DNA from: Paecilomyces variotii
Taxonomy: Eukaryota
Assembly (NCBI GenBank): GCA_004022145.1
Contig: RCNU01000016.1
Strand: one strand, 5' to 3'
DNA length: 64,000 nt
The position numbers and the translations under genes were made by a program. How positions within the stretch are numbered: position 1 is the stretch's first letter; each line of letters begins with the position of its first letter. Positions 1-64,000 of the stretch are shown piece by piece. Under the pieces are notes generated by a model. The model was not told where the DNA came from, made no database searches, and was given only the letters and a program-made list of their open reading frames with translations.

Positions 1-403
1 AAGATAAAGGGTTAACTATTATAATAAAGAGTCTAACTAATATAGAAAAAGGTTTATATTAAAGAGATTTAATAATAAAGAGTTTATATAAGTAAGAAAA
101 TAATAGAGTATATATTATATTAAAATAAATTACTAGCTTTTAATAAAATAGTAATCTAGAGCTTATTTATATTTTAAACCTTAAGTATTTCTTAGCTTTA
201 TTTTATATAAATTCTAAAAGCAGAGAATATAGGGTTTAATTAATTACCTTAATATTATATTTAGATTTAAGGCTTTACTATAGTTCTATAAGCTTATACC
301 TTAATAAAGAGCTAGAGGTATAATAGTATTCTCTCTCTTTTTAAAGGCTTATTCTTAAGCTATTATAAAGTTATTATATTAAATATAAAGTATAGCTTTA
401 TAG

Positions 404-732
404 TATAGTAGGGAGAATTAGTATAAAGAATATAATTAGTTAAGAGATTATATGCTTTTACTTAAAGTCTTTAAAAGGTCTATAAATAAAATAAGAGAGG
501 AGGAGGAGAATACCCTTTTAGTTATTTAGAATAAAATAATTAGCTTTTCCTTTCTATTATTATTCGGTATTAGTTTAATATTAGATTATTATTAGTTTAT
601 TATATCAGTTTATAGCTAGAACTTCTTCTCTAGCTCTACTCTAAGCTCTAAAGTTAAATACCCTTCTCTTTCTTCTTAATACCTACTTGTTTAAAGACTC
701 TATACTAAGTCTTAATATATCTTCTTATAACA
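404..732 (+). repeat. 5' LTR of A1
   Basis: TATAGTAGGGAG...CTTATAACA (RIP form of TG...CA), matches 10316-10644. Confidence 0.95.
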
Positions 733-735
733 AAT

Positions 736-753
736 TAGAGCTAAATATAGGGG
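736..753 (+). promoter_or_regulatory. Primer binding site of family A
   Basis: 3 nt after the LTR. Combining copies (24435 TAGAGCTAAACGCGGGGG, 49407 TAGAGCCGAATATAAGGG) reconstructs TGGAGCCGAACGCGGGG, complementary to a tRNA 3' CCA end. Confidence 0.75.
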
Positions 754-1276
754 GTATTAAAATATTAAATAAAAATAAGGGAGAAAGAAAAATTAGAAGC
801 TAAGGTTAAGGCTAAAGCTAAAAAAAGGGGTAAAAAATAATAGAAAGATAAGTAAAATAGCTAAAAAAGATTACTATTATAAATAAAAAAAGATAAATAT
901 ATTTCTTAGATTAGTAGAGATAGCAAATATAATATAGGGCAAAAATATATATTAATAATAAGAGAAAGAAAGGACTGCTAAATATAAGGAAGAGCTTAAT
1001 AAATATAAAAGAGAAGTAGAAATTTAGAAGAAATAAGAAATTATTAAGCAAGAACTATTTATTAAAAAATAGAAGAATTTCTTACTATTATCTTTATTAT
1101 TATTCCTTTAAAAAAATATAGAGAAAAGTATTAATCTTTTTAGTATTAGTTAAGATAGAAGGACTTTTAACTCTTTAATATTATTAGGTCTAGAGGTATA
1201 AACAGCTTAGGCATTTAAAAATATAGGATTATTAATAGCGCAGCTAATCTAGGTTATATTAGCTTTATAGATACTA

Positions 1277-3493
1277 ATGCCTAAAAATCCTAGGGTATTA
1301 TATTTTAAAGAGAATAATATTACTTATTATCTAAGACTTTTTAAGAGGCTATATAAGGCAAATTAACTCTTAGAAAAAGAAAAAACTAAATGGTTTATAG
1401 ATTATTATAGCCTATTAATATTATTATAAATAAGTACTTAATCTAAATATAAAGAAAAGAATTATCTAAAATTAGTAAAAATAATTAAATAAGAGTATAT
1501 TTATTATAATAAGTACTAAAGAAAATATAATATCTAATAGCTAAAAAGGTTTAAAAATATAAAATATAATAGCTCTAAGAACTTAAAAGAGTATAATTAA
1601 GAATATTAAGCTATATTAAAAGCGCTAGTAACTTTAAATAAGTTAAGTCAATATTTATAGAAAGTTTAATATCTTTAAAGATTTTTAAAAAAGCTTAAAT
1701 AATAAATAGTTTAAGAGTTAAATATAGACTACTATACTTTATTTACTATTAAATATATTAATTTCTATAAGGAGATAATAGATAGAGTAAGAATAACTAA
1801 AACCCTTTACTACCTTAATAGCAATAAACTAGAGAAAGATTAAGATATAATAGCTTTAATAAAGGAGAAGGTAATTAAAGAAGATAATATATAACTTCTT
1901 ATTAAATTTAATAGAATTTACCTAAATAAGAATAAGAGTAGGACTAAATAATAAAGTATTAAAGTAAAGTTAATAAAATAATTATAGATTAATTAGTTAA
2001 TAAAAGAGTTTAAGAAGTTAAAATTATATAATATATAGTATATAGGGAGGCTTAATAGTAGTATATCTAATACTAATATAAATATATAAGCTAGGGCGCC
2101 TTTAAGATTTAACCTAATTAGAGGATTTAGAATATTTCTAAACTTATATAACTTTTACTAGGCTTTTAATTATATTTAATCTTATTACTTAGATTTAAAA
2201 AGTCTTCTAAATTAAAAGCTTATCTATTAAGAAGAAGATTATAAACTTTACTTTAAGCTAAAAGAATAGAATAGAGAAGTTATTTATCTTATATAGGGGA
2301 ATATATTATAAAAAAAAATTATTAAATAGAGACTAAAGGAAGAGTAAAAGAATATTAGCTTAATTAGGTATAATATCTAGTTAATTATACTAGGACAGCC
2401 TAGGGATAACTTAAGCTCTAAGGAAAAAGCCGGGGATATTATAGAAAATTATTACTTTATTAATATAATAGGATTAAATAAGCCTTAAGGAGTAAAGAAA
2501 AGGTAAAGCAGGATTAAATAATTATATAAAAAAAAGCTATAGAAAGTAATTAAATAAAAATAGAGATTTCCTTTAATTAAGATAAACTAATTTAGCAATT
2601 ATTAGCCTTTAAGTATAACTAAGAAAATAAAGATAATTAAAGAGAAAATAAAAAATATACCTAAATAAAGTAAGAATAAAAAGGTTATTAAGATAAAAGA
2701 GAAGCAGAAGTTAAAAAGGTTTAAAATTATAGATAAGCTAAAAGGGACTACTAATATAATAGGGGTTATAAACTAAATACTAGATACTAGAGTTTAAATA
2801 TTAATTTAGGACCTTATCGGTCTATCTCCTAATTTATACAAGGCTTTATTTACCTTATAACTATAGTAAGTAATAATAAAGGCGATATTCTATAATACTA
2901 AAGGAGTATAGTTTAATGCCTCTATATTAAATATAAAGTATATAGTAAATAGTGCGGATTAGTATACTTATATATCTTTATAACTTAAGCCTCTTAATAA
3001 AAATAAGGTATTATATGCGGCTATAACTCTAAAATTACTAATTAAAATTAATAGTTATAAGAAAGCGCGAAATATTATAGTAAATAGTAGAGCTAAAATT
3101 AATATAATATATAGAGATATAATAAATTACTATAAACTTATTATAAGCTAGAAATTTAGAGGTAATATAATATTAGCAGATAGCAGGTAGACCCCTTTTA
3201 TAGGTTTTTATAAAGAGATACTTATATAGATAAGATCTTTTTATTATAAGATCTCTTTTTTTATAGTAAATAATAAGATTAACTATAATTATATTTTAAG
3301 ACAGCCTTTTAAGTATTAAATATATTTATAATATATTGCTTTATTAAATAGGATAATAAAGAGTATAATTTACTCTATAGACTAAAAGAATTAAGCTATT
3401 ATTTAGGTATTTTTAATAGATAATCTAAGAAATAAGTTAAGAGAAAAGGTATTATACGATTTATTATTCTAAGTATAAGAATTATTAAACTAG
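1277..3493 (+). pseudogene. gag: gag-protease ORF of A1 (RIP-inactivated)
   Basis: De-RIP reading MPGNPRALHFEGDNVTHYL... Aspartic protease motif IVDSGAEIN at about 3077-3103 is in the same frame. True start may be slightly upstream. Confidence 0.75.
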
Positions 3494-6400
3494 AGCTAGA
3501 AAAGAATAATAGATATTAAACTAAGAATAGAAAAGGCCTATAGAAGTTATACTTAGTAAATAATATTAGCTTTAGAGTAAGTAAGGAAATTAAAAATAAA
3601 GGAGTAAGGATATTTAAACCTACTAAATTAAATAAAGGAGTTAGAAAGTTATAGAGATATAAACTGTCTAAAAGATATAACCTTTTTATTATAAAAATAA
3701 AATATTTTATTAATATATAGTATAAGAAGAAATATAAAAAGGTTTATCTAGTAAATATATTAAATAGACCTATAGCGGCTCTAGGGGGGTTATTAGAATA
3801 GAAAAAAATTATTAGGGAGTATTATTACAAAAACTTCTAAAGAAGTATAAAAGAAATATATAGAGAATTTATTAAATATATCTAGCTAAAAATATTAAAT
3901 ATTAAGAAAGGAATAAGATTAATACTAAACTGTCTGAAGAATCTTATTATAGGTAATAATTTATAGCTAAGAGAGAAAGAACTATTAATAGAGGTGTTTT
4001 TTACTTAAAAAGCAGTTTTTGCCTAAATTTTTAAAGAGATTAAATAAATATGCCTAGAAGTTGCACCTCTAATTATTATTTAAACTATAGATTATAAACT
4101 ATAATAAATAAAGAGCTTTTTAATACTAAAGGCATTCTATAGCATAATATAAGAAATAGTAAAAGAGAGAATAAATGCGGGGATTTTTAAATATAGTTAA
4201 GAATCTTATTAAAATCTATAGTTTCTAATAAAAAAGAAAAATAATAAATATTAGCTAATTAATATAGCTATAGAAGTAAATTAAGTAATAATATAAGATA
4301 TTAATCTGCCCCCTTTAGCTAATAAGTTCTTAGAAGAGTTTAGTAGAATGCTAGTATTAATATTTATAGACTTATTCTCTAGATATAATTAGTTAAAGTT
4401 AGCTGAGAAATTGCGGGACTTAATAGCTTTTTATATATTAGAGATTAGTTTAGTTTATTAAGCTAAACTATCTTAAGAATAGATAAATATAGTATAGGAG
4501 TTTATATAAGAAGTTATATAAGTATTAGCAGATAATATTCTTAATATTTATAATATATTTCTAAATAATATATTAATATAAGGACCTAAGACTAATTATA
4601 AGAGAGAAGAGATACTGCTAGGAATTAGAAGGTTTATATTTAAATATATCTAGAATATTAATAAGGTATTATATAGTCTTAAACTTATAGGTTTAATAAT
4701 TATTAGGGAGAAATTATAATTTACAGTATTAGGAATTAAAATAGTAAGCTATATGTATAATATTAAGGGGAGATATTTTAAGTCAGCTAAGGTAATTAAG
4801 ATTTTAAAGTAGCTATTTTATTAAAACTTATAAGAAGCGAGAAAATTTCTAGGGGTTATAGCCTATTACTAAATATAGATTAAAGAATATACTATTAAAG
4901 CCGAGCCGATATACTTAATATTAAGAAAGAGATAAGACTTCCTTTAAGGGCTAAAATAATAAGAAATAATAAATACTTTAAAAGTGGCCCTAATAATAGT
5001 ACTAGTACTTAAGCTAATTAACTATAGAAAGGGAGGCATAATTATTATTAATATTAATGCTAATAGTAGCAGATAAGGGGCTTAACTTACTTAAGAAGAA
5101 AAGGAGTTTAATAAGAAATACCTAGCTAAATATAAAAGTAAAGTATAGATATAGGTAAAGAGATAATATAATAAAGGAAAGCTAAAGTATAAGGCAGTAT
5201 TAAAGGCGCTTTATAAATTCTAAGTATACCTATATAGTATATATTTTTAACTAGAGATAGATATAAAAATTCTAGTAATATAATTAAATAGAATAGTTAT
5301 AGACCTCCTTAGGTTAGTAATTACTTAATAAATTGCTTAAATTCAGTTATTTAATTTTAATATTATCTATATATTAGAAAAAAAGAACTTAGTTATAAAT
5401 AAGTTATCTTAGAAGCTAATAATAGAGTAAGACCTAGAAGAGGTAGAAGATAATAATATAAAGAAATTCTTAGACTTATAGTTTTATATAATCTATTATA
5501 TTAATATATAAGAGGTAGAATTAAACAGTATCCCTTAGTTAATACTTATATTATATTAGTTAGAAAAGTCTTTATTAATTATAGAATAGTTATAAACTAT
5601 AATAAAACTAGATAATATAGATAAAGGATAATATACTAAGTTTAAGAAAGAGGCCCTAAAGTATATAGTCTAAGATAGTATGCTTTTCTAAAGAGTATAA
5701 TAAAATTAGCCTTATTATATAATTGTTAATAATAAGGAGAAGTAAAAGGAAATTCTTATAGCCCTTTATAAAAAGCATAAATATTATAAGTATAAAGCGA
5801 CCTATTAAAAGGTAGCTAATTAATATTAATAAAAAGGCCTATATAAGTATATTATTAAATAGATAAAAATATATAATAAGTATTAAAAAGCAGATAAAGA
5901 ATATATAGAAGAAGCTTTATAGTTAATATTTATTCTACTAGGAAAATTAAAGTTATACTTAGATATTTATAAGATTATACTGCTTAGTAAGAGAAAGACT
6001 TATATTACTATACTTTAAGATAACTTTAGCTAAATTAAATATAAAGCCCTTAGTAGCTTTATTTTAGGAGCTATTACTAAGTTTCTATAAGAAGACTAGA
6101 TTTATTATTAGAGAGTAATAAAGACTTTTATTAATAATAGAGAACCGGAGAATAAAGCTATAATTAATATATTAATATAGAAGTATAAGATTAATTATAT
6201 TAAAGTCTTACTATATAACCTATAAGTAAATAGAGCAGTTAAAGTTATATATAAGTCCTTTATATATAATATCAGAAAATTTATAAAAAGAATAAAGATA
6301 AATTAAATAAACTACTTACCGGCAGTAATCTGGGCGAATAAAAATATAATTAAGACCTTTATAAGCTTAATATTATTTAGAGTAATTATAGGATATAATA

Positions 6401-6948
6401 CTATATTGCTAATTAAACTAAAAGTACCTATCTAGAAAACTTTAGCATAGGATAAAGTTAAGACTATAGAAAATCTTCTATTCTTTTATATATAATAGAT
6501 AGAGCTCTAAGATTAAGATATAAAAGAGGCTCGACTTTACATCTAATATATAAGGGAAGCTAGTAAAGAAATCTTTAATAATAAGAAATAGCTCTGTAAA
6601 GAATAATTAATAGAAAAATAGCTTATTTTACTTTATAATATAAAGCTTAAGATATCTTACTCTGCAAAACTAGTATACTACTAGCTTAGACTATATAGAA
6701 TTAAAAAAGTTCTTAGGAAAGGATTTTATAAGCTTAAGGAGTTAGATAATATATCTTTTAAGGACCTAATTTATAGGAATTACTTAAAAGGCTACTATTT
6801 ATAAAAGGACTAAAATAAAATATTAACTATAAGAGATAATATAATATCTAAGTAAGAAAATTAGCAACTAAATAATAATAATAATAATATAGACTAGATA
6901 CTATCTAGATTAAAATATATAATTATAGTTCTAATACCCTCCTTCTAA
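3490..6948 (+). pseudogene. pol: pol (RT-RNase H-integrase) of A1 (RIP-inactivated)
   Basis: De-RIP motifs NPWFLVKKK, LINAA, DLFSGYDQ, FLDD at 4558-4569 (GAT retained in copy 3 at 53234), TDAS, then integrase core, ending DWIPP...PSF*. Confidence 0.9.
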
Positions 6949-7433
6949 AAATATTAGCTTAAAAGAAGAGAAGTAGAAAGCTAGCAGTAAAATAAGATAA
7001 AGAACTAGTTTAAAAGGAGAAGAAATAAAAAAATAATAGTAAAATAAGTACCAGTACTATAATAAGAAGAAAAGGAAAATAAATTTAAGATAAGGGCGTC
7101 TTTTTTAGGGAAGGGGAAAGATTTAAAAATGCCTAATAATGATTAAGAAAGAAAAAAAAGAGAGATAACTAAAAAATATGTGATATTAGCTTAAATATCT
7201 TAAAAAAGTCTATAAATAAAGCTAAAAATAGAAAATATTAGATAAAGAATATAAGCAATAAATAAAGAATCCTTATCTTATTATAAAAACCTTATTTTTT
7301 ATATTATATAATATTACAGCAGAAGTAACTAGAGACTAAATTAAGCTAAACTTAACCCTATCTTACCTTTTAAGTATATCTTTTTACTTAAAAACTATTT
7401 CGAAGAGTTACTTTATAAAGATATATATTGAAA

Positions 7434-10258
7434 ATAGAAGAAAATATATTAGAAATATAAAATATTATTTATTAGAATAAAGCTCTTTAACTTAGAATAT
7501 ATATATATACTATAATTAGCGAAATTTATAAGCTTATAAAGGAAATAATAAATAAGGCTAATAATAAAGAAGAGAAGGTTTAGTTTATAAGTAATATAGC
7601 AGTAATTATTTTAAATTTTTAAAGTAAATATAATAAAGCAGCTAGTAATTTTTATAATTTCTTAAACTAATAAGAGCTGTTAGAAAAAGTAAGAAAGAAA
7701 AAAATATTAGCTATTAATAAGCTAAAAGAATTAAAAATATAAGTAAAAAAGAACTATAAATATACTAATAAAGGTTATTATAAAGCTATAGAGAAATAAG
7801 GCTAGAAGATTATAGATTAAGTCTTATTAATTATTAGAAAGTTATATTAGACCTTAATAGCTATAGGAGAATTAGCTTTTAATACTAAAGATTAGAGAAT
7901 AGCGGCTATATATTTAGCAAAAGTATAGGTTAATAAACTTTATAATATTAAGAGATAAGGAATACTAACTAAAAAGAGCCTTTAACTAATTAATATTAGA
8001 AAGATAAAAGATATCTTAAGAAAAGCCCTTAGTAGAGAAGGACTAATTTTTTAAAAACTTATTAATAAAGAGCTATAAGAGATTAAAATAAGAGTAAGAA
8101 AAAATAATCTTTTAGAGAAGATTATAAAAGAAGAAGAAGGATATTAGATAAAAGATTTAGATAAAAGCTTATTAGTAGATCTAATATTAGATAAAGGAGA
8201 GGAAAGTATAAAAAAGAAGAAAAAAGAGAAGAAGAGGATTAAAAGTCCTAAAAAGCTAAAAGGGGAAAAAAAGCTTAAGACTTAAGATAAGGGGAAATAG
8301 CTAAAAAAGAATATAAATATAAGGTTAGCATATCTATATTAATAAAAAAGGCTATTACTAATTTAAAAGGCAAAGAAATATTAAAACTTTTAAGAGAAGA
8401 AAGAATTAAACCCGCTATTATATACTAAGTTTATATTAAAAAAATATAAAGTATAATAGGACTAAGGAGTATAAAAAATAATATTCTTAAAAAAAGATTA
8501 AAAATGCTTATAGATAATAATAATAACTTTAAATCTTAGAATATTAATATAGACTACTAGAAATAGTTTTAATAGGAATAGAGACTTAATACTAACCTTA
8601 AGGATTATTACTGCCTAGATAAGGGGGAAACTAAAATATAGTCTTAGCTAAATAGACTAAATATAAGCACTAAAGAGGTTAGAGAAGTCTTATAGTAGGT
8701 TAATTCTAAGAAGATTAACTTAATCTATAAGCCTTATATATAATTATTGGCTAATATAATTAATATAAGGGAGAATATATCTATAAAAGAAGCTAGAAGA
8801 GTATTAAAAGTAGTTAGAAATATAAAGCTAGTAGTAATAAAGCAGTAGAAGAAGGGATTATTTAAAATAATAACCTATTCTTATAAAAGTTTGCTTAAAG
8901 AAACTAAATAGTTTATAAATAAAATCTCTAAAGATAAATAGGCAATAGAATCTCTTAGCAGAGCCTTAAGAATTAATATAAAGACCTCCTTTTTTATAGT
9001 AAACCTAGAAGACCCTTTTATTAAAAAAAAAACTGGGCATTTAAAAGATATATAAAATGCTAGAACTATATAGTTTAAAGATAATATAGAGGCTAAGTAG
9101 ATACTAGATATACCTAATAATAGCTAGGTTAAAGGAAGAATAAAGAGTCTTATTCTAAGAAGTCCTAAAAGTATAAAAGATAAAAATAATATAGAAGTTA
9201 AAAAATTATTATCTAAAGATCTTCTCCCTAAGAAATCTTTAGTATTAGAGATAGTTTAACTGTTTAAAGATCTTAGGTTAATTAATACAGATACTTCTAG
9301 TAATATATCTAGTAGCTTATACTATAAAGCCTAAGATAACCTATATAGAGCTAAAGAGTATCCTAAATCTAAATATAGGGATAAAAAATATTTTAACTTA
9401 AGTAAAGAAGACTTTACCCTAAATAAGATATAAGACTAATATATTTAGTTAAGTATTATAATAAGAAAGGATTTTAACTGTTAAGAAGTAAATAGAGTTT
9501 TCTAGATTATACCCTTTAAAGGGAAATTAGTAAAAAAAATACTATAATATACTATTATAGAAGCAAAAACAGCTCTTTATTATAAAAAGGAGAATAAAGG
9601 ATTAATAGGGCTTAAAAACTTATCTAGAAGTATTCTCTAAAAGGTTATTATATAAGATATCTAGATTTATTTAATCTAGTTAGCGCTATATAGTTATAGT
9701 AAATATAGACTGCAGATCTAATATCTTAGGGGATATAAGCTAAGAGTATTAAATATAGAGACTGCTATTCTTAAGGGAGAAATAGGCTAGAGCTTTATAA
9801 CCCTAAGGACTAGACTAATTACTAAAAATAAGTTTAAGGAAATTATAGGCCTAAGAGATATTATATTTAAGTAGAGAGAAGTAATCTTTATTAGTAATTT
9901 ATATTAGCTAATATTAGAGAATTAGGGAATAGATTTTAATAGTATCTGCTGTTTTAATTATAGGGAGTAAGATAAGATAAGATCTAATTAAGGAGGATTT
10001 AGGCCTTTTAATATCTAGGTAAATAGAGTTATAGTTATAGGCAGAGCGATACTTAGTTAGCTGAACTAGAATTGCTTAGAAGTTAAAACAGAGCTATACT
10101 TTATATTAAAGTAAGATATATTATTAGTTTAAGATTATCTATAGAGGAAAGAAACTTAACTTTATAAGTTAGGGGTTTTAAAATATATATAATATTAAAA
10201 ATTAAAGTATTCTTGCTTTAGGAATAATTTATAGTATTAGAAGGAGGAGATAGTATAG
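7434..10258 (+). pseudogene. Extra ORF3 of A1, about 940 codons, with a C-terminal degenerate dioxygenase-like domain
   Basis: One reading frame in copy 3 (56104-58929, 942 codons); internal stops read as TAA/TAG. Copy 1 has a 1 nt deletion near 8305. Start codon is inferred. Confidence 0.7.
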
Positions 10259-10315
10259 ACTATAATAACTAAAGAAGATAAATAAGGGTATCTACTCTTA
10301 GAGAAAGGGAGGCTA

Positions 10316-10644
10316 TATAATAGAGAGAATTAATATAAAGAATATAATTAGTTAAGAGGTTATATACTTTTATTTAAAGTCTTTAAAAGGTTTATAAATA
10401 AAGCAGGAGAAGAGGGGAAAAATACTCTTTTAATTATTTAGAATAAAATAATTAGCTTTTTTTTTCTATTATTATTCAGTATCAGTTTAGTATTAGATTA
10501 TTATTGGTTTATTATATTAGTTTATAGCTAGAGCTTTTTCTCTAATTCTACTCTAAGCTCTAAAGCTAAATACTCTTCTCTTTTTTCTTAATACCTACTC
10601 GCTTAAAGACTCTATACTAAGTCTTAATATGTCTTCCTATAACA
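10316..10644 (+). repeat. 3' LTR of A1
   Basis: Preceded by polypurine tract AGAGAAAGGGAGGC, ends CCTATAACA, followed by TSD ATAG. Confidence 0.95.
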
Positions 10645-13600
10645 ATAGAAGTTTATAGTATAATAAGTAAAGGAGCTTCTTACTATCTTTATAGTAAAAG
10701 GTTAAGAAATTATATAAGCTAAGAGTATTATTTATATAATATTATAAGGTTAAATTTTTAATCTTTAGTAATTATCTTCTTACTTTCTATTATATATAAC
10801 TCTTAGTCTTAAATATTTAAATAATAATTTAAATGCGTTTTTAAGAGTATAATAGTATTAATAGTATAATAGCTTAAATAATTTTAAAAGATTAGCTACT
10901 TTTTATTTATTTTTAAAACTTCTTACTTTAAGAATAAATTATCTTAATTAATTATATTAATATCTACTAATTTAATTAAACTATAGGTTTTAAGATCTGT
11001 TTTATATTACTCTTATATAGTAAGACTCTTTAAATAATTACTTTAATTAAGAATTTATATAATATATATTAATTTTATTAGTATTAATAGCTTAAAGAAG
11101 TTATTTCTCCCTTTAAAAAGCTATTCTCTCTTCTTATATCTCTTATAGAGGATATAGCTATTATTATTAAAATATAGCTAAATTTAGTTATTAATATAAT
11201 ATTAGATTATAATCTCTTAATTACTACTAAGATATTAAAGACTTTAATTACTATTATAATATTAAAGAGATTACTTTTTTAATTAAGTATTACTTCTTTT
11301 ATAGCTATTAATAAATTAATATTTTTATTTACTTTAAATCTTATTAAAGATTTATTAGCTAAGATAAATATTATACTAAAATTAAAATATAATTAGTTTA
11401 TACTTTTATTAAAGTAATTTTTTCTTATAGTCTTAATTACTATATAAGTAAGTCTTTTTAATTTAATAGTAGCGCTAAAAAGCTTATTAAAGAAAAAGAG
11501 AACTTATTCTATTATTAAGCTAATTACTATAATTAAGCTAAAGATAACTTTTATTTATACTATAAAAAAGTCTTAGAGATAAAATATAAAGTATAAGGAA
11601 ATTATTAATATAAGAACTTAGATTAAACTAGTTATTATTAAGACGCTAATTAAAATTATTATTATTATTATTATTACTAATATAGTAATAGAAAATAGTC
11701 TTACTATCTTTAAACTAAGTAAAGAATTTTCTCTAATTTGTTAAAAGATATACCTTTACTATTTAAAAGAGTTAATTAAGAATTTAGTACTTTAATATAC
11801 TTATACTAATATTAATATTAAGTATAATTATTATAATTATAAATATAAGCCTTATATTTTAATCTTATTAATTTATAAAAATAAGCTTATTTATTTATAG
11901 AGCTTTAATTAAAAGGCTTATTTTTTAAGTAATTATAAGTCTTTTAAAAAAGCTTATAGTAAGTATAAATTCTTTATAAAAGTATATTTATATAAAGCGC
12001 CTATTAAGGCAAATATAAATAAGCTTATATTTACTATTTTATTAACTTTATCTTTATATAAGTAGTTTATAATATAGCTTTAATAAGAGTTACTTAAATT
12101 ATTTTATTTAATAGTATTAAATCTATAGTATATATAAGAAATTATATATATTATTTATAATATTTCTTCTTTTTTTAATAAGGAGAAAAATAAATCTATA
12201 CTAATAAAGTTTTATAATAATAAAATAAATAAGTAAGAGAAATTAATCTTAAGCCTATATTTTTAGTTTTTACTAGAGATAGCCTAGTTAAAATAAATTT
12301 ATTTCTAAGTAAATTAGCTTCTTATATTCTTATTAAAACTTTTAAATCTTTATAAATAAATAAATAGAAAAAGAGTAATATAAATTTAATAATAAAATAA
12401 TTAAATAAAACTTAAAAATCTAATAAGAAAAAAGAGAAATTTTATTAGTTTTATTAACTTCTTCTTTTAAAGCTTCTTAAAGCCCTTCTTAAAAAAGTCT
12501 TATTAATAGCTTATACTATTATTATAAAATAAGGTATTAAGACTTAGTAATAAGTCTTAGAGTATAAGAAAATAAAGGAAGAAAAGAAAAGCTTTATTCT
12601 TTAAGGCTTAAAATAAAGTTAAAGAAAAAGCTTTAATAGTAAAGTAATATAATAAGTAAAAGCTGCTTTATTATTAAACTAATATTAAATAATAATTAAA
12701 AGGAAAACTGCTTATTTTATTTTATATTAACTAACTAATATCTTTTTTACTTTCTCTCTATTTTATTAAAAATATTTAAGCTATTTCTTTTAATAATAGT
12801 ATATAACTTACTAATTTAATTATATCTTTAAAACCTCCTTAATTACTATTTTTCCCTACTATATAACTTTCTCTCTTTTATATATAAATGCCCTTATTTA
12901 CTTCTCTTTAATACTGTAATTTACTTAATTTTTTTCTATTTATACTATAAGTTTCTTTTAAAGTAAGAATATTCTAATATTTTATATACTTTATATTTAG
13001 TAATTATTAAGCTTATAAGCTATTATTATTAATTCTATAAGAAAAGCTTAATAGATTATTTATCTTAAATAAGAATAAAATATAACTTTACTTATACCTC
13101 TATAAAGTCTTATAAAGCTTACTTAAAAAGAGCCTTTTTAATAATAGTTATTTTATAGATAAGAAGATTAAATAGGCCTTTTTTTCTCTAGTCTTTATAT
13201 ATTCTGCTAATTTCTTTATAATTAAAGAAGTAAATAGTAATTATATTAAAGCTTCTCTTCTTTAATATTATTATTCTCTAGTTATTAAATATTAATATTT
13301 ATCTATACTTTAAAGTATAATATTTTAATATTATATAAAGGGAATATCGGGTAAAGCTTAGCGTAGCTAAGCTTTTCCCTAAACTTCCCTTAAAGTAATT
13401 CTTTAATCTATAGAATTACTTTAATAAAGTAAAATTACGCATATAAGAAAACCTATATAGATAGTTATATTCTCTTAGTTTAAAGAAATATATAATCTTT
13501 TATAAATAAAATTATATTTAGTAATATATTATACTAAGGCTTATTTTAAAGTAAGCTAATAATAAGTAAAAACCTATAAAGCTATATTTTACTATATTAA

Positions 13601-15109
13601 TCTTAAAGATATAATATAAATACTATATTATTATTTAGAGATTTATATCTTAATCTTAATAATAAAAAAATTCTTTTAAAAATAAGATAAAATTTACTAT
13701 TTAAGAACTCTTTATTAGCTAGCTAAGAGCTAAAGAGACTATTACCTTAAAATAAATATTCTAAAGGCTAAATACTATTAATTAAGAAAGTTTAAGAATT
13801 CTTTTAAAAATAATTAGCTAAAAGGTAATATAAACTTAAGTAAAGCCTTAAATTATAAGAGGTAAATTATAATATAAATATATAGAGAATTATAAAAGCT
13901 ATTTAATAGGCTAAAGCCGCTGCCTAAGAGATATTTAAATAAGCTTATTAAGCTTAAAAGGCTAAAAAATAAGAAACTTAAAAGATTAAAGCCTATTTTA
14001 AAGATTTTTACATAGCTTAAAACTATAAAAATATTTTAATTATAGACTTAAATAGCTTAAAAGATTAAATATTTATAAAAAAAGGCTAAGCCTATTATAA
14101 AGCCTTTAAATTACTATACTTAATTAAATATAATAAGTAAATTAAAGATAATATAGCTCTTAAATAAATTCTTAAGATAAAGAAATATTTTTAAAATAAA
14201 AAAGATCTTATAAAATAAGAAATAATTAAATATTAAAAAATAATCTTATATTAAAGCTATTTTAATAATAATATAAAGATTAAATAAAATAATTAATATA
14301 TATATATAAATAATAAAAAGGCTAAAGAAATTATAACTTTAATAGATTTTTAAAAATAATTATTAAAAAACTTTAAGAACTATAATAAGTATAATAAGCA
14401 CTAAAAATAATTTAAGAATTATAAGTAAAATAATTAGTTATTTTAAGAGTATACCTTAAGACTATAAGATATTATCTTAATATTAAACCTAGAGAATATA
14501 ATTAATAAAATAGTCTTATAAAAGTTAATTATAAGCGCTAAGGTAAAGCTTTAAATAAAATAGTATAAATATAAAATAAAACTAAAGACTATTAATAAAG
14601 TAATCTTATATTTTATATATTAAGAATAAAGTCTATAGGCCTCTATATTATTAATAACTATTAACTATAGATAAAATAAGAATAATATACTAGAGGTAAA
14701 TAACTTAATAAACCTAAATACTATTACTATAAACTTAAATTATTTAAAAAAATTATTATTAAGTTAGGCAATATAATATAAATATTACTAAGCTTATTTT
14801 AGCTATAAAGAGATAATATATTAATAAAAAGATTACCTTTATATTCCTTAAAATTATTTAGTAAAGGTAAACTTTATAAATATAAAAAAAGAGAAAAGTT
14901 AATAAATTTAAAAGCTCTTATTAATTACTTATATTATACTTCTTAAATAAAATTAAGCCTAATAATTTTAAATAATCTTAATCCCGCTAAAATTAAAAAA
15001 GGAAAGAAGAGATAAATAAAACTAAAGGAGAAAATTAATAAATTTAAGTAAACTACTTATTTATATATAATAAGTAAGTTACTTATATTATTTAATAGGT
15101 AAATTAGCC

Positions 15110-18100
15110 CGCTAGGCTAAGACTAATAAGTTTATATATTAATTAACTTAGGGGTAAGCTATATATTTATATTAAAAAGGCTACTTACTAAGAAATAATA
15201 GGTTTATTAAAGAGGGTAAGTAAATTCTCTTAATATTAAGCTACTAAATAGAGAATTAATAACTATAAAGTTAAATACTTAATTACTCTTAAAGATTAAA
15301 AGATAAACTAATTTAATCTACGCCTAGAAGATTAATATATATAATTATAATTTAATCTTAGGGCGAAACTAATTATAAAAAGTTAATCTTAATATTAATT
15401 AAAAAACTTTATAAATATATATCTGCAATAAATAAAGGTATTTTTATATTCTAGATCTTATTAATATAAGATAAACCTTAAAGAAAATACTCTTATTACT
15501 CTTAAATATAATATTAATAGTATAAATATTATAAATATTATAAAAGAAATTAATAGAAATAGTATTATAGCTAATTTAACTAATTAAAATAGGAATAAAC
15601 ATTAAACTTATTAAGATAAGTAATTTAAGACTAAAAGTCTTACTATAATAGTTTTACAAGGTCTTTTAAATAAAACTACTACTAGCTTTATTACTTAATA
15701 AAGAATTTAAGTATAATATTAAGATAGAAGATACTTAACCTATTAATATTAATTCCTATCCTCTATTATATACTTATATAGAGAAATTAAAATAATAAAT
15801 TAAAGAGCTATTAGCTAAGAGGCTAATATAATTCTTAATAAGCCTATAAGGCTTTTTAATACTCTTTATAAAGAAACTTAAAGGAAAATAGTAAATATAT
15901 ATTAATTATTAAGCCTTTAATAAGGTATTAATAAAGAATAAATATTTATTATTAAGAATTTAAGAATTACTAGATATAATTAGCTTAGCTTAGTATTTAT
16001 TTAAGATTAACTTACTATTAAGATATTAGTAAATTTAAATAAAAGTATTATTAATTCTTAAGACTACTTTTAATACTATCTTTAAAAAATTTAAATAGCT
16101 AATAATATTATTTAGACTTATAAATACTCTAGTAACTTTTTAAATAATAATAAATATAGTATTATAGAAGTTTACTAACTAGTTTTATATAGTATATTTA
16201 AATAATATTCTAATCTTCTTATAAATATTAGAGGAGTATTATATATATATTAAGGCTATTTTATAAGTATTAAAGAATAACTAATTATATATAAAGCTTA
16301 GTAAATATATATTTTTAATACTAGAGTTAAAGTTTTATAAATATATTATTAATAATAGCTATATATAACTAATACTTAAGAAGATTAAGGCGATTATAAT
16401 ATAGCCTTAACTTAAAAATATATATAAAATATAATAATTCTTAAGACTAGTAATATATTATTAATAATTTATTAAGGACTTTTTTTAAATAGCTATTTTA
16501 TTATCTAATTTATTAAAGGAAGTAAATAAGATATTATATAAAAAAAAGTTTTATCTTATTATATAAAATATAATATATAAAGCTATTTCTCTTTATATTT
16601 AAACGGCTCTATTATTTAAGCCTATGCTTATATAATTAATTTATAAGAAACTATTTATTATTAAGATAAATGCCTTAGAATAAGCTATTAAAGATATATT
16701 AATATAGAAAAATAAAGGAAATATAATATATTCTATTATATTTAATAGGTAAAAGTTAAATAATATAGAATTTAATTACTCTATATATAAGAAAGAATTA
16801 TTAGTAATTAAGTATATATTTTAGCTTTAAAATTAGTATATTAATAATAATATAATAATAATAATTCTTATAGACTATAAGAGCTTATAATACCTTTAAT
16901 TAATTAGAATATACTTAAAATACTTAGTAAAATAAGTATTAAAGTTTTAAGAATATAATCTAGATATTTAATACTATAGAAGATTTAAGGCTATTATACT
17001 AAATACTATTAGCTACTAGCTTAACTTTATAAAGAATTAGCTAATAAATATTATAGAATTAATAGCTTAATTAGCTATAATATATAGAGTATTTAAGGAT
17101 AAATAAGTTATTACTATAATTAAATTCTATAAGAAAGAAATAGTCTTTAAAAAGAATTAACTTGCAAAATTAATTAAAGAAGAAGCTTTAAGGTTTAAAA
17201 TATTAACTCTAGAGTTAATTTTTAAATAATATCCTTATATAGAGATATAAGAATAAGAAGAAGGCGCCTTACCTAGAACTACTATTTAAACGCGATTTAA
17301 TATACTAAATATATAATAAGTTTAATTACTTAAAATACTTAAGATTAAAAGATATTCTCTATATATAAATATAGTAGCTAAATATATAAAAGGATATATA
17401 AAATTATATAGTAACTTATTTAAACTATTAAGTTACTTAATACCTATAATAGTTACTAGAAAGAGAAAAAGCTTAATATTAAATAAAGATAAGTATCTTA
17501 CTATTTAAGAGATAAGAAATTAACTTAATTAAATAATTACTTATAATACTTAATAGTAATTATTAAATAATTATAGTAATTAATTATACTATAAATTAGC
17601 TAATTATAGTAATTAATTATACTATAAATTAGCTAATTATAAAGACTTTATTAAATATAATAAAAAAAGTAATTATATAATTTCTTTATAATAAAATCTA
17701 TATTAATTATAATACTTTATATAAAATTCTTATTAATAATAATTATAATCTGCTTATAAGAGTAATATAATACTATCTTAAGCTATTAAAGACTAGATAT
17801 AAGATAATAATATTATAATATCTATATATAAATAATAAGGTAAAAAACTTAAATAGTATATTAAGATAAATATTAATAAAATATCTCTTAGAGAAATTAA
17901 CCTGCCTATAAGATAAGTATTTCCTATAAATAATCTTTGCAATAAAAATTAAAAAACATATAATATCTAATATTAGCTTATTTTACTTAATATATAAGAT
18001 ATACTTATAAATTCTAAGTAATAAGATTAATATATTAAATAAAGAGTAATTAATTAAGAATAGTAATAAGCGCCTATAGAGAGTAAACTATATATAATTA

Positions 18101-18690
18101 TTAATTAATAAATAATTGCTTAATAAAGCTATATATATATAAAAAATTTAAGATAAAGCTATTATAAAGATAAGCTTTATAGTTAAAATATAAGTTTTAA
18201 TTTATAATAAGACTTATTAGAAGTTATAATATAATTAGTTTAAGCTATATTATATTCTTAAGATATATCCTTTAAGAATATATACTCTAGAGAAACTAAG
18301 TAAATAAATACTCTATAACTTAATTAATAGATTAAGATTAATAGAGATAAAAATTAATAATTTAAAGTAGCTATAGATATTATTAGCCTATAACTATATC
18401 TTAATATAGTAAAAATAGAAGATTAAATAACTTATTAAAATATATAATATTATTAATAGTAATAAACTTACTCTTATAATTTATTTAGAGCTATTATTAA
18501 TAATAAGGGCTAAATAAAAAAAGCGCGAGTATATAAGAATATATCTAGATAAAATAAAGGAGAGAAATAAGATAATTAACTATATACTGCAGAAAAGATA
18601 ATATATTAAGAAAAATATAAAGGTATATAATTAACTTTATCTAGGACTTTAATATAAGTAATATTAAATATATAAAGAGAACTTATTAAA
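15110..18690 (+). pseudogene. pol: pol of element E (PR-RT-RH-IN)
   Basis: De-RIP Gypsy pol motifs in the expected order, many TAA/TAG stops; ends approximate. Confidence 0.8.
17568..17641 (+). repeat. 33 bp tandem duplication (2.2 units) inside the E integrase
   Basis: TAATTATAGTAATTAATTATACTATAAATTAGC x2, in frame, duplicating reconstructed ITAIDYATGWP. Confidence 0.85.
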
Positions 18691-18928
18691 TTAAGAGTTT
18701 ATTATCTCTTTAAAGATATTATTATAATTAGAAATAAATAAAGAAATAATAAATATATTAAAAGAGAAAGTTATAGCTAAATAAAATATTAAAAAGCTAG
18801 TAGAAATTATTTGTTTTAATTAATTATTTATAATAACTATTAATAACTTTAAGCAGTAAGATAAAGTATTATTAATATAAGGAAATATATAATAAGAAGA
18901 AAGTATATCTATAAGAAAAAATATCTAT

Positions 18929-19186
18929 TAATATAGAAAAGGTATTAATAAGAAGAATAGTATAAGAAGCTATATAAGAACTTAAGCTATAAGGTATAAC
19001 TAGGCATAGAGAATAAAAGTATTATAGAATAACCTAGTACTATATAAATAAGACTATAATATATATAATGCTAAGAAATAAAGAGGTATTAATCTAAATA
19101 TATAATATATAGTTAAGGGAATAAGCTAACTATAGCTCTAACTATATAATATTATTATATAATATAGTTATAGATTCTCTATAATA
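18929..19186 (-). repeat. 3' LTR of C1
   Basis: 258 bp, aligns with 47427-47682. Confidence 0.9.
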
Positions 19187-19324
19187 TATAACTAAAGCTT
19201 AGTATTAGTATCTCCTGCTAATATTAGAAAGAAAGAAAAAAATATAATAAATATTATAAACTAGTACTAGTAATAAGAGAAAAAAGATAAAGAAGAGATA
19301 ATTAAAAAAGCATATATAAATCCT

Positions 19325-22300
19325 CTAATAATAATTATTCCTTAAGCTTAAACTTATAAAGATTATATTATTAATTAAGTATATAGAAATAAGAGCAGGT
19401 ATTAAGATAATAATATTAATACTATACTCTTAATAGTAGAAGTATAAATTCTTCTTAAAGATATATTTCTTAACTTTTTATATAAGCTTTATAGCCTTAA
19501 AAGCCTTAATAAAAGCGCGCTATCTCTAATTATAGATATATCTCCTACCTTTTTTATAGCTCTTAGTTATAATAAAGAGCTCTGCTTAAATTATAAGATT
19601 AATCTATTAAACTCTCTTTATAAATATATTAGAGATATTTTTTAAGCCTATAATTAGAATAGCTACTAGAAATATATATAAAATAGTAATATATTAATTT
19701 ATAAGCCTAGATAGAGAAGTAATCTTAGAAATAAGGTCTTAATATATTATAAATAGCTATTTCTATATCTTAGCCTTTATAATATTAAGAGTTTAATAAT
19801 TCTTTTAAATCTTAATATACTATAAGAGAAGAGTATACTTAATATATATAGCGGGTCTTATTAATCTATATAATAATATAAAATATATAATATAAGTATT
19901 AAATATATAATATATCTTATTAATTTAATTTATACTAAAGTCTTAAGTATTTTAATATATAAATATCTAGTTATTTATATAATAAATAAAGCTAGCTAAT
20001 ACTAGTCTATACTTCTAGATATAAGGCTATTATTCTTTAAATTTCTAATATATACCTAGGAGTATCTATATATAGTTTCTCGTATTCTTATAATTAAGAG
20101 ATATATTACTTTAAATTATTATAGAACTATAGTTATATTAAATTAAGTCTAGAATATTTATATTAATATACTAAAAGAAGATAAAATCTCTAAGCCTTAT
20201 ATATTTTATATAGTAAGAATAAGCAATTAAATACTAGTTCTTATCTAGCTAATATATAATATACTATAGATAATAAGCAGGGTCTTAATATATAATTTAC
20301 TATATAATAGAGTAATATATAGCTTATAGTTATTTTAAGTTATTTTAATTACTTATCTTATGCTAGTAGTATATATATATATTAAACTCTTTATAAGCAA
20401 TTAAAGAGATAAATAGCTAGTTAATATATATAGAGCTTATTAAGATTTTCTTTTATTAAAATATTAATCTTAAGATAATAAGTAAATTAAAAACTACTTA
20501 TTTTTACTTTATAAAACTAGCTTTTAGCTCTCTTTATTATAAATATAGTAAAATACTAATTATATTTATTAAGAACTCTTAATCTAGATCTTAATATTTT
20601 TAAATAATTAATATTACTATTTATACTAAAATATATTAATAAATACTTAAAGTATCTTTAAATTAAATAAAATAGAAGTCTTAATAAAACTAATAATAGT
20701 AAGAAATATAAAAATCTCTCTAAGTTAGTAATAGTAATTATAGAGACCTTTAATATATATATAAATAAGCTAGTTATAATCTAGACTATAGGTCTATATT
20801 TTAGCTTTTAAAGCTAAGAGCTTTATATATATAAAATAGATATACTTATTTAATATAGTAAGGGCAGCCTTTATTTATTCTATAAGTTTTATAAGCTTAA
20901 TATCTAAGATCTTAACCCTCTTACTAATCCTCTAGTAAATACTCTTAAATAAACCTTAATACCTATATCTTATTCTAGATATTTAAGATATTTTTAAAAA
21001 GGTCTTATTTATATTATTAAGATTACTAAGAATATCTATAGACTTAATAATAAATTACTTTATTATAATAGCAGCAGCGGCAGTATTTTAATACTTATAT
21101 AATATTAGAGAAGGAGAGCTTAGTTTTAATTAGCCGGGGGATTTTATAGATAGTAACTTATAAAATCCTAGTAAATTAAGAGTCTTACTAATTCTAGATA
21201 GAATAAATAAGATTAATAGTATTCTCTAAGGTATAATAATATCGCGAGGTATAATTATACCTGTATAAGGTAATAAGAAGCTATTACTACTTCTAACTTA
21301 AGGCTTATATACTAAAGATATTAATAACTATAATAAATATATTAGAGATAAAATTATTATAGATAATCTTAGAGATAAGGAGATTTTTTATAGTAGAGAT
21401 TATAGTTTAACAAGGATAGATAGGCTAAAAGGATTATACTCTATTTATAAGCTTTAAAGCTCTATCTATAGGATTAGATAAAGATCTTAAAAGGAAAGAA
21501 GGTTATTAATATTAGCTAGCTATAGGGTTTTTTTAGAACTTTTCCCTTTATTAAAATATAAGAGCCTATTAATTATAACCCTATTTAATATATAGATAGT
21601 ATCTTTAAAAGAATTAGTATTCTTTATAAAAATAACTATATATTTAGCTATTTATTTAGAGTTAATATAATATTATATAAGCTCTATATTCTTAGAGCCC
21701 TACTTATTTATAATATTTCTCTTTATATTCTTAATTTATCTCTTTCTATTACTAACTTTCTTATAGATAGCCTTAATATTTTTAAAGTTATTCTAAAATT
21801 ACTTAGCACTAATAGTATATAATTAAATTTAAGAGGATTTAATATACTCTTATAGTTATATAAAGAGATTATCTATAGCTTTATAATTCTAGTATAATAT
21901 AATAGCTAGCTGAAGCTAACAGCTATATTAAAGGGTTATTAATTACTAGTTAATAAAGCTAATAGCTTCTTATAGAAAAGAGAACTAGATATTATTAATT
22001 ATTAAAGTATTATCTTAGCTAGTTAGTATAAGCGCAGGCGCAGTAAGGTAAGGAGCAATTTAATAGTATAATATAGTTATAAAGAAGTAAAGTAAGAGAA
22101 GCAGAATAATAAAAGAAATTATTTAATAAGAGAAAAAAGAGAATATACTTACTAATAAAATAGTAAGATTCTAACCTCTTTCTACTATCTCTAACTAGAG
22201 CTAGAATTAATTATAGTCTTCTTAAAATAGTAGAGAATAAAAGATAAATCTAATAGGTATTTTATTAAGTAATAGGCAGGTAAATAATAATTCTCTAAAA
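19325..22300 (-). pseudogene. Extra ORF3 of family C with a C-terminal PhyH-like 2OG-Fe(II) dioxygenase domain (19439-20392)
   Basis: One frame over 20392-19439 reads after de-RIP EFDMY..LGWLRAMYHS..QQIVRQDPAYY..RPD..YPYY..PGD.TFFRHID.N..IQG.VSLD.E..NCT.ILPGMH..EWW..LPHGSTGPA..RT.LPW..ISDALVGR..FGKNSYF. Outer ends approximate; possible intron (GTAAGT) near 22150. Confidence 0.75.
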
Positions 22301-22489
22301 TAGTAGTAATAGTAAGCGTAATAAAATAATTAGCTTAAGGGTTTAAAAAGAGTAAAAAAGAAAAAAAAAATAAGAACTTAAGATATAGTAAGATATTAAA
22401 TTTACTATATATAAATTTACCGCTTAGAATAAATTCCTAAATAAGAATAACTATTATTATATAGATTTAGCTAATTAAATAGCTTTATT

Positions 22490-24099
22490 AATTAGAATAA
22501 GTTAGATTAATAATTATAGCTATATTTTATTTAAATAGAATCTAGTCCTCTGCCGCAGCTTTAGCGTCTATATTGCTTAATCTAGCCCTATTATCTTTTT
22601 ACTTATCTTTAAATATATAGTTTATCTTAATAATACTGCTTATTTTAAAGGTATTATCCCCCTTATTTAAAAAGCTAATAGCCTTATTAGACTTAGAGAT
22701 AAAGCCCTTTAATTAATTCTTACTAATAATTCTATTTAATAGTATACTATTTAGCTCTTTAAGATAGTAAAATCCTAAATTCTGCAGAACCTTATATATA
22801 TAATATAGGCTAAGCTAATAAAAGGCTAGTTTATTTAAATAAGATATATTATTCTCCCTTTATATATTATAAAGCAATACTAGAGACTTATTCTTAAGCT
22901 CTTTAATATAGATATTATAATAGTTATTAAAATATTCCTTATTTTACTTATATATATACTCTAGATATATAGCTACTTCTTTAAGGTCTTAATTATATTA
23001 TTTTATCTAATAAGCTCTTATAGTAAATAAGTTAGCAGTAGTTTAAATAGTCTTCTATAGAAATATAGACTATATAGAGATTTCTAGGTTAATAAGTAAA
23101 ATTGCTTCTTAACCTATAAATAGGTAATATAAAGTTATACTAGTACTTATATAAATAATATAATAGTCTATAAGTAGTATTACAGGTAGGTATTAGAGCT
23201 ATCTTTTACTAGTTCTATTTATTATTTTAAATAATATATCTTTAATAAGATAATATCTTAATTCTATAATACTATTTAATTATAGGTAATATAATAAGAT
23301 AGAGATCTTCTTAATACTATACTTAATAATAAGAGCTTTTATTAAGGCTTAATTTTCCGGCTCTTTATTTTAATTCTTTAATAATTTTAAGAGGTAGATT
23401 AAAATAGTAAAAGATATCTTTCTATAAAAACTTTATAATTATATTTAAAATAGCTATAGTAAAAGTATAAGTTTTTACCTATTTAAATAGGCTATTCCTA
23501 AGGATAATAAGAAAGTTCTTATTATAATCTAGGGGTATATAGACTATATTAATATAAACCTTAGCCTATAGTATTAATAGCTATATTAAGTATAATACCT
23601 TTTCTTACCTATCTAATTCTTGCAGTTAATATAGGAGATAAGTCTTAATATAATATTTTATATTAAGGTATAGGCCTAGCTATTAATAGCGAGCTATAAT
23701 TTAATAATTTATATCTTCTTTTCCTCTATAATTATATTCTTTATATATTATATATAAGATTCTCTCTCTATTTTTTTTATTATTAATAACCCTATATAAA
23801 GATATATTCTTACTTATATAGTAGAATAGATACTAATCTTTAACTAAAAGTTTTAAGGCTTTCTTTTAGAACTATTAGAATTCTCTTATTAATATACTCT
23901 AAGACTTTTCTAAAATTATTAAGTACTTAGTAATATACTCAGATTCTTTAGAATAGGAAAAATTAAGAATATAAACTTTTTCTTTAGCTTAAGATATAAT
24001 TATATATATAAGTATAATATATATAAGAAAGTAACTTAGCTAATCTTAGATAAAGTTATTTATATCTTTTTTAGTATTTACTATTAGCCCTATTAAGAA
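22490..24099 (-). pseudogene. pol: C1 pol 3' part (RNase H end, integrase)
   Basis: Integrase-like reading ending EDWIP...IAVII, similar to the family A tail; cut at 24100 by A2. Confidence 0.75.
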
Positions 24100-24103
24100 A
24101 TAG

Positions 24104-27100
24104 TATAGTAGGGAGGATTAGTGTAAAGAATGTAATTAGTTAAGAGGTTATATGCTTTTACTTAAAGTCTTTAAAAGGTTTATAAATAAAGCAGGAGAAG
24201 AGAGAGATAATACCTTTTAGTTATTTAAAATAAAATAATTAGCTTTTCCTTTCTATTATTATTTAGTATTAGTTCAGCATTAGATTATTATTAGTTTATT
24301 ATATTAGTCTATAGCTAGAGCTTCTCTTCTAGCTCTACTCTAAGCTTTAAAGCCAAATCCTCTTCTCTTCCTTCTTAATACTTACTCGCTTAAAGACTTT
24401 ATACTAAGTCTTAACATATTTTCTCATAATAAATTAGAGCTAAACGCGGGGGGTATTAAAATATTAAGTAGAAATAAAGAAGAAAAGAGAATTAAAAGCT
24501 AAGGTTAAGGCTAAAGCTAAAAAAAGGGGTAAGAAGCAGTAAAAAGATAAATAAAATAGCTAAAGAAGATTACTACTATAAATAGAAAGAGATAAATATA
24601 CCTCTTAGATTAGCAGAGATAGTAAATATAATATAGGGTAAAAACGCGTATTAATAATAAAAGAAAGGAAGGACTACTAAATATAAGGAAGAGTTTAGCA
24701 AATATAAAAGGGAAGCAGAAATTTAAAAAGAATAGGAAATTATTAAGTAAGAACTATTTATTAAAAAATAGAAGAATTTCTTATTATTATCTTTATTACT
24801 ATTTCTTTAAAAAAAATATAGAGAAAAATACTAATCTTTTTAGCATTAGTTAAGATAGAAGGACTTCTAGCTCTTTAGTATTATTAAGTCTAGAGATATA
24901 GATAGCTTAGGCATTTAAAAACATAGGACTACTAATAATATAACTAATTTAAGTTATATTAGCTCTACAGATACTAATGCCTAAAAATCCTAAGGCACTA
25001 TATTTTAAAGGGGATAATATTATTTATTATCTAAGGCTTTTTAAGAGGCTATATAAGGCGAATTAACTCCTAGAAAAGGAAAAAACTAAATAGTTTATAG
25101 ATTATTATAGCCCGTCGGTATTATTATAAATAAGTATTTAACCTAAATATAAAGAGAAGAACTACTTAAAATTAGCAGAGGCGACTAAATAAGAGTATAT
25201 TTACTATAATAAGTACTAAAGGAAATATAATATTTAATAGCTAAAAAGGTTTAAAAATATAAAATATAATAGTTCTAAGAATTTAAAGGAGTATAATTAA
25301 GAATATTAAGCTATATTAGAAGCGCTAGTAACTTTAAATAAGTTAAGCTAATATTTATAGGGAGTTTAATATCTTTAAGGACTTTTAAAAGAGCTTAAAT
25401 AGCAAATAGTTTAAGAGTTAAATATAGACTACTATATTCTATCTACTATTAAATATACTAATTTCTACAAGAAGATAGTAAATAGGGTAAGAATAATTAA
25501 AACCCTTCGCTATTTTAATAATAGCAAACTAGAGAAAGATTAAGATATAATAGCTTTAATAAAGGAGAAGATAACTAAAGAAGATAATATATAACTTCTT
25601 ATTAAACCTAATAGAACTTACCTAGATAAGAATAAGAGTAGGACTAAATAATAGAGCATTAAAGTAAAGTTAATAGAGCAGTTATAAATTAATCAGTTAA
25701 TAAAAAAGTTTAAGAAGTTAAAACTATATAATATATAATATATAGGGAGGCTTAATAGTAGTATATCTAATACTAATATAAATATATAAGCTAGGGCGCC
25801 TTTAAGATTTAACCCAACTAGAGGATTTAGAATATCTCTAAACTTATATAACTTCTACTAGGCTCCTAATTATATTTAATCTTATTACTTAGATTTAAAA
25901 AGCTTCTTAAATTAGAAGCTTATCTATTAGGGAGAAGATTATAAACTTTATTTTAGGCTAAAAAAATAGAATAGAGAAGTTATTTATCTTATATAAAAGA
26001 ATATATTATAAAAAGAGATTATTAAACAGAGATTAAAGGAAGAATAAAAGAATATTAGCTTAATTAAGTATAATATCCAGTCGATTATACTAGGATAGCC
26101 TAGGGATAACTTAAGCTCTAAAGAAAAAGCCGGGGATATTATAAAAAATTACTACTCTATTAATATAATAAGATTAAATAAGCCCTAAAGAGTAAAAAAA
26201 AGGTAAAGCGGGACTAAATAACTATATAAGGAAAAATTATAAAAAGCAATTAAATGAAAATAGAGATTTCCTTTAGTTAAAACAAATTAATTCGGCAATT
26301 ATTAGCCTCTAAGTATAATTAAGAAAGTAAGGATAATTAAAGAGGAAATAAAAAATGCGCCTAAGTAGAGTAAGGATAAAAAGGCTATTAAGATAAAAGA
26401 GAAATAAAAGTTAAAGAGATTTAAAATTATAAATAAGCTAAAAGAGACTATTAATATAATAGGGGTTATAAATTAAATATTAAATACTAGAGTTTAAATA
26501 TTAATTTAGGACCTTATCGGTTTATCTCTTAATTTATATAAGGCCTTGTTTATCTTATAACCGCAGCAGGTAATAATAAAAGCAATATTCTATAATATTA
26601 AAGGAGTACAGTTTAATGCCTCTATATTAAATACAGAGTATATAATAAATAGTGCGAATTAATGCACTTATATATTCTTATAATTTAAGCCTCTTAATAA
26701 AGATAAAGTATTATATATAGCTGTAACTCTAAAATTGCCGATTAAAATTAATAGTTATAAGGGGATATAAAATATTATAGTAGATAGTAAAGCCGAAATT
26801 AATATAATATATAGAGATATAATAAATTACTATAAACTTATTATAAGCTAGAAATTTAGAGGTAATATAATATTAGTAGATAGCGGGTAAACCCCTTTTA
26901 TAGGTCTCTATAAGAAGATACCTATATAGGTAAAATCTTTCTATTATAAGGTCTCTTTCTTTATAATAAATAATAAGATTAACTATAATTATATTCTGGG
27001 ACAGCCTTTTAAGCATTAAGTATATTTGCGGCATATTGCTTTATTAAATAAAATAATAAAGAGTATAATTTACTCTATAGACTAAAAGAATCGAGCTATT

Positions 27101-30100
27101 ATTTAAGTATTTTTAATAGATAATCTAAGAAATAAGTTAAGGGAAGAGATATTACGCGATTTATTATCCTAAATATAAGAGTTATTAAACTAAAGCTAGA
27201 AAGGAATAATAGGTATTAGACTAGAAATAGAGAAAGCTTGCAAGAGCTATATTTAATAAATAATATTAGCTTTAGAGTAAGCAAGGAAATTAAAAGTAAA
27301 GGAATAGAGATATTTAAACTTACTAAATTAAATAAAGGAGTTAGAAGGTTATAGGGATATAGACTATCTAGAAGGTATAACTTTTTTACTATAAAAATAA
27401 AATATTTTATTAATATATAGTATAAGAAGAAATATAAAAAGGTTTATTTAATAAATATATTAAATAAACCTATAATAGCTCTAGAAGGGTTATTAGGATA
27501 AAAAGAAGTTATTAGGGAGCGCTATTATAAGAATCTCTAAAAAAGTATAAAAAAAATATATAGAGGATTTGCTAAATATATCTAGCTAAAGATATTAAAT
27601 ATTAAGAGAGAAATAAGATTAACACTAGACTATTTAAAGAACCTTATTATAGGTAATAATTTATAGCTAAAAGAGAAAGAACTATTAATAGAGATACTTT
27701 TTACTTAAGAAGCAGTCCTTGCCTAAACCTTTAAAGAGATTAGATAAATATATCTAGAAGTTATACCTCTAATTATTATTTAGACTATAGATTATAAATT
27801 ATAGCAGGTAAAAAGCTTCTTAATACTAAAGGCACTCTATAATATAATATAAGGAATAGTAAAAGAGAGAATAAATACAGGGATCCTTAAATATAATTAA
27901 GGACCCTACTAAAATCTATAGTTCTTAATAAAAAAGAAAAGCGGTAAATATTATCTAATTAATACGGCTATAGAAGTTAATTAAGTAATAATATAAGATA
28001 CTAATCTGCCCCCTTTAGCTAATAAGTTTTTAGAAGAGTTTAATAGAATGCTAGTATTAATGCTTATAGACTTATTCTTTGGGTATAATTAATTAGAGTT
28101 AGTTAAAGAATCGCGGGACTTAATAGCTTTTTATATGCTAGAGATCAGTTTAGTTTATTAAGCTAGACTATCTTAAGGATAGATAAATATAGTATAGGAG
28201 TTTATATAAGGAGTTATAAGAGTACTAGCAGATAATATTCCTAATATTTATAATGTATTTCTAAATAATATGCTAATATAAGAACCTAAGACTAATTATA
28301 AGAGGGAAGAGATACTGCTAGAAATTAGAAGGTTTATATTTAAATATATCTAGAATATTAATAAGGTACTATATAGTCTTAAACTTACAGGTTTAATAAT
28401 TATTAAGGAGAAATTATAATTTGCAGTATTAGGAATTAAAATAGTAGGCTATATATATAATACTAAAGGAAGATATCCTGAGTTAGCTAAGGTAATTAAG
28501 ATTTTAAAGTAGCTACTTTATTAGAACTTATAGGAAGTAAGAGGATTTTTAGGGATTATAGCCTATTACCAGATATAGATTAAAGGATATATTATTAAAG
28601 CTAAGCCGATATACTTAATACTAAGGAAGGGATAAAACTTCCTTTAGAGGCTAGAATAATAAAAAGCAATAAATATTTTAAAAGTAGCCCTAATAATAGT
28701 ATTAGTACTTAAGCTAATTAATTATAAAGAGAGAAGTATAATTATTATTAATACTAATACTAGTAGTAATAAATAGGGGGCTTAATTTATTTAAGAAAAA
28801 AAGAAGTCTAATAAGAGACACCCAGCTAAATATAAAAGTAGAGTATAGATATAGATAAAGAGGTAATATAATAGAGAAAAGCTAGAGTACAGGGCAGTAT
28901 TAAAAATGCTTTATAAATTCTAAGTATACCTATAGTATATACTTTTAATTAGAAGTAGATATAAAAATTCTAGTAGCGCAACTAAATAAAATAGCTATAG
29001 ACCTTCTTAGGTTAGTAATTGCTTAGTAAATTGCTTAAATTTAGCTATTTAACTTTAATATTATCTATATATTGGGAAAAAAGAACTTAGTTATAGATAG
29101 GTTATCTTAAAAGCTAATAATAAAATAAGACCTAAAAGAGGCAGAAGATAATAATATAGAGGAATTTCTAGACCTATAGTTTTATGCGGTCTATTATACT
29201 AGTATATAAGAGGTAAAATTAGATAGTATCTCTTAGTTAATACTTATATTATATTAGTTAGAAAAGTTTTTACTAATTACAGAATAGTTATAAATTATAA
29301 TAAAATTAGATAATATAGATAGAGAATAATATACTAAGTTTAAGAAAGAAGCCTTAAAGTATATAGTCTAAGATAGTATGCTTTTCTAGAGAGTATAATA
29401 AAATTAGCCTTACTATATAGTTATTAACAATAAGAAAAAGTAAAAGAAAATTTTTATAGCCCTTTATAAAGAGTATAAATATTATAAGTATAAAGCAACT
29501 TATTAAAAGGTAGCTAATTAATATTAGTAAAAAAGCCTATATAAGTATATTGCTAGATAGGTAAAGATATATAATAAGTACTAAAAAGCAAATAAAGAAC
29601 GCATAGAAGAAGCTTTATAGTTAATATTTATTCTACTAGGGAGATTAAAGCTATATTTAAATATCTGCAAGATTATACTGCTTAATAAGAGAAAGACTTA
29701 TATTACTATACTTCGGGACGACTTTAGCTGGGTTAAATATAGAGCCCTTAGTAGCCCTACTTTAAGAATTATTGCTAAATTCTTATAGGAAGACTAGATT
29801 TATTATTAGGGAGTAATAAAGATATTTATTAATAATAGAGGACTGGAGAATAAAGCTATAGTTAATATATTAATATAGAAGTATAAGATTAATTATATTA
29901 AAGTCTTGCTATATAACCTATAAGCGAATAAAGCAGTTAAAGTTATATATAAGTCCTTTATATATAGTATTAGAAAATTTATAAAAAGAATAAGAATAAA
30001 TTAAGTAGATTACTTACCGGCAGTAATCTAAGTAAATAAGAATATAGTTAAGACTTTTATAGGCTTAACACTATTTAGAGTAATTATAGAATATAATGCT

Positions 30101-33100
30101 ATACTACTAATTAAACTAGAAGTACTTATTTAAAAGACTTTAATATAGGATAAGGTTAAGACTATAGAAGATCTTCTATTTTTTTATATATAATAAATAG
30201 AGCTCTAAGATTAGGATATAGAAGAGGCCTAACTTTATATTTAATATATAAGAGAAGCTAGTAAAAAAGTCTTTAATAATAAGAAATAGCTCTATAAAGA
30301 ATAACTAATAAAAGGATAGCTTATTCTGCTTTATAATATAAAGCTTAAGATATCTTACTCTGTAAAACTAGCATACTACTAGCTTAAACTATATAGAATT
30401 AAAGAAATCCTTAGGAAAGAATCCTATAAGCTTAAGAAGTTAGATAGTATATTTTTTAGAGACCTAATTTATAGAAATTGCTTAAAAGGCTATTATCTGT
30501 AAGAGGATTAAAATAAAATATTAATTATAAGTAATAATATAGCACTTAAATAAGAAAATCAGTAACTAAGTAACAATAATAATAATATAGACTAGATATT
30601 ATTTAGATTAAAATATATAGTTATAGTTCTAGCACTCTTCTTCTAAAAATATTAGCTTAAAAGAAGAGAAGTAGAAAGCTAGTAGTAAAGTAAGATAAAG
30701 AGCTAATTTAAAAGGAGAAAAAATAGAAGAATAATAATAAAATAAGTATTAATACTATAATAAGAAGAAAAGGAAAATAAATTTAAGATAAGAGCATCTT
30801 TTTTAAGGAAGGGGAAGGATTTAAAGATACCTAATAATAATTAAGAAAGAAGAAAAAAAGAGATAACTAAAAAATATATAATATTAGCTTAAATACCTTA
30901 AAAAAGTCTATAAATAAAGCTAAAAATAGAAAATATTAGATAAAGAATATAAGTAATAAATAAAGAATTCTTACCTTATTATAAAAACCTTACTTTTTAT
31001 ATTATATAATATTATAGCAGAAGTAACTAGAGACTAAATTAAGCTAAACTTAACCCTATCTTACCTTTTAAGTATATCTTTTTATTTAAAAACTATTTTA
31101 AAGAGTTACTCTGCAAAGATATATATTAAAAATAGAAGAAAATATACTAGAAATATAAAATATTATCTATTAGGATAAAGCTCTTTAACTTAGAATATAT
31201 ATATATACTACAGTTAGTGAAATTTGTAAGCTTATAAAAGAGATAATAAGTAAGGCTAATAATAAAGAAGAAAAGGTTTAGTTTATAAGTAATATAGCAG
31301 TAATTATTTTAAATTTTTAAAGTAGATATAATGAAGCAATTAATAATTTTTATAATTTCTTAAACTAATAGGAGCTATTAGAAGAAGTAAAAAAGAAAGA
31401 AATATTAGCTGTTAATAAGCTAAAAGAATTAAAAATATAAGCAAAAAAGAACTATAAATATGCTAATAAAGATTATTATAAAGCTATAAAAAAATAAAGC
31501 TAGGAGACTATAGACTAAGTCTTGTTAATTATTAAAAAATTATACTAGACCTTAATAGCTGTAGGAGAATTAGCTTCTAATACTAGAGATTAGAGAATAA
31601 TAGCTATATATCTAGTAAGAATATAAATTAACAGACTTTATAATATTAGGAAATAAGGAATACTAATTAAAAAAAGCCTTTAACTAATTAATATTAGAAA
31701 GATAAGAGATATCTTAAGAAAAGCCCTTAGCAGAGAAGGACTAATTTTTTAAAAGCCTATTAATAAAGAGCTGCGAGAGGTTAAAATAAGAATAGGGAAA
31801 AATAATCTTTTAGAGGAGATTATAGGAGAAGAGAAAGAATATTAAATAGAAGATTTAAGTAAGAGCTTATTAATAAATCTAATATTAAATAAAGGAGAGG
31901 TAGAGTGGTTATATAGGCGGTTCGGTTCGGTTCAGGGGGGGAGTTAAACCGCCCGTAGCGGTTTTCGGTTTAGGGCAGATAAACCGTACCTAAACCGAAC
32001 CGTATACTAGTAGTTCGGTTTAAAACTAAAAAAACCGGATCGGCATAATTAGTTACTAACCTAAGTTAGATCCGGTTATATAACTATGCTCTAGCTATAT
32101 TAGGATAAATAAGCGAAAATTACAATACCGTAATTTACCGGTTTCTAATATATTTTTATTATATATACTAAATACTATAGTAATTTTATACCTCCGATAT
32201 AAGTATCGATAAATTACATAGTGTAATTTAAATACGAGGTTAAAATTACGGTTTAAATGGTTTAAACTAAAAACCACCGGTTCGGTTCGGTTCTGGTAGA
32301 CTCGCACCGCGGTTTACTAGGAAGCGAACCAAACCGAACCATAGGCGGTTCGGTTCGGTTCGGTTCGGTTTTTTCGGTTTACTGTAACCACTCTAAGGAG
32401 AGGAAAGTATAGAGGAGAAGGAAAAAAGGAAGAAGAGAACTAAGAGTCTTAAGAAGCTAAAAGGGGAAAAAAAGCTTAAGACTTAAAATAAGGGGAAATA
32501 GCTAGAAAAAGGATATAAATATAAGGTCGGCATATCTATATTAATAGAAAAGGCTATTATTAATCTAGAAGGCGAAAAAGTATTAAAATTTTTAAGAGAA
32601 GAAAGAATTAAACCTGCCGCTATATATTAAGTTTATATTAAAAAAATATAAAGCGCAATAGGACTAAGGAGTATAGAAGATAATATTCTTAAAAAAAGGT
32701 TAAAAATACTTATAGATAGTAATAATAACCTTAAATCTTAAAATATTAATGCAGACTATTAGAAATAGTTTTAATAAAAATAAAGATTTAATACTAACCT
32801 TAAGGATTATTACTGCCTGAATAAGGGGGAAACTAAAATATAGTCCTAGCTAAGTAGACTAAATATAAGCGCTAAGAAGGTTAGAGAAGTCTTATAGTAG
32901 GTTAATTCTAAGAAGATTAATTTAATCTATAAGCCTTATATATAATTATTAGCTAATATAATTAATATAAGGGAGAATATATTTATAAAAGAAGCTAGAG
33001 GAGTATTAAAAATAGTTAGAAATATAAAGCTAGTAATAATAAAGTAGTAGAAGAAGGAATTATTTAAAGCAATAACCTATTCTTATAAAAGTTTATTTAA

Positions 33101-34845
33101 AGAAATTAAACAATTTATAAATAAAACTTTTTAAAGTAAATAGGTAATAGAATCTTCTAGTAGAGCCTTAGGAACTAGTATAAAGACCTCCTTTTCTGTA
33201 GTAAACCTAGAAGACCCCTTTATTAAGAAAGAAACCAAATACCTGAAAGATATATAAAATATTAGAACTATATAGTTTAAAGATAATATAGAGGCTAAGT
33301 AGATACTAGATATATCTAGTAACAGCTAGGTTAAAGGAAGAATAAAGAGTTTTATTTTAAGAAGTCCTGAAAGCATAGAAGATAGAGATAATATAGAAGT
33401 TAAAGAATCCTTATTTAAAGACTTTCTTCCCGAGAAATCTCTAATATTAAGGATAGTTTAACTGTTTAGAGATCTTAAGTTAATTAATACAGATATTTCT
33501 AGTAATATACCTAACAGCTTATACTATAAAGCCTAAGATAACCTATATAGGGCTAAAGAGTATCTTAAATCTAAATATAGGAATAGAAAATATTTTAACT
33601 TAAGTAAAGAAGATTTTACCCTAAATAAGATATAGAACCGATATATTTAGTTAGGTATTATAATAAGAGAGAACTTTAACTATTAAGAAATAAATAGGGT
33701 TTTCCAGATTATACCCTTTAAAGAGAAACTAGCTAAAGGAATATTATAATATGCTATTATAAAAGCGAAAGCAGCCCTTTATTATAAGAAGGAGGGTAAA
33801 GGATTAGTAGGGCTTAAGAACTTATCTAAGAGTATTTTCTAGAAGGTTATTGCGCAAGATATCTAGATCTATTTAATCTAGTTAGCACTATATAGTTACA
33901 GTAAATATAAGCTGCAGGTCTAATATCTTAGGAGATATAAGCTAAGAGTATTAAATATAGAGACTGCTATCCCCAAGGGAGGAATAGGCTAAAGCTTTAT
34001 AACCCTAGGGACTAGACTAATTATTAGAGATAAGTCTGAGGAAATTATAGGCCCGAGAGATATTATACTTAAGCAGGGAAAAGTAACCTTTATTAGCAAT
34101 TTATATTAGCTAATACTAGAGAATTAGGGAATAAATCTTAATAGTATTTACTGTTTTAATTATAGGGAGTAAGATAAGATAAAATCCGACTAAGGAGGAT
34201 CTGGGCCTTTTAATATCTAGATAAATAGAGTTATAGCTATAGGTAGAGCAATACTTAGTCAGCTAAACTAAGATTGTTTAGAAGTTAAAGCAGAGCTATA
34301 CTTTATACTAAAATAAGATATATTATCAGTTTAAGATTATCTGCAGAGAAAAGGAACTTAGCTTTATAAGTTAGGGGTTTTAAAATATATATAATACTAG
34401 AAATTAGAGCATTCTTGCTTTAGGAATAATTTATAGTATTAGAAGGAGAAGATAGGGTAGACTATAATAACTAAAGAAGGTAAACAGAGGCGTTTATTCT
34501 TAGAGGAGGGGAGGCTATATAGTAGGGAAAATCGGTATAAAGAATATAATTAGTTAAGAGATTATATGCTTTTATTTAAAGTCTTTAAAAGGTCTATAAA
34601 TAAAGCAGGAGAAGAGGGAGATAATATCTTTTAGTTATTTAAAATAAAATAATTAGCTTTTCCTTTCTATTATTGTTTAGTATCAGTTTAGCATTAGATT
34701 ATTATTAGTTTACTATATTAGTCTATAGCTAGAGCTTCTCTTCTAGCTCTACTCTAAGCTCTAAAGCTAAATCCCCTTCTTTTCCTTCTTAATACCTACT
34801 CGCTTAAAGACTCTATGCTAAGTCTTAATATATCTTCCTACAACA
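24104..34845 (+). mobile_element. Family A copy 2 (inserted in C1 pol, carries a MITE)
   Basis: 328 bp LTRs 24104-24431 and 34518-34845, TSD ATAG at 24100-24103 and 34846-34849, colinear with A1 at offset about 23700. Confidence 0.95.
31901..32395. mobile_element. hAT-type MITE, 495 bp
   Basis: 13 bp TIR TAGAGTGGTTA(T/C)A, 8 bp TSD AGGAGAGG (31893-31900 and 32396-32403), dense subterminal CGGTT/AACCG repeats. Absent at the matching site in A1 and A3. Confidence 0.92.
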
Positions 34846-34849
34846 ATAG

Positions 34850-37325
34850 TATTTAAGATAAACTATTTACTATTATATACTTCTATTTAAGAATATGCTT
34901 AATAGTAAAATTAAATAAATAAATCTATATAAGCTAACTAGTAATTAAAGTATTAGGGAGATTTATAGCTAATTTATTTAGTTATACTACTAGAGTTTAA
35001 GTATTAACCTTAAGCTTAAAATAAATTCTATACAGCTAATAATAAAACTTCTTAAATATCTTTAGAACTATTTTATATTCTCTCTTTCTTATATTATACT
35101 TCTTCTCTATATTATTTTATATACTAGACTTATATTTAATAGAATAATACTTATTTTACTATTTTTATATAATAATAGCTTTAAAGCCTTTCTTATTTAT
35201 ATCTATAGCAATAATAATATTAAGTAAGTCCTAGATATAGTTAATAGAGATAATTACCTAGTCGCTTATAAAAAGCTACTTAATCTCCTTAAAGGCCGCT
35301 TACTGCTTTTTACCCTAGATTTATTCTACTCTTATTTAAAATAAATAATAAAAAGGCGCTATAATAATTCTATACTATAATATAAGAGCTTTAAAGTAAA
35401 AAGCTAATCTAAGAAATAAGTAAATTTAGTTTATACTAATACGCATAGGCTATTCTATAACCTTTTAAACTTTCTCTTTATCTATATAGTAGCTAGAATA
35501 GTTATATAATTATTCTACTATCTTTAAACCGGCTATAGTAAATTAGGACTTTTTAATAGATATAATTGCTTCAGCGAGCTTAAGAAGGTAAAGAATATAG
35601 TTAAGATTCTGAAGATATTCTAATATATATAGGCATATACTAAGAAATACTTCTTTATTATTATATTTTAAATAAGAACCTTTAATATTTATATTATCTA
35701 AGAAGATTTTAATAATCTTAAGTAAAGCTTCTAGTAGAATAAATATTATAATATACTTAATCTGCCTAATAGAGTTTATAGTACTCTAAAGAATTATTAC
35801 TTAATATAAAAGCTTAAGTAGAGTTTAAATAACTATTATATCTTTATCTTCTAGGGTAAGAGTAATTTAATTATATCCTAAAAGTAAATTAATAAGCAAG
35901 CTTAAAGATAGGCTATTAAAATCCTTAGCAAATTTATCGATATTTAGAGATATATTTATATTATAGACTATTACTTTATTAATCTATATAGCAGCGTTAA
36001 TAAGCCTATACTTACTATTCTTCTTCTTAATTAGAAACTATAGGTTCTAGTATAAACTATAATACTATTTAAGAATCCTATTTTAAAGTCTTTTATATAA
36101 TATTTAAGCTATAATTTCCTTAAGCGCTTAAAGCGGCTAAAATCTAGGGATTTACTATATTTTATATAAAATAGTCCTAATGTATTATAATAAAGCAATC
36201 TTAGGATAAATTCTCTTAATATCTTCTATAGACTATTTTAAAACTCCTTTTCTCTTATAAAGTAATTCTAATAATATAGCTCTTTTATTCTCTAAAAGTT
36301 CTATACCTATAATTAATTATTCTGCTTATTTAAGAATTAAATAAAACTCTTATATAATTATTATAATTCGCAGCTGTAAATATTTATTATATAGTATTTC
36401 TATATCTAGTATTAAGTTCTTATAATAGTATTCTAAGTACAGCTTCTGCTATCTTAAATCTCCTCTAAGTATTTCCCCGCTATTTAATCCCCCTAGGTTA
36501 ATAGGGTTTACCTTATTAGCCTTTTACTTCCTTAGTATATTAACTGCTATATAAATATAGTTATAATAGCTTATCTATAGCTTAAGGTCTAATTACTTTA
36601 ATATTCTATACTTAATACTTAAGTCTATAAGATTTAAGCGGTAAAGGAATTTTACTAGACTATTCTTAACCTCTAATTAATTAACTAATTTTACAGGTTA
36701 TAACCTATAAAATCTTAATAAATTAGAAGTCCGCATTTTTATAGTTATATATTTTACTCTAATTGCTTTAACCTAGATATATAAGCTTATTAATATTTTT
36801 ATTACTGCTTCTCTTTATCTTTTAGCAGATACTATATTAGTAAAATAATATTTACTTAAGCTTTTAAAGACTTTAGCTAAATATTCTTTATTATCTTAAT
36901 ATTTTAATTAGTTAGTCTATACTTAATAAACTTAAAGCAGTTATTTTAAATCTCTCTATAGATATAATAGAGAATAGTTCTATTATTAAGAGTTTCTATT
37001 ATAAGCTTTAACTTTACTTACTAGAGATATCTAAGAATATAATCTATATTACTTATAGATATAATAAGAATAAGAGATTATATAATAATATAACTAATAG
37101 TAATAGGTATATTCTTATAATACTCTATACAGTTTATAATAGTCTGTATTTAGACTATTATTAAGCAGTTTAAACCTAGAATTATAGGTAGGCTAAGATA
37201 TTAAATAAGCCCTAAGCTTATTATATTAATTTTAGAACTTATATTAAAAATAATATATACTCTTTTCTTATTAATTATTACTATAGTCTTTAATATCTTA
37301 ATTATATATATAGTTTCCTTATTAT
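34850..37325 (-). pseudogene. pol: C1 gag end, protease, RT and RNase H start
   Basis: De-RIP RT motifs on the minus strand, IFLDD at 35707-35693. Confidence 0.8.
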
Positions 37326-37330
37326 ATATT

Positions 37331-37485
37331 TGTCATAGAGACAAACCCCTAGACCTCGGGTCACGTGACTTGCCAGTCACGTAATACATCATGTGACTTC
37401 CTGTACTTAGACCTACTAGATCTTAGGATCTCTTCTAATTCTCTAATGAGAATAACTTTAGCATTAATCCCTTTACCCTACATTA
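37331..37485 (+). repeat. 5' LTR of D
   Basis: Matches 44991-45145 apart from C>T/G>A changes. Confidence 0.96.
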
Positions 37486-37487
37486 TT

Positions 37488-37498
37488 TTATTCTCATT
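37488..37498 (+). promoter_or_regulatory. Self-priming PBS (Tf1/sushi type)
   Basis: TTATTCTCATT is the exact reverse complement of AATGAGAATAA at 37445-37455 in the LTR; no TGG tRNA PBS. Confidence 0.75.
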
Positions 37499-37789
37499 TG
37501 TTTATTTTTTTTTATTAACTGTGACGTACTTATTAGAGAAACCTTAAGACTTAGCTTAAAAACTACGGACGATTATATCCAGCTACCGGAGACCTTGTAG
37601 TATAATAAAGGACTACGGCCGACTATAAAGCAATACTTACGGTAATTAACTATAACTTTTTATAGTGAATTATAGGAGTTAATAGTTAACTATAGACTCG
37701 CTATTAATAAACAGCAGTAAAACTAGGCTATAAATAATAAGACTCTGTCAGGACAATTCTATAATTACAATAAGATTAGGCAAAATAGC

Positions 37790-39035
37790 TATATAAAACC
37801 CAGGGCAGATCTAGATCTTAGAGAATACTGCAGGATAAGGACTATCTTAATAACAATAAGCAATACTAGGCAATAATAATACAGACAATAATAATAACAC
37901 TAATATTAGGCAATAAGGAATATCTTCTTTAGCAGGAATACAGGACTAGGGTTCTTTAACTAATAATATTATTATAAGAGCTACTGAGTTAGTAAGGCAG
38001 CTACAGGAGGGCGAGGCCGCAGCCGGATAAACTATAACAAACTAATAGACCCAACTACAGCAAAGTAACGCAATTTAAGAACTGCAATGGCAGTTAGATA
38101 TAATCATACAAAATTAACAGGCGCAGTTATTGAGTAATTAAAAATTATCGAATTAATCTGAACATACCAGCAGTTATAGATCTGGGACGACCTCATCCTT
38201 AGCATTATTAAGGAAACCTAAACTACAGCGCCCTAAGCTATTTGACGGCTTATCGGAGGAACTACATTACTAGATAGTAGAATTTGAGGAGTAGTTAGAT
38301 AATAAAGGACTTCACAATACTAAAGAATATGCCTCCTATTTATACTCTTATATAAAGGGTTAGATTAAATAACGGCTGACAATACTGAAAATTAATAACC
38401 TTAAGAATTTAATCTTTATAAACTACGCACTACTCTAGAAATAGTTGCTCGACTACTATAGGCCGGCAAATACCGACATTACAGCGGTATAGAAGATGTT
38501 TAAACTTCAACAATACTATAACTAGCCGCTACAAGATTTTATTAACAATTTTGAAATAATTATGGCGGACCTGGATTAGAATAATACTACCCTGAGTAAT
38601 GCGTTTAGTCGCAAGCTAATACCATAGATCGCTTAAGAGATTTATTAAGGCTACTTCGCCTATTCACTAGCCTTATATGCCAAATAGAAGCGCGCAGCAC
38701 AATAAGCAGAGTTATATATCTAGGAGGATTGGAGGCGCACAGAGTCTTCTCTATATAGATAAAGAGGGCGCGGCTGGATAGGGAGATAATATAATACTAG
38801 GAGTTAATTACTATAACAGGAGCTATAAGAGTTATTATAGCGGGGCCGCAGACAGAATTAATATTACCTATTTTAACCATCCAGGAGCAATAAGAAGTAT
38901 ATATTACTTAATAAGGAGTAGAAGAGACAACAAAATAAGGGCCTATATCTATATTATAGCGAGAAAGGCTATTGGGAAAAGTAATGCCTTAAGGCTTTCT
39001 AGCTGTTAGAGGCCTCCTCTACCCTAAAAAACTAA
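37790..39035 (+). pseudogene. gag: gag of D
   Basis: De-RIP RPKLFDG, CCHC knuckle CLYCSEKGHWEKQC at about 38945-38987, followed by slippery AAAAAAC at about 39026-39032. Start approximate. Confidence 0.75.
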
Positions 39036-42000
39036 AAGGGGGGGCAAGGAGACAGGCCTACTCCCCCTCTAATAGGCCCAACACCAGTTGGCTTATATTA
39101 TTACTAGAACTGACCGTCAGTACCAATATTAAGATTAACGCTTTATCCTTATATATCTCTCCTAATATGCGACTTACTATTACTATCTTAGTGATAACTC
39201 TGCTTTAATTAAATTATATAACTATATTAACAGCACTTATCGATAATAGCGCGGATGCCAACTGTTTAAATACAGCCATTATAGGCAGAATCAAGGGCTT
39301 ACAGCTAATGCTAAGTCCCTTATTACTTCTAAGCATCTCCGACATAAATAATATCCAGTTAGCACCGGCAACTAAACACTACTTTAAACTTTACTACACA
39401 ATACTTAGCAAAGAGATAGAACTGCACGCGTTTCACGCGATCCTTATATCATTCAACCTAATACTAGGACTATTATGGTTAACAGCGATAAACCCGTTGA
39501 TAGACTAAGAATAGAGATAAGTGTCTTAACAACTAGTTAAAAGACAGCGACCGGAGGAAGATCCTGACTTAGTCAAAGAGGATAACTCTAGAGAAGGATT
39601 TATATTAACGCGAAGGGTTAAGTTGCTTCTAGCAGCGATAAATTTATAGGATAAGGAGGATATTAAAACCATAGAGATACCTAAATAGTACATAGACTTA
39701 GCGAGAGTATTTAGCAAATCAGAGGCAAAGGCCCTATTTCTACAGCGACCGGGGATTAACTATAAGATCTATCTTGTGGAAGGAGCAACAATACCCTATA
39801 GGCCTTATTATTACCTTTCTGAGCAGGAATTAGAAATACTTAATGAGTTTTTTGACGATAGCTTATACTATGGAATTATCTGATTATTTATAGCTCTTTG
39901 TAGATTACCACTGCTATTTATGCTAAAAGACAAAGATAGTAAAGGTATAGATATAAGATAAGCACGCAGGATAGACCCGGACCGGAAAAAGCTAAACCTA
40001 TAACTATGCGCAGACTATTAAGCGCTTAATAAACGCACCTTAAAGAATAGATACCCAGTGCCGACTATAGATAATCTCTTCCTTTAGATTAGGGGGGCTA
40101 AGGTGTTCATAAGGTTAGACTTGCGCTCGGCCTATTACCTTATCCGGATTATAGAGGGCTACAAGTAGAAAACAGCCTTTTATATTAAGAGGGGCTTATT
40201 TAAATAGTTAGTAATGCCATTTGGGCTTTGCAACGCACCAGCGACTTTTTAAGCCTTTATTAATAGTATACTCCACGAATATATTAATAAGTACTGTATT
40301 ATATACTTAGACGACATATTAATATTCAGCATAAACAAATAAGATTATACTATATATGTCCGGGCGGTTCTATAGAGTCTGCTAAATAACCACCTATTTT
40401 ATAAATTAGAGAAATGCTTATTTTTAGTAATAAGGGTTATATTTCTAGGATTTGTAATAATAATAAAAGGAATGGCTATAGATACTTACCGGTCAGACAT
40501 AATCACTAGCTGGCTAACGCCTACCTCCACATCGGCCTTAGTTTATTTCCTGGGGTTCGCCAACTTTTATAGGCGATTTATTTGTCACTATAGTAGGATT
40601 GTTTTACCACTAATAAGGCTTACTAAACAGAATGTGCCTTTTATTTGGGACTATAACACAGAGATTAGTTTTAAAGAGCTGAAGGAATAATTTACAAAAG
40701 CCCTATTACTGCGCCATTTTAACTTACTTAGGCTAAGGATCCTAGAAACAGACGCTAGTGGCTTTGCGCGATCGGCTATATTAAGCCAAGTTTTTGAAGA
40801 TAGAGAACAGCACCTAGTAGCATTCTACAGCATAAAGTTCACCAACGCAGAATTATGTTGGCCGATATATAAATAAGAACTATTTACTATAGTGGATGTA
40901 TTTAAAGTATGGCGACATTTCTTAATCGGTACTAATAAGCCGGTCGAAGTGCTTACCAATCACAACAATCTCAAGCATTTCCTAACAATAAGGATCTTGA
41001 CAAGGAAATAAGCAAGATAGGCCGAATACCTCGGACAGTTCTACTTCTGCATCAGACATAGACCAGGGAAGAAAAATCCCGCAGATAGACCTTCTTAAAG
41101 GGATAATTATAAATTACCGCAGACACCGTATAACATATTAATACAACTACTTTAACTAGGGGCGACATATTGTAGAGAGGGACGACGACATATACAGGTG
41201 ATAATAATGGAATTATATAAGGATAATATAACCGCGACCGATAACCCGGCCGCCCCTAGACCTTTTTTATGGGACAGGATTAAGTAAAGCTATAATAACG
41301 ATACCAAAGCAGTAGTAAACTCTTAGCCTGATGTATACTGGGATAATAATAATAAGGTCTATTACTATAACAGAACTAAAGTCTGCATACTAATAATAGA
41401 CTTATAAACAGATATACTTAAACAATTTTATAACTCCCGCTCTGGAGGCTATTTTAGCCAGGAGGCAATTATAGACAGAATCTGCAAATAGTTATTTTAG
41501 CCAAACCTAGCTAAGATAGTAGAAGACTATATATAAGAGTGCCTGGCATGCCAGAGGTCGAAGGCAGCCCGTATAATATATGGAAAGCCCACTGCACTTC
41601 CAGTTCCCAACAGACTATAGGACTATATAGCTGTAGACTTTATAACAGGGTTACCAGAGAGCACTAATATACATAGACTAGAGTATTCAATTATATTAGT
41701 TTTCATTGACCGTTTTAGTTACATAGCGCACTTTACAGCCTGCGCTGCGGATATCAACTCGATAACATTTATATATCTTTATATTAATGCTGTGTATAAA
41801 ATCCACAGCCTTTAGACGTTTATTATTTCGGATAGGGGCTCCCTATTTATATTCTTATTCTGGATAACACTATCGAAGGCATTAGATGTCAATTATTGAC
41901 TCTCTACGGCTTTCTATCTACAGACAGATAGTGCAACAGAGAGACTAAACCAGACACTAGAACAGTACCTGCGAGTGTTCACTAATTAAAAACAGAATGA

Positions 42001-42760
42001 CTGGGCGCGACTACTACTACTAGCAGAATACGCATATAATAATACCAGAAGAACAGTAACGGGACTATTCCCATTCTTTGTATGCTACAATTGTCACCCT
42101 AAACCACCATCGCTGACAGAAGTTCCTGTAAATGGGGAACCAAATATGTAAAAATTCGCAGAAGACATGACGTCACTATATAAGGACCTTGTTGATTACT
42201 TACTCCACTTATAAGATTGCGCGTTAGAACGCCAACCGGGATACCCCATATAGTTTGAGATAGGGGACAAGGTCTTATTAAACACAAAATACCTCAGAAT
42301 AGATAGGCCTAGCAAGAAATTAGACAGTAAAAGGCAAGGCCTATTTAAGGTTATCGCAAAAGTCAGTTCTCAAGCATATAGATTGAAACTCCCAGCGACA
42401 TACTGGATATACCCTGTCTTCCATATTTCTTTGCTGTCACCTTAGAAGACAAGCGAGCTATACTAAGAACTACAGCCAGAGCCACCGGTCTAAGTCACAG
42501 ATGATTTAGGTTAACATAAAGAATGGGAGGTAGAGAAAATCCTTGATGCGAAGGGGAGGGACCGCACACTGAAGTATCTTATTAAGTGGAAAGGTTATGG
42601 GGACCAGGAGAATACATAGGAGCCTGCACGTCACCTTCAGAATGCTCCAGAGGCGTTATGCTAATACTGGGTTTTGGCGAAGAAGTTATCGCATGCTCTA
42701 GAAGCTATTAAGAAGTTCTACAAAGAGCACCCTTTTATACCGGGTCTATATGACAATTGA
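39030..42760 (+). pseudogene. pol: pol of D (PR-RT-RH-IN-chromodomain)
   Basis: ALID protease motif, YLDD at 40304-40315, ETDAS, integrase zinc finger and core, GPF, chromodomain EWEVEKILD...YLIKWKGY...NTWEP at about 42521-42630, TGA at 42758-42760. The track ORFs 39308 and 40472 are fragments of it. Confidence 0.93.
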
Positions 42761-42774
42761 ATTTGCGTCAAATA

Positions 42775-43062
42775 AGCTAAGCATAGAAGTGCTATTTATA
42801 AGAGACAGAGGGATAAAGAGCTAAGCGTAATATATGCTATTTAGGGCTACAGACAGTTAGCTGAGCAGATTACTGCTATTTAGAGCTATATTAAGCTAAG
42901 CATAGATACTACTATTTAGAGCTACAATAATATAATACTTTCACTTAAAAGATAAGCATCAGTGCTGTTTAGATCCACATATAAGACTAGACTAGAGATA
43001 CTTTTGCTTAAAAGATAAGCATTAGTACTGTTTAGATCTACATATAAGCCTAGACTAGAGAC
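42775..43062 (+). repeat. Array of 6 degenerate short hairpin repeats between pol and ORF3 of D
   Basis: Units AG(C/A)TRAGC-variable 5-8 nt-TRCTRTTTA starting at 42775, 42819, 42859, 42894, 42950 and 43013; the last two lie in a ~63 bp duplication. Confidence 0.8.
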
Positions 43063-43214
43063 AAGTAAATAGATGCTAAGAGAATTGCTTAGTTAAATCT
43101 CACTTTTAGAGTCCTCTTACCATAAGAAACTCTACTACTAACTATCCTAACTAGCCTCTGTAATAGGATTAGGTAAACAATTTCATCCAGGTAGAGCGAG
43201 TTACTTAATAATAC

Positions 43215-44615
43215 ATGATGGAATTAAACAGTAGGTAGGACTCTGAGGATAACGCACCTATAAACAAAAGGGATACATTCTATCCTATCAATAAATTCAC
43301 TGATGAGATAAGCAGTTAAGCTCAATAACTGATCAGACAGCTACCAGAATCTAATATCCTTATCCTAACTTTATAGAAATATGCCTTACTAATAGTATGC
43401 CATATATACACCAACACCCGCAGAGGACCGCGAGAAATCAGTTCAGAAACTATATATGAGGCACTCTTACTGATCCGGAATGGAGGTTAGATACCTCAGA
43501 TATAACCCGTTAAACCTCTTCTACTAAAGAGATTTAAGACTCGACACAGAGTCCGCATAGGCAAAATCAGGAAGAACTGCCTGGTGAGCCTTAAACGCAT
43601 AAAGAATTAGAGGCGACGGAAAGACCAGGCCGTCGAAAAAGGACATCTTATACCTTATAAACCACGCACGCTGGCACACCAGAAGGCAGGAAGTAATGTG
43701 TACATACAGGTCACGCGGGGGGCTCCTAAATTATATACATATTAGTTTGTTAATCATCAAGGACAAATAGTACCCCCGGCAAATATTCTAGAAGAAGAGA
43801 ATGTTACAGACATTATGGTCGAGTTAGCATTAGCTAATAATAATAAAGAAATCCATAGGATAACAGCTCACAATAAGAAACTGTGGACCTTTACAGTTAG
43901 AGAATATCTTTTTTTTGAATAAGGGGGAACTGCAGAGAGGGATTACCTCAACTTCATTATACCGGACGTTAAAGCACTAAATATGCAGCATTTCGCGTTA
44001 ACAATTACTAATAGACTGGGTGGAGATCAGCAAACAACAGAGACACTAACAGGTAAGACTAGACCACCGCTGGTTACAATTGAGAACAATGTAGAGGAAC
44101 TAATCCTAGATACCCTAAACACCGCAAGTAGCATATTAGGGGCAGATAGCACAATGACGCTGGACAATATTACAATCATCAACGATATCAAGAACACCGA
44201 TAATAGGAATGACTAAAACTAGCAAGTTCCCGACACATATATCTGGGATAACAGTCCTCTAGACATATTAAACAACAGTTCGCCAGCGACTGTGGAAGAC
44301 AATAACAGAGTTAATAATGCAGAGATAAAGTTAGAACAACTTACCCACCGGACTATCCCAATTATCAACTTAACATCGGAACTAGAGACTATATTAACAG
44401 ACATAAATATTAATTCTAAACATACAATAAAAACCGAACGGGACATTGCAGCACTAGTTATTAACCTCACCAATGATAAACCCATTAAGAGGGAGGCTGC
44501 TTATAATCTAACTATCTCGTGGAATAAAAACCGCAGAAAAGTTATCAAATTAGAGGAACTGGATATTTCCGAAGCTATCTCCCTACTTGAGAACTTGGCC
44601 AAGAAGGGAGACTGA
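43215..44615 (+). pseudogene. Extra ORF3 of D, 466 codons, unknown protein
   Basis: ATG 43215 is in frame with track ORFs 43983-44216 and 44292-44615. About 11 internal stops, all TAA/TAG (RIP type); terminal stop is TGA. Confidence 0.85.
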
Positions 44616-44990
44616 AGCGACTGGATATTTATAGAAGAAGCGACAGGATACTGGCGAAGAAGAAGCGGCTTAATATTTATAGGGTATTCTTCCTGTAAAT
44701 TTTTTCTTTTAGATAGTGTTACTTGAGACGGCTCTGCTTACCCTTTTAATATTCCCTTATTATATTCTTCTAACATTATATTTCTCTTGCCTGCGGCTGC
44801 ATTTGGTAATATTTCCCCTGCATACTGCCTTGATTTAAAATGTTAATTGCAGCTATTATAGTATCCCACGGGGACCTATAAAGCAGTATGGCGTTTAGAG
44901 GCGTGTGACAGTATTCTGTAATATACTATGGTTTTAGATTTAACTTCTAAGACCTGCGTAAGCGCAGGCCCCTTTAAGAGGGGGGGTGAA

Positions 44991-45145
44991 TGTCATAGAG
45001 ACAAACCCCCAGACCTCGGGTCACGTGACTTGCCAGTCACGTGACACATCATGTGACTTCCTGTACTTAGACCTACTAGATCTTAGGATCTCTTCTAATC
45101 CTCTAATAAGAATGACTTCGGCATTAACCCCTTTACCCCACGTCA
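44991..45145 (+). repeat. 3' LTR of D
   Basis: TGTCATAGAG...CCCACGTCA followed by TSD ATATT. Confidence 0.96.
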
Positions 45146-45150
45146 ATATT

Positions 45151-46806
45151 AGTAATATATATTCTCTAAGAAGTTTTTAGCCTATAACTTTTACTTTAAT
45201 ATCTATTCTCTTTATATTAAATTTAGAAGAGAATATAACTTTAGCATTTAGGAATAATATTTAAAAAAGGCATAATAAATAGCAGAATAGCTACTAAATA
45301 ACTCTTATATAGTTAGATTAAAGATAGGCTAATTAAGGACCTTATTCAGAAGAGTATTAGTGTTTATTAAGTTCTTAAGCTTATAGAATAGCCTATTAGG
45401 TATACTTCTTATATTTAGCTTAGCTTTTAGTCTATTAGATTATATAGGAATAGGCTTTATATTCTCTATAGTTATATCTTCTATATAGATATTATTTGCT
45501 AGACCTTTTATAGTCGCCTTAGGTAGTTTTTAAGAAGACTATATCTTAATATAATAGCTCTTAACGGCAGGATAAGTACTAATCTAAGAAGCTTTAGAAG
45601 TTAATCTTAGTATAGTAAATTTTATATTACTTAATAGGCTATAATACTATCTTTATTACTATTTCCCTATTCTTTATCTATATTATTAACCTTATTATTT
45701 TATTTAAGGATTAAGCTAATTAGAGTAAATTAAAATTAGATATAAGCTTAAATTATAGGCTTATTATTTTAAATAGCTTCTTGTATAATTTTAATTAGCT
45801 TTCTATTATACTAGAAAGGAATTTTAGTACTTTTATTCTTAGCCTTACTAAAATAAATATATATTATTTCTAGGTATTAATAAATATATCTCTTATAGAT
45901 ATCTTTAAGGTAATTAAAATAATTATTAATTTTCTTATTAGGTTTTTTATAATAATAGTAAGTAGGCTCTACTTACTATTAATAAGATATAACTAAGATA
46001 ATATTTACTTCTATAGCAATATAGTATTCTTACTAATTCTATTTATCTTCTTATAATATAAGAGTTTTAATAAGTAAAAATAGAGCTTTAAATTAAGTAG
46101 CTAGGTTATTAACTATTTTATTTACTTCCTTATATATAATCTCTAATTAGCTTAGCTAGTAGTTAGGATTTAGCTATTATAGCTTTAGTTTAGCTAGAGA
46201 CTAATACTCTTTTATTATAATATTTAGATTCTTATCTTTCTTTTTAAGTTTAAAGAATTTATTAATATAATTATTTACAGTAATAATCTCTAAAACCTTT
46301 TATTTTATCTTATTAAACTTTACTTCTTCTAATTCTTTAAAGTCTATCTTAAGCTTCTCTACTACTTTCTTACTAAGCTTTTTAGGCAATTCTTAAAAAA
46401 ATTAGATACTGCAAGTATACTTATCTAGATAACCTTTCTTAAAGACTACCTTAGAGATACTTATATACTCTTAGATATAATCCTTTACTCTATTATCTTA
46501 GGCACGCTTCTTATTCTTATATACCTCTAGATACCTATAAGTATATACTTATTATTTAGTATTCTTCTTATAAAACTCCTTTTTAACTTTTTTATAGAAA
46601 GTCTCTTAGTCCTACTTAATATAGAATATAATTATCTTTATTTAATTATTAATTTAAATATTATAATATTTTAGCACTTAATAAAAGGTTTTATTATTCT
46701 TTCCTTTAAATCTATAATTTATATATAGGTTTATAAAGCAATTTAAAAAGTTAATAATATTCTTTCTATTAAAATAAGAAGCTCCTAATATACCTAATAA
46801 TAGCAT
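45151..46806 (-). pseudogene. gag: C1 gag 5' part
   Basis: De-RIP MPLPGTPGAPYFDGKNITDFL from ATG at 46806; the ORF may begin further upstream. Confidence 0.7.
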
Positions 46807-47426
46807 AAAAATAAATACTTAAGGTGTAACTAAATTAGCTATAGTATATAACTCTTATTTATTTAAAGAAAGGAAAGAAGTTTAAGAAACTAATAAGGTA
46901 AGAGTATTTTAATTAAGCAAAGGTTTTAATTCCTAAGTATTATCTCTCTTACTATTTATTAAAAATAATTATTCTAATTCTATTATTAGAGAGAGTTTTA
47001 TTTCCCTTTTTTACTTTAAATAAAGTACTAATATAATAATCTCCTATAGAAGATATTTCTCCTAATTAGCCTTTTTCTACTTCTTATAAGCTACTTCCTA
47101 TTAATAGTAAGTATACTTAACTACTTTTAATAGAATATAATACTAAATAAATAATAAGAGAATTTATTACTTAGGAATAGTCTTTCTATAAGAACTATTC
47201 TCTTCAGAAGTTAATATAGGGAGGCTCTCTATAACTTATATCTAGAACAGTCTATTAAATTAGCTTCTTTATATATTATATATAAGAACCTTAATAATTC
47301 CCCTTTCTCTTTATAATAGGATTTAGGGTTAACTTAATGCCCTAGCTCTTAAGCTCTTATTCTTAGTATTATTTCTTAATAACTAAATCCCTTATATAAT
47401 AGTATTTCTCTGCGTTAGTTACTATT

Positions 47427-47682
47427 TAACATAGAAAAGGCACTAATAAGAAGAATAGCGTAAGAAGCTATATAAGAACTTAAACTATAAAGCGTAACTA
47501 AGTATAGAGAACAGAAGCATTATAGAATAACTTAGTACTATATAAATAGAACTATAGTATATATAATACTAAGAAGTAGAGAGATATTAATCTAAATATA
47601 TAATATAGTTAAGAGAATAAGCTAACTATAGCTCTAACTATATAATATTATTACGTAATACGGTTATAAGTTCCCTATAATA
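47427..47682 (-). repeat. 5' LTR of C1
   Basis: 256 bp. On the minus strand it is followed by AA-TAGTAACTAACGCAG, a RIPed TGG-type PBS. Confidence 0.88.
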
Positions 47683-49074
47683 CTATTTATATTAATATTA
47701 GTAAGCTAAGTTTAGTTAGTAAATTATAAAGTAATATGCTTAAGATAGGTTAATAGCAGTACTTTAATCTGCTATACTTAGATTACTTACTATATTAAAA
47801 GGCTAATCTTTAGGGTTAAGATTTTTTATAAATACTATATTTTTAAATAAGTACTTATTTAAATATAACTTAGGTTAAAATTTATATTTATTATTTGCCT
47901 TTTTATTTTACTAAGTAGTCTATTATATTAATAGTATAAAATAACAGATTATAAGATCTTATTAATTACCTATTATTACTATATTAAAAATTACTTTACT
48001 TATAAAGTTCTAACTTAAGTTAGTTTAATTAAACTATAAGAATTATTACTATTATAACTTATTATTCTCTTAAAATTTTTATCTTATAAAAAACCTTAAT
48101 TAATATTTACTTATTCTATCTTTTTTTTCCTTTATCTTTTTTTTCCCGCTAAAGCTTACTTAAATTAATTTAAATTATTTTATTACTCTAGTTTTATTAT
48201 ATTATCTATATTAAATCTATAATCTATAATAAATTAATCTTAGATCTAACTTAAGTTAGATAAAATATACTTATCTATAAGCGAGCTCTAGTAAAGTCTT
48301 TTAAGATTTTTTACTTCTTATGCAGTAAGTTAAGATTTATATATCTTAATTATTCTAAGTTTTTCTACTTCTTCTTTTATTTTTTATTCTCTATTAATTC
48401 TTTTTTAAATAGAAGTTTAGTAGATAAACTTAGCTTTATTATATATATCTTTTTTTACTCTTAAATAGCTTTTTAAATAATTAAGTTATAATTAATAGTA
48501 TACTAGGCTAGTAATTTATTAATATTATTAATATTAGGCTTTTAATCTTATTATATAAGTAGATTAGCTATTTCCTATAAAGCTCTAAGATAATTATTTT
48601 ATTTCTCCTATATTAGGTTAATATCTAACTTAAATTAAATTAATAATATATATATTTTATTTTAAATAAGATTCTTCTCCTAAGAGTTAGCTTTTCCTTA
48701 GCCTAATTTCAGTATTTTAATTATATTAGTTTTTATATATTAATAGGTCTATAGCGCCTCTAGTAAGTTAATCTCTTTCTTTAATTCTTTCTTATAATAT
48801 CTTAAGATATAAATATTCTTAATATTATAGTTCTATTAAAATTATACTCTTATAGTTATATTTCTAAAGTCTATAAAAGTCTATATATAGTCGCCCTATA
48901 TTGCATTAATTTTAACTTAAGTTAGTTTTTTTAAAACTTATAATCTTAATAGTATTATTAAACTTTTTTATAATGCCTTTAAACTTACCTTTAATTATTT
49001 TTAAGTATTTTTATAAGACTCTTACTTAATAATAATAGTTAAACTATAATAGATAAGTTTAATACTCCTTATAG

Positions 49075-52000
49075 TATAGTAGGGAGAATTAGTATAAAGA
49101 ATATAATTAGTTAAGAGATTATATACTTTTACTTAAAGTCTTTAAAAGGTCTATAAGCAAAGTAGGAGAGAAGAGAGAGAATACTCTTTTAGTTATTTAG
49201 AATAAAATAATTAGCCTTTCCTTTTTATTATTATTCGGTATTAGTTTAATATTAGATTATTATTAGTTTATTATATTAGTTTATAGCTAGAGCTTTTTCT
49301 CTAACTTTACTTTAAGCTCTAAAGCTAAATACCCTTCTTTTTCTTCTTAATATTTATTTGCTTAAAGACTTTATACTAAGTCTTAATATATCTTTCTATA
49401 ATAAATTAGAGCCGAATATAAGGGGCATTAAAATATTAAATAAAAATAAGGGAGAAAGAAGAACTAGAAGCTAAGGTTAAGGCTAAAACTAAAGAAAGGG
49501 GTAAAAAGCAGTAAAAAGATAAATAAAATAATTAAGAAAGATTACTACTATAAATAAAAAGAGATAAATATATCTCTTAGATTAGTAGAGATAGCAAATA
49601 TAATATAGGGCAAAAACGCGCATTAATAATAAGAGAAAGAAAGGATTATTAAATATAAGGAAGAGCTTAGCAAGTATAAAAGAAAAGTAAAAATTTAAAA
49701 GGAATAAGAAATTATTAAGTAAGAATTATTTATTAAAAAGTAGAAGAATTTTTTACTATTATCTTTATTACTATTCTTTTAAAAAAATATAGAAAAAAGT
49801 ATTAATCTTTTTAATATTAGTTAAGATAAAAGGACTTTTAGCTTCTTAATATTATTAGGTCTAGAGATATAGATAGCTTAGGTATTTAAAAATATAAGAC
49901 TATTAATAGTGCAGTTAATCTAGATTATATTAGCTTTATAAATGCCAATGCCTAGAAATCCTAAGGCATTATATTTTAAAGGGGATAATATTACTTATTA
50001 TTTAAGGCTTTTTAAGAGGCTATATAAGGCGAATTAACTTTTAGAAAAGGAAAAAATTAAATAGTTTATAAATTATTATAGCCTGTTAGTATTATTATAG
50101 ATAAGTATTTAATCTAAATATAAAGAGAAAAATTACCTAAAATTAGCAAAAGCGACTAAATAAGAATATACTTATTATAATAAGCACTAAAGGAAATATA
50201 ATATCTAATAGCTAGAAAGGTTTAAAAATATAAAATATAATAGCTCTAAGGACCTAAAAGAGTATACTAAGAATATTAAGCTATATTAGAAGCGCTAGTA
50301 ACTTTAGGTAAGTTAAGTTAATATTTATAAGAAGTTTAATATCTTTAAAGACTTCTAAAGAAGTTTAAGCAGTAGGTAGTTTAAGAATTAAATATAGACT
50401 ATTATACTCTGTCTATTATTAAATATGCTAATTTCTATAAAGAGATAATAAATAGGGTAAGAATAATTAAAACCCTTTACTACCTCGACAGTAATAAATT
50501 AGAAAAAGATTAAGATATAGCGGCTTTAATAAAGGAGAAGGTAACTAAAGAAGATAATACGCGACTTCTTATTAAATTTAATAGAACCTACCTAGATAAA
50601 AATAAGAGTAAGACTAAATAATAGAGTATTAAAGTAAAGTTAATAGAGTAGTTATAGATTAATTAGTTAATAAAAGAGTTTAAGAAGTTAAAACTGTATA
50701 ATATACAGTATATAGGGAGGCCTAATAGTAGTATGCCTAATACTAGCATAAATATATAAGCTAGGGTGCTTTTAGGATTTAACCTAATTAGAGGATTTAA
50801 AATATTTTTAAACTTATATAATTTCTGCTAAGCTTCTAATTATATTTAATCTTATTACTTAGATTTAAAAAGCCTCTTAAATTAGAAGCTTATCTATTAA
50901 GAAGAAAATTATAAACTTTACTTTAGGCTAGAAAGATAAAATAGAGAAGTTATTTATCTTATATAGGAGAATATATTATAAAAGGAGATTATTAAATAGA
51001 GACTAAAGGAAGAGTAAAGAAATATTAGCTTAATTGGGTATAATATCTAGTTAATTATACTAGGACAGCCTAGGGATAACTTAAGCTTTAAGGAAGAAGC
51101 TAAGGATATTATAAAAAATTACTACTTTATTAATATAATAAGATTAGATAAGCCCTAAGGAATAAAAAAAAGATAAAGTAAGATTAAATAATTATATAAA
51201 GAAAAGCTATAGAAAGTAATTAAATAGAAATAGAGATTTCTTTTAGTTAAGATAAACTAATTTAGCAATTATTAGCCTCTAAGTATAACTAAGAAAGTAA
51301 GGATAGTTAAAGAGAAAATAAAGGATACGCCTAAGTAGAATAAAGATAAAAAAGTTATTGAGATAAAAGAGAAGTAGAAGTTAAAGAGGTTTAAAGTTAT
51401 AGATAAGCTAAAAGAGACTATTAATATAATAGGGGTTATAAATTAAATATTAAATACTAGAGTTTAGATATTAATTTAGGACCTTATTAGTCTATCTCCT
51501 AATTTATATAAGGCCTTATTTATCTCGCAACTGCAGCAGGTAATAATAAAGGCGATATTCTATAATACTAAAGGAGTATAGTTTAATACCTTTATATTAA
51601 ATATAGAGTATATAGTAAATAGTATAGATTAATATATTTATATATCCTTATAATTTAAGCCTTTTAATAAAGATAAGGTACTATATATAGCTATAACTCT
51701 GAAGTTATTAATTAAAATTAATAGTTATAAGAAGGTATAAAATATTATAGTAGATAGTAGAGCCGAAATTAATATAATATATAGAGATATAGTAAATTAC
51801 TATAAACTTATTATAAGCTAGAAATTTAGAGGTAATATAATATTAATAGATAGCGGGCAGACTTCTTTTATAAGTCTTTATAAAGAAGTATCTATATAAG
51901 TAAAATCTTTCTATTATAAAGTCTCTTTTTTTATAATAAATAATAAGATTAACTATAATTATATTCTAGGACAGCCTTTTAAATATTAAGTATATTTATA

Positions 52001-55000
52001 GTATATTACTCTATTAGATAGAATAGTAAAAAGTATAATTTACTTTATAGACTAAAAGAATTAAGCTATTATTTAAGTATTTTTAATAAATAACCTAAGA
52101 AATAAGTTAAGAGAAGAGATATTATACAATTTATTATCCTAGGTATAAGAATTATTAAACTAGAGTTAAAAAGGAATAATAGATATTAGACTAAGAATAA
52201 AGAAGGCCTACAGGAGCTATACTTAGTAAATAATATTAGCTTTAGAATAAGCGAGGAAATTAAAAGTAAAGGAATAGAGATATTTAAACCTATTAAATTA
52301 AATAAAGGAGTTAGAAGATTATAAGGGTATAGACTATTTAAAAGATATAACCTTTTTATTATAAAAATAAAATATTCTGTTAATATATAGTATAAGAAGA
52401 AATATAAAAAGATTTATTTAATAAATATATTAAATAAATTTATAGCAGCTCTAGGGGGGTTATTAGAATAAAAAGAAGTTATTAAAGAATATTATTATAA
52501 GAATCTTTAAAAAAATATAAAAGAAATATATAGAGGATTTACTAAATATATTTAGTTAAAGATATTAGATATTAAGAGAGGAACAAGATTAATACTAGAC
52601 TATTTAAAGAACCTTATTATAGGTAATAATTTATAGCTAAAAGAGAAAGAATTATTAATAGAGGTGCTTTTTACTTAAAAAGCAGTCCTTACCTAGATCT
52701 TTAAAGAGATTAAATAAATATACCTAAAAGTTATATCTTTAATTATTATTTAGACTATAAATTATAAATTATAATAAGTAAAGAGCTTCTTAGTATTAAA
52801 GGCATTCTATAGTATAATATAAGAAATAATAAAAGAGAAGATAAATGCGGGGATTCTTAAATACAGTTAAAGACCTTATTAAAATCTGTAGTTCCTAATA
52901 AAAAAGAAAAGTAATAAATATTAGCTAATTAATGCGGTTATAAAAGTAAATTAAATAATAATATAAGATATTAATTTACCCCCTTTAGCTAATAAGTTCT
53001 TAGAAGAGTTTAATAGAATACTAGTATTAATACTTATAGACTTATTCTTTAAGTATAATTAGTTAGAGTTGGCTAAGGAATTATAGGACTTAATAGCTTT
53101 TTATATATTAGGAATTAGTTTAGTTTATTAAGCTAGACTACTCTAAGGATAGATAAATGCAGTATAGGAGTTTATATAAGAAGTTATATAAGCACTAGCA
53201 GATAATATTCCTAATATCTATAATATATTTCTAGATAATATACTAATATAAGGATCTAAGACTAATTATAAGGGGGAAGAGATACTGCCGGGAATTAGAA
53301 GGTTTATATTTAAATATATCTAGAATATTAATAAAGTATTATATAGTCTTAAACTTATAGGTTTAATAATTATTAGAGAGAAATTATAATTTATAATACT
53401 AGGAATTAAAATAGTAGGCTATATATATAATGCTGAAAGGAGATATTTTAAGTCGGCTAAGATAATTAAGATTTTAAAGTAGCTACTTTATTAGAACTTA
53501 TAAGAAGTAAAAGAATTTCTAAGGGTTATAGCCTATTACTAGATATAGATTAAAGAATATACTATTAAAGCTGAGCTAATATACTTAATATTAAGGAAGA
53601 GATAAGATTTCTTTTAGAGGCCGGAATAATAAGAAATAATAAATACCTTAAAAATAGCCTTAATAATAATACTAGCACTTAAGCTAATTAACTATAGAAA
53701 GGGAGATATAATTATTATTAATACTAATGCTAATAGCAATAAATAAGGGGCTTAACTTATTTAAGAAGAAAAAGAGTCTAATAAGAGATACCTAGCTAGA
53801 TATAAAAGTAGAGTATAGATATAAGCAGAGAAATAATATAATAGAGGAAAGCTAGAGTACAGAATAATATTAAAGGCGCTTTATAAATTCTAAATATACC
53901 TATATAATATATATTTTTAACTAAAGATAGATATAAAAACTTTAATAGCGCAACTAAATAAAATAGCTATAGACCTCTTTAAGTTAGTAGTTACTTAGTA
54001 GATTATTTAGATTTAGCTATTTAACTTTAATATTATCTATATATTGGGAAAAAAGAATTTAGTTATAGATAAATTATCTTAGAAGCTAGTAATAAAGCAA
54101 GATTTAAAAAAGGTAGAAGATAATAATATAAAGGAATTCCTAGACCTATAGTTTTATGCAGTCTATTATACTAGCATATAAAAGATAGAATTAAATAGTA
54201 TCCCTTAGTTAATACTTATATTATATTAGTTAGAAAAATTTTTATTAATTACAAAATAGTTATAAATTATAATAAAACTAGATAATATAAATAAAGGATA
54301 ATATACTAAGTTTAAGAAAGAGGCCCTAAAATATATAGTTTAAGATAATGTATTTTTCTGGAGAGTATAATAAAATTAGCCTTATTATATAGTTATTGAC
54401 AATAAGAAGAAATAAAAAGAAATTCTTATAGCCCTTTATAAAGAGTATAAATATTACAAATATAAAGCAACTTATTAAAAGATAGCTAATTAATATTAGT
54501 AAAAAGGCCTATATAAGTATATTGCTAAATAGGTAAAGATATATAATAAGTATTAAAAAGCAGATAAAGAATATATAAAAAAAGCTTTATAATTAATATT
54601 TATTTTATTAGGGAGATTAAAGCTATACCTAGATATTTATAAGATTATACTACTTAGTAAAGGAAAGACTTATATTACTATACTTTAAGATAACTTTAGC
54701 TAAGTTAAATATAAAGCCCTTAGCAGCCCTATTTTAGAAGCTATTACTAAGTTCTTATAAGAAGATTAAATTTATTATTAAAGAATAATAGAGACTCTTA
54801 TTAATAATAGAGGACTAAAAAATAAAGCTATAGTTAATATATTAGTATAAAAATATAAGATTAATTATATTAAAGTTTTATTATATAACCCGCAAGTAAA
54901 TAAAGCAATTAAAGTTATATATAAGTCTTTTATATACAGTATTAGAAAACTTATAAAAAAAATAGAGATAAATTAAGTAAATTATTTACTAGTAGTAATC

Positions 55001-58000
55001 TAGGCGGATAAGAATATAATTAAGACCTTTATAGGCTTAATATTATTTAGAGTAATTATAGGATATAATACTATACTACTAATTAAACTAGAAATACCTA
55101 CTTAGAAGATTTTAGTATAAGATAAAGTTAAGACTATAGAAGATCTTTTACTCCTTTATATATAATAAATAGAGTTCTAAGATTAGGATATAGAAGAGGC
55201 TTAACTTTATATTTAATATATAAGGGAAGCTAGTAAAGAAGTTTTTAATAATAAGAAATAGCTCTGCGAAGAATAACTAATAAAAAAATAGCTTATTCTG
55301 CTTTATAATATAAAGCTTAAGATATCTTACTCTATAAAACTAGTATATTACTAGCTTAGATTATATAGGATTAAAGAAGTCCTTAAGAAAGAATCTTATA
55401 AGCTTAAGGAGTTAGATAATATATCTTTTAAGGACCCGATTTATAGGAATTATTTAAAAGGCTACTATTTATAAAAGGACTAAAATAAAATATTAATTAT
55501 AAGAGATAATATAATATTTAAGTAAGAAAATTAGTAACTAAGTAATAATAATAATAATGCGGATTAAATACTACTTAGATTAAAATATATAATTATAGTT
55601 TTAGTATCCTTCTTCTAAAAATATTAGCTTAAAAAAAGAAAAGCAGAAAGCTAGTAGTAAAGCAAAATAAGAAGCTAATTTAAAAGGAGAAAAAATAGAA
55701 GAATAATAGTAAAATAAGTACTAATACTATAATAAGAAAAAAAGGAGAATAAACTTAAGATAAGGGCGTCTTTTTTAGAGAAGGGGAAGGATTTAAAGAT
55801 GCCTAATAATAATTAAGAAAGAAAAAAAAGAGAGATAACTAAAAAACATATAATATTAGTTTAAATATCTTAAAAAAGTCTATAAATAAAGCTAAAAATA
55901 AAAAATATCAGATAAAGAATATAAGTAATAAATAAAGAATCTTTACCTTATTATAAAAACCTTACTTTTTATATTATATAATACTATAGCAGAAGTAACT
56001 AGAGACTAAATTAAGCTAAACTTAACCCTATCTTACCTTTTAAGCATATCTTTTTATTTAGAAACTATTTTAAAAAGTTATTCTATAAAGATATATATTA
56101 AAAATAAAAAAAAATACACTAGAAATATAAAATATTGTCTATTAAGATAAAGCTCTTTAACTTAGAATATATATATATATTATAATTAGCGAAATTTATA
56201 AGCTTATAAAGGAGATAATAAATAAGGCTAATAATAAAGAAAAGAAAGTTTAGTTTATAAGCAATATAGCAGCAATTATTTTAAATTTTTAAAGCAAATA
56301 TAATAAAGCAGCTAGTAATTTTTATAATTTCTTAAATTAATAGGAGCTATTAAAAGAAATAAGAAAAAAAGAAGTATTAGCTATTAATAAGCTAAAAGAA
56401 TTAAAAATATAAATAAAAAAGAACTATAAATATACTAATAAAGGTTATTATAAAGCTATAAAAAAATAAGGCTAAAAAACTATAAACTAAGTCTTATTAA
56501 TTATTAGAAAGTTATATTAGACCTTAGTAGCTATAAGAGAATTAGCTTTTAATACTAGAGATTAAAGAATAGCAGCTATATATCTAATAAGAATATAGGT
56601 TAATAGACTTTATAATATTAGGAGATAAGGAATATTAATTAAAAAGAGCCTTTAACTAATTAATATTAGAAAGATAAAAGATATTTTAAGAAAAGCCCTT
56701 AGCAAAAAAGGATTAATTCCTTAAAAACCTATTAATAAAGAGCTGTAAGAGGTTAAAATAAGAATAAGGGAAAATAATCTTCTAGAGGAGATTATAGGAG
56801 AAGAAAAAAGATATTAAATAAAAGATTTAGGTAAGAGCTTATTAATAGATCTAATATTAAATAAAGGAGAGAAAAGTATAGAAGAGGAGGAAAAAGAAAA
56901 GAAGAGAATTAAGAGTCTTAAAAAGCTAAAAGGGGAAAAGAAGCTTAAGACTTAAGATAAAAAGAAATAGCTAGAAAAAAAATATAAATATAAGGTTAGT
57001 ATATCTATATTAATAGAAAAGGCTATTACTAATCTAGAAAATAAAAAAATACTAGAACTTTTAAAAAAAGAAAGAATTAAACCCGCTGCTATATGCTAAG
57101 TTTATATTAAAAAAATATAAAATATAATAGGATTAAGGAGTGCAGAAGATAATATCTTTAAAAAAAAGTTAAAAATACTTATAGATAGTAATAATAACCT
57201 TAAATCCTAGAATATTAATATAAACTACTAGAAATAGTTTTAATAGGGATAGAGACTTAATATTAACCTTAAAGATTATTACTGCTTAGATAAGGGGGAA
57301 ACTAAAGTATAATCCTAGCTAAGTAAACTAAATATAAGTACTAAGGAGGTCAAAGAAATCTTATAGTAGGTTAATTCTAGGAAGATTAACTTAATCTACA
57401 AGCCTTATATATAATTATTAGCTAATATAATTAGTATAAGGGAGAATATATCTATAAAAAAAGCTAGAGAAGTATTAAAAATAGTTAGAAATATAAAGCT
57501 GGCAGTAATAAAGCAATAGAAGAAGAGATTATTTAAAGCAATAATCTATCTTTATAGAAGTTTGCTTAAAGAAATTAAACAGTTTATAAATAAAACTTTT
57601 AAAGGTAAATAAGTAATAAAACCTCTTAGTAAAGCCTTAGGAATTAGTATAAAGACCTTCTTTTCTGCAGTAAACCTAGAAGACCTCTTTATTAAAAAAG
57701 AAACTAGGCACCCGAAAGATATATAAAATGCTAGAATTATATAGTTTAAAGATAATATAAAGGCTAAGCAGATACTAGATACACTTAGTAATAGCTAAAT
57801 TAAAGGAAGAATAAAAAGTCCTATTCTAAGAAGTCTTAAAAGTATAGAAAATAGAGATAATATAAAAGTTAAAGAATTATTATCTAAAGACCTTCTCCCT
57901 AAAAAATCCCTAGCATTAGAAATAGTTTAACTGTTTAGAGATCTTAGATTAATTAATATAAATACTTCCAATAATATATCTAGCAGCTTATACTATAAAG

Positions 58001-59315
58001 CCTAAGATAACCTATATAGGGCTAAAGAGTATCTTAAATCTAAGTATAGGGACAGAAAATATTTTAATCTAAGTAAAGAAGACTTTATCCTAAATAAGAT
58101 ATAGGATTAATATATTTAGTTAGATATTATAATAAGGGAGAACTTTAACTATTAAGAAGTAAATAGGGTTTTCTAAATTATACTCTTTAAAGGAAAACTA
58201 GTAGAAGAGATATTATAATATACTACTATAGAAGCAAAAACAGCTCTTTATTATAAAAAGGAGGGTAAAGGATTAATAGGGCTTAAGAACTTATCTAGAA
58301 GTATTCTCTAAAAGGTTATTATATAAGATATCTAGATCTATTTAATCTAGTTAGCGCTATATAATTACAATAAATATAGGCTGCAGGTCTAGTATCTTAG
58401 GGGATATAAGCTAAGAGTATTAAATATAGAGACTACTATCCTTAAGGGAGAAATAGGCTAGAGTTTTATAACCCTAGGGATTAGACTAATTGCTAGAAAT
58501 AAGTCTAAAAAAATTATAGGCCTAAGAGATATTATACTTAAGCGGGGAGAAATAATCTTTATTAGTAATCTATATTAGCTAATACTAGAGAATTAGGGAA
58601 TAAATCTTAATAATATCTGCTGTTTTAATTATAAGAAGCGAGATAAGATAAGATCTAACTAAGGAGGATCCGGGCCTTTTAATATCTAGGTAAATAGAGT
58701 TATAGCTATAGATAGAGTAATATTCAGTTAGCTAAACTAAGATTGCTTAAAAATTAAAGTAGAGCTATACTTTATACTAAAGCAAGATATATTATTAGTT
58801 TAAGATTATCTATAAAGGAAAGGAACTCAGCTTTATAAGTTAGAGGTTTTAAGGTATATATAATACTAGAAACTGGAGCGTTCTTATTTTAGGAATAATT
58901 TATAGTATTAGAAGGAAGAGATAGTATAAACTGCAATAACTAAGAAAGGCAGATAGGGGCATTTACTCTTAGAGGAGGGGAGGCTATATAATAGGAAGAA
59001 TTAGTATAAAGAATATAATTAGTTAAGAGATTATATATTTTTATTTAAAGTCTTTAAAAGGTCTATAAGCAAAGTAGGAGAAAAGGAGGAGAATACTCTT
59101 TTAGTTATTTAGAATAAAATAATCAGCCTTTCCTTTCTATTATTATTTGGTATTAGTTCAGCATTAGATTATTATTAGTTTACTATATTAGTTTACAGCT
59201 AGAGCTTCTCCTCTAGCTCTACTCTAAGCTCTAAAGCCGAATACTCTTCTCTTTCTTCTTGATACCTACTCGCTTAAAGACTCTATACTAAGTCTTAACA
59301 CATCTTCCCACAACA
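49075..59315 (+). mobile_element. Family A copy 3 (full length)
   Basis: 329 bp LTRs 49075-49403 and 58987-59315 (ends CCCACAACA), TSD ATAG at 49071-49074 and 59316-59319. Confidence 0.95.
56104..58929 (+). pseudogene. Extra ORF3 of A3
   Basis: 2826 nt between inferred start and stop, both in the same frame; homologous to 7434-10258 and 31132-34460. Confidence 0.7.
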
Positions 59316-62300
59316 ATAGTAGTCTTTATTCTCTTTAGTAATATCTATATCTTATAGTATATTTAGCGGCTTATTTAGCTAGAAAGAATTAGTCTAAATT
59401 CTAACTTAAGTTAAATAAAGGCTTATACTCTATTTTAAGTTTTATTAGCCCTAGTAGAGGTCTTTATAAATCTTATTAAGAAGTATATTAATAAAATACG
59501 CGGCTATATTAAGGTCCTCTATAGTAAGAAATAGAGTTAACTAGAGTTTATAGGCCTATTAGAATATCTTTAAATAATTAAATATAGGAGATAAGTAATG
59601 CTATTCTAGTTAATACTAGAATATTATATACTTAAGTATAGCTTTTAATAGATTAATTGCTTTATTCTATAATTTAATCTATAAGTTCTTATAACTAGTT
59701 AATATTATATCTCTAGTATTTAACTTAAGTTAAATCTTACTAAGAAGAGAACTTAAGGTTCTTATTCTTATATAAGTTCTTCTATATTATTATATAATCC
59801 TTATTATTTAATATAATAAGAAATCCTAATCTCCTTATAGAGTTCTTAAGGGAGAAAATCTCTACTATTAACTATAATAAAGATAGTTTAAAAAACTACT
59901 TTTTATCTAGAGCAGAATATAGCTTATTCCTCTTATAGTTAGACCTAGACAGAAAGAATAATATTCTTAGTATATTATTACTAGCTTAGTAATAATAATT
60001 AATAATAAATTGCTAATTATTTATTAAGATATAAGTATTAAACTTCTCTATAAAGATCTTTATAGCTTATTTCTTAAACCTTCTAAACTTAGCTTTTTAA
60101 ATCTAACTTAGATTAAAATAATTAAGAACTATTAAGTAATTTTCTTAACTTATATAGTCTAGTTTTAAATTAATTATAAGCTTATTAAAAGTAAAGTTAT
60201 AGTATACTCTTCTATATAAAGTATAAATATAGTTTAAGATTTACTATATTTATAAGTCCTTTTATAAAAAAGCTTAAGCATATATTATATATTTTAGTAA
60301 AACACTAATAACTAGCTAAGCCTATTTTCTGAAATTATTTATATTTTTAAGTAACTCTCTCTATTATATTTAATCTTTTTACTTAAAGGCCTAAATTAAA
60401 GCTAGTATATATTCTCTATTTATATTAGGTCTCTTTATCTTTTTATAGTTTAAATATAATATAGTTAATAGTTCTATATTTATCTTCCCTTTATTATAGA
60501 TATTAACCGCTTATAACTAGGCCTATTAATCTATAGTTAGCTAAATTTTAACTTAAATTAAAATAAAGATATATATTAAGACTTAGCTTTTAAATAGTTC
60601 TACCTTTAGGGGTCTTAATATAGATAATAGCTACTTAAGTCTGCTTAAGTAAAAGCTTTAATAAAATAGCTTAATAGTATTACTCTGCTTAAAAAATAAG
60701 TTTCTAAATAAAATCTAACTATTTATTAAGATAAATAAATATATCTTTCTCTATTCTATTTTTAGAGCATATAATATTAAGAGTCTTTTTATATATCTCT
60801 ATAGTATTAGTATTATCTATATTATTATTTTTAATAAAGATCTTAATAACCTGTTTAAAATTACTATATTTTATTATTACTTTTATCTAAGTATTAATAT
60901 CTTATTATTAAATAGCTACTTAAAATTCTTATTTTAAGTTCTTTATATAATCTTTATTAAGATTATAATTTTTTTTCTTATCTTTTTATTTACTGTTTAA
61001 ATCTTATATATTAATATATAGAGTTTTAAGAAATACCTCTTTAAGTTTTAATTAAACTATATTCTCTTAAAAAAGAGAAAAAATTAATAAAGCTATCTCT
61101 ATTAAACTTTACTTAATTAATTTTTTTTTAATAATATTATAGGAGTAATAGACTTAGGTAATAAACTAGTTTTAAGCAGTATTTTAGTTTTAACTTAGGT
61201 TAAAATATATAGTCTAGTAAGTTAAGATTATTAAGAAACTTTATACTAGAACTATTTAGCTAAAGTTTATTTATAAGTAAACTAGGGTTTTTAAAGGGCA
61301 ATAAAACAGATTAAGAGTTTTAATATTTAGTAAAATAGTCTAGAGATTCTTATTTCTATAAATCTTATAGTAGGGTAGTTAAATCTATAGTATTTTAACT
61401 TAAGTTAAAATATAGACTATTAAAGTAAGAATTAAGAGTTTATTATATTAGAAGTCTTAGAAGAATTTAAATTAAGGTAATAATATTAATAAGATATTAT
61501 TTTATTCTTATAGGATTTCCTTATTTATATATAAAAAGCTAATTTTAACTAAGTTAGAATTAATAAGAAAAATATAAAAAATATATTTAGAGAAAGAAAT
61601 AAATATAATAGGAAAAAAATAAAGTTAGTTTATATAGTCTATAACTTATATTAGTCCTAATTAAAAAGTTAATATTCTAACTTAAATTAAATTATACTAA
61701 CTATTTATCTTTTAATTAATAGTAAGACTTATTATATAAAAAAAATTATTACTCTCCTGCTTTTTAGCGGAATATATTTCTTAAGATAATAGACTTTCTT
61801 TCTATAGCTCTTAAAGATCTTAGCAAAAACTTTTAATATATTCTAACTTAAGTTAGAATATAAAATTTAAATTCTTTTCTTAGATTTCTTATATAGAGGA
61901 CTTTTAATAAAAATTATTACTTCTTTCTTATTATTTTATAGAAAATAATTATTCTTCTTCTAAAATTATTCTATTTAACTTAAAAATATTAGAAAATTAG
62001 ATTAATCTTAGATTGCTAGCTTCTTAATAGCCTATAATATAGATTTAGATTTAATTATTCTTAAAGAGTTATTTATTAATCTTAAGGCTATTATATTTAA
62101 AATTACTATATTTCTCGCCTAATTTATTAAGTTTAATAGCTTTAATAAGATTAATAATAATCCTTATATTTACTCTTACTTTCTTTCTTTTCTTAATACT
62201 ATTTAAAAGGTAAATTAGTAAACTTTATTGCCTAATATTAATATGCGAGATATATATTTCTATTTATAGGCTATTTAAAAAAATTATTAAAAAGTCTAGC

Positions 62301-63372
62301 TTACTATATTTAGTATACTTATAAAGATATAAATAGCCGATTTAATCTAGGACTAATAAATCTAATATATCTAAGGAATTACCTTAATTACTTCTTTAAA
62401 GTATTATAGTAAAGGAAAGTATTTTTTAATTTAGAATTGCGATCTGCGAGACCTTAGCTAAAAATAACTATATTAATTTCTTCTTCTAGCATAGAACTAT
62501 TTCTTAAAGTTAGTAAGAAAAAAGACCTTAATTTTATCTTTATAGTACTATATTAATAAAGTTAAATTAGGGTAAAATAAGTGTCTCTAATATATTATAA
62601 AATGGTTAAGTCTAATAGCTTAAATAGAGGATTATCTATTATAAGAGAATAATATTTAACTTAAAAACTATATTTAAATAAAAAAGAAATAGTTAAGAGT
62701 ATAATATAATCTTAATAGTTTTAACTTAAGTTAGATTTTTAATAAGTTATATAAATATATAAGATTTTCTTTAGAAGTTATAATTTATTAATTATATATA
62801 GATTTTTTATTAACTTATTAAGAGAATAATTTAGAAAATACTTTTTATTTAAAATAATAATAGTAATTAAATATATATTCTTTAGTTTAATAACTTAAGC
62901 TTTTAAGAAAAATTATATATTATATATAATAATACTATATTAGCACTATAGTTTATAAATATATATATTTCTATAGCTATAACTCTATATATATATATTT
63001 AATAATATCTTAAAAGACTTTCTTTATAGTTTTATTTTTAAATTAATATAATAATATTATATTTAAACTATTTTTTAGCTATAGATTTAAAGGTCTATAA
63101 CTAATAATAATATAAAATAATATAAAATTAAAGCTTTAATATCTATAATACTGCGAACTATATAAACTATTTAAACTAAATTATTTAAGTTAATCTAACT
63201 TAAGTTAGTTTAGCGTATAATCTTAGCAAATATTTTAGTTTTTTTAGTTTTAAACTAAACTACCAGAATATAGTTTAGTTTAAGTATAGTTTTTTTATCT
63301 TAAACTGAAAACTACTATAAATAGTTTAACTCCCTCTTTAAACTAAACTAAACCGCCTATATAATTACTTTA

Positions 63373-64000
63373 TTAAATATTTAAGATACTTTTAAAAGAG
63401 TCTTATTAATATTATTAAAATTATTAAGAATATCTATAAACTTAATAATAAATTACTTTATTATAATAATAATAATAGCAGCGCTTTAGCGCTTATATAA
63501 TATTAAAAAAAAGAAGCTTAATTTTAATTAGCTAGGGGATTTTATAAGTAATAATCTGTAAAATCTTAGTAAATTAAAAGTTTTACTAGTTTTAAATAAA
63601 ATAGATAAGATTAATAATATTCTCTAAGGTATAATAATACTATAAGATATAATTATACTTATATAAGGTAATAAGAAGCTATTACTGCTTTTAACTTAGG
63701 GCTTATATATTAAAGATATTAATAATTATAATAAGTATACTAAAGATAAAATTATTATAGGTAATTCTAGAGATAAAGAAATTTTTTATAATAAAAATTA
63801 TAGTTTAATAAAGATAAGTAGGCTAAAAAGATTATATTTTATTTATAAGTTTTAAAGCTTTATTTATAAGATTAAATAAAGATCTTAAAAAGAGAGAAGG
63901 TTATTAATATTAGCCGGCTATAAAATTTTCTTAAAACTTTTCTCTTTACTAAAATATAAGAGCCTATTAATTATAGCCCTATTTAATATATAAATAATAT
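63373..64000 (-). mobile_element. Family C copy 2 fragment (ORF3 region), runs off the window
   Basis: Colinear with about 20973-21600 of C1; abuts the hAT-type terminus at 63372. Confidence 0.88.

Follow-up and report, generated by a model that had tools for sequence, protein, structure and literature searches.

A RIP-inactivated third gene between pol and the 3' LTR of an LTR retrotransposon family in a Paecilomyces variotii repeat block

We found that an LTR retrotransposon family (family A) carries a genuine third gene, ORF3, whose conserved C-terminal domain occupies positions 9490-10258. The window, that is, the whole 64,000-nt stretch of DNA analysed, is a RIP-degraded fungal repeat block, and RIP has inactivated all three copies of family A, none of which can still make the ORF3 protein. 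We consider it likely that the account as a whole holds, namely that this RIP-inactivated third gene belongs to a small P. variotii protein family, is homologous to a gene in another element of the window (family C), is not a dead version in family A, and has an accessory role. The features of family A are located as follows:

398-10670, 24100-34850 and 49069-59341: the three copies of family A (A1 to A3), 88-89% identical (self-BLAST)
404-10645, plus strand: copy A1 from LTR to LTR (self-BLAST, LTR ends and flanks)
404-733 and 10316-10645, plus strand: 5' LTR and 3' LTR of A1
7450-10258, plus strand: ORF3 of A1, start approximate, as the frame with fewest stops in a RIP-corrected comparison of the three copies
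9490-10258, plus strand: conserved C-terminal domain of ORF3 in A1
~9617-9710: motif 1 in A1, NLSRSIL..QD..YL..LAL plus a RIPed GHGEHR
ending at ~10117: motif 2 in A1, ..AIG.A..W..[AT]ELYF
~10208-10246: tail motif in A1
32400-34517, plus strand: last 706 codons of ORF3 in A2, 48 in-frame stops
56872-58986, plus strand: last 705 codons of ORF3 in A3, 48 in-frame stops

Each copy of family A is an LTR retrotransposon of ~10.3 kb, with a pair of 330-bp LTRs (within-copy identity 89.7-92.5% across the three copies, self-BLAST) and a purine-rich run immediately 5' of the 3' LTR. With the LTR taken to be T(G>A)...CA, ATAG flanks both sides of all three copies; as this repeat is identical in all of them, it would be an ambiguous target-site duplication. 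In family A, an RNase H domain of the RT-linked type was recovered in pol through copy A3, in which RT_RNaseH scored 25.5 bits (cut-off 24.8, E = 1.5e-5); A1 and A2 scored under the cut-off, with weak matches in the pol frame of A1 near 4970-5280. The integrase profile rve gave no match in nine frame translations of the three copies, and the ~1.65 kb of pol-frame sequence 3' of RNase H is homologous to the pol of family C. GC content is 14-25%. The columns that vary among the copies comprise 713 C/T, 1011 G/A and 14 other changes (1724 of 1738 transition-type), and the variants in public runs are likewise transitions nearly throughout.

ORF3 sits 3' of pol and 5' of the purine tract and 3' LTR. 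In A1 it has ~935 codons and many RIP stops, and its frame is shifted relative to the other copies by a 1-nt deletion near 8200. Over the last ~705 codons, the ORF3 frame contains 56, 48 and 48 stops in the three copies, compared with 87-114 in the other frames, and this roughly halved number of stops indicates that ORF3 is a real gene. The sequence-only reading had placed an ORF after pol in all three copies; the same coding region was indeed present in each, with the fewest stops in the frame that had been noted. The C-terminal strings quoted for it occur in the raw A sequence, and the same motifs recur in intact database relatives.

A search of 1.84 billion (1.84e9) representative proteins with the A profile returned 13 matches at E <= 1e-3, seven of them at E <= 1e-10 (best E = 8e-102), and all named matches are hypothetical proteins of Paecilomyces variotii. 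Seven of the relatives (P0005, P0006, P0008, P0010, P0011, P0013 and P0014) align to 9490-10258. When P0003 was compared with copy A2, 160 positions were identical and a further 89 were RIP-derivable, together 249 of 261 aligned positions. A RIP-aware profile built from database proteins only scored 77-160 bits on A1 and 11-13 bits off-frame. ORF3 and the named proteins have in common the motifs NLSRS-x-LQK-x-I-x-QD, YL-x-WLAL, DQGG-x-GPFD, GVTAIGKA and AELYF. When the queries were RIPed, word-indexed searches of proteins returned no match, or P0003 alone. Five of the proteins, KAJ9316302.1 (P0003), KAJ9305871.1 (P0005), XP_028486980.1 (P0010), KAJ9300951.1 (P0011) and XP_028482054.1 (P0016), are gene-model fragments of 103-340 aa, compared with the ~935 codons of ORF3; none of the 13 matches (54-372 aa) was a full-length intact ORF3, and P0021 appears chimeric, with motif 1 present twice. 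Judged by these sequences, ORF3 is a member of a small family without a known domain, whose named members so far come only from P. variotii.

A fourth, diverged element fragment holds the same ORF3 gene in the same place, directly upstream of an A-like LTR:

12867-13544, minus strand: diverged C-terminal fragment of ORF3, near the P0021/P0010 type of P. variotii proteins
12517-12851, minus strand: adjoining A-like LTR, 66-74% identical to the A LTRs

This fragment scored 49.9 bits against the A profile HMM (E = 2e-16) and 38.7 bits against the database-only HMM (E = 1e-12; decoy maximum 0.4), with RIP-aware scores of 105-113 bits; upstream of it (12867-13544), no recognisable sequence was found. 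The earlier proposal that ORF3 is a true third gene of this element group was thus borne out by significant profile matches in family A and the fourth fragment. It is quite improbable that ORF3 is instead a host gene, whether captured or adjacent, or a remnant of another element nested there before the family spread. Such an origin would fit relatives that are annotated as ordinary hypothetical proteins and confined to one species, and the ~500 nt without a clear frame that separate pol from ORF3 in family A. However, ORF3 occupies a matching place in family A, the fourth fragment and probably family C, with its orientation unchanged and its end just ahead of the purine tract and LTR, and P. 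variotii contains several diverged ORF3 sub-types, which one would expect if the gene evolved together with diversifying elements. A search for an internal LTR remnant yielded only a 32-nt match within shuffle range.

In the read data, contigs of two RNA libraries, which are possibly DNA-derived, span all 30 bins of 6600-10700. A candidate ORF3-less variant, with joints from 7220-7222 to 10426-10434, was rejected; 7191-7222 resembles the LTR at 10374-10404 over 32 nt, and the sides were shorter than 30 nt.

We further examined what ORF3 might do. Ten ORF3-family proteins gave no Pfam match at E < 0.01, and the best hit of a sequence-profile search of the PDB with the family had an E-value of 0.66. 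In the ESM Atlas, residues 100-372 of P0021 returned no usable match, and the sole match of P0005 (0.75) was under the lead level; two AlphaFold models were poor (mean pLDDT 43.4 and 37.2). From this absence of enzyme matches, we infer that ORF3 is probably a non-enzymatic accessory protein. It would be encoded by the element in a frame different from that of pol, and would consist of conserved blocks joined by charged or low-complexity linkers. Its role would most likely be non-catalytic and exerted in the element's own life cycle, through binding of nucleic acid, chromatin or a host factor.

The sequence-only reading had also matched ORF3 to the region after pol in family C, an element interrupted by nested insertions:

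18928-47703, minus strand: family C element with nested insertions inside, LTR pair 86% identical
18928-19210, minus strand: 3' LTR of family C
19211-24099, minus strand: post-pol region and pol, followed by copy A2
34851 to ~37300, minus strand: pol, followed by element B (~37300-45180), the part at ~45180-47425 and the 5' LTR (47426-47703)
19211-22567, minus strand: post-pol region, taken earlier as the C ORF3, 16-22% GC and no clear reading frame
20267-20359, minus strand: best match of motif block 1, ending *DPAYYL, 16.0-16.4 bits, best of three frames
19436-19720, minus strand: motif block 2 (ending at 19565), AELF (19585-19574) and tail (19483-19436)

Families A and C are collinear through pol, and a RIP-aware profile of the A pol scored 123.6 and 83.4 bits on the C pol. 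The profile comparison of the two ORF3 regions, by which the proposed likeness was to be checked, returned noise with plain and RIP-aware profiles alike, whereas pol was positive with the same RIP-aware method. The best tblastn match of the A ORF3 in C had an E-value of 0.14, HMMER scores of the ORF3 profiles were negative, and the RIP-aware profiles reached 14-26 bits, comparable to off-frames and decoys; tiles of RIPed background attain as much as 38 bits by chance. In a tile test set up a priori, 56 null tiles out of 80 in one case and 23 out of 80 in the other scored as high as C or higher. A global DNA alignment of the A and C ORF3 regions scored 56.5 (decoys, 3 to 127.5), and the top site of an ungapped identity scan lies elsewhere. 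A relaxed blastn search yielded a collinear match between 10075-10254 and 19597-19421 (64%, 185 nt); since many off-diagonal matches in this AT-rich DNA had equal or better E-values, DNA similarity of ORF3 was not counted as evidence. The WG, RL and LQP.D motifs that had been read as common to the N-terminal halves did not hold up either, as the full-length ORF3 profile scored 24.1, 25.9 and 18.2 bits on C, which is noise. The scores of the RIP-aware window scan were inflated over the GC-richer element B, because its background model is RIPed sequence, and were disregarded there.

The evidence in favour of a shared C-terminal part lies in location and spacing. The best matches of two database-only motif blocks in C share a frame and keep their order; 234 codons separate them, and 118 codons remain to the LTR. 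Only one of 250 permuted profile pairs co-located in this way, within windows that were set after the data had been seen, and the block scores alone (16.7-17.0 bits for block 2) are ordinary, being reached by 49 of 250 and 27 of 250 permuted profiles. The tail block scored 12.1 bits in C and ranked first among 3443 positions, a score that 5 of 39,380 background positions reach, and it lies 32 residues past AELF, an offset identical to that in A. Thus, the line-up of the two C-termini was upheld insofar as three motif sites are best block matches, ordered and spaced in one frame, and not by the global tests, which remained at noise. Likewise, the claim that C shares ORF3 with A is probable for the C-terminal part, from location and spacing, with score-based tests at noise.

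We regard it as unlikely that the likeness arose by chance, with pol alone being common to the two families and the 3.4 kb after pol in C being unrelated or non-coding. The noise-level scores beside the clear pol signal, the missing frame signal in the C post-pol region and the high scores of RIPed background tiles are what a chance likeness would produce. Against this, three independent blocks fall together in a single frame, with the tail at the exact 32-residue offset, the post-pol regions have near-equal lengths (A, ~3.39 kb; C, 3.36 kb), and A and C are related elements. A shared ORF3 is our preferred reading, with the gene probably present in no less than the final ~300 codons of element C.

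The sequence-only reading had further taken ORF3 as enzymatic in C, with an HxD motif, and as a shortened, HxD-less form in family A, possibly a pseudoenzyme that has a binding role. The length difference itself was confirmed: from Q-D-x-x-x-Y-L to AELYF there are 138 residues in A2, A3 and the three-copy posterior (A1, with TELYF, falls outside the pattern) and 227 in C, which places A 89 codons below C, close to the ~90 noted before. In the intact relative P0021, however, the same spacing is 108, shorter than in A; C is therefore the length outlier, which does not support a shortening in A. The raw A copies do lack His at the conserved G-x-G-x-H-R site, so the remark that no HxD is visible is literally correct, but it is uninformative on the ancestral protein, whose His motif has been erased by RIP. 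The A codons there are TAT AGT TAT/TAC AGT AAA TAT, where P0006 reads Y-G-H-G-E-H, and LAL-YSYSKYR in A differs from YGHGEHR in P0006 by G>A and C>T transitions. The absence of HxD in A is thus an artefact of RIP, these codons being transition products of YGHGEHR.

The same site reads GHGEHR, GKGEHR, GRGEHR, GDGDHR or GEKNHC among the relatives; as far as these sequences go, the ORF3 family has no conserved catalytic HxD. Moreover, no member matches an enzyme family, and the core of C is RIP-saturated and has no reading frame, so that any HxD there is a guess. With the codons explained by RIP, the site variable and an enzyme-family match lacking, the pseudoenzyme proposal is highly improbable. 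We infer instead that the family A ORF3 is neither a shortened nor a catalytically dead version of the gene, and that the loss of its His motif is only apparent. A loss of catalytic residues can be mimicked by RIP, as the changes H>Y, G>S/N and E>K turn GHGEH into SYSKY, and pseudoenzyme calls in RIPed DNA therefore require un-mutated relatives.

Extra genes are rare in LTR retrotransposons and have often turned out to be new biology, including env, silencing suppressors and demethylases. Plant Tat/Athila-type Ty3/gypsy elements have an additional ORF after pol. The passages available from three reports describe lineage-inherited extra ORFs between pol and the 3' LTR of Ty3/gypsy-like elements, in bdelloid rotifers and as the env of errantiviruses (PMC5408684, PMC9289625, PMC13524379). 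As far as these descriptions go, family A resembles such elements (Tat/Athila, bdelloid rotifer and errantivirus env) in having an ORF between pol and the 3' LTR, but differs from them in its filamentous ascomycete host, and ORF3 matches no known extra-ORF family (no Pfam match). The available part of a survey of fungal LTR elements mentions extra domains only for 'complex' nested transposons and chromodomains, and does not describe a dedicated third ORF (PMC3248453). The Tf2-type retrotransposon Tn123 of Paecilomyces variotii spans ~7.1 kb (positions 231,587-238,677), its RIPed copies form AT-rich regions, and a third ORF is not mentioned for it in the accessible portion of that paper (PMC6300479). 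According to the same paper, P. variotii can be transformed and crossed by established methods. By that partial description, the elements of this window resemble Tn123 in their probably identical host species and in RIPed copies that build AT-rich blocks. Element B (~37300-45180) carries Tf2-1 SH3 and chromo domains and is of about the same size class as Tn123, whereas family A is longer (10.3 kb vs ~7.1 kb), the extra length being ORF3; both comparisons are by description only.

Because one species has intact relatives of it, this third ORF is a concrete and testable candidate. Whether a Ty3/gypsy-type clade of Paecilomyces (Eurotiales) has kept a conserved accessory gene of ~935 residues, from an entirely uncharacterised protein family, across at least three lineages (family A, the type of the 12.5-13.5 kb fragment, and family C) is in our view an evenly balanced call. 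If so, such an extra gene has hardly been described for fungal LTR elements, and its retention in three lineages would imply that it serves retrotransposition or the evasion of genome defence.

Self-comparison of the window revealed three copies of a family A LTR retrotransposon (A1, A2 and A3), about 10.3 kb each, 88-89% identical and each with a 330-bp LTR pair.

Family A features
398-10670 (+), copy A1
24100-34850 (+), copy A2
31900-32395, 495-bp insertion in the third gene (ORF3) of A2
49069-59341 (+), copy A3

Their alignment (10,778 columns) contained 8507 identical columns, 713 C/T, 1011 G/A and 14 other differences, and 533 columns with gaps; such dominance of C/T and G/A is what repeat-induced point mutation (RIP) leaves behind. 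GC content was 14-29% throughout, save at 38-45 kb (36-40%), and no ORF of at least 80 aa was found in the first 20 kb. Immediately 5' of each family A 3' LTR lies a purine-rich tract, and an RNase H domain linked to the reverse transcriptase was detected in the pol frame (RT_RNaseH reached 25.5 bits in A3, where the cut-off is 24.8, but stayed under the respective cut-offs in A1 and A2). Sites still polymorphic among the copies were mostly CpT/ApG (389 and 622), with fewer CpA/TpG (187 and 129), and the preferred CpA sites have possibly already been mutated in all copies. ATAG stands on both flanks of all three copies (400-403 and 10645-10649 in A1), reading the LTR as T(G>A)...CA, which could reflect a target duplication of 4 bp at preferred sites or else chance in AT-rich DNA. 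An internal 32-nt stretch (7191-7222) resembles the LTR part 10374-10404 (27 of 32 matches, within shuffle range); false depth peaks and false 'joints' in read mapping arose because LTR contigs were drawn to it.

The sequence-only reading had described an ORF after pol in all family A copies. Comparing the three copies after RIP correction bore this out: the frame from about 7450 to 10258 (A1 coordinates), which differs from the pol frame, is interrupted by far fewer stops than the other frames, and the quoted strings are present in the raw sequence. Over the last ~705 codons, in-frame stops numbered 56, 48 and 48 in A1, A2 and A3, compared with 87-114 in the other two frames; A1 also has a 1-nt deletion near 8200. 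The observation is real for family A. The insertion in A2, higher in GC, abounds in GGTTC/GAACC pentamer runs and in short inverted repeats, and a 135-nt piece of it recurs, reversed, at 63238-63372, adjoining a second partial copy of the related family C element. This DNA is also present in public sequencing runs, both genome-sized runs from a single organism and metagenomes of food fermentations and grain, in which nearly all variant places are transitions (run X1: G>A 185, A>G 100, C>T 92, T>C 71; transversions 6). All of 6600-10700 is also spanned by contigs from X19 and X20, two metatranscriptomic libraries made in a study of food fermentation; being contigs of RNA libraries, these may represent DNA carry-over.

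We translated the C-terminal part of all three copies, with stops as X, and searched the resulting profile against 1.84 billion representative proteins. There were 13 matches at E<=1e-3, 7 at E<=1e-10 and 2 at E<=1e-30, all short (54-340 aa); the named ones were all Paecilomyces variotii hypothetical proteins and the remainder came from Logan assemblies. A word-indexed search with intact members returned nine proteins, the named ones again all from P. variotii. Judged by these matches, ORF3 is a real protein family. One relative (P0003, KAJ9316302.1) shared 160 of 261 aligned residues with A2, with 89 RIP-derivable and 12 other differences, a near-full RIP-aware match that marks it as part of a family A copy with far fewer mutations. 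The distant members (P0005, P0006, P0008, P0010, P0011, P0013, P0014, P0021 and P0022) have in common the motifs NLSRS-x-LQK-x-I-x-QD-x-x-x-YL-x-WLAL, G-x-G-[ED]-H-R, DQGG-x-GPFD, GVTAIGKA and AELYF. The gene models of P0021 and P0022 look chimeric, with the first motif twice in succession in P0021; in P0022 the ORF3 core continues into ...PGPNHRVADGLSR..., which we take to resemble a pol motif of gypsy-type elements. Such chimeras would fit nests of transposable elements in other P. variotii strains. These relatives point to P. variotii, or something closely related to it, as the most probable source of the window, which agrees with the AT-rich blocks of RIPed retrotransposons that an earlier report describes in this species (PMC6300479) and with the public runs noted above.

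A fourth carrier of ORF3 was found within the window.

Fourth ORF3 carrier
13544-12867 (-), ORF3 fragment (family A profile, 49.9 bits, E 2e-16)
12517-12851, LTR directly at the end of the fragment, 66-74% identical to family A LTRs

A profile built from database members only also detected it (13313-13059, 38.7 bits, E 1e-12; reversed decoys reached at most 0.4 bits), and it resembles the P0021/P0010 type. Nothing recognisable is left upstream of 13544. Since the fragment ends at an A-like LTR, two element lineages that have clearly diverged carry ORF3 in the same place, immediately ahead of the 3' LTR.

Family C forms one nested element, interrupted by A2 (24100-34850) and by element B in a three-level nest.

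Family C and element B
18928-47703 (-), family C, whole
18928-19210, 3' LTR of C
19211-22567 (-), post-pol region of C
Up to 24099, first piece of C pol, followed by inserted A2
34851 to ~37300, C pol resumed, followed by B
~37300-45180, B, a Tf2-type chromovirus, much less RIPed, 36-40% GC
After B, remainder of C, ending in the 5' LTR (47426-47703)
63374-64000, second partial C copy, 85% identical to 20976-21602

B encodes a Tf2-1 SH3 domain (E 1e-14) and a chromo domain (E 5e-11), ending near 42670; the ~2.2 kb from there to its 3' LTR (with open runs of 97 and 130 codons) gave no Pfam match, and B gave no match to the ORF3 family. The pol regions of A and C are collinear, and the post-pol lengths are close (3387 nt in A, 3357 nt in C).

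The sequence-only reading had aligned family A ORF3 with strings in C that we located at about 20400-19430 (-). Whereas C pol still has a clear reading frame, its post-pol region has none. There, tblastn gave a best E of 0.14, and HMMER with A, mixed and database-only profiles gave only negative scores, matched or bettered by 12, 181 and 115 of 300 shuffles. A RIP-aware score, in which family emissions pass through a C>T/G>A codon mutation matrix with stop as a symbol, performed well on its controls, with 77-160 bits for A1, 74-113 for the fourth fragment, 11-23 for off-frames, and 123.6 and 83.4 for the A-pol profile on C pol; the C post-pol region scored 14-26 bits in all frames, with RIPed background tiles reaching 38. 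In the last 1300 nt before the C LTR, the a-priori place, 56 of 80 (A-based) and 23 of 80 (database-only) null tiles scored at least as high, compared with 0 of 83 in the pol control. Global DNA alignment and an ungapped identity scan between the A and C post-pol regions gave no signal, and a relaxed blastn match in the tail was no more 'significant' than off-diagonal ones.

Although every score-based test was thus at noise, the arrangement of the C-terminal motifs indicates that their line-up was probably right. With database-only models of the two most conserved blocks, the best matches across 3.49 kb and three frames fell in the same frame and right order, 234 codons apart, the second ending 118 codons before the LTR; their ends (20267 and 19565) coincide with the sites read by eye. 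Among 250 trials with column-permuted profiles on the same sequence, one reproduced this configuration, with spacing windows set after the data were seen; the block scores alone are ordinary (reached by 49 and 27 of 250 permuted profiles, both together in 6). A 16-position tail-motif block, modelled from the A copies and independent of these two, scored 12.1 bits in C, the best of 3443 positions and exactly 32 residues after AELF, as in A; 5 of 39,380 background positions reached that score, and the offset in the fourth fragment is about 31 residues, counted from the translation. On balance, these data make it likely that the last ~300 codons of A ORF3 and C are homologous.

The difference of '~90 codons' between A and C was counted at 89: the spacing from Q-D-x-x-x-Y-L to AELYF is 138 residues in A2, A3 and the three-copy posterior (A1 reads TELYF, is missed by the pattern and was left out) and 227 in C. 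The description of A as 'shortened' did not hold, because the spacing in the intact relative P0021 is shorter still (108), making C the length outlier rather than A a trimmed version. The suggestion that A keeps an HxD-less, possible pseudoenzyme found no support either. Among intact relatives, the sequence following LAL is YGHGEHR in P0006, FGKGEHR in P0005, FGRGEHR in P0010, HGDGDHR in P0014 and FGEKNHC in P0021; in the A copies it is YSYSKYR or YNYNKYR (codons TAT AGT TAT/TAC AGT AAA TAT AGA). Every residue that departs from YGHGEHR does so by one or two G>A or C>T changes; it was therefore RIP acting on dead copies that removed the His residues, rather than their loss in a living pseudoenzyme. 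A conserved HxD at the G-x-G-[ED]-H-R site is itself absent among the intact relatives.

Family members had no Pfam match at E<0.01, the family profile found no PDB relative (best E 0.66), and the ESM Atlas gave no usable lead; two AlphaFold models were of low confidence (mean pLDDT 43.4 and 37.2). In the translations, conserved blocks alternate with stretches rich in Lys/Glu or in Ser/Pro/Glu. Our best guess is a putative non-enzymatic accessory protein of the element, the main alternative being a captured host gene. If the A and C post-pol regions are homologous, ORF3 would have diverged far more than pol. A limited literature search returned no relevant paper on a third ORF in fungal retrotransposons, though we do not claim its absence from print; a survey of fungal LTR elements (PMC3248453), in its available part, mentions extra domains only where elements are nested ('complex') and for chromodomains. 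Studies on plant and animal LTR elements (PMC5408684, PMC9289625, PMC13524379) describe further ORFs following pol. The finding is a lineage of fungal LTR retrotransposons whose third gene is uncharacterised.

What the first reader, a model, noticed from the sequence alone, without database searches (positions are those of the whole stretch)
19439..20392. LTR retrotransposon carrying a PhyH-like 2OG-Fe(II) dioxygenase as an accessory gene
Seen: between integrase and the 3' LTR of family C, the minus strand keeps one frame for about 318 codons with only TAA/TAG stops. Reversing RIP gives TFFR-H-I-D (20170-20162), IQG.VSLD..NCT.ILPGMH, LP-H-GSTGPA (His at 19870-19868, 100 codons downstream) and a following RT.LPW. 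Known: HxD...H plus a downstream Arg is the Fe(II)/2-oxoglutarate site of double-stranded beta-helix dioxygenases, and Q..vsL.d....t...PG.H is typical of the PhyH branch. Related enzymes in other mobile elements (AlkB in plant RNA viruses, TET/JBP with fungal KDZ transposons) modify nucleic-acid bases. Inference: this Gypsy lineage encodes its own oxygenase, possibly modifying or demethylating its RNA/cDNA or chromatin to counter host silencing. The His and Asp codons now read TAT and AAT, so the catalytic residues are reconstructed rather than observed.
Basis: partly seen in the sequence, partly recalled or inferred. Interest (0 to 1): 0.92.

Follow-up and report, generated by a model that had tools for sequence, protein, structure and literature searches.

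The report
Dead dioxygenase gene inside fungal retrotransposon
The stretch is the mutation-riddled remnant of a third gene, a PhyH-like iron/2-oxoglutarate dioxygenase, that a widespread family of fungal Gypsy retrotransposons carries behind its polymerase gene and keeps under strong selection in live copies.

Summary
It belongs to a Ty3/Gypsy element ("C", 18929-47682, minus strand, with two nested insertions).

Intact relatives in metagenome contigs carry a ~986-aa ORF3 between pol and the 3' LTR. One is a complete 10.6-kb element with identical LTRs and a 5-bp target duplication.

A RIP-aware alignment of that ORF3 to the finding's frame scores 473, against a null maximum of 47. The window's TAT-ATT-AAT and TAT codons fall on H-I-D and the distal His. 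26 of 39 window stops fall on Gln, Arg or Trp.

The intact domain folds with pLDDT 92.9 as a double-stranded beta-helix. Its nearest solved folds are DUF1479/YbiU and PhyH-type hydroxylases (Z 15-21). H, D, H and R are kept in 179 of 189 family proteins. dN/dS is 0.03-0.08.

The substrate and the biological role are unknown. I found no description of this ORF in the searched literature. The nearest precedent is an AlkB-type ORF in orchid Gypsy elements.

The parts
19373..20464 (-). RIP-inactivated remnant of the ORF3 dioxygenase domain and C-terminal part. It corresponds to L185 ORF3 residues 538-905. The finding (19439-20392) lies inside it, in the same frame.
   Evidence: RIP-aware alignments score 473 (L185), 458 (L187), 369 (L192), 293 (L202) and 270 (L203), against nulls of 38-53. 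The ORF3 family profile scores 733, against a window median of 33. 39 stops lie in the 364 aligned codons, and 26 of them fall on Q, R or W of L185.
20162..20170 (-). Former His-x-Asp iron ligands. The codons now read TAT ATT AAT.
   Evidence: They align to H638-I639-D640 of L185 ORF3. The codons were read.
19868..19870 (-). Former distal His iron ligand. The codon now reads TAT.
   Evidence: It aligns to H739 of L185 ORF3.
19838..19840 (-). Former 2-oxoglutarate-binding Arg, ten residues after the distal His. The codon now reads AAG.
   Evidence: The codon was read. It aligns to R749 of L185 in the alignment. This Arg is invariant in alignment A2.
20638..22023 (-). Remnant of the poorly conserved N-terminal half of ORF3. 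It lies in a different reading frame, so at least one frameshift falls between about 20638 and 20464.
   Evidence: Family profile positions 16-191 match 22023->21502 with score 150. L185 residues 107-206 match 21816->21511 (65 against 33). Residues 411-512 match 20928->20638 (45 against 32).
22482..23772 (-). Integrase and C-terminal tail of pol of element C. pol ends near 22400.
   Evidence: RIP-aware alignment to intact pol proteins P0001-P0012. The transition-collapsed match to family A pol is 74%.
18929..19186 (-). 3' LTR of element C.
   Evidence: It is 99.2% identical to 47426-47683 once transitions are ignored. Loose ends at 18926/18928 and 19186 and raised depth appear in 4 runs. A flanking CTAT(T) repeat lies at 18925-18929 and 47683-47687.
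47427..47682 (-). 5' LTR of element C.
   Evidence: gag lies next to it on the inner side.
46207..47112 (-). gag of element C.
   Evidence: RIP-aware codon alignment to family A gag scores 157, against a null maximum of 68.
34832..36544 (-). Protease/RT part of element C, lying between the two nested insertions.
   Evidence: The transition-collapsed match to family A 3709-5433 is 74% over 1730 nt.
24100..34850 (+). Family A element (copy 2), nested inside element C.
37331..45145 (+). Element B, a chromodomain-bearing Gypsy element, nested inside element C.
   Evidence: LTR pair. Pfam RVT_1, RNase H, integrase, SH3 and Chromo domains.

Best explanation
The finding is the dead copy of a real gene, inactivated by repeat-induced point mutation (RIP). 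A lineage of ~10-11-kb Ty3/Gypsy retrotransposons of filamentous ascomycetes carries a third ORF of about 850-990 aa. It lies behind gag-protease and RT-RNaseH-integrase, on the same strand, just upstream of the 3' LTR.

The C-terminal half of this ORF3 is a PhyH/DUF1479-like Fe(II)/2-oxoglutarate dioxygenase domain. It keeps the complete HxD...H iron triad and the Arg that binds 2-oxoglutarate. Its N-terminal half is poorly conserved apart from an invariant C-x-C...C-x2-H motif.

Shown here:
- the fold;
- the conserved catalytic residues;
- the position inside LTRs;
- purifying selection as strong as on pol.

In the window the gene is destroyed. There are 39 nonsense codons in 364 codons, the iron ligands are mutated to Tyr, Asn and Tyr, and there is an upstream frameshift.

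Inferred, not shown: in live elements ORF3 is translated from its own message or by re-initiation and works as an active oxygenase that helps the element to replicate or to escape host control.

My odds for what it acts on:
- a macromolecule of the retrotransposon particle or of host chromatin (protein or nucleic acid): about 45%. The reason is the long N-terminal extension with its Cys/His motif.
- a small molecule, as in its nearest fold relatives: about 25%.
- a non-catalytic role: about 10%.
- something else: about 20%.
For: Homology of the window to intact ORF3.
- RIP-aware scores are 270-473 for five intact ORF3s, against nulls of 38-53. The family profile scores 733, against a window median of 33.
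- 210 of 364 aligned codons are RIP-compatible with the L185 residue.
- 26 of 39 window stops fall on Q, R or W, which together make up only 55 of the 364 aligned residues. 9 of 14 Trp and 8 of 11 Gln are stops.
- At 3 of the 5 places in the finding where other genomic copies were shown to keep G or C, the restored codon gives the L185 residue.

Accessory gene inside the element.
- L187 is a complete element of 10,622 bp. It has 278-bp LTRs that are 100% identical, TG..CA ends, a 5-bp duplication CTACT and a polypurine tract. ORF1 is gag-protease, ORF2 is RT/RNaseH/integrase, and ORF3 runs 7462-10422.
- 13 of 36 relatives with at least 2 kb behind pol have an ORF3-family match there, on the same strand.

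Enzyme.
- AF2 pLDDT is 92.9 and pTM 0.91.
- Foldseek's top hits are proline hydroxylase, GriE, EvdO1, SnoN, EctD and YbiU, at E 2e-8 to 3e-6.
- VIA-align gives Z 20.9, 20.8 and 20.2 to DUF1479 proteins, and 14.5-16.4 to PhyH-type hydroxylases.
- hhalign to a PhyH profile gives probability 93%, E 3.3e-7.
- Pfam PhyH scores 25.1 bits (above the cut-off of 22) for L202 ORF3. It is the only family matched by more than one of the 50 members scanned (8 members; one other family matched a single member).
- H, D, H and R are kept in 179 of 189 proteins. All 10 exceptions are changes reachable by C-to-T/G-to-A transitions.

Selection. For L185 against L187, dN/dS is 0.083 for ORF3, 0.031 for the domain and 0.086 for pol.

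Spread. 144 and 134 hits came from two protein searches. Named sources include Leotiomycetes, Eurotiomycetes, Dothideomycetes and Xylonomycetes.
Against: Tests on the window alone did not see the gene.
- Pfam found nothing in the window in any of the six frames.
Plus-strand frames of the same stretch scored higher.
- A purine/pyrimidine coding score trained on pol was negative for the frame, at -11.8 bits.
- I now read these as lack of power. Intact ORF3 itself reaches only 16-25 bits against Pfam PhyH.

Membership by sequence is marginal. L185 and L187 lie below Pfam's cut-off (17.0 and 16.2 against 22). Only 8 of the 50 members scanned match at E<=0.01. No PDB sequence matches.

No activity, expression or substrate data exist. 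The nearest folds act on small molecules, which does not fit a silencing-related role.

The relatives are unnamed metagenome contigs. Several of the 'LTR pairs' lie at contig ends and may be assembly wrap-around. Target duplication and LTR termini were read only for L187.

Family A, the closest relative in the window, gives only moderate profile matches to the N-terminal part and the tail of ORF3, and none to the dioxygenase core.
Confidence: 0.86

Rival explanations
1. Chance. The stretch is non-coding, RIP-degraded filler between pol and the LTR, and the motifs arise from free reversal of RIP. This was my own first reading.
For:
- HxD...H...R-compatible patterns are everywhere.
- The bacterial PhyH profile score lies inside the null distribution.
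- Pfam finds nothing.
Against: - RIP-aware alignment to five intact ORF3 proteins scores 270-473, against nulls of 38-53, in exactly this frame.
- The window's stops fall on Q, R and W.
Confidence: 0.01
2. The ORF is real, but it is a host gene picked up once or lying next to the element by accident, or a nested foreign insertion. It would not be a working part of the retrotransposon lineage.
For: - Gene capture by LTR elements is known.
- Other relatives carry different cargo in the same place, such as a Ulp1 protease domain in L209 and DUF3716 in L201.
- Some related elements lack the dioxygenase core.
Against: - ORF3 with the dioxygenase is found behind pol in elements whose pols are far apart. 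L185/L187, L202/L203 and L192 have ORF3s only 33% identical.
- dN/dS equals that of pol.
- L187 is a complete recent insertion with ORF3 intact.
- No stand-alone cellular relatives turned up among the shorter proteins; all hits there were fragments of the same family.
- Depth over 19188-21700 is even, as expected of one repeat unit.
Confidence: 0.04
3. ORF3 belongs to the element, but its beta-helix domain is a binding or scaffold module and not an enzyme.
For: - PhyH-like folds without known catalysis exist in RNA-protein complexes. A trypanosome RESC subunit appears among the matches at Z 15.4.
- No activity data exist.
Against: The full iron triad and the Arg are kept in 179 of 189 proteins. 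The exceptions are RIP-type changes. Such conservation is not expected of a scaffold.
Confidence: 0.08

Closest known systems
Phalaenopsis (orchid) Ty3/Gypsy elements with an AlkB-type 2-ODD ORF (Alvarado-Marchena et al. 2022, PMC9289625; abstract and section 13 read)
   Same: A Gypsy LTR retrotransposon with a separate extra ORF whose C-terminal part is a 2-oxoglutarate/Fe(II) dioxygenase domain.
   Different: - That domain is AlkB-like and was shown to demethylate m6A RNA. Here the domain is PhyH/DUF1479-like and not AlkB-like (hhalign probability 0.2%), and no activity is known.
- The orchid elements are 25.5 kb, belong to the Tat/Ogre lineage, occur in one orchid genus and are described as a recent gain.
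- The elements here are ~10-11 kb, occur in several classes of Pezizomycotina, and have ORF3s down to 33% identity.
TET/JBP dioxygenases encoded by fungal DNA transposons (PMC12730594; passages read)
   Same: Transposon-borne 2OG dioxygenases in fungi, thought to serve the transposon against silencing.
   Different: - They are carried by DNA transposons and Helitrons and belong to the TET/JBP clade.
[quoted passage not shown]
- Membership of ORF3 in TET/JBP was not tested here.
PhyH family (Pfam PF05721) and DUF1479 proteins (YbiU 4rgk, YPO2976 7twe, Candida GIG2 6akz)
   Same: The double-stranded beta-helix fold, the HxD...H triad, the Arg about ten residues after the distal His, and the motif ..vsl.lDd....G....PGsH.
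   Different: - Known members are stand-alone cellular enzymes of about 250-420 aa. ORF3 is about 850-990 aa, with a ~530-aa N-terminal extension, and lies inside a retrotransposon.
- Sequence similarity is marginal: 16-25 bits against Pfam PhyH, and no Pfam DUF1479 match listed at E<=0.1.
Additional ORFs of LTR retrotransposons (plant aORFs and env-like ORF3s are recalled; bdelloid rotifer ORF3s, PMC5408684, seen in a search listing only)
   Same: A third ORF between pol and the 3' LTR.
   Different: The content differs. None of those seen here is a PhyH-like oxygenase.

Membership tests
PhyH-like Fe(II)/2-oxoglutarate dioxygenases (Pfam PF05721, cupin/DSBH clan) | Double-stranded beta-helix fold | tested here: met
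   Tested on the intact relative L185 ORF3, residues 530-910. AF2 pLDDT is 92.9. Foldseek gives probability 1.00 to 2OG hydroxylases, with 254 hits at E<=1e-3. VIA-align gives Z 14.5-20.9.
PhyH-like Fe(II)/2-oxoglutarate dioxygenases (Pfam PF05721, cupin/DSBH clan) | HxD...H iron-binding triad | tested here: met
   H, D and H, together with R, are kept in 179 of the 189 family proteins that cover these places. In the window the codons are TAT, AAT and TAT, which are RIP products of CAT, GAT and CAT and so are no longer ligands.
PhyH-like Fe(II)/2-oxoglutarate dioxygenases (Pfam PF05721, cupin/DSBH clan) | Arg that binds the 2-oxoglutarate C5 carboxylate, about ten residues after the distal His | tested here: met
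   R is present in 203 of the 210 proteins that cover the place. It is invariant in alignment A2. The window codon is AAG.
PhyH-like Fe(II)/2-oxoglutarate dioxygenases (Pfam PF05721, cupin/DSBH clan) | Score above Pfam's gathering cut-off (22 bits) | tested here: inconclusive
   L202 ORF3 scores 25.1 bits. L185 scores 17.0 and L187 16.2. L203 and L192 give no match. 8 of the 50 members scanned match at E<=0.01, the best at 1e-8. hhalign to a local PhyH profile gives probability 93%.
PhyH-like Fe(II)/2-oxoglutarate dioxygenases (Pfam PF05721, cupin/DSBH clan) | Fe(II)- and 2-oxoglutarate-dependent oxidation of a substrate | not testable with these tools
   This needs the purified protein.
DUF1479 (YbiU/GIG2) | Closest solved fold | tested here: met
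   7twe_A gives Z 20.9 (rmsd 2.9 over 271 residues), 4rgk Z 20.8 and 6akz Z 20.2.
DUF1479 (YbiU/GIG2) | Match to the family's sequence model | tested here: not met
   No DUF1479 match was listed for any of the ten ORFs scanned at E<=0.1, nor for the 50 members scanned at E<=0.01.
AlkB-type dioxygenases (Pfam PF13532) | Profile similarity | tested here: not met
   hhalign gives probability 0.2%. A local AlkB HMM finds none of the 4510 ORFs of the related loci. The RIP-aware AlkB profile on the window lies inside the null distribution.
TET/JBP dioxygenases | Profile or fold similarity | not tested
   No TET/JBP profile was built. No TET/JBP structure is named among the rows shown.
Ty3/Gypsy LTR retrotransposon (element C of the window) | LTR pair with target duplication, and gag then RT-RNaseH-integrase in that order on one strand | tested here: met
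   LTRs. CTAT(T) repeat. gag. RT region. Integrase.
Accessory ORF of an LTR retrotransposon | Lies inside the LTRs of complete elements, recurs in diverged copies, and is under purifying selection | tested here: met
   L187 anatomy. 13 of 36 relatives carry an ORF3-family match. dN/dS is 0.083.
Accessory ORF of an LTR retrotransposon | Expressed and needed for, or helpful to, transposition | not testable with these tools
   This needs RNA data from a host with live copies and a transposition assay.

The most novel reading that the evidence does not exclude
The ORF3 oxygenase is a retrotransposon's own counter-defence enzyme. Guided by its N-terminal Cys/His region, it would oxidise a mark on the element's RNA, cDNA or chromatin (for example methylated bases or methylated histone tails). 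That would blunt the methylation-, RIP- or heterochromatin-based silencing that filamentous fungi aim at repeats. It would be the first such enzyme of the PhyH/DUF1479 branch and the first in a fungal retrotransposon.
Probability: 0.15. Interest if true: 0.95.

Novelty: new variant of a known kind. Interest (0 to 1): 0.8.

Why it matters
Mobile elements that bring their own 2OG dioxygenase are rare and informative. AlkB domains in plant viruses and in one orchid Gypsy lineage, and TET/JBP in fungal DNA transposons, all point to a fight over nucleic-acid marks.

Here a different branch of the superfamily turns out to be a conserved third gene of a Gypsy lineage. The lineage is spread over several classes of filamentous ascomycetes, and the gene is as constrained as pol itself.

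In public genomes these proteins are mostly labelled 'hypothetical protein' and are likely counted as host genes. The enzyme has no known substrate, so it offers a directly testable question: what does a retrotransposon need an oxygenase for?

There is also a methodological point. Ordinary profile searches and simple coding statistics are blind in DNA at 18% GC. Alignment that allows for C-to-T and G-to-A changes, run against intact relatives, recovers the gene cleanly.

Tried and rejected
1. Pfam on raw translations (stops read as X) of the window found nothing in any of the six frames of the region. It found only a weak RNase H in family A. This approach is too insensitive at 15-24% GC.

2. 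Stop density and sliding stop density did not single out the frame.

3. A purine/pyrimidine codon score trained on pol gave -11.8 bits for the true frame. It does not transfer to this gene. Period-3 purine signal was at pol-like levels over the whole post-pol region (median 6.5 against 2.1 elsewhere), but it names no frame.

   - local mode, p=0.7: score 31.7, with 166 of 1260 segment-frames higher;
   - glocal mode: score 32.4, with 137 of 1260 higher;
   - p=0.5, 0.85 and 0.95: 296, 38 and 32 higher.
   Simulated RIP of held-out true PhyH genes scored a median of 116 and a minimum of 41.8. The test could therefore exclude only a typical PhyH, and I wrongly leaned on it. A first version of the profile held 11 wrong-frame sequences, which I corrected.

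5. RIP-aware codon-to-codon comparison of the post-pol regions of elements C, A and B gave no score above a reversed-order null. The same held for C against other parts of the window.

6. Single ORF3 proteins against family A's post-pol region stayed at null level.

7. PDB sequence searches gave no meaningful match: none with the single domain, and only five chance-level rows at E 0.6-3.9 with the family profile.

8. A search for longer, fused forms found nothing. This is weak evidence.

9. Read laying showed only 40 of 864 variant rows.

10. The fold of the N-terminal half of ORF3 could not be obtained.

11. The protein atlas and the viral fold library could not be used.

12. The pol tree is a quick tree of 17 of 37 loci. 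The other 20 were dropped because pol was not in one frame for at least 700 aa. It only shows that dioxygenase-bearing elements are not a single tight cluster.

13. A literature search on DUF1479/GIG2 brought only unrelated fish Gig2 papers.

14. I left out a purine/pyrimidine pattern search of metagenome contigs for other copies of the stretch.
Full report
The setting. The window is 15-24% G+C over most of its length. Its repeats differ almost only by transitions. Once G is read as A and C as T, the three 10.3-kb copies of 'family A' are 99.86-99.97% identical, against 88-89% as they stand. This is the signature of repeat-induced point mutation (RIP). No whole genome is held for the window.

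Twenty public sequencing runs hold the region. Four are isolate assemblies of a coded 'organism A' of 33-71 million letters. The others are food-fermentation or grain metagenomes, plus two runs with no organism on record.

Anatomy of the element. The finding lies in an element I call C, on the minus strand.
- Its LTRs are 18929-19186 and 47427-47682. Loose ends and doubled depth in four runs mark the edges. A CTAT(T) repeat flanks the pair.
- gag is at 47112->46207.
- The protease/RT part is at 36544->34832.
- Integrase is at 23772->22482.
- Two later insertions split the element: element B (37331-45145) and family A copy 2 (24100-34850).
- pol ends near 22400, which leaves 3.2 kb before the 3' LTR. 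The finding (19439-20392) is in the last third of that stretch.
- Other genomic copies cover the whole of 19188-21700 at even depth, and some bridge the LTR edge.

My first reading, and why it failed. Every stop codon can be made from a sense codon by RIP, so 'only TAA/TAG stops' says nothing. RIP-compatible HxD...H...R patterns occur about twice per 318 codons in every frame of the window. Pfam sees nothing.

I built an alignment score that allows for C-to-T and G-to-A changes. It finds RT, RNase H and integrase in this DNA. I used it with a profile of 41 bacterial PhyH genes fetched for the purpose. A coding score trained on pol was negative.

At that point I held the finding to be chance. 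My own power test had warned me, though. Only PhyH genes that score above about 60-70 bits when intact stand out after simulated RIP.

The turn. I searched 1.8 billion proteins with the RT-RNaseH part of family A. This gave intact pol relatives, which carry only the usual pol domains.

I used an alignment of eight of them to fetch 80 metagenome contigs that encode such pols at 33-55% identity, with 36-59% G+C among the 51 examined. I examined the 51 with a near-complete pol match. Sixteen show LTR pairs, and 15 of these 16 have 1.6-6.1 kb between pol and the 3' LTR (the sixth-teenth, L178, has 0.6 kb). That space holds a large sense ORF:
- 986 aa in L185 and 988 aa in L187;
- others in L192, L202 and L203;
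- decayed ones in L186, L198 and L206.

My PhyH profile hit the L185 and L187 ORFs (E 1.8e-5 and 3.5e-5) among 4510 ORFs, and the AlkB profile hit none. Pfam's own PhyH model was the only match for them, below its cut-off. It was above the cut-off for L202 (25.1 bits).

The link to the window. RIP-aware alignment of L185 ORF3 to the post-pol region of C gives 473, against a null of 47, for residues 538-905 on 20464->19373. L187, L192, L202 and L203 give 458, 369, 293 and 270, and the family profile gives 733.

The window's TAT-ATT-AAT and TAT fall on H638-I-D640 and H739, and AAG at 19840-19838 falls on R749.

Of 39 stops in the 364 aligned codons, 26 lie on Gln, Arg or Trp of L185. These are the residues whose codons RIP turns into stops.

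Five places in the finding where other genomic copies keep G or C were shown. At three of them the restored codon gives the L185 residue.

The N-terminal half of ORF3 matches more weakly and in another frame, 22023->20638. The gene is therefore broken by a frameshift as well.

What ORF3 is. Two protein searches found 144 and 134 relatives, mostly unnamed or 'hypothetical protein'. Named sources include Venustampulla, Sclerotinia, Rhinocladiella, Coccidioides, Penicillium, Plenodomus, Xylona and several lichen fungi. Four classes were checked. No fused longer forms were found.

The domain (residues 530-910), folded with 62 relatives, gives pLDDT 92.9. Foldseek matches 2OG hydroxylases. VIA-align ranks DUF1479/YbiU proteins first (Z 19-21), then GriE, EvdO1, proline hydroxylase, EctD, SnoN, KanJ and FtmOx1 (Z 14.5-16.4). 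hhalign gives probability 93% to PhyH and 0.2% to AlkB.

H, D, H and R are kept in 179 of 189 proteins. The ten exceptions are H-to-Y, D-to-N and R-to-Q/W/H, all changes reachable by C-to-T/G-to-A transitions. An earlier count, was off by two columns and is void.

Part of the element, not a passenger. L187 is a complete element of 10,622 bp. Its LTRs are identical, its ends are TG..CA, its duplication is CTACT, and it has a polypurine tract. ORF1 is gag-protease, ORF2 is RT-RNaseH-integrase-SH3, and ORF3 follows 357 bases behind the pol stop.

Between L185 and L187, dN/dS is 0.083 for ORF3, 0.031 for the dioxygenase part and 0.086 for pol. ORF3s of distant elements are only 33% identical yet keep the motifs.

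13 of 36 relatives with at least 2 kb behind pol have an ORF3-family match there. Seven of 37 have the dioxygenase core. Others keep only the N-terminal part or carry other cargo.

Known or new. The nearest precedent is the orchid Gypsy lineage with an AlkB-type ORF (PMC9289625; abstract and section 13 read). A 2025 survey of TET/JBP genes in fungal transposons states that no retrotransposon encodes one (PMC12730594; passages read). A survey of fungal LTR elements does not mention oxygenases (PMC3248453; term search in the text).

Searches combining LTR retrotransposon, Gypsy, fungi, PhyH, phytanoyl-CoA dioxygenase, oxoglutarate and third ORF found nothing on this ORF. The library lacks most subscription journals and Repbase.

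Verdict. The observation and the identification stand. The copy in the window is dead. The role of the enzyme is open.

Noticed in passing
window 42700-44991 (+), element B: Element B is a chromodomain-bearing Gypsy element at 38% G+C. It also has about 2.3 kb between the chromodomain and the 3' LTR. A long, nearly open frame (that of base 37332) runs there and has a positive purine/pyrimidine coding score (+23). It has no Pfam match and no likeness to the ORF3 of element C. It may be another, unrelated third ORF.
   Followed up: partly
window 7563-8587 and 10004-10285 (+); likewise 31261-32789 and 34206-34478; 56233-57393 and 58675-58920: The three family A copies give moderate RIP-aware matches (59-127, against a 95th percentile of 52.5) to the N-terminal part and the C-terminal tail of the ORF3 family profile. 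They give none to the dioxygenase core. Single ORF3 proteins do not match them. Family A may carry an ORF3 that has lost or replaced the enzyme domain.
   Followed up: partly
window 15895-18019 (+): A further B-like Gypsy remnant ('D') lies on the plus strand just left of the 3' LTR of element C. RT is at 15895-16350, RNase H at 16648-16938 and integrase at 17294-18019. Element C probably inserted into it.
   Followed up: partly
window 63373-64000 and 31900-32395: A second, partial copy of element C's post-pol region runs off the window's end (63373-64000, matching 20975-21602). At 63373 it is cut by sequence related, in reverse, to the 496-bp insert that interrupts family A copy 2. That insert is perhaps a solo LTR of yet another family.
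   Followed up: no
L209 15526-17211; L201 8413-9744 (minus strand): Related Gypsy elements carry other cargo behind pol. One has an ORF with a Ulp1-type cysteine protease domain (Peptidase_C48, E 3.9e-8). Another has an antisense ORF with DUF3716 (E 1.2e-7). The slot behind pol seems to be a place where this lineage tries out genes.
   Followed up: no
L185 ORF3, N-terminal half (alignment A3): Four residues are invariant in 50 sequences: C361, C363, C407 and H410, counted from the first Met. They look like a metal-binding motif.
   Followed up: partly
L187 7151-7168: The spacer between pol and ORF3 holds a purine tract, GAAGCGGGGGAGGGGACG. It resembles the polypurine tract before the 3' LTR, so it may be a second, internal plus-strand primer site.
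   Followed up: no
family proteins P0192, P0271, P0280, P0294, P0296, P0297, P0310, P0341, P0359, P0371: All ten family proteins that lack a catalytic residue show H-to-Y, D-to-N or R-to-Q/W/H. All of these changes can arise by C-to-T/G-to-A transitions. Some annotated 'genes' in public fungal genomes are therefore probably lightly RIPped copies of the element.
   Followed up: no

What the first reader, a model, noticed from the sequence alone, without database searches (positions are those of the whole stretch)
43215..44615. Chromovirus D has a hidden 466 aa third ORF with an Arg/Lys-rich segment
Seen: the two short track ORFs are pieces of one frame from ATG 43215 to TGA 44615, broken only by RIP-type stops. 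It contains KRFKTRHRVRIGKIRKNCLVSLKRIKN.RRRK (about 43525-43620). I see no signal peptide or transmembrane segment, so it is not env-like, and it does not resemble the ORF3 of A or C. Known: fungal chromoviruses usually encode only gag and pol. Inference: an independent accessory gene, possibly nuclear or RNA binding.
Basis: partly seen in the sequence, partly recalled or inferred. Interest (0 to 1): 0.7.

Follow-up and report, generated by a model that had tools for sequence, protein, structure and literature searches.

The report
RIP-killed third gene of fungal retrotransposon
The stretch is a mutation-riddled copy of a real, previously undescribed third gene carried by a Paecilomyces variotii retrotransposon behind its usual gag and pol genes; intact copies exist in other strains, but what the protein does is still a guess.

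Summary
Frame 43215/43218-44615 (+) has 11 internal stops, against 16-50 in the other five frames. It matches a 465-aa intact Paecilomyces variotii protein (P0018) end to end without gaps. All 89 of 465 differing codons are explained by C>T/G>A changes, and all 11 stops sit at W, Q or R of P0018.

The ORF belongs to the element. D is a complete 7815-bp chromovirus with 155-bp LTRs, a 5-bp ATATT target duplication and an empty-site junction seen in reads. In two other strains the ORF3 homolog carries the locus tag and accession directly after gag-pol, in a subfamily whose pol is only 59% identical.

The protein has no Pfam, PDB or Atlas match and folds poorly (pLDDT 38-42). It has no transmembrane segment, so it is not env-like. 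It has an invariant basic segment, an acidic disordered linker and two conserved SIMb-type (ψψDLT) motifs in its best-conserved C-terminal third.

Verdict: a genuine sense additional ORF, dead in this window. A nuclear, possibly SUMO-binding adaptor role is inference only. Additional ORFs in fungal Ty3/gypsy elements have precedents, so this is a new member of a known kind.

The parts
37326..37330 (.). Left copy of the 5-bp target-site duplication (ATATT).
   Evidence: The sequence was read. The empty-site joint 37325>45146 has 5 letters fitting either side (1 X3 contig, 107 X10 reads).
37331..37485 (+). 5' LTR, 155 bp, starting TG and ending in a RIP-changed CA.
   Evidence: It is a direct repeat of 44991-45141 at 93% identity. 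Boundaries come from the alignment and the joint.
37908..39023 (+). gag remnant, heavily RIP-mutated, in frame 0.
   Evidence: tblastn places P0145 residues 43-451 and P0144 residues 124-447 here at 45-52% identity. P0144 and P0145 carry Retrotrans_gag; their zf-CCHC_5 matches (21.4 and 19.8 bits) fall below Pfam's 27-bit cut-off. Pfam finds nothing in the window copy itself.
39209..42760 (+). pol remnant in frame 2 (PR-RT-RNaseH-IN-SH3-chromodomain), with stop TGA at 42758-42760. The chromodomain lies at about 42524-42670.
   Evidence: Pfam finds RVT_1, RT_RNaseH, Integrase_H2C2, SH3_Tf2-1 and Chromo. tblastn aligns P0024 and P0145 at 59% identity over 39218-42742.
42761..43214 (+). pol-ORF3 spacer. 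It holds six same-strand copies of YRCTRTTTAKR (42790-43036) and a 63-bp x2 tandem repeat (42935-43061). It is a candidate internal promoter or regulatory region (inference).
   Evidence: Supported. One X4 contig lacks one 63-bp unit.
43215..44615 (+). ORF3, a sense additional ORF. The homolog's Met aligns to 43218. This copy is inactivated by RIP, with 11 nonsense changes and about 70 missense changes.
   Evidence: Supported.
43527..43622 (+). Arg/Lys-rich segment. It lies inside the run of residues invariant in all five sequences of alignment A3 (P0018 residues about 102-159).
   Evidence: Coordinates come, the invariant columns, and the net charge of +8 to +9 per 30 residues.
44361..44375 (+). 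SIMb-type motif 1. It reads IIDLT in P0018, P0019 and P0020 and IINLT in the window after RIP.
   Evidence: Supported. The motif definition is quoted from a passage of PMC3395311.
44457..44471 (+). SIMb-type motif 2. It reads VIDLT in P0018, P0019 and P0020 and VINLT in the window after RIP.
   Evidence: Supported.
44616..44975 (+). Non-coding stretch between the ORF3 stop and the polypurine tract.
   Evidence: Seen.
44976..44990 (+). Polypurine tract (AAGAGGGGGGGTGAA), abutting the 3' LTR.
   Evidence: Seen.
44991..45145 (+). 3' LTR, 155 bp, running TG...CA.
   Evidence: Supported.
45146..45150 (.). Right copy of the target-site duplication (ATATT).
   Evidence: Supported.

Best explanation
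**Shown.** 43215-44615 is a RIP-inactivated copy of a genuine third gene of a Paecilomyces variotii Ty3/gypsy chromovirus. It lies on the gag-pol strand between the pol stop and the polypurine tract. The 7.8-kb element transposed as one unit, with 155-bp LTRs and a 5-bp target duplication. The gag-pol-ORF3 order is kept in a second, diverged subfamily. The window copy cannot make protein.

**Inferred.** In intact copies the roughly 465-aa product is a non-enzymatic, soluble accessory protein.
- It has a helical N-terminal part followed by an invariant, strongly basic segment. That segment most likely serves as a nuclear-import signal and/or nucleic-acid contact.
- A long acidic disordered linker follows.
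- The C-terminal third is the best-conserved part. It holds two SIMb-type SUMO-interaction motifs and a short strand-strand-helix module.

**Proposed role.** My working model is a nuclear adaptor that links the element's RNA, cDNA or integration complex to SUMO-marked chromatin. That could supplement the integrase chromodomain in targeting heterochromatin, or blunt SUMO-dependent silencing.

**Proposed expression.** Expression probably comes from a promoter or splice acceptor in the repeat-rich 454-nt spacer upstream.

**Sub-confidences.** About 0.9 that this is a real element-encoded gene killed by RIP here. About 0.4 that the protein acts in the nucleus. About 0.15-0.2 that it binds SUMO and that this affects targeting or silencing.
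For: **Homologs**
- phmmer against 1.84 billion representatives found 12 hits at E <= 0.001.
- Full-length intact homologs are P0018 (465 aa, 81% identity, 100% coverage, E 2.7e-241), P0019 (479 aa) and P0020 (534 aa). They were 3 of the 4 hits among 7579 candidates.

**RIP as the only difference**
- All 89 of 465 differing codons are explained by C>T/G>A, and the 11 stops fall at W, Q or R of P0018.
- This frame has 11 stops; the other five frames have 16-50.

**One element**
- LTR pair at 93% identity.
- ATATT target duplication and an empty-site joint, seen in 1 X3 contig and 107 X10 reads.
- One 7680-bp X3 contig spans 37353-45032 with 49 differences and no gaps.
- GC is an even 0.33-0.47 across all parts of D, against 0.21 in both flanks.

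**Linkage to pol elsewhere**
- DTO282F9_8887 (gag), _8888 (pol) and _8889 (ORF3) share one contig length and have consecutive accessions.
- DTO027B9_6525 (gag-pol, 1621 aa) and _6526 (ORF3) do likewise.

**Uneven conservation between subfamilies** (P0018 against P0019 and P0020)
- N-terminal helices: 48-49%.
- Basic segment: 71%.
- Strand and helix part: 69%.
- Linker: 16-20%.
- C-terminal third: 87-89%.

**Motifs and physical character**
- Two SIMb matches occur in each of P0018, P0019 and P0020. At least two arose in 8 of 100,000 composition-preserving shuffles of P0018. The definition is quoted from PMC3395311.
- No hydrophobic stretch was found; the highest Kyte-Doolittle 19-residue mean is 0.8-1.0.
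- Six of the window's 13 matches to an 11-nt motif cluster in 247 nt of the spacer, against 6.5 expected for the whole window.
Against: **No expression evidence.** No RNA holder was listed, and the one 'RNA?' run has genome-sized contigs.

**No recognisable fold or family**
- No Pfam family passed threshold.
- No PDB sequence match and no Atlas hit.
- AlphaFold models are unreliable, with mean pLDDT 38.1 and 42.2.
- The best Foldseek E-value was 0.18.

**Narrow distribution**
- The family was found only in P. variotii and in unnamed Logan or JGI fragments, so there is no deep conservation to lean on.
- A metagenome locus scan found none.

**Weak points in the SIM reading**
- The SIM match is a short motif noticed after the fact.
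- The high C-terminal identity could reflect recombination between subfamilies rather than selection.
- dN/dS could not be computed because no DNA of the intact copies was available.

**Other loose ends**
- P0018, the closest intact ORF3, had no P. variotii pol partner from its own strain among the listed pol hits. The best 120 of 1757 were shown, and only proteins of 650-2071 aa were searched. Its neighbouring pol may be broken or split.
- P0009, P0022 and P0023 are gene models that hold an ORF3 fragment outside any recognisable full element.
Confidence: 0.55

Rival explanations
1. ORF3 is a passenger. A host gene, or part of one, was transduced into the element before the two subfamilies split. 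It is carried along without any role in transposition.
For: - Sense-oriented inserts between pol and the 3' LTR are the usual outcome of retroelement gene capture (passage of PMC7264820).
- The family is confined to one species.
- Gene models P0009, P0022 and P0023 hold ORF3-like sequence joined to an unrelated N-terminus, on large contigs of up to 4.97 Mb.
Against: - No full-length homolog outside the element context was found among 1.84 billion representatives or in the profile search.
- P0009-type models cover only the middle of ORF3 and look like remnants.
- The ORF is kept open (465-534 aa) in both subfamilies, whose pol proteins are only 59% identical (uncorrected for RIP in the window copy).
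- Its C-terminal third, at 87-89% identity, is better conserved than that pol-wide 59%.
- A useless passenger would be expected to decay.
Confidence: 0.2
2. ORF3 is a Rev/Rex-like regulator. The arginine-rich segment binds the element's own RNA, and the protein promotes export or translation of unspliced genomic RNA rather than chromatin targeting.
For: - The invariant Arg/Lys-rich segment carries net +8 to +9 per 30 residues.
- The gene sits downstream of pol, as retroviral accessory genes do (recalled knowledge, not from a call).
- The C-terminal helix is rich in leucine and isoleucine.
Against: - No sequence or fold similarity to any such protein was found.
- No candidate RNA response element was identified.
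- This reading leaves the two conserved DLT motifs unexplained.
Confidence: 0.1
3. The ORF belongs to a different mobile element, or is a separate gene, that landed inside D by nested insertion. It is not part of D.
For: Nested insertions are common in RIP-affected, AT-rich regions such as this window (general knowledge). The 2.2 kb between pol and the polypurine tract is unusually long.
Against: - No terminal repeats or extra target duplication flank it.
- GC and RIP indices match the rest of D.
- The same pol-ORF3 order recurs in two other strains and in a diverged subfamily.
- Contigs in other runs join the spacer, ORF3 and the 3' LTR.
Confidence: 0.03
4. It is not a gene. The frame is open by chance, and the database proteins are gene-prediction artefacts on repeat DNA.
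For: - All database members are 'hypothetical protein' calls with no experimental support.
- The antisense frame is also fairly open, with 16 stops.
Against: - Three uninterrupted ORFs of 465-534 aa occur in three strains at 64-65% identity to each other across subfamilies.
- Conservation is strongly uneven along the protein.
- Every window stop sits at a W, Q or R codon of the intact copy.
Confidence: 0.02

Closest known systems
Sense additional ORFs (aORF-3S) between pol and the 3' LTR of plant LTR retrotransposons (review PMC7264820; abstract and passages read).
   Same: The position (after pol, before the polypurine tract and 3' LTR) and the orientation match. The ORF is present in several copies and subfamilies of the element rather than in a single copy. 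The function is unknown.
   Different: The plant sense aORFs are mostly env-like, with transmembrane segments. This protein has none. It is basic, then acidic and disordered. The host is a fungus, and no sequence similarity was detected.
brtn, the additional antisense gene of Boty-like Ty3/gypsy elements in Botrytis cinerea (Zhao et al. 2011, seen only as cited in passages of PMC8365987 and PMC7264820).
   Same: It is a fungal Ty3/gypsy element with an extra gene of unknown function between pol and the 3' LTR.
   Different: brtn is antisense, whereas this ORF is sense. No brtn sequence was on hand, so similarity was not tested.
'add. ORF' drawn for fungal chromodomain-containing Gypsy elements in Novikova et al. 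2010 (PMC2864245; figure legend and passages read).
   Same: It is a fungal chromovirus with an additional ORF of unknown function.
   Different: Only the legend was seen. Which elements those are, where their ORFs lie, and whether they are related to this one is unknown to me.
Tn123, the 'Tf2-type' retrotransposon of P. variotii used to document RIP (PMC6300479; abstract and passages read).
   Same: It is from the same species, is a Ty3/Tf2-like element, and has RIP-affected copies that form regions of about 20% GC like this window.
   Different: Tn123 is given as 7,091 bp (231,587-238,677), against 7,815 bp here. The passages I read mention no third ORF. Whether Tn123 and D belong to one family could not be tested because no sequence was available.
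SIM-bearing SUMO-binding proteins (SIMb consensus (PILVM)-(ILVM)-D-L-T; passage of PMC3395311).
   Same: There are two exact SIMb matches followed by acidic or phosphorylatable residues. They lie in an acidic disordered region and are conserved in all three intact homologs.
   Different: This is a motif-level resemblance only. No binding has been shown, and the rest of the protein resembles no known SUMO-binding protein.

Membership tests
Chromovirus (Ty3/gypsy LTR retrotransposon with an integrase chromodomain) | Two LTRs in direct orientation, flanked by a short target-site duplication. | tested here: met
   The LTRs are 155 bp and 93% identical over the aligned 151 nt. ATATT lies on both sides, and an empty-site joint was seen.
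Chromovirus (Ty3/gypsy LTR retrotransposon with an integrase chromodomain) | pol domain order RT - RNase H - integrase, with a C-terminal chromodomain. | tested here: met
   Pfam finds RVT_1, RT_RNaseH, Integrase_H2C2, SH3_Tf2-1 and Chromo in that order in the window copy. The intact relative P0145 shows the same order.
Chromovirus (Ty3/gypsy LTR retrotransposon with an integrase chromodomain) | gag with a zinc knuckle, upstream of pol. | tested here: inconclusive
   Pfam finds nothing in the RIP-affected window copy. tblastn maps the gag of P0144 and P0145 to 37908-39023. In those relatives Retrotrans_gag passes its cut-off, but the zf-CCHC_5 matches (21.4 and 19.8 bits) fall below the curated 27 bits.
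Additional ORF of an LTR retrotransposon (aORF, sense, 3' of pol) | It lies between the pol stop and the polypurine tract or 3' LTR, on the gag-pol strand. | tested here: met
   The pol stop is at 42758-42760, ORF3 at 43215-44615 and the polypurine tract at 44976-44990, all on the + strand.
Additional ORF of an LTR retrotransposon (aORF, sense, 3' of pol) | It is present in most copies or subfamilies of the element, not in a single copy. | tested here: met
   It lies next to gag-pol in two further strains, in a subfamily whose pol is 59% identical. Contigs of two other runs join the spacer, ORF3 and LTR. The total number of family copies examined is small.
Additional ORF of an LTR retrotransposon (aORF, sense, 3' of pol) | It is expressed, from a subgenomic or spliced mRNA or from an internal promoter. 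| not testable with these tools
Retroviral or errantiviral env-like protein | A signal peptide and at least one transmembrane segment. | tested here: not met
   The highest Kyte-Doolittle 19-residue mean is 0.8-1.0, and the true N-terminus is acidic, in P0018, P0019 and P0020. This was a simple hydropathy check, not a dedicated predictor.
SUMO-binding protein (SIM-containing) | A SIM consensus, here SIMb (PILVM)(ILVM)DLT, with acidic flanks. | tested here: met
   IIDLTSE and VIDLTDD occur in P0018, P0019 and P0020. At least two matches arose in 8 of 100,000 shuffles. In the window both are changed to NLT by RIP.
SUMO-binding protein (SIM-containing) | Physical binding to SUMO. | not testable with these tools
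   No fungal SUMO sequence could be supplied to the complex predictor, and no job was sent.
RIP-mutated repeat | Differences from an unmutated copy are only C>T/G>A, with a CpA/TpG bias. | tested here: met
   All 89 differing codons are explained by such transitions, and 10 of 11 stops are one-step CpA>TpA or TpG>TpA changes. RIP in this species is documented experimentally (PMC6300479 passages). The comparison was codon against protein, not DNA against DNA.

The most novel reading that the evidence does not exclude
ORF3 is a retrotransposon-encoded SUMO-binding nuclear adaptor. Its basic segment holds the element's nucleic acid or pre-integration complex, and its two SIMb motifs dock onto SUMOylated heterochromatin or centromere proteins. 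Together with the integrase chromodomain, this would steer insertions into RIP-affected, gene-free AT-rich blocks such as this window, or shield new copies from SUMO-dependent silencing. That would be a second, separately encoded targeting or anti-silencing module in a chromovirus.
Probability: 0.15. Interest if true: 0.75.

Novelty: new member of a known kind. Interest (0 to 1): 0.45.

Why it matters
LTR retrotransposons are usually treated as gag-pol machines. Extra genes that persist across subfamilies point to functions the element needs, such as targeting, nuclear entry, RNA handling or escape from silencing, and these are almost entirely uncharacterised. Here the extra gene is clearly real and has natural intact copies. 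It sits in P. variotii, a fungus that can be transformed and crossed and in which RIP is experimentally active (PMC6300479). Its role is therefore directly testable. For annotation, it shows that some 'hypothetical proteins' in P. variotii strain genomes are retrotransposon genes. It also shows that RIP-affected AT-rich blocks can be decoded by comparison with intact copies in other strains.

Tried and rejected
**Whole-genome search.** No genome is held for this window.

**Other copies in the window.** blastn found only the LTR pair. tblastn found only the D locus.

**Family and fold searches on ORF3**
- Pfam on the window ORF3 with X at the stops, and on the antisense ORF, gave 0 families.
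- Pfam on the intact homologs gave only sub-threshold noise: DUF787 at 12.5 bits against a cut-off of 25, and Ribosomal_L22 at 12.1 bits against 28.
- A profile search of PDB sequences gave 0 matches at E <= 1.
- The ESM Atlas gave no usable hit.
- AlphaFold2 on a 5-row alignment and on a 19-row alignment gave mean pLDDT 38.1 and 42.2.
- Foldseek against the PDB with the second model gave a best E-value of 0.18, which means nothing for such a model. No further fold searches were sent.

**Metagenome loci.** 124 pattern matches were found, but none was confirmed by tblastn.

**Expression**
- No RNA holder was listed.
- Run X6 is labelled 'RNA?' only as a guess and has 31.8 Mb of contigs, about genome size.
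- X6 gave five small pieces, four of them exact. I do not count this as evidence of transcription either way.

**Earlier scan notes.** Three look-ups returned nothing.

**Literature**
- Searches for a sense third ORF in fungal chromoviruses turned up only the precedents already named.
- Supplements were not consulted. In particular, Fig. S1 of PMC8365987, which draws additional ORFs in Botrytis elements, was not seen.

**Not attempted**
- dN/dS between subfamilies could not be computed, because no DNA of the intact copies could be fetched.
- No complex prediction was sent, because no fungal SUMO sequence could be supplied.

**Early doubt, now rejected.** I first suspected the true ORF starts near 43400, because the frame is stop-rich before that point. 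The gapless alignment to P0018 from 43218 rules this out.
Full report
**1. The observation**

The window is extremely AT-rich, with GC of 0.14-0.29 over most of it. One block, at about 38000-45000, has GC of 0.36-0.40.

Translating 43215-44615 (+) gives 466 codons with 11 internal stops and a terminal TGA. Over the same span the other five frames have 39, 47, 31, 16 and 50 stops.

A 200-nt binning showed that most of this frame's stops lie before about 43400. Homology removed that doubt, as described in section 2.

The quoted Arg/Lys-rich string lies at 43527-43622.

**2. Is it a gene?**

A phmmer search of the read-through translation, with X at each stop, covered 1.84 billion cluster representatives. 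It gave 12 hits at E <= 0.001, of which 8 were at <= 1e-10 and 2 at <= 1e-30.

A length-matched search returned 4 hits among 7579 candidates. Three are full-length and uninterrupted:
- P0018: 465 aa, 81% identity, 100% coverage, E 2.7e-241.
- P0019: 479 aa, 53% identity.
- P0020: 534 aa, 51% identity.

All three are 'hypothetical protein' entries from different Paecilomyces variotii strains.

tblastn aligns P0018 residues 1-465 to 43218-44612 without a gap. A codon-by-codon comparison over that span gives:
- 376 of 465 positions have the same residue.
- Of the 89 that differ, 81 are reachable from P0018's residue by C>T/G>A changes in the window.
- The other 8 are reachable by the same kind of change in the P0018 lineage.
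- None needs any other substitution.
- The 11 stops sit at 3 W, 7 Q and 1 R of P0018.
- Ten of the 11 are one-step CpA>TpA or TpG>TpA changes.

RIP with exactly this signature has been shown experimentally in P. variotii. That fungus's genome has RIP-affected blocks of about 20% GC (PMC6300479, abstract and passages).

The window copy is a RIP-killed version of a gene that was essentially P0018.

**3. Does it belong to the retrotransposon?**

Element boundaries:
- Direct repeats at 37331-37481 and 44991-45141 are 93% identical.
- Reads and contigs from other runs show a joint from 37325 to 45146. It skips 7820 bases, and 5 letters fit either side. It was seen in 1 X3 contig and 107 X10 reads.
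- The sequence shows ATATT at 37326-37330 and again at 45146-45150.
- The LTRs are 155 bp each, running TG...CA.
- AAGAGGGGGGGTGAA abuts the 3' LTR as the polypurine tract.
- The element is therefore 37331-45145, or 7815 bp, and it inserted as one unit into an older repeat of 21% GC.

Internal structure:
- pol, read with X at the stops, carries RVT_1, RT_RNaseH, Integrase_H2C2, SH3_Tf2-1 and Chromo. It ends at TGA 42758-42760.
- gag maps to 37908-39023 by tblastn with intact relatives.
- ORF3 lies 454 nt after the pol stop and ends 360 nt before the polypurine tract.
- GC is even across the parts of D, at 0.33-0.47, and the RIP indices are broadly alike.
- No repeats flank ORF3 on their own.

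Evidence from other runs:
- A single 7680-bp contig of run X3 covers 37353-45032 with 49 differences and no gaps.
- X4 has one contig over 42871-45062 with 23 differences. It has a second, more diverged contig over 42876-43723 with 132 differences, which lacks one 63-bp repeat unit.

Linkage in annotated strains:
- Searching with D's pol gave 1757 hits at E <= 1e-50, of which the best 120 were listed.
- The top hit, P0024 (59% identity, 98% coverage), is DTO282F9_8888. The ORF3 homolog P0019 is DTO282F9_8889, on a contig of the same length.
- The 90% cluster of P0024 also holds DTO282F9_8887 (449 aa, gag) and DTO027B9_6525 (1621 aa, gag-pol). P0020 is DTO027B9_6526. Accessions are consecutive in both strains.
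- Pfam confirms Retrotrans_gag and the full pol set with chromodomain in these relatives. The zf-CCHC_5 matches are below Pfam's cut-off.

The order gag, pol, ORF3 is thus kept in a subfamily whose pol is only 59% identical to D's RIP-affected pol. Nested insertion and chance are effectively excluded.

**4. What is the protein?**

Searches that found nothing recognisable:
- No Pfam family passed threshold.
- No PDB sequence matched at E <= 1.
- The Atlas gave no usable hit.
- Two AlphaFold2 runs gave mean pLDDT 38.1 and 42.2.
- A Foldseek search with the second model had a best E-value of 0.18.

The fold is therefore unknown. The sequence itself shows the following:
- An acidic N-terminus and no hydrophobic stretch. 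The highest Kyte-Doolittle 19-residue mean is 0.8-1.0. It is not env-like.
- Predicted helices over about residues 30-90 in both models.
- A basic segment, P0018 residues about 100-160, with net +8 to +9 per 30 residues. It holds nearly all columns that are invariant in the five-sequence alignment.
- A strand and helix region, residues about 160-270.
- An acidic, polar linker, probably disordered, that varies in length.
- A C-terminal third with two exact matches to the SIMb SUMO-interaction consensus, (PILVM)(ILVM)DLT, followed by acidic residues. They are IIDLTSE and VIDLTDD, present in all three intact proteins. The consensus is quoted from a passage of PMC3395311.
- A final strand-strand-helix module, the only C-terminal part with pLDDT above 50.

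Two or more SIMb matches arose in 8 of 100,000 composition-preserving shuffles of P0018. I noticed the motif after looking, so this number overstates its significance.

Identity between subfamilies, P0018 against P0019 and P0020, is uneven:

| Region | Identity |
|---|---|
| N-terminal helices | 48-49% |
| Basic segment | 71% |
| Strand and helix part | 69% |
| Linker | 16-20% |
| C-terminal third | 87-89% |

This pattern fits selection on the basic segment and the SIM-bearing C-terminus. Recombination between subfamilies could also produce the C-terminal peak.

**5. How it most likely works**

Shown: this is a real, element-linked, sense additional ORF that is dead in this window.

Inferred: the product is a soluble, non-enzymatic nuclear adaptor. 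The basic segment would serve nuclear import and/or nucleic-acid binding. The SIM pair would dock onto SUMO-modified chromatin proteins. That would either reinforce chromodomain-guided insertion into heterochromatin, where D itself sits in a 21% GC RIP-affected block, or counter SUMO-dependent silencing.

I put about 0.9 on the gene being real and element-encoded. I put about 0.4 on nuclear action and 0.15-0.2 on a SUMO-linked role.

Expression is untested. The 454-nt spacer is notable for three features:
- It holds 6 of the window's 13 matches to YRCTRTTTAKR, all on the + strand, within 247 nt. About 6.5 are expected for the whole window.
- It holds a 63-bp x2 tandem repeat.
- It has CTAAC-like and YAG motifs 40-75 nt upstream of the ATG.

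An internal promoter or a splice acceptor are therefore both conceivable.

**6. Evidence against, and gaps**

- There is no expression evidence. No RNA holder was listed. The 'RNA?' run X6 has genome-sized contigs.
- The family was found only in P. variotii plus unnamed fragments. A metagenome scan confirmed none of 124 pattern matches.
- dN/dS could not be computed.
- P0018's own strain gave no pol partner among the listed hits.
- Gene models P0009, P0022 and P0023 join an unrelated N-terminus to an ORF3 middle fragment. I read these as a solo remnant beside a host gene. They keep a captured-gene origin formally open.

**7. Comparison with what is known**

- Additional ORFs between pol and the 3' LTR are reviewed for plants. 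The sense ones are mostly env-like and the antisense ones are of unknown function. Boty/brtn of Botrytis is named there as a fungal antisense case (PMC7264820 passages; PMC8365987 passages).
[quoted passage not shown] - A fungal LTR survey states that such elements usually encode two ORFs (PMC3248453).
- P. variotii's Tn123 is described only as a Tf2-type element of 7,091 bp, with no mention of a third ORF in the passages I read.
- My full-text searches for a sense third ORF in fungal chromoviruses found nothing closer.

This is therefore a new member, and a new protein family, of a known kind of feature. It is not env-like, and it has an untested SUMO-motif angle.

**8. Verdict**

The interpretation as an independent accessory gene is supported. 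The proposed nuclear or RNA-binding role is plausible but unproven. Interest is moderate, at 0.45. The gene is real, unnamed and testable in a tractable fungus. The category is not new, however, and this copy is dead.

Noticed in passing
window 42790-43061: The pol-ORF3 spacer holds six same-strand copies of an 11-nt motif (YRCTRTTTAKR) within 247 nt. It also holds a 63-bp x2 tandem repeat. One contig of run X4 lacks one 63-bp unit. This is a possible internal promoter or enhancer, or an RNA element.
   Followed up: partly
window 43138-43180: CTAAC-like repeats (9-nt unit x2.2), followed by YAG, lie 40-75 nt upstream of the ORF3 ATG. They resemble a fungal branch point and acceptor. This would fit a spliced subgenomic mRNA but is untested.
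   Followed up: no
proteins P0009, P0022, P0023 (P. variotii gene models, not in the window): These gene models join an unrelated N-terminus to a middle fragment of ORF3 that includes one VIDLT motif. They occur on large contigs of three strains, including the reference. They are probably a solo ORF3 remnant beside a host gene, but could hint at domestication or capture.
   Followed up: partly
window 39209-42760 (pol of D): Apart from the P. variotii relatives at 59% identity, the best pol matches are only 32-38% identical over most of their length. They come from Closterium, Mucoromycota and metagenomes. The D family is therefore an isolated chromovirus lineage in this fungus. Horizontal origin was not examined.
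   Followed up: no
window 37000-37325 and 45151-45400: D sits inside an older, far more RIP-affected repeat of 21% GC. In raw reads of run X10 the flanks reach about 150-200-fold summed depth, against roughly 6-80-fold inside D. The empty-site form of the flank exists in X10 and X3. The host repeat is therefore multi-copy, and D is low-copy or polymorphic.
   Followed up: partly
window 37486-37530: No recognisable primer-binding site (TGG...) follows the 5' LTR. RIP may have erased it, or the element may prime differently.
   Followed up: no
window 15856-16809: A weak reverse-transcriptase-like match (23-28% identity to P0024 and P0145) marks another, much more degraded retroelement.
   Followed up: no
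window 37908-39218: In D, gag is read in frame 0 and pol in frame 2. One intact relative is annotated as a single 1621-aa gag-pol and another as separate gag (449 aa) and pol (1140 aa). How gag and pol are coupled in this family is unclear.
   Followed up: no
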